This document shows, in pieces, positions 1 through 19,958 of a stretch of 19,958 nucleotides of DNA; within the stretch, counting starts at the first letter, position 1; every line of letters begins with the position of its first letter. Source of the DNA: a candidate division FCPU426 bacterium (lineage in GTDB: Bacteria; Oederibacteriota; Muellerivitia; Muellerivitales; Muellerivitaceae); assembly GCA_963738405.1 (NCBI GenBank), contig CAVTWJ010000006.1, positions 1 through 19,958 on the forward strand, in the 5' to 3' direction. A model generated the notes under the pieces. That model was not told where the DNA came from. It saw only the letters and a program-made list of their open reading frames with translations, and searched no databases. The position numbers were made by a program, and so were the translations under genes.

Positions 1-41
1 GCCTTCACCCTGCGGCTTCCCTTGGATGAAAAGGCGGGCGC

Positions 42-1388
42 GTGAAAATTCTACTGGTGGACGATGAAAGACCCATCCTCGCCGTGATGGTGCCCTTTCT
101 GAAGGAGCTCCAGCATGAGGTCCAGACTGCCGCTTCGGTGGCCGAGGGGCTGATCAAGGCGGGCGATTTCAAGCCCGACCTGGTGCTTTTGGATGTCCAC
201 CTTCCGGACGGCACAGGACTGGATTTTCTCAAGCAATTGCCGGCCGTCCGCCCCGGCGCCTCGGTGGTGATGATCACCGCCAATGTGGATGTGAAGGTGG
301 CCGTGGAAGCCATCAAGCGGGGCGCGGAAGATTATCTGGCCAAGCCCCTGGACCTGGAAGAATTGGAAGTGCTTTTAAAGCAAATTGAAGAGCGGCAGGG
401 TTTGAAGAGGGACGTGGCGGCCTTGAAAGACCACCACAAGGATGTCTACCGCAAAGACTACCTTTTTCTTTCCGACCCCGCCATGCAGAAGGTTTACCAG
501 CAGATCGAGCAGGCGGCCCAGCAATCCACGGTGACGGTCTTAATTTTGGGCGACACGGGAACCGGCAAGGAACACGCCGCCAAACTGATCCATGTGCTCT
601 CCAAGCGCACCGCCGCCCCTTTCCTTGAACTTCATTGCGGGGCCATGCCGGAAAATCTTCTGGAGTCCGAACTCTTCGGCTATGAGCCGGGGGCCTTTAC
701 CGACGCGCGCAAATCCAAACCAGGCCTCTTTGAGGTGGCCAACCACGGCACGGTTTTTCTCGATGAAGTGGGGGAACTGCCCCTGACCGTGCAAACCAAG
801 CTGTTAAAGGTCTTGGAGCAAAAGGCGATCCGCCGTCTGGGAGGCCTGCAGGAAATCAAGGTGGATGTGCGGGTCGTGGCCGCCACCAACCGGGATTTGA
901 ACAGGGAAGTGAAAGAAGGCAGGTTTAGGGCCGACCTTTATTACCGCCTCAATGTGGCCAATATCGCCCTTCCGCCCCTGCATTCCCGGCCCAACGATAT
1001 CAGGGGATTGAGCCAGTTCTTTTTCTCTGAAATTTCGCAAGTGTTTGGAAAAAAGTTAAAGCCGTTGAATTCCACGGTGATGGACGCCCTGGTGGCCTAC
1101 CACTGGCCGGGGAATGTGAGGGAACTGAAAAACGTCATTGAAAGGGCCATCCTTTATTGCAAGGGGGACAGCCTGACCGTGAAGGATCTTCCGCCCGAGG
1201 TGCTGGCGCCGCCGCCCGCGGTTTCCGAGGGCCGTTCGGACCGGGCCATGAGCAGGGAAGACGCCGAAAAAGAAAATATCCGCAAGGCCCTTAAGGCTTT
1301 CGAGGGAAACAAAACCCAGACCGCCAAGCACCTGGGCATCAGCCGCACCACCCTGCTGGCCAAGATCAAGCAATACAACTTGGAGTAA
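42..1388 (+). CDS. Sigma54-dependent response regulator (NtrC/AtoC family: receiver, AAA+, Fis-type HTH)
   Basis: Receiver motifs ILLVDDE and DLVLLDVHLPD, Walker A GDTGTGKE, ESELFGYEPGAFTDA, FLDEVGE, FRADLYYRL, WPGNVRELKN, C-terminal HTH GNKTQTAKHLGISRTTL. GTG start. Confidence 0.95.
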   Translation: MKILLVDDERPILAVMVPFLKELQHEVQTAASVAEGLIKAGDFKPDLVLLDVHLPDGTGLDFLKQLPAVRPGASVVMITANVDVKVAVEAIKRGAEDYLAKPLDLEELEVLLKQIEERQGLKRDVAALKDHHKDVYRKDYLFLSDPAMQKVYQQIEQAAQQSTVTVLILGDTGTGKEHAAKLIHVLSKRTAAPFLELHCGAMPENLLESELFGYEPGAFTDARKSKPGLFEVANHGTVFLDEVGELPLTVQTKLLKVLEQKAIRRLGGLQEIKVDVRVVAATNRDLNREVKEGRFRADLYYRLNVANIALPPLHSRPNDIRGLSQFFFSEISQVFGKKLKPLNSTVMDALVAYHWPGNVRELKNVIERAILYCKGDSLTVKDLPPEVLAPPPAVSEGRSDRAMSREDAEKENIRKALKAFEGNKTQTAKHLGISRTTLLAKIKQYNLE

Positions 1389-1401
1389 AGGGTTTTTTGA
1401 G

Positions 1402-1431
1402 TTGTCCAATGCGGGTCCCCGCCGTGGACAA
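1402..1431. repeat. Cassette-boundary palindromic site 1
   Basis: ttgtccaatgc-gggtcccc-gccgtggacaa; 1 bp from the stop codon of the 1433-1888 gene. Confidence 0.95.
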
Positions 1432-1432
1432 C

Positions 1433-1888
1433 CTACCCGGCTTGTTCGTAGTTCAAATCAACTTTGGCGTCCAAACGGCTAGCGGTCGCAATATAAGGTT
1501 CGCCGTTCTGGATAAACCCCGTGAAATCAATTAACGCTTTAGGACTAGCACACCATTTATGACCCTTCCTAAGTTCGCGCAGTTTCTCATCGGGGATAAA
1601 CTTGAAATCGAGATGAAGTTGCCAGATATCATCATCTTCACCTCCGCCTGTTATTAGTTGCCGGGCGATATCCAATTCAAAATGTTCGCCCTTGCCCCAA
1701 TTGTAGGTGCCCCATTGAAAAAGAAGTTGGTCCTGGCCCTCGTCATTACATCCATCAGCGCGTATTGTCCCATAAAACGAAAGCATGGCATCGATGCCTG
1801 CTGAAGTGATAAGTCGTTCAAAATTAAGTCCCCGGTTTATTAGATAATCTTCAAATTCTTTTTTTGCATTTTCCGGCTTCATTTTCAC
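1433..1888 (-). CDS. Hypothetical protein, cassette 1
   Basis: 151-aa ORF filling the space between sites 1 and 2. Start is GTG 1888 or ATG 1882. Family not recognised. Confidence 0.8.
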   Translation of the reverse strand: MKMKPENAKKEFEDYLINRGLNFERLITSAGIDAMLSFYGTIRADGCNDEGQDQLLFQWGTYNWGKGEHFELDIARQLITGGGEDDDIWQLHLDFKFIPDEKLRELRKGHKWCASPKALIDFTGFIQNGEPYIATASRLDAKVDLNYEQAG

Positions 1889-1896
1889 CCTTTATC

Positions 1897-1926
1897 TTGT
1901 TCACGATGGGTCCCCATCGTGGACAA
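1897..1926. repeat. Cassette-boundary palindromic site 2
   Basis: ttgttcacgat-gggtcccc-atcgtggacaa. Confidence 0.95.
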
Positions 1927-1928
1927 CC

Positions 1929-2357
1929 TTATTTCGTGCCTTTGATCACTTTCGTGATTTTAACGGTATCGACACAAACGAATTGCATCACACCTTTTTT
2001 GAAAGGAGTGATGGGATAAACTGTAAATGTTCCATAGACCTCAACATTCAAATCGTCCTTTAAAATTATTGATAAGTTTTCAGGAATAGGGCAACCATCT
2101 CGGACACCCACTATACGGTGGGTGCCAATCATCCAAATTTTGAGGGAAGTTAGATTTCCGTTCAGATAACTTGCCCGGCCCTTAAAAGTAAAACTCTTCC
2201 CAACAATTCGCGGGTCGTCGTGGCAGGGGCCTTTGAAATCCATATAAGGGTCCACGGTGGGCGTCGCGGTCATTTGATCAGCAAGAAGGGTTTGTCTAAT
2301 CGACATTCCCGATAAGAAAATAAGTAACAATGAAAGTTTAAATAAATTCTTGGTCAT
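1929..2357 (-). CDS. Hypothetical exported protein, cassette 2
   Basis: 142 aa with a signal-peptide-like N-terminus (MTKNLFKLSLLLIFLSG); fills the interval between sites 2 and 3. Confidence 0.8.
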   Translation of the reverse strand: MTKNLFKLSLLLIFLSGMSIRQTLLADQMTATPTVDPYMDFKGPCHDDPRIVGKSFTFKGRASYLNGNLTSLKIWMIGTHRIVGVRDGCPIPENLSIILKDDLNVEVYGTFTVYPITPFKKGVMQFVCVDTVKITKVIKGTK

Positions 2358-2378
2358 CAGATTCGCCTCACTTTTACC

Positions 2379-2408
2379 CTGTCCACGAAGGGTCCCCGTC
2401 GTGGACAG
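2379..2408. repeat. Cassette-boundary palindromic site 3
   Basis: ctgtccacgaa-gggtcccc-gtcgtggacag. Confidence 0.95.
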
Positions 2409-2435
2409 AACTAAACCAAGTTGTTCTCTTTGGAC

Positions 2436-3212
2436 CTATTCTCCCACAAGAAATTTCCGTCTTTTTTTGATATCCATTTTAAGCAAATAATCCAAAGCAC
2501 CCTTATTCGGCATTAGTTCTTTACCCGCTGCCAGGGCGATCGAATCATCGAATGTTAAAAGGTATTCTGCAAACAACAATCTTTCCGCTTTAGGTCTTTG
2601 ACGACAACTTGAAATAATTGCTTGAATGGCTGGCTTGTAATTAAGGTGAACCAATCCTTTTGCAGAAATAGATGCGACCTCCCCATTGGGGGACTTCAGC
2701 CCCTTCAAAAAAAGCGGAACATTGTCCAAATCCTTCATCATGGCGAAATATGTCAAATTTATCGGGCCTTCCTGGTAACCGACAATTAATTCTGCCTTCC
2801 AATCCAGCCCGCGATCCGAACACCACGTCAGGAATTCTTTAGATTGAGTATTGGGAATAAATTTACCGTTTTTATCGTAAACAGTAGGGTCGGGCATATC
2901 GCTGTCGATCAAAGGCTCAACCAAGGAAAGCAAATACTGTTTGTATTGGGGATCTTTATCTTTCAACAAAATCAATTCATAGGCGATCGCGCTTTTCTCC
3001 ATTTTGTGAAGTGTCTTTGTATTCTCATCAAGACCTGGTTGTTTCAATGAATCCGAGGCCTTTCGATATGCCTCTTCAAACTCCGGAATGGATTTAGTGC
3101 TTTTCTGCTGTTTCTCTTGCACCGGTGTAGGAGTAGGGTTATCACACCAACCCCAGATGGCAAAAGCATGAACTCCAAACAAGACGATAAATATCTTCAA
3201 ACAGATTTTCAT
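2436..3212 (-). CDS. Hypothetical exported, helical (possibly HEAT-repeat) protein, cassette 3
   Basis: Likely start is ATG 3212 (MKICLKIFIVLFGVHAFA, signal-like); the ORF-track extension to 3275 runs through site 4. HEAT-like segment VPLFLKGLKSPNGEVASISAKGLVHL. Confidence 0.75.
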   Translation of the reverse strand: MKICLKIFIVLFGVHAFAIWGWCDNPTPTPVQEKQQKSTKSIPEFEEAYRKASDSLKQPGLDENTKTLHKMEKSAIAYELILLKDKDPQYKQYLLSLVEPLIDSDMPDPTVYDKNGKFIPNTQSKEFLTWCSDRGLDWKAELIVGYQEGPINLTYFAMMKDLDNVPLFLKGLKSPNGEVASISAKGLVHLNYKPAIQAIISSCRQRPKAERLLFAEYLLTFDDSIALAAGKELMPNKGALDYLLKMDIKKRRKFLVGE

Positions 3213-3234
3213 CCACTTACCTTTCCACAATCGC

Positions 3235-3264
3235 CTGTCCACTACGGGTCCCCGTCGTGGACAA
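3235..3264. repeat. Cassette-boundary palindromic site 4
   Basis: ctgtccactac-gggtcccc-gtcgtggacaa. Confidence 0.95.
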
Positions 3265-3313
3265 ACCAAAATCATTGTTTTGTACTTTGCGGTTTTAATT
3301 TCTACTTTCCTGG

Positions 3314-3730
3314 TTATTTCTTAAGAAGGGATTCTAAATTAGGTGCCTCGCCCTCATATAACCCATCGATAGGATTGTAGTCACCGGACCTTTTTCTGTG
3401 TTTCTCTATAGCGTTTTTCCCATTTTCATCCAATTCTTTCCACAAACTTCTAATGCTGCAAACATGCCAATGCCGAAGAGTCTCTCCTTTATCAAAATCA
3501 TGCAGCTTCTTCCAATCAATTTCAGACAGATCCCATTTCCCTGAATAAGGGAACCCTAGATAGGGTTCATAAGGCGAGGTGCACCATAATTCATTGCAAA
3601 CAGAACATTTAGTAAGATAGATGTAATTGCCAACAATAACTTTTGTTAACTTGGGTAGCTTAGCTACAGGCATCGGTGGCCAAAGTCGTCGGCTGGGTGA
3701 CTGACATTCAGAACATTTTTCAGTATTCAA
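3314..3730 (-). CDS. Hypothetical protein with two CxxC motifs, cassette 4
   Basis: 138 aa, CSEC and CSVC motifs, TTG start preceded by a GGAG ribosome-binding site. Confidence 0.75.
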   Translation of the reverse strand: MNTEKCSECQSPSRRLWPPMPVAKLPKLTKVIVGNYIYLTKCSVCNELWCTSPYEPYLGFPYSGKWDLSEIDWKKLHDFDKGETLRHWHVCSIRSLWKELDENGKNAIEKHRKRSGDYNPIDGLYEGEAPNLESLLKK

Positions 3731-3755
3731 AAATCACTCCATAATTCTATTTTGC

Positions 3756-3785
3756 TTGTCCAATCCGGGCCCCCGTCGTGGACAA
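3756..3785. repeat. Cassette-boundary palindromic site 5
   Basis: ttgtccaatcc-gggccccc-gtcgtggacaa (one substitution in the core). Confidence 0.95.
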
Positions 3786-3787
3786 CC

Positions 3788-4222
3788 TTAATTGCTTGGG
3801 TGGATGGAACGAACATGTCGGACGTAGCTTTCTACTTCCAATTTTCCATGGGCGGCAATTCTGTCCATGTCCGCATCAGCGTGGACCAAGGTGAGATGAT
3901 GTTTGTGCGCTTTATAGGCAATCAGGGCATCAACCGTCTTCAGCTTGTGCCCTTTTTGGCGGTGCGCCCTCGTCCACTCAGCGGCTTCCGCCCATTCATG
4001 GGGTAATAAAGGAAAAGGGTGAAGGGCGGATAAATGAGCCGCCAAGAGGGCCGAATGGGCCTGGCTTTTTTCGGAGGAAACAAGCTCGAAGAAGATCGGA
4101 GAGGTGATGGCCGCCAGGTTATTTTCCACCAGTTCCTCCACCCTTGCGCGTATAACCTCCACGGGCCGGGGGCCCAGGGCGAAAATCCACGCGGAACTGT
4201 CGATCAAGTAAAGTTGATTCAA
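3788..4222 (-). CDS. vapC: PIN-domain toxin (VapC family)
   Basis: YLIDSSAWI, ELV, TVDALIA and LVHADADM are the PIN acidic motifs; overlaps the upstream antitoxin stop (ATGA). Confidence 0.9.
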   Translation of the reverse strand: MNQLYLIDSSAWIFALGPRPVEVIRARVEELVENNLAAITSPIFFELVSSEKSQAHSALLAAHLSALHPFPLLPHEWAEAAEWTRAHRQKGHKLKTVDALIAYKAHKHHLTLVHADADMDRIAAHGKLEVESYVRHVRSIHPSN

Positions 4223-4416
4223 CCCCTGGACTTTTTCAGCGATTTGAGCGGAAGATCAAGACGGAACTTGTCGAAATCCTTCACGAAACTTTTTCTTTGA
4301 ATATCGGCCAATAAGTTTCGCAAGCCGGTTTCCAGGACTTCCCGTTGGGAAACAATGCCCGTTTTCCGCTTTGCGCGTTTTAAGAGTTCTTCATCAATAT
4401 GGGTTGTGATTTTCAT
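4219..4416 (-). CDS. vapB: VapB-family antitoxin
   Basis: MKITTHIDEELLKRAKRKTGIVSQREVLETGLRNL; ATG 4416 with a GGAGGA RBS; translationally coupled to vapC. Confidence 0.85.
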   Translation of the reverse strand: MKITTHIDEELLKRAKRKTGIVSQREVLETGLRNLLADIQRKSFVKDFDKFRLDLPLKSLKKSRG

Positions 4417-4512
4417 TTCATCCTCCAAAGGTATGGCACTACTTACCATACTTATATCAAAACCAGGTCCCCAAGCCAATTGGGCGAAATATCGGAACTA
4501 ACCCTATTTGCC

Positions 4513-4542
4513 TTGTCCAATCCGGGTCCCCGTCGTGGACAA
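4513..4542. repeat. Cassette-boundary palindromic site 6
   Basis: ttgtccaatcc-gggtcccc-gtcgtggacaa; identical to site 7. Confidence 0.95.
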
Positions 4543-4599
4543 GCAAAAAACGTCATGTGGATGGTTAACTGGAAACCGCCGGCATTATTTCTAACGTGA

Positions 4600-5001
4600 T
4601 TAATCCAAGAAGTCATGGATGCTTAGTGCCGATTTCCCAGATGCTTTTCTCAAAGCTTTGTCTTCAGTTACCAACGGGACGTCCAGCATTTGGGCCAAGG
4701 CTAGGTAGTGGGCGTCGTAATAGCTTATTTTCTTTTCGGTCGAAAGTTGAAGCGCCAAGTCCGGATCGGACGGGATTTCACCCGGACTAAAAACCCCTTT
4801 AGCCGTTTGAAATAAATGAGCGGCCATCTTTGACGTGATATGTTTCTGGTGGATCATCAAGACCAAGGCATTGCCAAACTCATATTCCCAAAGCGGAGAT
4901 GTCCGCCAGTCCGGATCTTTTTCCTGCAAGCGTAATGCCGCCGCCGTCATCTCCCCTTCCACGATCCGGTAAACCAGAATATTGGCGTCCACCACGATCA
5001 T
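4600..5001 (-). CDS. vapC: PIN-domain toxin (VapC family)
   Basis: MIVVDANIL, YEFGNAL, SYYDAHYLALA, PLVTEDKAL; ATG 5001 overlaps the antitoxin TGA. Confidence 0.9.
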   Translation of the reverse strand: MIVVDANILVYRIVEGEMTAAALRLQEKDPDWRTSPLWEYEFGNALVLMIHQKHITSKMAAHLFQTAKGVFSPGEIPSDPDLALQLSTEKKISYYDAHYLALAQMLDVPLVTEDKALRKASGKSALSIHDFLD

Positions 5002-5216
5002 TGACGGCCCCAACGCTTTGCTTTATCGAGCCATTCATTGGTCGGCCGGAATTTCAATTTTACCGGAGTAGGGAGCCGGCCAATACCCGGCCTTTCCAAT
5101 GCCTGCTCCAGAATGGAGACCACTTGTTTGTTCATGGAGCGGTGATTGAGTTCGGCTTGCTCCTTCAATTTTTTTCGGATTTTTTCCGGAATGTTTTTAA
5201 TCAACAGGCTGGACAC
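4998..5216 (-). CDS. FitA/Arc-like ribbon-helix-helix antitoxin
   Basis: (M)SSLLIKNIPEKIRKKLKEQAELNHRSMNKQVVSILEQAL; GTG 5216 with an AGGGAGGT RBS. Confidence 0.85.
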   Translation of the reverse strand: MSSLLIKNIPEKIRKKLKEQAELNHRSMNKQVVSILEQALERPGIGRLPTPVKLKFRPTNEWLDKAKRWGRQ

Positions 5217-5280
5217 AAGGACCTCCCTAACAAAGGATATCAAAAAGATACCGTTATGATACCGTTTTGTCAATTGAGCC

Positions 5281-5310
5281 TTGTCCAATCCGGGTCCCCG
5301 TCGTGGACAA
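5281..5310. repeat. Cassette-boundary palindromic site 7
   Basis: ttgtccaatcc-gggtcccc-gtcgtggacaa. Confidence 0.95.
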
Positions 5311-5317
5311 GAATTTT

Positions 5318-5749
5318 TCAATTTTTAGCCATGCCGTGCCAATTCTCCATCTTCAGTTGATCGAAATGACGGTAATTCCGGATGTTGTTGGTGACCAGGA
5401 TCAAATCATGGACTTTCGCGATGGAAGCAATCTGCCCATCCGCGAATGCCGGTGTAAGTCCCAGCCTGGATAAACGGGCACGCTCCCGGCCGTGCCAAGC
5501 AGCCGCTTCCGTGTCATAAGGAAAAATTAACATGGAGGAGTTTGCTAATTCCGAAAGGAATTCCTCTAAAAGGGTCCGTTTTTCGGAGGGTGGCAAGCGG
5601 TCGCAGCCGAAGACGAGTTCATGCCAAACAATACTTGCGATTCCCATTTCGTCTTTGTGCCGCTCAAGTTTTCTCATCACATTGGGATTTGGTTTTACAC
5701 GGGCTGCTTCCGAAACGACATTGGTGTCTAACAAGTACCGGGGCTTCAC
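5318..5749 (-). CDS. vapC: PIN-domain toxin (VapC/FitB family)
   Basis: YLLDTNVVSE, VWHELVFG, ADGQIASIA, LVTNNIRNY; GTG start at 5749 (GTGA overlap) or 5752. Confidence 0.92.
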   Translation of the reverse strand: MKPRYLLDTNVVSEAARVKPNPNVMRKLERHKDEMGIASIVWHELVFGCDRLPPSEKRTLLEEFLSELANSSMLIFPYDTEAAAWHGRERARLSRLGLTPAFADGQIASIAKVHDLILVTNNIRNYRHFDQLKMENWHGMAKN

Positions 5750-6027
5750 CACTTAAATTCTCTTCCGGGTCCGGTTTCGCGGATTCCCCGGAGATCTTTA
5801 GGTTCCAAACCGGCCTTACTGGCTTTGATACGGCCGTGGAAGGCCGAAACAACCTCCCAAAACCCGGGACGGGGTGCGGTCAAATGCCGGTAGGCATCCA
5901 CCGATACCAAGACGGCAACCGGTTTCCCTCGCCGGGTTATCTCCACCGGCTTCCCTTTTTCCGCATCGTGGATGAGCCCGGGAAAATGGATTCGGGCCTG
6001 TGCAATGGTAAAGCTAGTTGGTGTCAC
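5746..6027 (-). CDS. Phd/YefM-family antitoxin
   Basis: TIAQARIHFPGLIHDAEKGKPVEITRRGKPVAVLVS signature; GTG 6027 after AAGGAG. Confidence 0.92.
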   Translation of the reverse strand: MTPTSFTIAQARIHFPGLIHDAEKGKPVEITRRGKPVAVLVSVDAYRHLTAPRPGFWEVVSAFHGRIKASKAGLEPKDLRGIRETGPGREFKW

Positions 6028-6108
6028 GAGCAACTCCTTATGTACATGATGATGTACATTTTATGCCCAAAGTTTCTCCGTGGCAAGTACTGATTATTGC
6101 TTTCTTAG

Positions 6109-6138
6109 GTGTCCACGATGGGTCCCCGCCGTGGACAA
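6109..6138. repeat. Cassette-boundary palindromic site 8
   Basis: gtgtccacgat-gggtcccc-gccgtggacaa. Confidence 0.95.
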
Positions 6139-6147
6139 GGTTTTTAA

Positions 6148-6492
6148 CTATTCGAATAATATAATTTTAAGGTTTTCGATCAACTTCACCTTATCGATCG
6201 GGTTTAACTCCCCCAAATGCTTGACGAACCGGCGGTTATCAATGGCCCGGATCTGATCAACCAAAATATCGGAGTCTTTCTTGAGGCTGGTTCCCTTTTT
6301 GGAAAGGTGAACCCGGAGTATCTCCGCTTCGCGAATGACGTGGGTGGTAACGGGACAAACAATAGTGCTGGGGTGTTGACTATCGTTTAAAAGGTTGGTT
6401 TGGAGAACGACGACCGGCCTTTTCTTGCCCGGCTCCGTCCCGAACCGAGGGCTTAGATCGGCCAGGTAGATATTAAATTTCCTGATTTTCAT
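6148..6492 (-). CDS. mazF: MazF/PemK-family toxin
   Basis: IYLADLSPRFGTEPGKKRPVVVLQ and DQIRAIDNRRF. Confidence 0.93.
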   Translation of the reverse strand: MKIRKFNIYLADLSPRFGTEPGKKRPVVVLQTNLLNDSQHPSTIVCPVTTHVIREAEILRVHLSKKGTSLKKDSDILVDQIRAIDNRRFVKHLGELNPIDKVKLIENLKIILFE

Positions 6493-6728
6493 TCAAGGGT
6501 TGCTTCTTCAAGTTTTTCCATCTCACTCAGGATATCCATGGAATTATTTCGCGTTAGCAGGGATTCTTTTTTTAATATTTGACGAAGTCCTTTGCGCCGG
6601 TTGAAAGCGTTATAAAAATCCAACGCCTCATTGATGTAGGTGTTTCGGGGCATATGAAGACGCTTGGTTTGGACTTCCACGTCCTCGAAAATCTCGTCTT
6701 TAATTTTAAGGGAAAGCACTTTGGTCAT
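6489..6728 (-). CDS. Putative ribbon-helix-helix antitoxin of MazF
   Basis: 79 aa, VLSLKIKDEIFEDVE...PRNTYINEALDFY RHH-like pattern, ATGA overlap with mazF, AAGGAG RBS. Confidence 0.8.
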   Translation of the reverse strand: MTKVLSLKIKDEIFEDVEVQTKRLHMPRNTYINEALDFYNAFNRRKGLRQILKKESLLTRNNSMDILSEMEKLEEATLE

Positions 6729-6851
6729 TTCGGGCTCCTTTGGGGGTATATACGAATAGTATATCCCTTCAAAGACCTTCTTTCGAACCCCTTCGCTTCA
6801 TTCACTCAATCGGGCTGGATCAATTGTTGTTTTAGCGGTAAAATAATTTAC

Positions 6852-7247
6852 ATGAAATTAACAAGCCGAACCAAGCCGTTCCTGATCGTTTTGATCGCCG
6901 CCCTGCTCCTGGTGGGGAGCGCGGGAGCCGCCTATTACGTTAAAAAAGGCGGGCAGCCGAATGACATCACCCTGCGCGCGGCCCGTCTTCAAAAAACCGA
7001 ATTGGACTTGGAATTCCTAAAGTCCGATCTGTCACGGCTTCAGCAAAGTTTGGAGGCCCAGCCCCAGGGCCGGATCTTATCGGATGAAACCCAGATCTTG
7101 CGGGAACGGATCAGCGGTGAACAAGCCGGCATCGAAACCGAACTGATGCGAATCACGGAGGATGCGGGGTATTTGCGCAGGCACTGGGCCGCCCTGACCC
7201 CTTCGCAAAAGGATTTGGTGGATTCGGTTCAGAAAAACCTTACCTAG
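6852..7247 (+). CDS. Hypothetical membrane-anchored coiled-coil protein
   Basis: ATG 6852, N-terminal hydrophobic stretch FLIVLIAALLLVGSAGAAYYV followed by a heptad-rich helix; only plus-strand gene within the array. Confidence 0.7.
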   Translation: MKLTSRTKPFLIVLIAALLLVGSAGAAYYVKKGGQPNDITLRAARLQKTELDLEFLKSDLSRLQQSLEAQPQGRILSDETQILRERISGEQAGIETELMRITEDAGYLRRHWAALTPSQKDLVDSVQKNLT

Positions 7248-7327
7248 TTCCCCGTCGTTTCATTCCTAGAAAATCCCCCAGGTTGATCAAAGTCTCCCCA
7301 TTGCTGCGATTCGCGAACCCTCGAATT

Positions 7328-7738
7328 CTAAGATTCTTTCTTGAGCGCGGGGTAAGGATATTTCAGCAGCCAGTCGAGGGCTTCCTGAAAATTCGTGAAG
7401 ACCCCGACGGGCATTCCCCGATTGGTCGCCACCACTTCGCCGAATTTTACGGGGTCCATCAGGGGAGGGTTCGCCACCACGGAGAACCGGCACTTTAGAA
7501 TTTCCCCTTTCGCCAAGGCGGTATGATATTTTTCAGCCCCGGCGGTCCCCATCGTGAAGCGCTGCAGGGTGGTGAGATTTCCCTCGGCCTTGCGAAGATC
7601 CGCCAGGACCCTGGTGTATTGATGGGCGCGGGCCGCCTCAATGAGCAGTTCCGGAAATTGGGTGGGGAAGAGTTCTTCCACGGCACCTTCAAAGGTCATG
7701 TGGAGGTAATTGGGTTTGATCTCGGTGGTTAGGTTCAC
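7328..7738 (-). CDS. SpoIIAA/STAS-SEC14-like hypothetical protein
   Basis: YLHMTFEG, RVLADLR and C-terminal FTNFQEALDWL are typical of this family. Confidence 0.65.
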   Translation of the reverse strand: MNLTTEIKPNYLHMTFEGAVEELFPTQFPELLIEAARAHQYTRVLADLRKAEGNLTTLQRFTMGTAGAEKYHTALAKGEILKCRFSVVANPPLMDPVKFGEVVATNRGMPVGVFTNFQEALDWLLKYPYPALKKES

Positions 7739-7766
7739 GGTGGGGAATATTAACTATTTTCTACTC

Positions 7767-7796
7767 AAAAACAAGGCCCTGGCCAGGGGCCTTTTT
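7767..7796. terminator. Possible bidirectional intrinsic terminator
   Basis: aaaaac-aaggccc-tggccag-gggcctt-ttt: GC-rich stem flanked by A and T runs. Confidence 0.5.
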
Positions 7797-7852
7797 GGGG
7801 GGCAACTCCAGCCGCTGAATAGGCCGGACCCCAACGTTCATGGAAATATGAC

Positions 7853-7906
7853 CTGTCCAATCTCACTGCACCAAGCCGGGGGCTTGGTGCTCCCCGTTGT
7901 GGACAG
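7853..7906. repeat. Expanded/degenerate cassette site 9 with an internal hairpin
   Basis: ctgtccaatc...tccccgttgtggacag with gcaccaagcc-ggg-ggcttggtgc (7868-7890) in the middle. Confidence 0.8.
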
Positions 7907-7911
7907 CAAAC

Positions 7912-8313
7912 CTAAAAAGTTTTCAAAAAGCTGGATGGATTCAGGATTTAAATATTTTGGTAGGTTCCGACATCCAACAGGGCCTTATCGCCCGAGACAA
8001 TGAATTCAGCTCCTCCCGCCAGGGCGGCTGCGATAAATTTATCATCATCGGGGTCCTTGCAAATGCCTCGAACAGGCTTAGCGTTCACCATTTCGCAATT
8101 CAATCTGATTAATTCCAGGAAGGGCTCAACTTCGACTCCAGGATGCCCCTTGGAAAAGTCTTCCATAACGCGGCGGTATTCTTCGAGAATTTCCAGGGAC
8201 ACCAATAACTTGAAATCACCACGTTCCCAAGATTTGAGGACTTGGTAAGGTGTCCCCATCCAGAAAAAACCAGAGACAAGAACATTTGTGTCTATGACAA
8301 CAACCCGTTTCAT
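7912..8313 (-). pseudogene. PIN-family toxin with a premature TAA at 7948-7950
   Basis: VVIDTNVLVS, CKDPDDDKFI, IVSGDKALL. The frame continues past the TAA as ILNPSSFLKTF to TAG at 7912, the C-terminal motif usual for this family. Confidence 0.75.
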
Positions 8314-8570
8314 TTACCGCGTCGAACGCGGGCAATGGCGGCCTTCACGTCTGATGGGCGTAATCCGGCGGCACGCGCCTGCTTTCGCGCGGCGGCCAGC
8401 AGGCTGCCAAGTTGGCTCAACGAAGGCGGGGTAATGGCTTTGAAAATCACCGAATCTCCCTGGCCCATCACGACAAACTGATCCCCCTCTTTGAGGCGCA
8501 AACTCTTGCGGATGGATTCGGGAATAACGACCTGTCCCTTCGAGGAAAGCTTTGTGGTTGCGATGGTCAT
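8310..8570 (-). CDS. AbrB/MazE/SpoVT-family antitoxin
   Basis: TTKLSSKGQVVIPESIRKSLRLKEGD signature; ATGA overlap with the PIN gene. Confidence 0.93.
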   Translation of the reverse strand: MTIATTKLSSKGQVVIPESIRKSLRLKEGDQFVVMGQGDSVIFKAITPPSLSQLGSLLAAARKQARAAGLRPSDVKAAIARVRRGK

Positions 8571-8634
8571 AGGTTACCTCCGAGTAATCTTACCAGTAAG
8601 AATACAACCGAAATCTAATCAATACAATCCACCG

Positions 8635-8852
8635 CTCACTCCAATGCTTTTATGGGACTGGGATCATCAGGGCGCAGATGCGCAAATGCCTATATAAGCA
8701 TTTGCACCGCCAAAACTCACACGCCAATGCTTTTTATGGCATTGGGGTTATCAAAGCGTGCGCCTTAGCTTGAGGCTAAGGCGCAGATGCACAAATGCCT
8801 TCATTGGCATTTGCATTGCCAAGACTCACACCCTAACTGGAAGTTAGGGTGT
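8635..8852. repeat. Intergenic cluster of direct and inverted repeats
   Basis: C(C/A)AATGC-N8-GCATT(G/T)G at 8683, 8724 and 8792, degenerate copy at 8641; duplicated ggcgcagatgc..aaatgcc...gcatttgca..gccaa.actcacac block; hairpins at 8759-8785 and 8828-8852. Confidence 0.85.
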
Positions 8853-10916
8853 AGGCACCCTTTCCACCCGGGTCACCTGTGGGCCTTGCGCACCTTCATG
8901 CACCCAAACCTTCAAGTCGATCGGCTGGGTGGAAACAACTTCCCCCGGGTAATGCTGGTCGCTTTTAGTGATCACCACACCCTCTATCAAAAACTGGTCC
9001 GAAGCGCCGTCGGTGCCCACCCATTGAGGAGGCTGGGTGGGTTTGAAGTAAGCCACCCATTTTTTGTCTTGGATTTCCTGAATCTTGGCGGGGGGGTAGT
9101 TTTCGTAGAAGAACTGGGCCTGGTAGCCATCAACGATTTCGCTTTTCAGGTTCGCCAGCCAGGTCGGGATGTCGTGGTAGCTGGGGCCGAAAGCATCGTC
9201 GGCGAAGATTTTTAGGAACATCTGGTACGCGGTGACCTTGGCTTGATCCTTGGGGGAAAGGGTGGGGGCCGCCTGGGTCGAGCCTTCAAGGCGAGACCCA
9301 AGACTTGGCTGTGCCGATTCCTTAGGGGAACCGGCCGCCTGGGTCGAGCCTTCAAGGCGAGACCCAAGACTTGGCTGTGCCGATTCCTTAGGGGAACCGG
9401 CCGCCTGGGTCGAGCCTTCAAGGCGAGACCCAAGACTTGGCTGTGCCGATTCCTTAGGGGAATCGGCCGCGGCGGGCGTAGGCGCGGGTTTCTCGCTGAC
9501 CACGACCGTGGCGGTATGTTTTGAAGTTTTCAAAGCGGCTCGTTTAGGCTCGATCTTCTTCACAACCGTTGCGAGAGTTGTTACCGCCATGGTTTGCGGG
9601 GCCTGATCGGCCTTGGGGGCCGAGGGGGCTGGTTTACTCCAAGAGGGAATAAACCCTTTAAGCCGGGCAACCAGATCGCCCGGATGAAACACATAAGTCC
9701 AAATAAGCCAAACCACCAACAGTATCGCCCCTACCCGGAGGAACCATATCACCACCGGCCCCAAGACCTTTTTCAAGCCGCTCCAGAGAAGATGGCCCAG
9801 GGCCGCGGCTTGTTTTTTCATTTCCTTGAAAACCCACCCGACCATGTGCCAGAAGAGCTTCCAGAGGGTCACAAGGGTCTTCCATAGGATTTGCCCCACC
9901 GCCTCCCAGGGGTTCTTGGCCAGCTTGCCAAAGATGGCCTTAACCCCCGCCCCCTCAAAGCCTTGCCAGACCTGTTTAAGGTCTTCCCCAAGAGTGGCTT
10001 GGGTCTTAGCTGTCTTGCTAGGGTTATGCCTTGTAGTGTGCTCAGCGGGCTCTACTTTAGGGTCTGCCGGTCCCTCGGCTTGCGTATCTATAGCGGGGGA
10101 CGAACCCTGCGTTTGGGCCACCTGCCCAGTCACGGCGGGTTGCTGCGGAACAACCGCCTTGGCGTGGGGGTTGTAGCTTTCGGGCTCATTGCCATCCTTA
10201 ACCCATTTGACCAGGCCTTTGGTTTCAGGCTCGGTTAGGTACTCATCGAAGACCTTCCGTAGGGCCCTTTCGACCTTGGCCGGGTCCCCAAGGTCGGCTA
10301 ATACCAGGAGGATGGACTCAGTTATCAAAAAACCCTTATTTTTCGTGCCCAGCGGCTGGGCATCCGAAATAAGGCCTTTTTGAAGATTTTCATCCACCAA
10401 GGCTCGGGAGGCTTGGTTGAGGGCTTTTGTAATCTTAAGGGCGTTATAAACTTTAGAGTCGGACACACCTTCCCAATCCGCCAATTCCCTTTGGGTCATA
10501 TTCGGTTGGTCTTCATGGTCAATGGCTATAGCCACATCCCAATCCCACCAGTCCATATCCTCATGCAGGTTGTCCAGAACGGCCTCATGGTGGGTCTCCC
10601 TTGGTTGGATATCATCCACGATGCATTTCAGGGTCTTCCATTGGTTAAGGATCGCCGCCGCCCGTCTTCGGTGACCGCCTATGTGCATGACCCAGTTACC
10701 GGGGTTGGCCGCCCGCTCTTCGTCCGTAAGGGGCCGAACCCTAACCGGGGTTCTCTGCCCCTTGGCTTTCATGGAAGCCGCCAGTTCCTGGATGGTTTCC
10801 TTCTTTTTGGACCGTCGGGGCTGTTTGGGGTTTTCGAGGATCTGGTCGATGGGGATTTCGACGACCTGGCCGATGGGATAGGGAAAGTCTGCTGGGACGG
10901 ACATAGGGACCTCCAA
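8844..10916 (-). CDS. ParB-like N-terminal domain fused to membrane segment(s), a low-complexity linker and a C-terminal domain
   Basis: IPIDQILENPKQPRR, IQELAASMKAKGQRTPVRVR, GGHRRRAAA (ParB CTP-binding motif), HTH MTQRELADWEGVSDSKVYNAL, hydrophobic VVIWFLRVGAILLVVWLIWTYVF. Confidence 0.85.
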   Translation of the reverse strand: MEVPMSVPADFPYPIGQVVEIPIDQILENPKQPRRSKKKETIQELAASMKAKGQRTPVRVRPLTDEERAANPGNWVMHIGGHRRRAAAILNQWKTLKCIVDDIQPRETHHEAVLDNLHEDMDWWDWDVAIAIDHEDQPNMTQRELADWEGVSDSKVYNALKITKALNQASRALVDENLQKGLISDAQPLGTKNKGFLITESILLVLADLGDPAKVERALRKVFDEYLTEPETKGLVKWVKDGNEPESYNPHAKAVVPQQPAVTGQVAQTQGSSPAIDTQAEGPADPKVEPAEHTTRHNPSKTAKTQATLGEDLKQVWQGFEGAGVKAIFGKLAKNPWEAVGQILWKTLVTLWKLFWHMVGWVFKEMKKQAAALGHLLWSGLKKVLGPVVIWFLRVGAILLVVWLIWTYVFHPGDLVARLKGFIPSWSKPAPSAPKADQAPQTMAVTTLATVVKKIEPKRAALKTSKHTATVVVSEKPAPTPAAADSPKESAQPSLGSRLEGSTQAAGSPKESAQPSLGSRLEGSTQAAGSPKESAQPSLGSRLEGSTQAAPTLSPKDQAKVTAYQMFLKIFADDAFGPSYHDIPTWLANLKSEIVDGYQAQFFYENYPPAKIQEIQDKKWVAYFKPTQPPQWVGTDGASDQFLIEGVVITKSDQHYPGEVVSTQPIDLKVWVHEGAQGPQVTRVERVPTP
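9267..9470. repeat. Three 66-bp tandem repeats within the ParB-like gene
   Basis: Units start at 9267, 9333 and 9399 and encode SPKESAQPSLGSRLEGSTQAAG. Confidence 0.97.
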
Positions 10917-11269
10917 ATAGGTGCTGAAAGATACTTTCCTAGCCCATTGGCCTCAAACCAATGGGCGGGCCTTGGTTATACCAATGCCCATAGAAGGCAT
11001 TGGTACATTACGGTGAAAATAATTCAGAGTCTTTTGGGAGGCAATTGGAAAATGAATCGGAAAGCCTTTTTTACCGGTCAAAAAAAGTGCAGTTTTTATC
11101 CCCTACAAAGATGTAACAGACCCATTGGAAAGTTAAGCGTTGGGGCGGTTTCTTGAAGGGTGTTGTTAATTTGAGATGTACGATAACGGTGTGATCGTTT
11201 CAGCAAATCCTAAAGTGTTAAGCGTTGGTCTGAACTCTTTTAAATTTATAATCAATTTCTGGAGATGGA

Positions 11270-12043
11270 GTGAATTGGATGAATTTTAATTTTGATAAAT
11301 TTTGGCGCGATCCGGTTTGGAGTGCGGTTATTGCGGCATTGATAAGCGGTGGCTTAATAGGACTTGTTCCGTATATTCATGCTGAATGGCCAAAGTTTCT
11401 CATTGGGATAGCTTTAATTTCCTTGGGGCTTGCGTGGTGGAAAATCAGCAAACTGCCAAGGTTGCAAGTCGAAATGAAAGTAGAAATGGATGAAAATTTA
11501 CCTCATGCCCCAATTATTCGTCTCGAATTCAGCAATTCAGGCTCCAAACCGATTTATGTCGTTTCGGCGGAATTCGTGACCAAAGAAAACTGGGCAATAC
11601 CTGATCCCGTAAGGTCGGGAACAATGCAGCCGGTGGTAAATTTTTTACCAAAGGGTGAAAAGTTTATTAAAGTTTCCAGCCAAAAGAATTCGGCGGCCAA
11701 TAAGGCTATAGATTTAACCCTAGAGCCTAAGAAATCCTCATCCATGTCATTTAGGCTCATTACGGACGAAATGCCTTTTTCCGGGCTAGGCCTTTTCCCC
11801 TTTTACCTGGAAGTTAGTTTGATATATGGGGAAAACGGTGATTTGCGAATCCCTTTACCCGATATTATCGTAAGCCTGCATGGTGGTTTATCTGTAAGTT
11901 ATGTCCAATTTGGCGGCCCGCAACCCTTAACCATCAAGCCGAGCGATTTAAAGAATCTTGCCAATATTGTTTTAAGCAAAGTGAATAAGAAGGTGCTTTG
12001 CCCACCCGAAATTCTAAAAATTTTAAGATCAGTAACTAAATAA
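11270..12043 (+). CDS. Hypothetical membrane protein (two N-terminal TM helices)
   Basis: 257-aa AT-rich ORF with two hydrophobic segments followed by a beta-rich domain. Confidence 0.75.
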   Translation: MNWMNFNFDKFWRDPVWSAVIAALISGGLIGLVPYIHAEWPKFLIGIALISLGLAWWKISKLPRLQVEMKVEMDENLPHAPIIRLEFSNSGSKPIYVVSAEFVTKENWAIPDPVRSGTMQPVVNFLPKGEKFIKVSSQKNSAANKAIDLTLEPKKSSSMSFRLITDEMPFSGLGLFPFYLEVSLIYGENGDLRIPLPDIIVSLHGGLSVSYVQFGGPQPLTIKPSDLKNLANIVLSKVNKKVLCPPEILKILRSVTK

Positions 12044-12122
12044 GTTGCCAAGGGTCGAAGCTTAAAGTGAAAAATGTAGGCCGGGACCCCTATTTCTTTA
12101 CTTCGTTTTCATGGGTGGCGCC

Positions 12123-12395
12123 ATGAAAAAAATAATCATCGATTTCAAACCGTCCGCGTTTGAAAACTACACCCGGCTTTCCAAGGATAAACGGCTTGGC
12201 GGTTTGGCCCAAAGGTATTACAACGAACTTTTTGGATTTCCCCCTGAGCAGTGGGGGAGGCTTCGGGAAGAATTCGGGAAAAGCACTTTCGTCTCGGATC
12301 ACCACACGCCCTTCATCATCAAAGTAATCGTTGTGGAAGAAAAGGCCGGTTCGGTTTGGCTTTACGTGACCGAATTCAGCGCCCGCAGGACTTGA
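12123..12395 (+). CDS. Small hypothetical protein, possibly RelE/ParE-like fold
   Basis: MKKIIIDFKPSAFENYTRL N-terminus and VWLYVTEFSAR C-terminus loosely resemble the RelE/ParE pattern. Confidence 0.55.
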   Translation: MKKIIIDFKPSAFENYTRLSKDKRLGGLAQRYYNELFGFPPEQWGRLREEFGKSTFVSDHHTPFIIKVIVVEEKAGSVWLYVTEFSARRT

Positions 12396-12444
12396 AAATA
12401 GACTACATTATGACTACAATTTGGTTGAGACGAAGGGAGAACCC

Positions 12445-12765
12445 ATGAGCGTCATTTCCTACCGAACCAAGCTGGACCGGAAGTTTTTGGAAAAGGCCGC
12501 GGTCCAAAAACTCAAATACCGGAGCGTCAACGCCTTTATCGACCACGCGGTGGAAAGGGCGCTGAAGGATGAACTGGGCGCCGATACCCCCGCCAAGAAG
12601 ATCGTCCAGGAGATCGCCGATGTCGTCTCGAAGCATTATCCGCTGAACTTTAGGGCGGCCAACGCCAAGGAAGAAAGGGAAATGCTCAAGGACCTGGAGG
12701 ATTTAAGATCCGGCAAGGTCAAGGCGGTTCGGGTCCACAAAAGCTCCGCTTCTCAAAAGGTTTGA
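12445..12765 (+). CDS. Putative ribbon-helix-helix DNA-binding protein/antitoxin
   Basis: ATG 12445 after GGGAGA; YRSVNAFIDHAVERAL resembles the second RHH helix. Confidence 0.65.
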   Translation: MSVISYRTKLDRKFLEKAAVQKLKYRSVNAFIDHAVERALKDELGADTPAKKIVQEIADVVSKHYPLNFRAANAKEEREMLKDLEDLRSGKVKAVRVHKSSASQKV

Positions 12766-12841
12766 TTTAATTTTCCCCTCCCGGATTTCTCCAAGAAGCC
12801 AAAAAACTACCTAAGCGAAATGCGTTATTAGCTGGCCGCTT

Positions 12842-12865
12842 GATGGTATACTCCTGTATACCATC
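12842..12865 (+). promoter_or_regulatory. Operator-like perfect palindrome overlapping the extended -10 of umuD
   Basis: gatggtatac-tcct-gtataccatc; TGnTATACT at 12844-12852; AGGAGG RBS immediately after. Confidence 0.75.
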
Positions 12866-12877
12866 TAGGAGGCCCCT

Positions 12878-13339
12878 ATGCCCGTTACCGCCAAAGCCAA
12901 AGCCGTACCCACCCTCTACCGCATCACCCCCGCGAAGAGGCTGCGCATTCCCCTTTACCTCACCCGGGTCTCGGCGGGCTCCTTTTCGCCCGCGGATGAT
13001 TACGTGGAAAAGGGGTTGGATATGAACGAACACCTCATCCAGCACCCAGCCGCCACCTTCGCCTTTCATGTGTCCGGAGATTCCATGGTGGGGGCGGGCA
13101 TCTTCCCCGGCGATCTTTTGATTGTGGACCGGGCGGTGAAGCCAGTCAGCGGGTCGGTGGTGGTGGCCAAGCTGGGGGGCGACCTGGTGTGCAAGCGCCT
13201 GAAGCTTGTGAAGGGAAAGGTCTTTCTGGCGCCCGAAAACCCGGCCTACAAGACCATCGAAGTGATCGATGACATGGAAGGTTTTGAAATCTGCGGGGTG
13301 CTGTTGCACAACATCCATTCGCATGGGGTGAAGAAGTAA
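12878..13339 (+). CDS. umuD: UmuD/LexA-family S24 autopeptidase (Pol V accessory subunit)
   Basis: VSAGSFSPADDYVE cleavage region, VSGDSM catalytic Ser, VCKRL catalytic Lys; TAATG coupling to umuC. Confidence 0.92.
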   Translation: MPVTAKAKAVPTLYRITPAKRLRIPLYLTRVSAGSFSPADDYVEKGLDMNEHLIQHPAATFAFHVSGDSMVGAGIFPGDLLIVDRAVKPVSGSVVVAKLGGDLVCKRLKLVKGKVFLAPENPAYKTIEVIDDMEGFEICGVLLHNIHSHGVKK

Positions 13340-14535
13340 TGGGTGCCGTTCAGCCAATAGCACTAATCGACTGCAATAATTTTTATTGCAGTTGCGAGCG
13401 GGTGTTTAACCCCAAGCTCACGGGCAAGCCCGTTATCGTCCTTTCCAACAACGACGGCATGCCCATTTCCCGATCCGAAGAGGCCAAGGCCGTCGGCATC
13501 GAAATGGCCAAGCCCTTCTTTGAGCTGAAAGACATCATCGAAAAACACAAGGTTCATGTTTTCAGTTCCAACTACACCCTCTATGGCGATTTTTCACGGC
13601 GGGTCATGCAAACCATCCGCCAGTTCAGCCCGATGGTTGAAGAATATTCCATCGACGAGGCCTTTGTAGGCCTGCAAGGCTTCGCCCATCGCGACCTTAC
13701 CGAATACGGCAGAGAAATGAAGGCCACCATTTACCAGTGGACGGGCATTCCGGTTTCGGTCGGCATCGCCCAAGACCAAGGCCTTTTTTACCTCGACCAA
13801 AAAATCGGCGAGCTTTACCCCGACGCCCGAAAAAGCGCCGGGTGGGACCCCCCAAAAGACGCTATCACCATCGGCATGCTTTTATCCATGACTTCCGGTT
13901 TGGACTGCAATGATATGGGAATCGGAAACCAAAATTGCGGGGCGGTGATGGGCCAATCTTCCAACTGGGTTTCCTTTGCCTTGGGGCTTCCCATGGCCCA
14001 TCCGCCCGGAACGGTTTGGACCTACAACGGATGCTGTTTGACCCTTCTTTCCCACGCCATCGCCGAAAAAACGGGGATGCGTTTTGCCGATTACGCCAAC
14101 CAATACCTTCTGCAGCCCTTGGGGATCAAAAATAACACCTGGGTCACCGGGCCCAACGGCGACAACCGGGTGGATTACGGCCTTTACTGGACATCCCGGG
14201 ATATGGCCAAGCTGGGACAGCTTTATTTGAACCAGGGCCTGTGGGAAGGCAAGCGCGTCGTTTCGGCGGACTGGGTGAAAGACGCCACGGCCGTTCACGC
14301 ACCCAGGGGCCAGGCTTTCGGCCACGATTACGGCTACCTGTGGCACATCAAAACCATGCTTTGGAAAAACCGCCCGATCCGGGTGTTTTTCGCCAACGGC
14401 TACATGGGCCAGGAAATTTACGTGTCCCCCGACGCGGATTTGGTTTGCGTGATGACGGCGGCCAGCTCCAGCGCTTTGATTTATTCGATGGAAGATCATT
14501 TTTTGGAGAACGTGATATTGGATTCGATTCAATAG
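13339..14535 (+). pseudogene. umuC: Chimeric ORF: N-terminal UmuC (Y-family polymerase) fragment fused in frame to a C-terminal beta-lactamase-family serine hydrolase fragment
   Basis: ALIDCNNFYCSCER, VLSNNDG, YSIDEAF up to TGIPVSVGIA (about 13770), then DQGL...ITIGMLLSMTSGL, PGTVWTYN, SRDMAKLGQLYL, YGYLW, ANGYMGQ. UmuC C-terminal domains and the hydrolase SxxK motif are absent. Confidence 0.85.
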
Positions 14536-14590
14536 TCGAATGGATACCCTTCGCCGCTCCATTCCGGATTTTATAACCGAGGAACAGGCC

Positions 14591-15670
14591 ATGAATTCGG
14601 ATCGCATTCATTTCAGGGGTCTTAACGGAATAAGGGCCATTGCCGCCTTGACCGTCATTCTTTTTCATACCACATCGTTTCTTCCCGATTTCAAATTAAA
14701 AGGCTACAGTTTTTGGATGGATGATTGGGCGGGTTACAGCGTCACCTTGTTTTTCGTCTTGAGCGGTTTTTTGATCACCTACCTGTTGGCGGTGGAAAAA
14801 ACCAAAACCGGCACCCTCCACCTTAAGAATTTTTATATCCGGCGCATTTTGCGGATCTGGCCGGTTTATTACCTGACCATTCTGATGAGCTTGGCGCTGA
14901 TTCCGTTCGTCCCTGCGGTAGGGTTTAATCCTACAACGGCCAAATCCCTGCCGTTTGACCTCTTCTTTTTCCCCAACATCGCCTATAGCTATGCTTTCTC
15001 CATCCCTGCCTTGACCCCCTTGTGGTCGGTCGGGGTGGAACAGCAGTTTTACGCCTTCTGGCCCTGGCTGATGAAAAAATCAGGCTCGCTCAAGACCTCT
15101 TTTGCCCTGGTCATATTGGTTTGCGTCTTATTGAAGCTTGGGGCGAAACTTTACGGAAACGACCACCTCTACCGCCTCGCGCGGTTCACCGAATTCGACA
15201 GCATGGCCATCGGCGGGCTGGGGGCGCTATGGCTCAAGGAAAAATCACCGCTCCTCCAATGGGCCTACCACCCCCTATCCCAAATAGCCGCCTGGGGCTT
15301 GTTTATTTATGCGACGGTTTACAAACCGGTCCTCGTCTATCCGTTGATCGATCACGACCTATACGCCTTCATCTTTTTAATCCTCATCCTCAACGTCAGC
15401 ACCAACCCGAAAACCCTGGTCGATCTTGAAAACCGGGTGATGGACTATTTGGGAAAAATTTCCTACGGGCTTTATTGCTACCACATGCCGGTGATCCGCG
15501 TCCTGATGTCCTTTCGCTTTCAATCCAGCGCCCTTCTTTTCTTTTTAGTCCTTTTTTTCTCGGTCACGCTGGCTACGCTTTCTTTCTACTTTTATGAACG
15601 CCGCTTTATCAACATGAAGGATGGATATAGCGACGTCTTAAGCCAAAGCTCCATGGCGCCTTCGGCGTAA
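14591..15670 (+). CDS. Acyltransferase family 3 (OafA-like) membrane protein
   Basis: LNGIRAIAA, FFVLSGFLIT, FYIRRILRIWPVY, WSVGVEQQFY, LGKISYGLYCYH. Confidence 0.92.
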   Translation: MNSDRIHFRGLNGIRAIAALTVILFHTTSFLPDFKLKGYSFWMDDWAGYSVTLFFVLSGFLITYLLAVEKTKTGTLHLKNFYIRRILRIWPVYYLTILMSLALIPFVPAVGFNPTTAKSLPFDLFFFPNIAYSYAFSIPALTPLWSVGVEQQFYAFWPWLMKKSGSLKTSFALVILVCVLLKLGAKLYGNDHLYRLARFTEFDSMAIGGLGALWLKEKSPLLQWAYHPLSQIAAWGLFIYATVYKPVLVYPLIDHDLYAFIFLILILNVSTNPKTLVDLENRVMDYLGKISYGLYCYHMPVIRVLMSFRFQSSALLFFLVLFFSVTLATLSFYFYERRFINMKDGYSDVLSQSSMAPSA

Positions 15671-15769
15671 AAGGGCAGCCCGGCGGACTATCCGACCGCG
15701 GGCGGTGGGGAAGTTGTTTTGAGGGCGGTTTGGATGGATGATAAAGGCCACCCTTGCGAAGGAGCCGTC

Positions 15770-16645
15770 TTGAAAAAACCGCCCCCCTCCCTCTGGGTCG
15801 TGGTGACCGGAGTCACCGCCGATCCGCCGGGCGCCACCTATGGCCCGAGGCTTCCTGAAAATTACGAGCTCATTTGGATCATGGAAGGGGAAGTCAAGGC
15901 GACTTTCGGCCAGGCCATAATCCAAGGCAAAGAAGGCACCTTCCTTTTCCGGCGTCCAGGGGTGCGTGATTATTACGAATGGTCCACCCGGGGCCGGACG
16001 GTTCACGCCTATGTCCAATTCCAGATTCCCCGCGGAGGGTTCGCCCTGCCCCCCAAAGGCATACCGGCTTCCCGAACGATATCGGACAACGATGTGCTCC
16101 GCCCTCTCTTCAATTATTTATTGAAGCTGGACGCCTTGAAGGAACCCAAAAGGACCGAGCTCATGATCCCGACCCTGGAACTGATGCTGAAAAGTTATAT
16201 TTCCGGACAGGTCGGAGTCAAACCCCAGCTGGCTTCTCAAGTGCCCGAATTGGTCGAGCGATCGGTAGAAATCATCACCCGGCGGGTTGAACAGGCCCCC
16301 TCCGATCGTCTGAGCCTGAGCGAACTTTCCAAGGCGGTCCATACCTCGCCTGAGAATTTGTGCCGTCTTTTCCAGAAATCCCTGCATTTGGGCCCGCTGG
16401 AATACGCCAAGTTGGTCCGGTTGGACAGGGCCGCCCATCTTCTCCGGAGAACCAACCAGAGCATCAAGGAGATCGCATCCGCGACCGGCTTTTATGACGC
16501 CTTTCATTTGTCAAAGAGTTTCAAGAAGGTCTACGGTCTTTCGCCCAAGGTTTTCAAAACGTCCAAATTGAACGAGTGGATCACCCAAAGAAACCCGATC
16601 GTTCAGACCCTTTACAACAGTCCCTACCACAAGCCCCGAAAATAA
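15770..16645 (+). CDS. AraC-family transcriptional regulator
   Basis: N-terminal cupin-like region, C-terminal LSELSKAVHTSPENLCRLF and IKEIASATGFYDAFHLSKSFKKVYGLSP. Start uncertain (TTG 15770 after AAGGAG; ORF open from 15719). Confidence 0.92.
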   Translation: MKKPPPSLWVVVTGVTADPPGATYGPRLPENYELIWIMEGEVKATFGQAIIQGKEGTFLFRRPGVRDYYEWSTRGRTVHAYVQFQIPRGGFALPPKGIPASRTISDNDVLRPLFNYLLKLDALKEPKRTELMIPTLELMLKSYISGQVGVKPQLASQVPELVERSVEIITRRVEQAPSDRLSLSELSKAVHTSPENLCRLFQKSLHLGPLEYAKLVRLDRAAHLLRRTNQSIKEIASATGFYDAFHLSKSFKKVYGLSPKVFKTSKLNEWITQRNPIVQTLYNSPYHKPRK

Positions 16646-16806
16646 ACCCGGCTTCGAAATTAAACCGGTTTCACCCCGCCTCAAAGTCAAAATCTTCCAT
16701 CCATTGGTCATTCCTGTACATGGTTTATTGAACCCGGCGGAGTAAGCTTGACAACAAGCAAGGCCCGATGGACTGACGGCCTTGAAACAGTTTCAACGGG
16801 GAAACC

Positions 16807-19242
16807 ATGAAGATCGTCTTTGGAAAAAATTCGTCGGCACCCAAAGCGCGGTCTGTTTTTTTGTCGGCTCGTAAAAGCGCTTTCGCCGCCTTGATCATTT
16901 TCCTCTACATGACCTCGCCTGTCTGGGCCATGCCCCCCGCTGGATACAACCTGGTTTGGAGCGACGAGTTTAACGGAAACGTGGGGAGCGCCCCGAACAG
17001 CGCCAACTGGACCTACAACACGGGCGCGGGCGGTTGGGGCAACAACGAATTAGAAAACTACACGACCAGCACCGCCAACTCCCAGATCATCTCCGACCCT
17101 AACGCCGGCGACGGTAAGGCCCTGGCCCTGATCGCCATCGATACCCAGCCGGGCAACACCAATTACGGCACGGTGGGGCGGTATACCTCCGCCCGCCTTT
17201 TGACTTCGGGCCTTCAAAGTTTCCAATACGGCTACATGGAAGCCCGCATCCAGATGCCCTATGGCGACGGCATATGGCCCGCCTTTTGGATGCTGGGAAA
17301 TAATATCGGCTCGGTGGGGTGGCCCACCTGCGGCGAGATGGACATCATGGAAAATATCGGAAACGTTTCAGACCAGCCCCTCAACCACGGCTCCCTGCAC
17401 GCCCCCGGTTGGAACCCCACCGGAACCTATAGCCTGCCCGGAGGCGCGCTTTACCATAACGCCTACCATACTTTCGGGCTTCTTTGGCAGCAGGACCAGG
17501 TGCAGTTTTACGTGGATGGCACCCTTTATGAAACCCAGACCGCGGCGGGGGCGGCCGGCGCCGGCGGCACCTACGAATTCAACAGCCAATTCTTTTTTCT
17601 GCTGAATATGGCGGTGGGGGGAAGCTGGCCGGGGTCGCCGGATGCCGGCACCTCTTTTCCCCAGACGATGCTGGTGGACTATGTGCGGGTTTACCAGCAA
17701 CCCTCCGGGACCGCGACGCCCACCCCCACCCCGGTGGTGGCTTCCACCTGGAGGGTGAACGCGGGCGCATCCCAGTACACCGACAGCCAGGGCAATGTTT
17801 GGAGCGCGGATGAGAACTATATGGGGGGAACGGCGGCAGTCACCAACAGCGCCATCGCGGGGGCCCTGCCGGGGGCGGGGGACCAGACCCTTTACCAGAG
17901 CCAGAGGTGGGGAAACCCCTTTACTTATGTCTTCAACGTTCCGGCGGGTTCCTATCAGGTGACCCTGAAATTCGCGGAGACCTATTGGACCGCGGCCGGG
18001 GCCAGGGTGTTCAATGTTTCCATCAATGGGAATACGGTCCTCAACAATTTCGATATCTTCCAAACGGCGGGAGGGGCGAACCGGGCCATCGACGAGGTCT
18101 TCAACAATATCGCGCCTTCCGGCGGGGCCATCACGATCACCTTCGGCCCGGCCAGCGTGGATAACGCGATGGTGGACGCCATCCAGATTATCCCCGAGCC
18201 TTCCACGCCCACAACGACGCCGACCAAAACCAACAGCCCCGTGCCGCCATCCCCTACAGGAACGTCGACATTTACGGTAACTAAAACATTTACTTGGACA
18301 ATGTCTCCGACGGCGACCCGGACACCCACTTCCACCCCGACTGCGATTTTCAGCAAGACTTTTACCTCAACTTCTACAATGACTTCCACTTCGACCGCCA
18401 CGCGGACCTTGACCCCTACGGCCAGTTGGTCGGCGACGCCTACGGTGACCCCGGCTTTTACGGCGACTTCAACCTCCACCATCGCTGGAGCCACTTATAC
18501 CTTTACGTCGACCCGCACGAACACCTCAACGGCTACTTCGACCCCGACCGTGACTTCCACCGTCACTCAAACCCCTACGGCAACCTCATCACCTACGGGG
18601 ACGTCCACATCTACTGTGACTAAAACAGCAACCATGACGATGTCCCCGACGGCAACTTTGACTTCAACTCCTACCACCTCACTCCTAACTCCGACTTTCA
18701 CTTTTACCGCAACCTCCACCCCAACCCCCAGGAACACGGGGACGAATACGCCCACCGCTACAAATACTTTCACATTTACAAACACCCTTACTTTTACCAG
18801 GACCCCTACGAGTACACCAACCTATAGTTCCACCACCACACCCACTACCACCTCATCACCCACGGCTACCCAAACCGTTTCCCTAACTTCCACCCACACC
18901 CTGAGCCCGACCTATACCTGGACCCCCACCGAAACCTCAACGACGGTCGTAACTGGAGTCGTTTTTGAACCGCCCTTTCCCAATCCGGCGAATGGTAAGG
19001 GGCCCATCCATATTGATGTTCAGGCCCCATCCGGATCCCGAATCGAATGGACGGTATTTACGATCGGTTTCCGCAAAGTTTTGGAACAATCCGTGACCCT
19101 TCAGGGTCAAAAGGCCGCTCTGGTTTGGACCCAAGAGGACTCCTACGGAAAGCCGGTCGCCAACGGGCTCTACTATTTAAGAGTCCAGGTCACGGGCCCG
19201 GTTCAGTCCAACCAAATCTGGAAACTCTTGGTGTTGCATTAA
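16807..19242 (+). CDS. Secreted GH16 (laminarinase-type) glycoside hydrolase with malectin domain, Thr-rich linker and C-terminal Ig-like domain
   Basis: Signal peptide, [18 protein letters not shown], catalytic GEMDIME (ExDxxE), malectin [12 protein letters not shown] and RVFNVSING, long T/S/P tract, terminal PFPNP...[13 protein letters not shown]. Confidence 0.92.
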
Positions 19243-19269
19243 AAAAACGTGAAGTGAATGGGCCATTGA

Positions 19270-19958
19270 ATGAAAACCAAGCCGACTTCACGAAAATATA
19301 GGAAGTACCGCGATCTGGCGGTTTTCACCCTTTGGGCGTTACCTATTTTCGTCCACGCGGTTACCCTGATTCCCCTCAATTCCGGAATGCAGATGACCTG
19401 CCAATTCGTCAATAACACGGGCGGCCAATACTCCAACAGCCAGATCTATGTGGTGGCGATCGCCCAAAACGCCGCCGGGCAATATTGCCACTTGGACGCC
19501 GCGGGCAACATGGTGCCTTGCGTGGCGGGGGAGAATGGTTCCAGCTACTTCCTTTCCTTGAGCGCTTTCCCAGGTTTCCAATTTCCGCCGGTCATGACCT
19601 CCGCCAGGCTTTATGTCTCGCTAGGGGCGCCCTTGAATATCCCCATTAACCCGGGAACCCCGGTGGGGATCGCCTATCCCAATATCAGCAATCCCACCGA
19701 CCCCAGCATCAACACCTCCTTCGATTGGATCGAGTACAACATCGGAAACGGCCAGATTTTCTGCAACACCACCCAAGTCGATATGTTCGGCATTTCCATG
19801 CTCATGGACCTTTACGACAACGGCGCCGGCGGACCCAGCCTCAACGGGGAAGTAGGAACCACCGAATCCACCAGCTCACTCATGAGCCAATATCTTTCCG
19901 CCGTTCCAGCCGCTTTTGCCGGGCTGGAAGGCCCGATCCGGATCGTCGCACCCCTCCA
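19270..19958 (+). CDS. GH64-family beta-1,3-glucanase (runs off the window end)
   Basis: Not in the ORF track because it has no stop. My translation from ATG 19270 gives a signal-like N-terminus, SARLYVSLG, PNISNPTDPSINTSFDWIEYN and FCNTTQVDMFGI, which are GH64 motifs. Confidence 0.82.
   Translation, partial: MKTKPTSRKYRKYRDLAVFTLWALPIFVHAVTLIPLNSGMQMTCQFVNNTGGQYSNSQIYVVAIAQNAAGQYCHLDAAGNMVPCVAGENGSSYFLSLSAFPGFQFPPVMTSARLYVSLGAPLNIPINPGTPVGIAYPNISNPTDPSINTSFDWIEYNIGNGQIFCNTTQVDMFGISMLMDLYDNGAGGPSLNGEVGTTESTSSLMSQYLSAVPAAFAGLEGPIRIVAPL

Follow-up and report, generated by a model that had tools for sequence, protein, structure and literature searches.

A probable cassette array delimited by a 30-bp palindromic site, linked in relatives to a short serine recombinase, in a candidate division FCPU426 bacterium

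In the 19,958-nt stretch of DNA analysed here (the window), a host regulator gene converges on a series of eight copies of a 30-bp palindromic site, with an expanded copy of 54 bp further on, all co-oriented and each just beyond a stop codon. All nine lie where the sequence-only reading of this DNA had placed them; the start-to-start spacings of the eight (495, 482, 856, 521, 757, 768 and 828 bp) likewise agree, and the distances from stop codon to site (1, 2, 27, 49, 2, 57, 7 and 9 bp) were confirmed from ORF ends. That each interval holds one minus-strand gene or one toxin-antitoxin (TA) pair is true of all seven intervals between the eight sites and untrue of 6139-7852, which is not one cassette and contains a MazEF-like pair, a plus-strand ORF and another minus-strand ORF. 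The features are as follows.

42..1388, plus strand: NtrC-type sigma-54 response regulator (Pfam), a host gene convergent on the array end and outside the system
1402..1431, plus strand: site 1, read as 14-TC-14 (motif search, PWM)
1433..1888, minus strand: cassette 1, orphan gene, probable ATG at 1882, 44.5% GC
1897..1926, plus strand: site 2 (motif search, PWM)
1929..2357, minus strand: cassette 2, orphan gene with hydrophobic N-terminus (ORF, Pfam scan)
2379..2408, plus strand: site 3 (motif search, PWM)
2436..3212, minus strand: cassette 3, orphan gene, probable ATG at 3212, 41% GC
3235..3264, plus strand: site 4 (motif search, PWM)
3314..3730, minus strand: cassette 4, orphan gene, 39% GC
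3756..3785, plus strand: site 5, centre CC and not TC (motif search)
3788..4479, minus strand: cassette 5, VapB-VapC (PIN) TA pair (Pfam, NCBIfam)
4513..4542, plus strand: site 6 (motif search, PWM)
4600..5270, minus strand: cassette 6, FitA-like RHH antitoxin and PIN toxin (Pfam)
5281..5310, plus strand: site 7 (motif search, PWM)
5318..6033, minus strand: cassette 7, Phd/YefM antitoxin and VapC (Pfam)
6109..6138, plus strand: site 8 (motif search, PWM)
6148..6728, minus strand: cassette 8, PemK/MazF toxin and 79-aa antitoxin (Pfam)
6849..7247, plus strand: ORF of no assigned family, in reversed orientation and with no site (ORF, Pfam scan)
7328..7738, minus strand: ORF of no assigned family (ORF scan, comparison with G004)
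7853..7906, plus strand: long-form site, comprising outer left arm, a 24-bp longer hairpin-containing stretch, TC and right arm
7948..8570, minus strand: cassette 9, AbrB/MazE-type antitoxin and PIN_3 toxin (Pfam)

The protein of cassette 1, whose gene has a ribosome site and scant room for a promoter, matched nothing in Pfam, NCBIfam or PADLOC and gave no usable Atlas match; PADLOC matched none of the 12 window proteins. More widely, in a cargo sample of 80 ORFs 40 are without a Pfam match and 17 are of TA type. A homologue of cassette 2 in one relative (G001), 70% identical, has sites at both ends, and among six homologues of cassette 5 there is a stop-side site in five and a start-side site in four. 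The upstream site of cassette 8, expected near 6800, is missing in the window; it is present in 9 of 13 homologues, and a paralogue in the same genome (on C2, 86% identical) has both sites. The plus-strand ORF at 6849..7247 is probably a later insertion. In a genome of another genus (G004), the homologue of the ORF at 7328..7738 likewise has a long-form site on its start side, and cassette 9, whose upstream site is missing in the window, is flanked by two sites; a second copy of cassette 9, 94-96% identical, is on C4.

The site is not local to the window, as the whole genome has 56 PWM matches in about 20 clusters. Window sites score 43-50 bits, against 1, 0 and 1 matches above 14 bits in three shuffled genomes (best 14.9), which excludes a chance origin for them. 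The motif is nearly restricted to one bacterial family, is present in 29 of 30 relatives and has no exact match in viral contigs, while an Rfam search gave one chance match only. Its arms are mutual inverses and its central positions are the most conserved part (97-99% at 15-19), with TC as centre in 643 of 681 sites; site 5, with CC, would be predicted to be a poor partner for TC sites. The median array period is 821 bp. Long forms with an extra internal hairpin are a recurring type, sites behind recombinase genes often have a variant left arm, and no special (attI-like) arm class was found at array ends, mean arm scores being similar for first, middle and last sites. Some sites are abutted or split by IS1380 ends and group II introns, and IS ends adjoin 28 of 551.

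Genome-wide occurrence, together with the presence of three Y1 transposases in the genome and the location of four of some ten ParB-like loci within 3 kb of a site (the queries having been picked next to sites), raises the matter of a self-spreading REP-like or protein-binding repeat, e.g. an mRNA hairpin or a ParB-like site, with cassettes being swapped by homologous recombination or IS elements. The earlier concern that the motif might lie genome-wide behind ordinary housekeeping genes was partly borne out, in that it is genome-wide and some copies follow e.g. hemB, and partly not, since copies cluster around accessory genes. However, such a repeat sits poorly with the strictness of direct orientation (386 of 393 adjacent pairs are co-oriented, i.e. 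direct and not inverted), with the tight link to a recombinase 3′ end described below, and with the distance of each of the three Y1 genes, more than 50 kb, from any site. Of the eight sites a single one scored as terminator-like, and did so on the non-coding strand; matches to terminators are at chance level (8 versus 10.2 by chance), promoter and terminator scans alike scoring no higher than shuffles. Exchange points fall inside the 30-bp site, and 30 bp is short for RecA-mediated exchange. A repeat of this type is highly unlikely to be the explanation.

Comparative evidence indicates that the inter-site intervals are mobile cassettes. The interval of cassette 7 (5281-6138, 858 bp) is 99.2% identical from site to site in G004, where its neighbours differ, and it is the contrast of this value across genera with the 72-77% identity of orthologues of the neighbouring NtrC gene, behind which no site is present in five of five relatives' loci, that speaks for mobility. 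One assembled contig of run X3 departs from the window sequence right after 6138. Among 378 intervals there are 85 full-length homologous cassette pairs, and in 348 the largest ORF is directed toward the site. Gene order is not fixed across relatives and, far from never being bounded by the site, 25 of 36 cargo homologues have it on their stop side (at loci partly chosen by site). These data support the proposal, in the sequence-only reading, of a distinct system for capturing or shuffling cassettes that has a recombination site of its own and whose recombinase is encoded elsewhere or lost.

A recombinase consistently beside sites is to be found in relatives, with only a remnant in this genome: 142 bp, 77% identical to the 3′ end of the gene and fused to the site at C4:54282. 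No pseudo-site that would explain such remnants scored inside the recombinase gene, and neither Pfam nor tblastn revealed an intact serine recombinase in this genome. The relatives' enzyme is a serine recombinase of 275-283 aa without zinc-ribbon and coiled-coil domains, intact in only 5 of 31 family genomes. At all 13 loci with its 3′ end, one of them interrupted by a group II intron, a site follows directly and at nearly fixed spacing, whereas none follows in any of 14 other relatives or of 19 longer relatives from other collections. PF00239 and PF07508 are above cut-off, with fold matches in agreement, and PF13408 (zinc ribbon) is absent. Nineteen protein clusters end at 275-283 aa, with a real stop codon in the seven loci read, and form one clade (SH-aLRT 100, from a quick tree) in which the YxRVS and DRLYR motifs are invariant, as are Y16, R18, S20 and D89-R93, presumably the serine-motif and catalytic residues. 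Its best fold matches are phage large serine integrases; the best NCBIfam match of a 277-aa representative is to CcrB, at 74 bits versus a cut-off of 900 (CcrA, 60 versus 700). From these associations, the short serine recombinase probably cuts the palindrome. In its favor is counted the match of arm length to the 13 bp per half-site contacted by the recombinase domain (PMC3783163, in excerpt). Against it count the lack of an intact copy in this genome and its rarity in a family whose members nearly all carry the motif, and also the behaviour of engineered truncations. Excerpts of the same source describe a Listeria integrase which, engineered without its coiled coil, gives promiscuous excision and no integration in E. 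coli and, without its zinc domain, binds about 25-fold more weakly; a coiled-coil deletion in vitro gave small amounts of product only (PMC5499577, in excerpt).

Adjacency alone can mean targeting, since IS1380 ends and group II introns are also at sites. A host tyrosine recombinase, XerC/D-like or other, could be what moves the cassettes, at 11-6-11 or 11-8-11, with the serine element as a site-targeting passenger; an 11-6-11 parse of the 28-bp core is feasible, and this genome has nine PF00589 matches while lacking an intact serine recombinase. Yet no tyrosine recombinase is within 40 kb of any site, the site trails the serine gene at its nearly fixed distance in every one of the 13 loci, and the dif centre is a variable 6 bp between unlike arms (PMC6449649, in excerpt), whereas conservation here peaks at the centre. 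Tyrosine-driven exchange is highly unlikely, and the details of crossover are also pertinent.

The 11-8-11 parse in the sequence-only reading is probably incorrect, since a centre of 2 bp agrees with the crossover and half-site data and the enzyme linked to the site belongs to the serine, not the tyrosine, recombinases. A 14-2-14 parse, of serine type, reads better, on account of arm-flank linkage, half-sites that start at the central TC and arms without covariation. Where cassettes are shared, the left arm and the outer right arm each track the flank on their own side. With flank identity of at least 96%, in samples that are non-independent where genomes are kin and after removal of IS-abutting pairs, identity throughout positions 1-14 is found in 16 of 17 left-shared pairs but in 1 of 16 right-shared ones; for positions 22-30 the counts are all 16 right-shared pairs and 5 of 17 left-shared ones. 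Positions 19-21 are not tied to a single side, four of the 16 right-shared pairs differing at 20 or 21 and four of the 17 left-shared at 19 or 20. Flank linkage places the exchange between positions 14 and 22, and half-sites begin at 15. Mixed inheritance at 19-21 could reflect branch migration by a tyrosine enzyme, but partners differ at positions 12-14, within its supposed overlap. Right-only half-sites (27, after 10 of 37 that were split by introns or inserts, or reversed, had been dropped) keep T15 in 24 and C16 in 23 but G14 in only 11; they are far commoner than left-only ones, which symmetric integration does not predict.

The likelihood peak is for a crossover after 21-22, at 2.4-6 log units above the centre (7-11 in a smaller set), and is what would be expected of attC-like recombination of a folded single strand with crossover in the outer stem at about 21-22, the catalyst being another enzyme or the serine recombinase working atypically. 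In its support can be cited the folding of gene-strand sites into hairpins (-12 to -19 kcal/mol), the recurrent long forms with their extra hairpin, the position of cargo on the G-rich strand (18 of 20 clusters) and the targeting of the site by group II introns. However, pairs 11/20, 9/22 and 8/23 show no compensatory change, and positions 8-11 pair in only 50-67% of sites. Covariation is absent at eight of nine arm pairs over 551 sites (at 11/20 the observed value is equalled or exceeded in 620 of 1000 shuffles), pair 10/21 showing it weakly (27 of 1000 shuffles, as one of nine pairs tested), and that between arms that meet in a circular cassette is not significant. The right-only halves end at TC, a rare position-19 variant moved with the right flank, and no IntI match in this genome reaches cut-off. 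Single-strand exchange is rated as highly unlikely.

The array is best viewed as probably an integrase-less member of a cassette system that belongs to this family and is run by the short serine recombinase. Sequence comparison shows that the boundaries of each cassette lie at the centres of two successive 30-bp sites, and that it has one gene or TA pair whose stop codon is beside the right arm. The site would be bound as double-stranded DNA, being a predicted two-fold symmetric binding site whose asymmetric central TC fixes orientation. The enzyme is most likely this recombinase, whose role in catalysis is a prediction; it has catalytic and ‘recombinase’ domains only and descends from a large serine integrase that lost its zinc-ribbon and coiled-coil region. 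Having no domain that distinguishes attP from attB, it would treat every site alike. Cassettes may be excised as circles between directly repeated sites and reinserted at any site, with the recombinase supplied in trans by an ICE-like element that would itself attach at a site just past the recombinase stop codon. As the intact gene is lost or unassembled in this genome, the array is probably frozen and, by analogy with integron biology, its TA pairs may oppose deletion. Expression is probably from TA promoters or host transcription, with no dedicated Pc. An extension, possible though rather doubtful, is that the natural recombinase without zinc ribbon and coiled coil runs a full integron analogue on symmetric double-stranded sites of 28-30 bp and also gives rise to new cassettes, through exchange between a true site and loosely matching pseudo-sites next to chromosomal genes, the many right-only half-sites from TC being newborn cassettes.

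Integrons and pdif modules, in which arrays of single-gene cassettes are known, are both run by tyrosine recombinases. If the serine reading is correct, the cassette strategy arose again from unrelated parts, together with its TA stabilisers, its orphan arrays and the introns and IS elements that target its sites, and searches based on attC or dif are blind to such arrays. It would bear on how an integrase loses directional control and on cassette birth. We know of no explanation for cassette genesis in integrons; the pseudo-site extension, if true, would provide a direct route to it as well as a compact two-way recombinase tool. The arrays would also be a pre-cut library of several hundred uncharacterised adaptive genes.

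We found no published description of this cassette system, and excerpts of PMC11795197 and PMC13552941 hold nothing on it. The site is, as had been claimed, neither attC nor dif. No pair of attC cores (RYYYAAC...GTTRRRY) is on the gene strand in the 180-210 bp around each of the nine sites, and for a canonical dif site this genome yielded three loose matches only. An integron proper was considered and rejected, the best match to IntI (TIGR02249) being 43 bits versus a cut-off of 265 in this genome (90.7% complete). Integrons and CALINs nevertheless have the same tandem, co-oriented cassettes of one ORF or TA pair, shuffled and with mostly unassigned cargo, likewise occur as enzyme-less clusters, and have sites likewise struck by group II introns and IS elements (PMC8618304, PMC3001079, both in excerpt). 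In contrast to theirs, the site here is short, of fixed length, conserved in sequence and without covariation, its crossover is near the centre and not at an end, the enzyme linked to it is of serine recombinase type and converges on the array, there is no sign of a Pc, and about 20 arrays share one genome.

In SCC/SCCmec (CcrAB/CcrC), too, a serine recombinase excises neighbouring enzyme-less cassettes at directly repeated att sites (PMC11470126, in excerpt), and CcrB is the best, if far below cut-off, NCBIfam match. SCC cassettes are, however, 17-48 kb and at one locus (rlmH), compared with the sub-kilobase median period and 20 clusters beside unrelated genes here, and the enzyme here is about half as long and has neither zinc ribbon nor coiled coil. 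Phage large serine integrases (LI/A118, phiC31, Bxb1) have the same catalytic and recombinase domains, an att site likewise directly after the gene and a 2-bp asymmetric centre; their attP and attB are distinct and 40-50 bp, whereas here the sites are alike and 28-30 bp and, as zinc domain and coiled coil are also absent, there is no obvious control of direction. Lastly, Acinetobacter pdif sites (XerC/XerD) have the same 28-bp length and surround small accessory modules that include TA pairs (PMC6449649, in excerpt), but with a variable 6-bp centre, two unlike arms and inverted flanking sites in place of the conserved centre, alike arms and direct orientation of the sites considered here.

Almost certainly the window carries a real mobile cassette array. 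The sequence-only reading was right on the eight 30-bp site copies and how they are spaced, on the long form (7853-7906) and on how far the stop codons lie from the sites. The orphan genes of intervals 1-4 are 39-45% GC, against 52% for the genome, and their proteins gave zero matches in Pfam, NCBIfam and PADLOC; by Pfam, the remaining window cassettes are VapBC, FitAB-like, Phd-VapC, MazEF-like and AbrB-PIN pairs. A stretch of 858 bp (window 5281-6138) is 99.2% identical in G004, a relative from another genus, with the match running exactly from site to site between different neighbours. The NtrC gene adjoining the array is just 72-77% identical in relatives, and at none of five relatives' loci does a site lie behind its orthologue. 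One contig from related organisms (run X3) tracks window 5634-6138 with one difference and then diverges; another (X1) has a site 36 bases past 6764, where the window has none. Among the matches listed are 85 full-length homologous cassette pairs, several 100% identical though in different arrays. For 36 homologues of window modules, a site is present on the stop side in 25 and on the start side in 20, figures inflated because most loci were fetched for holding sites. The intervals between sites are thus mobile units that switch neighbours at the site itself, and RecA uses 30-bp homology poorly.

A weight matrix scan of G000, the genome holding the window, gave 56 sites, with 1, 0 and 1 weak matches in three shuffled genomes; the 54 strongest make up 20 clusters. 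The site pattern occurs in 21 of 24 genomes of the family Muellerivitaceae, in the one from its order and in 0/15 others, and a 15-base half-site in 29/30, 1/1 and 2/67, respectively. A survey covered G000 and 100 array loci from 10 relatives, 551 sites in all. Adjacent sites are co-oriented in 386 of 393 pairs, with a median period of 821 bp; the largest ORF is directed at the site in 348/378 intervals, and its stop codon lies at most 60 bp from the site in 295/358. In a random draw of 80 from 449 cassette ORFs, 17 were of TA type and 40 had no Pfam match. An HflX-like GTPase recurs as a cassette (loci L008:6001-7317, L004:2223-3539, L131 and L146), about 90% identical in three genomes and present twice in G000, and a gene with a Shedu (SduA) C-terminal domain, cargo at L207:3328-3846, hints at anti-phage cargo. 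Cargo is on the G-rich strand in 18/20 G000 clusters versus 68.5% of long ORFs (binomial p ~0.03), possibly a replication-direction bias. In some clusters cassettes lie within host operons and read the same way, as between hemB and an aminotransferase gene, so expression is probably from host or TA promoters; promoter-scan matches were at chance level.

The palindrome is symmetric save for its central TC (positions 15-16 of 30), found in 643/681 sites. Exchange was mapped with site pairs having one common flank at at least 96% identity, IS-abutting pairs being removed. Positions 1-14 are identical in 16/17 left-shared and 1/16 right-shared pairs, and positions 22-30 in 16/16 right-shared and 5/17 left-shared pairs; exchange therefore falls between positions 14 and 22. 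There are 37 right-only half-sites, picked on positions 18-29 alone; 10 of them were dropped as split by introns or inserts, or reversed. Those kept have T15 in 24/27, C16 in 23/27 and G14 in 11/27 (24, 25 and 14 in all 37). As far as sequence comparison goes, this drop at position 14, together with the symmetry, favours exchange at the central TC. Contrary signs are that positions 19-21 come from either side, that the likelihood has its maximum at 21-22, 2.4-6 log units over the centre (7-11 in a smaller set of pairs), and that right-only halves are far commoner than left-only. Single strands of the sites do fold; a conserved hairpin is unlikely because the arms lack covariation, the value for pair 11/20 being reached by 620/1000 shuffles and only pair 10/21 being weakly above chance (27/1000).

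Long-form sites (window 7853-7906, G000 C13:8276 and C4:19513, L134, L156, L169, L216) carry 23-25 bp extra left of TC, often with the same hairpin, between flanks that differ, in several genomes; in L146 and L156 the right arm has a second type of hairpin insert. At L142, L150, L163, L166 and L191 the site is interrupted after position 18 by group II introns, their RT gene co-directional with cargo genes, unlike IIC-attC introns, which are opposite to their cargo direction. IS ends abut 28/551 sites directly at the outer edge (arrays of G001, G044, G021, G020, G003, G008) and represent a site-targeting insertion sequence; the IS at L175:6201-7580 is IS1380 by its transposase. Four of about ten ParB-like loci have a site no more than 3 kb away; the queries were chosen beside sites, and 5.6% of the genome is within 3.5 kb of one.

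ParB-like loci near sites
8844-10916, window
C23:8188, G000
C14:60065, G000
C23:284129, G000

The protein encoded in the window contains a membrane segment and three copies of a 23-aa repeat (9250-9470). At 8640-8830, between its gene and the last TA pair, lie short direct repeats, imperfect and about 80 bp long. Further on, downstream of umuD (12878-13339), a umuC-like gene (13339-14535) continues in frame, from about residue 145, into a beta-lactamase-family domain, probably through a deletion join or assembly chimera.

The site is tied to the gene of a short serine recombinase. In a protein search (30 loci) it lies directly behind the short enzyme's 3' end in 13/13, one split, and behind other relatives in 0/14, the leftover three being internal or N-terminal fragments. 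Resolvase-domain loci from the 31 family genomes numbered 26: at five a site follows the stop by 7-33 bp, at one the site is interrupted by a group II intron, and at 20 it is absent. In other collections the stop is visible at two short-type loci; the site is present at both (one being a locus already counted), and at 0/19 longer relatives. No intact copy was found in G000, where a remnant, 142 bp of 3' end at 77% identity, runs into site C4:54282. The enzyme has resolvase and recombinase domains, no zinc ribbon, and large serine integrases as the best fold matches of its structure model. Its 19 clusters (275-283 aa, 68-96% identity) group as a single clade in a quick tree, with SH-aLRT 100, and their catalytic motifs, YxRVS among them, do not vary; the truncation is therefore ancient and has been maintained. 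Close matches inside the phylum are confined to this family. ArdC and RadC genes lie near intact copies in three genomes, and a VirB4/TraC-like ATPase near the G001 copy, neighbouring genes of the same operon recurring beside that of G024, which suggests an ICE-like carrier. Full-length relatives (L073, L074, L076, L077, L079, L089) end in or beside what by appearance is tRNA-3'-end-like sequence, which makes tRNA genes the probable integration target of the ancestor. Elsewhere in G000, three or four tyrosine recombinase genes cluster at a contig end (C22:214284-217263), resembling a recombinase-in-trio element.

A serine recombinase acting at the central dinucleotide is the likely agent of exchange. 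A dimer would bind both 13-14-bp arms, a length that fits the 13 bp contacted by the recombinase domain (PMC3783163), and would cut at the central TC; lacking the coiled coil, which sets direction, the enzyme would take any site for both excision and insertion. The main objection comes from that same source, where coiled-coil deletion gave excision of all site pairs and zero integration, and zinc-domain deletion weakened binding about 25-fold; in vitro yields for such a deletion were small (PMC5499577). The natural short enzyme may be adapted or need a partner.

The array operates in the manner of a CALIN, yet the system is no integron: IntI was not found in G000, nor attC cores around the window sites, and covariation is missing too. 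The system is no pdif module (PMC6449649) either, as its sites have a conserved centre and direct orientation. SCC was rejected, as Ccr enzymes move 17-48 kb cassettes at one locus (PMC11470126), which does not match. A literature search, with subscription journals mostly outside it, found no description of the cassette system; survey supplements may list the clade. The system is rated new because it proved a member of none of the cassette systems considered, and the enzyme, unlike the system around it, is rated an altered form of a known recombinase family.

Follow-up and report, generated by a model that had tools for sequence, protein, structure and literature searches.

A conserved 28-bp palindrome bounds one-directional arrays of accessory genes in a group of uncultured bacteria

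The array in the window

We analysed a stretch of 19,958 nucleotides (the window). It carries an array of minus-strand genes and toxin-antitoxin (TA) pairs separated by short palindromic sites, all on the plus strand:

42-1388, plus: NtrC-like regulator gene, convergent with the array
1402..1431, plus: site 1 (48.2 bits), 14 nt past the stop codon of the regulator gene above
1433..1888, minus: cassette gene, 151 aa, without a Pfam, NCBIfam or PADLOC match
1897..1926, plus: site 2, left hexamer TGTTCA
1929..2357, minus: cassette gene, 142 aa, without a family match
2379..2408, plus: site 3
2436..3275, minus: cassette gene, listed ORF 279 aa, without a family match
3235..3264, plus: site 4
3314..3730, minus: cassette gene, 138 aa, without a family match
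3756..3785, plus: site 5, core GGGCCCCC
3788..4479, minus: VapB-VapC (PIN) TA cassette
4513..4542, plus: site 6
4600..5321, minus: cassette of PIN toxin and FitA-like ribbon-helix-helix antitoxin; the listed antitoxin ORF overruns site 7
5281..5310, plus: site 7
5318..6033, minus: cassette of PIN toxin and Phd/YefM antitoxin
6109..6138, plus: site 8
6148..6728, minus: MazF/PemK toxin and 79-aa antitoxin
6852..7738: two unassigned genes (6852-7247, plus; 7328-7738, minus) without an intervening site
7767..7795, minus: G+C hairpin and, past it on the gene strand, a T run
7853..7906, plus: expanded or degenerate site; outer arms kept, 27-nt insert in place of GGG
7948..8570, minus: PIN_3 toxin and AbrB/MazE-type antitoxin, the most upstream cassette-like unit

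The preliminary description had reported eight 30-bp copies in one orientation, and all eight were confirmed on the plus strand, with the core GGGTCCCC in seven and GGGCCCCC in one (at 3767). The chance expectation for these eight co-oriented copies and the expanded one is 0.00. The pattern TGTCCANNNNGGGYCCCCNNCGTGGACA, allowing up to two mismatches, matched the same eight places only (0.00 expected over 200 shuffles). The remaining three GGGYCCCC matches in the window (4168, minus; 10282, plus; 17859, minus) lack arms. The expanded copy, which stands where it had been described, retains both outer hexamers and 15 of the 16 right-half bases. Its 27-nt insert consists of CAC plus a GCACCAAGCC/GGCTTGGTGC hairpin, and this inner hairpin is 10 bp long. 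The pattern TGTCCAN{16,46}TGGACA recovers it together with seven of the eight sites (0.03 expected); a covariance model of the site gave it no score.

Site starts are spaced by 495, 482, 856, 521, 757, 768 and 828 bp, and stop codons lie 1, 2, 27, 49, 2, 57, 7 and 9 nt from a site. Both series agree with the ORF table, and every interval is indeed occupied by a single minus-strand gene or a single TA pair. As the 279-aa ORF in the table runs into site 4, its true start is probably an internal ATG near 3213. Only one terminator-like call, that of the hairpin at 7767..7795, falls on the gene strand inside the array (7793-7773). The array has a G+C content of 42-51%, compared with 53-62% in most of the flanks.

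The site family in related genomes

A scan of 185,579 species genomes returned at least 56 loci in at least eight MAG assemblies. In these related assemblies the site bounds arrays of differing cargo, which supports the earlier claim of co-oriented cassette arrays delimited by their own site. Sites were counted at up to four mismatches in the window and 524 kb of locus sequence, with 10-kb flanks per locus. Of 153 sites in total, 119 lie in clusters of at least three, 26 in pairs and 8 singly. A phage collection had no match to the site, and two partial matches in Streptomyces plasmids (23 of 40 bases, E = 0.5) were set aside as chance.

The sites follow an orientation rule. Among 145 clustered sites, 143 are direct repeats and only two have the minority orientation. 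One complete 28.5-kb contig carries 17 sites on a single strand, with nearly all ORFs on the opposite strand. Site spacing ranges from 57 to 3528 nt (median 840), and the intervals between sites (n = 108) hold one ORF in 69 cases and two in 21. The stop codon of a co-oriented gene faces the site in 130 of 148 cases (median gap 27 nt); in 101 of these 130 the site is 1-60 nt past the stop, tied to the gene strand. The next gene runs in the same direction at 118 of 148 sites, a median of 51.5 nt away. Across the site-bearing loci and the window, the cargo is the kind that integrons carry, with many TA pairs alongside GNATs, reductases, regulators and numerous proteins of no family. Such palindrome-bounded, one-directional runs of accessory and TA genes are a feature of this group of uncultured bacteria. 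Single sites and pairs adjoin ordinary genes, among them atpG, hflX and those for cytochrome bc, and long stretches of housekeeping genes in array loci are free of sites (one locus, L041, has two sites in 20 kb).

The conserved unit is a fixed 28-bp palindrome with the consensus TGTCCACGACGGG-TC-CCCGTCGTGGACA. Counting the weakly conserved outermost Y/R pair gives 30 bp. The site had been presented as a 30-bp 11-8-11 element; it is palindromic, but that parse is not privileged, as the perfect palindrome of the consensus divides into 13-2-13 or equally 11-6-11. Its length is fixed: of 103 outer-hexamer pairs, 96 enclose exactly 16 nt. Of 142 sites, 111 have GGGTCCCC at the centre, and conservation ends about 1 nt outside the palindrome on either side. 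The arms are not equally conserved. Across an unbiased set of 112 sites, the one on the downstream-cassette side is at least two bases off consensus in 35 and the other in 10, and an alternative allele, NTCC, recurs in the variable arm.

Folded as DNA, the sites are predicted to form stable stems of -8.8 to -11.9 kcal/mol (z-scores -3.3 to -4.7). Arm pairing is barely higher than in a shuffled control (85.6% vs 84.5%), with little compensatory change between arms, and one arm often breaks the stem (at least three unpaired inner positions in 23 of 112 sites). Variant-arm sites fold as an outer stem, a 3x3 internal loop, a 3-bp inner stem and a loop. An unpaired GTAG or CGTC tag was not found at the palindrome, where TGTC pairs with GACA. 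Integron attC sites are 50-150 bp long and variable in length, with R and L boxes, an unpaired spacer and extrahelical bases. The palindrome lacks the R-box motif RYYYAAC/GTTRRRY, and its consensus has neither extrahelical bases nor an unpaired spacer. A dif site has conserved inner arms around a variable centre. Here this is reversed: the centre and outer arm bases are kept and the inner arm bases vary. We rejected the palindrome as an attC, a tagged REP or an intrinsic terminator, and, on this conservation pattern, as a dif-like site. The earlier statement that neither attC nor dif fits holds for attC and for likeness to dif in sequence, but 28 bp read as 11-6-11 formally fits dif architecture.

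Breakpoints and insertions at the sites

Cassette order and content differ among genomes, with the breakpoints falling at sites. CAVYRH010000015.1 and three other contigs share a 920-bp cassette at 100% identity; it stands in two different arrays, and its homology stops at both flanking sites. Cassettes A (VapBC) and B are arranged A-site-B in CAWJKT010000009.1 and B-site-A in CAZGKT010000055.1. In three copies of a Cas1-Cas2 unit (99.7-99.8% identical), homology begins at or inside the site: all share a variant downstream arm but not the upstream arm or flank. In two MAGs an orthologous MFS transporter gene (85% nt) precedes wholly different cassettes. Of 932 HSP ends, 13.6% lie no more than 6 nt from a site, vs 1.1% expected by position alone, although many of these ends are those of introns. 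All four ends lie at sites in only 4 of 233 HSPs, representing two cassettes, and clean cassette-level homologies are few.

Homologues of window cassettes also adjoin the site in other genomes, as the preliminary description would lead one to expect: VapBC (81% nt) in CAWJKT010000009.1 and MazEF (84% nt) within the array of CAVYRH010000015.1. Departures from this pattern also occur. A GH43 gene is flanked on both sides by the palindrome in one MAG, but in another no site lies within 7 kb of it. The MazEF homologue lacks the downstream site, no site stands at the 3' end of the Cas1-Cas2 unit, and the VapBC homologues bear differing variants of the supposedly cassette-linked arm.

The site is a landing pad for group II introns and IS110 elements. 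All six Rfam matches to group-II D1-D4 begin 48-57 nt past a site, repeated intron units start 2 nt past the palindrome, and an IS110-family element begins at a site edge. Known targets of class C introns include terminators and attC sites (PMC4424553).

Possible origins of the arrays

The preliminary description had suggested looking for a recombinase next to the arrays. Among 507 proteins (480 from the loci and 27 from the window), none was consistently adjacent, and neither an integron integrase nor a site-flanked RAYT was found. One partial phage-type tyrosine integrase lies at a contig end, and one serine-recombinase fragment is pseudogenised. The sole Y1 transposase among the 480 proteins is 5.7 kb from the nearest site and not motif-flanked.

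The reading we favour, tentatively and at a little short of an even chance, is that mobile gene cassettes are bounded by the palindrome and exchanged at it, and that a site-specific recombinase, encoded elsewhere in the genome, would use it as its core site. Of the proposed capture and shuffling system with its own recombination site, the breakpoints at sites stand; because a recombinase was not found, we infer the dedicated system, including that an enzyme and not homologous recombination would carry out the exchange, and of what type. A cassette would be one gene or TA pair followed by one site a few bases past the stop. As the sites in an array are all direct repeats, recombination between two would excise a circle carrying one site. 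This circle could re-enter at any resident site, building long one-directional arrays. In many cassettes the 5' leader is almost absent, so transcription must pass the hairpins from promoters in cassettes further upstream, the TA pairs for example. The fixed length, near-invariant asymmetric centre and two unequal arms would fit a double-stranded core site of tyrosine-recombinase type. Crossover would fall inside the site. The conserved arm lies on the side of the upstream stop, and the variable arm would travel with the downstream cassette.

This proposal has a parallel in the pdif modules of Acinetobacter plasmids, whose sites also read as 28-bp 11-6-11, have one more conserved arm and bound small accessory or TA modules. 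The pdif modules are Xer-dependent, with the recombinase supplied in trans by the host (PMC6449649), as would be the case for the present arrays. The palindrome differs from dif in sequence, and its direct repeats in chromosomal arrays contrast with the inverted dif-like repeats that flank the first dif modules described (PMC6449649).

A serious rival, possible though on balance unlikely, is a new REP-like family: a selfish or structural palindrome spreading downstream of genes, with the cassette-like rearrangements as by-products of homologous recombination among 28-bp copies dispersed through accessory regions, and no dedicated recombinase. For rare homologous recombination, 28 bp of identity might be enough. 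The palindrome falls within the loose description of REPs as 20-40-bp palindromes of many copies, mostly in unidirectional or convergent spacers near the 3' end of the upstream ORF (PMC3733652), and REP/BIME elements, including CGTC-tagged REPs and Neisseria dRS3 clusters, share its extragenic position just past ORFs in unidirectional spacers (PMC3733652). Some REP families cluster in blocks, and a TGTC variant of the CGTC tag is known (PMC3733652). REPs are also a target of IS110-family elements, which insert in them (PMC12288879). That no recombinase was found near the arrays, that sites occur beside ordinary genes, and that homologues exist with and without the site would all fit. However, an unpaired tag or CCA tail is missing here, no flanking RAYT was found among the 507 proteins, and the lone Y1 transposase is not flanked by the motif. 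The sites are strictly direct repeats coupled to the genes, whereas in many REP families the copies form inverted pairs (PMC3733652). Nearly every gene in arrays of up to 28 kb of unrelated accessory genes has one site after it, while housekeeping stretches in the same loci do not; the unequal arms, scant compensatory change and gene-content breakpoints at sites also argue against this family. A role in RNA, in which an intercistronic stem-loop would serve to stabilise, process or partly terminate the long polycistronic transcripts of the arrays and be oriented by their needs, is improbable as the explanation and could coexist with a role in DNA. It would account for the position past stop codons and the stable predicted stems, and many downstream leaders have no room for a promoter, which means that transcription has to run through the hairpin. 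The site also resembles the terminators that class C group II introns target, as G+C-rich post-gene stem-loops with sense-oriented introns a few bases downstream (PMC4424553). But a T run follows on the gene strand in none of the eight window sites, pairing is hardly above the shuffled control in stems that are often broken, and near-identity of bases over unrelated genes and genomes requires copying, not convergence. The breakpoints are left unexplained by an RNA role.

By analogy the arrays are integron-like, but with another site and without a known recombinase. Like sedentary chromosomal integrons and CALIN, they are long, co-oriented and mostly promoterless one-gene arrays with a palindromic site after each cassette, rich in TA pairs and no-family proteins, variable among relatives, and targeted by group II introns and IS110-family elements. 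That they are true CALIN, with miniature attC folded as single strands and IntI encoded elsewhere, nevertheless seems very improbable to us. CALIN without a nearby intI are common (PMC4889954). The variant-arm fold, with its 3x3 internal loop, faintly recalls the R box, spacer and L box. Against this stand the fixed 28-bp length in place of a variable-length attC, conservation that ends with the palindrome, a perfect-palindrome consensus without attC features, and an IntI not found among the 507 proteins. The homology boundary here appears inside the site, whereas in integrons it lies at one edge. We give the least credence, very little indeed, to Cas1-Cas2 inserting gene-sized DNA at a CRISPR-like 28-bp repeat and duplicating it, with genes in place of spacers. 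The three Cas1 and Cas2-like units, all in one MAG, each start directly at a site with neither effector genes nor a CRISPR array in view, and the repeats are direct, palindromic and 28 bp long. Yet Cas1 occurs in only one of eight assemblies among the matches listed and is missing from the window, its score is that of an ordinary CRISPR Cas1, the unit's 3' end is siteless, and the wide spacing of the sites is not CRISPR-like.

The 28-bp site and its array in the window

Eight co-oriented palindromic copies had been described from the sequence alone, and all eight are present at exactly those coordinates, together with an expanded ninth copy:

Starts from 1402 to 6109, plus strand: eight copies of the site, each ending a cassette whose genes lie on the minus strand
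7853-7906: expanded copy of the site

The spacings and stop-to-site gaps of the preliminary description agree with the ORF table, and its rule that each interval holds one minus-strand gene or one TA pair holds in the window. When the pattern TGTCCANNNNGGGYCCCCNNCGTGGACA was searched at up to two mismatches, the 8 known places and nothing else were found, with 0 expected (200 shuffles). A covariance model (R1) trained on 142 sites detected the 8 known window sites and no degenerate extra ones in the window; it left the expanded copy unscored. That copy retains both outer hexamers and nearly the whole right half, with a 27-nt insert in place of GGG that forms a 10-bp inner hairpin. At the gathering threshold, Rfam held no family for the site and gave no match in the window.

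In the window, the cargo comprises three PIN-type TA pairs, one MazEF pair and four proteins for which Pfam, NCBIfam and PADLOC gave no match; a PIN_3/AbrB pair lies past the expanded copy. PADLOC placed none of the 11 unassigned window proteins in a known defence family. The GC content of the array is 42-51%, compared to 53-62% in most flanking kilobases.

The site consensus is a perfect palindrome, TGTCCACGACGGG-TC-CCCGTCGTGGACA, which can be parsed as 13-2-13 or as 11-6-11. Its length is fixed: a 16-nt interior separates the outer hexamers in 96 of 103 hexamer pairs, and conservation outside the 28 bp extends to about one base per side at most. Among these 103 pairs, the window copy is the only single site whose interior is enlarged. 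Five other long-gap pairs bridge neighbouring or unrelated hexamers, and we therefore rejected expanded sites as a general feature. The centre, GGGTCCCC, is retained in 111 of 142 sites and conservation of the outer hexamers is 90% or more, while the inner 4 bases of the arms are variable. We compared the arms in 112 sites chosen by exact centre and outer hexamers only. The arm facing the downstream cassette had at least two departures from consensus in 35 of these sites, compared to 10 for the arm facing the upstream stop codon. An alternative form, NTCC, recurs in the variable arm and occupies both arms in rare sites.

Because the palindrome is nearly perfect, its orientation is carried by the central TC and the unequal arms, and the tight coupling of the site to gene direction is therefore informative. 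Hairpin pairing hardly exceeded the shuffled control (85.6%, compared to 84.5%) and compensatory change was slight; for the outer T-A/C-G pair, covariation did not reach significance (Fisher p = 0.13). Given this weak covariation test, we do not claim a selected fold. A double-stranded core site bound by protein agrees better with the fixed length, the near-invariant asymmetric centre and the unequal arms. One region from another assembly contains two composite double sites (L009:10921-11005 and 12006-12090) on either side of one cassette; each comprises a degenerate copy, a similar spacer of ~29 nt and then a copy with an alternative AATC form in both arms.

Arrays in other genomes and the proposed movement of cassettes

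When one genome per species was scanned, the site was found in at least 56 loci in at least 8 MAG assemblies. By title, one of the 8 assemblies listed is Candidatus Firestonebacteria, three are "Proteobacteria bacterium" or "uncultured proteobacterium", and four are identified as bacteria only. Among the matches listed, the window's own genome is absent, and the DNA nearest to the window is 80-84% identical over single genes only. Sites with their 10-kb flanks were merged into 33 regions (524 kb in total) and rescanned at up to four mismatches, which gave at least 145 sites, or 153 with the 8 in the window; these MAGs may be strain mixtures. A BLAST search with window 4508-4547 (the site extended by 5-6 nt at either end) returned no match in the phage collection and only two chance partial matches, to Streptomyces plasmids, in the plasmid collection. 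The site and its arrays are undescribed in the literature as far as we found, and the REP family tables of PMC3733652 might include a similar repeat.

When sites separated by gaps of up to 4 kb are clustered, 119 of the 153 fall in clusters of three or more, 26 are paired and 8 are solitary. Direct repeats make up 143 of 145 clustered sites, with 2 in the minority orientation, and the spacing ranges from 57 to 3528 nt (median 840 nt). Along the whole of one 28.5-kb contig, 17 sites occupy one strand and almost all ORFs the opposite one. This contig opens with a fluoride riboswitch (L020:31-96, minus strand; Rfam RF01734, 51 bits) adjoining an ORF-less group II intron. By crude ORF calls, a co-oriented gene has its stop towards the site at 130 of 148 sites (median gap 27 nt), and the next gene runs in the same direction at 118 of 148 (median leader ~51 nt). 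Intervals hold one ORF in 69 of 108 cases and two in 21. As in integrons, the cassettes are co-oriented units of ORF then site whose content varies among relatives.

To characterize the neighbouring genes, we scanned 480 representative locus proteins, one per similarity cluster, a set made up of ORFs of at least 70 aa near sites and at least 120 aa elsewhere. The genes that adjoin sites form a typical accessory set, in which numerous TA pairs occur alongside GNAT acetyltransferases, aldo-keto reductases, AraC regulators, LRR/NHL/Kelch proteins, hydrolases, transporters and a lone Cas1-Cas2; many further proteins belong to no family. At these loci, housekeeping genes are mostly free of sites (DNA polymerase I, a tRNA ligase, S20, MurJ, MutL, MiaA, riboflavin genes, NusB and GroEL). 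Single or paired sites adjoin atpG, hflX and cytochrome bc genes, usually behind a small inserted ORF.

Several comparisons support movement of the cassettes. A 920-bp unit, consisting of a site, a gene for a 257-aa membrane protein and a second site, is 100% identical in CAVYRH010000015.1 and three other contigs of the same MAG; both flanks of its copies are unrelated, and homology ends at the outer edges of the sites. Cassette order differs between genomes, as the preliminary description had suggested checking: a VapBC cassette (A) and a second cassette (B) are arranged A-site-B in CAWJKT010000009.1 and B-site-A in CAZGKT010000055.1. The arrays that follow an orthologous MFS gene (85% nucleotide identity) in two MAGs share no cassette, and the sites preceding hflX in two assemblies carry different content. 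The VapBC and MazEF cassettes of the window have homologues at 81-84% nucleotide identity in other arrays. Ends of HSPs lie within 6 nt of a site in 13.6% of 932 cases, compared to 1.1% expected, with introns supplying much of this share.

Other observations count against a cassette reading. Clean four-end matches were obtained for two cassettes only. A GH43 gene that lies between sites in one MAG is site-free in another. Whether arm variants travel with cassettes gave a mixed picture: they do with the Cas1-Cas2 unit and with cassette A, but not with VapBC, whose homologues differ in their variants.

The Cas1 gene, with an overlapping Cas2-like 111-aa ORF, is found in one assembly only, where three copies share 99.7-99.8% identity (L043:10603-12109, with others in L002 and L035). 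Every copy begins at a site, and cas1 is broken in one of them. Homology begins at or inside the site: an unusual downstream arm is common to all copies, while the upstream arm and flank differ, placing the homology boundary within the site. However, a site is missing from the 3' end of the unit, which counts against a cassette reading. Neither a CRISPR array nor effector genes were seen around the copies.

Group II introns and IS110-family elements also meet the site. All six Rfam group-II D1-D4 matches start 48-57 nt past a site, with domain V further on. The 830-bp units present in multiple copies are introns that lack an ORF, and other introns bear RT/maturase genes. Intron units begin 2 nt beyond the palindrome in the sense orientation, and IS110-family elements begin at the site edge. 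Class C introns insert behind terminators and at attC sites (available portion of PMC4424553), and IS110 elements are reported within REPs (excerpted text of PMC12288879). These insertions show that the site can be recognised as a target, by its stem-loop or its sequence; they do not discriminate among the models.

Competing explanations and the search for a recombinase

Integrons are the textbook route by which bacteria bank and reshuffle single genes, and Xer/dif modules were the one other site-defined cassette system that we considered. The best-supported reading, which we hold tentatively, is that the direct 28-bp sites are exchange points of circularisable one-gene cassettes. The proposed recombinase, encoded elsewhere, would act on these direct sites, and promoter-bearing cassettes such as TA pairs would drive promoterless ones downstream. 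It is possible, if somewhat doubtful, that the arrays form a third gene-cassette platform beside integrons and Xer/dif, in which a clade of uncultured bacteria stockpiles and reshuffles accessory genes at a dedicated palindromic core site of fixed 28-bp length, with the crossover inside it and a putative trans-encoded recombinase.

The arrays behave like an integron or CALIN, but a true integron with a mini-attC is unlikely. In the accessible part of PMC4889954, attC sites are described by R/L boxes, an unpaired central spacer, extrahelical bases and a loop of variable length, and these features are lacking here, as is IntI among the 480 locus and 27 window proteins. The earlier view that the site is not attC (taking the R-box motif RYYYAAC...GTTRRRY as it was quoted there) is borne out by the perfect 13-2-13 palindrome, the fixed 16-nt interior and the lack of wider conservation. 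The same description held that dif does not fit, which proved correct for conservation and orientation, whereas the 28-bp, 11-6-11 architecture fits formally, and one better-conserved arm is common to both (PMC6449649, as partially available). According to that portion, inner arm bases of dif sites are conserved and outer bases and the central region vary; here the pattern is reversed, with the centre and outer hexamers kept and the inner 4 bases variable. The first dif module described there has inverted flanking repeats, in contrast to the direct orientation of our clustered sites.

The main rival is a new REP-like repeat, with occasional homologous exchange through its copies, which we consider less likely than the cassette reading. 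The 28-bp site answers to the loose description in the available sections of PMC3733652 (20-40-bp palindromes, present many times, in the unidirectional or convergent spacers that follow ORFs). However, the unpaired GTAG/CGTC (TGTC) tag described there is absent, since the 5' TGTC pairs with the 3' GACA (each pair in at least 123 of 142 sites). The site also has no CCA tail. Among the 480 locus proteins, the one Y1 transposase, the class to which a RAYT would belong, has no copy of the motif in its flanks. A role at the RNA level may coexist with either the cassette or the REP model. The site is not an intrinsic terminator: a T run follows it on the gene (minus) strand in 0 of 8 window sites, and a terminator call at site 2 is on the antisense strand only. 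Nor is the array a CRISPR array: the unique spacers of ~30-40 nt and adjoining cas genes of such arrays contrast with the site spacing found here and with the presence of Cas1-Cas2 in one assembly only, and the two 57-nt pairs share similar "spacers". A Cas1-driven process behind the arrays is unlikely, and the boldest variant, in which solo Cas1-Cas2 units at repeats perform the insertions, is highly improbable. If it were correct, gene-cassette arrays would be linked to the origin of CRISPR arrays.

The preliminary description proposed a separate capture and shuffling system; the behaviour of the arrays agrees with this, but no recombinase was identified among the 480 locus and 27 window proteins. 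These proteins include no IntI, and the window and the loci examined contain no xer genes. We set aside the 690-aa ParB_N protein heading the window array, which is partition-type and site-followed in a relative. The same applies to the 257-aa protein of the 920-bp cassette, whose hydrophobic N-terminal segments read by eye as those of a membrane protein, and to a multi-copy "132-aa ORF" antisense to ORF-less group II introns. The sole Phage_integrase match (L034:10722-11663) is a truncated phage-type protein with an arm-type N-terminus, scoring 43 bits against a TIGR02249 cut-off of 265. Between a site and this truncated integrase gene, at the contig end, lie about ten units of ~55-60 nt (L034:10100-10840), each with a TTGGTAG-like motif and then a different small hairpin. 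A serine recombinase at L014:8564-9120 was rejected as a pseudogene of single occurrence; it is frameshifted and retains only the Recombinase domain of a large serine recombinase, and its frame enters a site and terminates there. The one Y1_Tnp among the 480 locus proteins, an IS200-like transposase (L044:2496-2930), was also set aside; the motif does not flank it, and its nearest site is 5.7 kb off.

If the arrays are a further cassette system in an uncultured lineage, cassette platforms evolved more than once. Cassette exchange at the site would also account for the assembly of TA-rich accessory islands in these genomes and would supply a simple 28-bp recombination target that may serve as a tool. 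Even if only REP-like, the site is an unusually clean palindrome that marks gene-content breakpoints and draws group II introns and IS110.

Other features of the window

Further genes in the window were noted:

8844-10916: ParB_N protein gene, with three perfect 66-nt tandem repeats at 9267-9470
12878-13339: intact UmuD-like S24 peptidase gene
13339-14535: single ORF directly downstream of the peptidase gene, encoding the N-terminal ~145 residues of a UmuC-type (IMS) polymerase joined to a beta-lactamase-family domain
16807-19242: secreted GH16-malectin protein of 811 aa whose long repetitive linker is rich in Thr/Pro; a GH64 beta-1,3-glucanase gene comes next

The flanks of the ParB_N gene (8600-8840 and 10940-11005) contain palindromes of the form CCAATGCC-N7-GGCATTGG or GCAAATGCC...GGCATTTGC, among them two 57-nt repeat units at 8671-8727 and 8780-8836. 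These palindromes may be the protein's own putative binding sites. In CAVYRH contigs, the 28-bp site follows the ParB_N homologues instead of those palindromes. The beta-lactamase-family domain at 13339-14535 lacks its first ~66 profile positions, and the fusion near 13780 resembles either the junction of an in-frame deletion or a chimera of the assembly. In a related MAG, a malectin-bearing GH43 gene is flanked by the 28-bp site, with one copy on each side.
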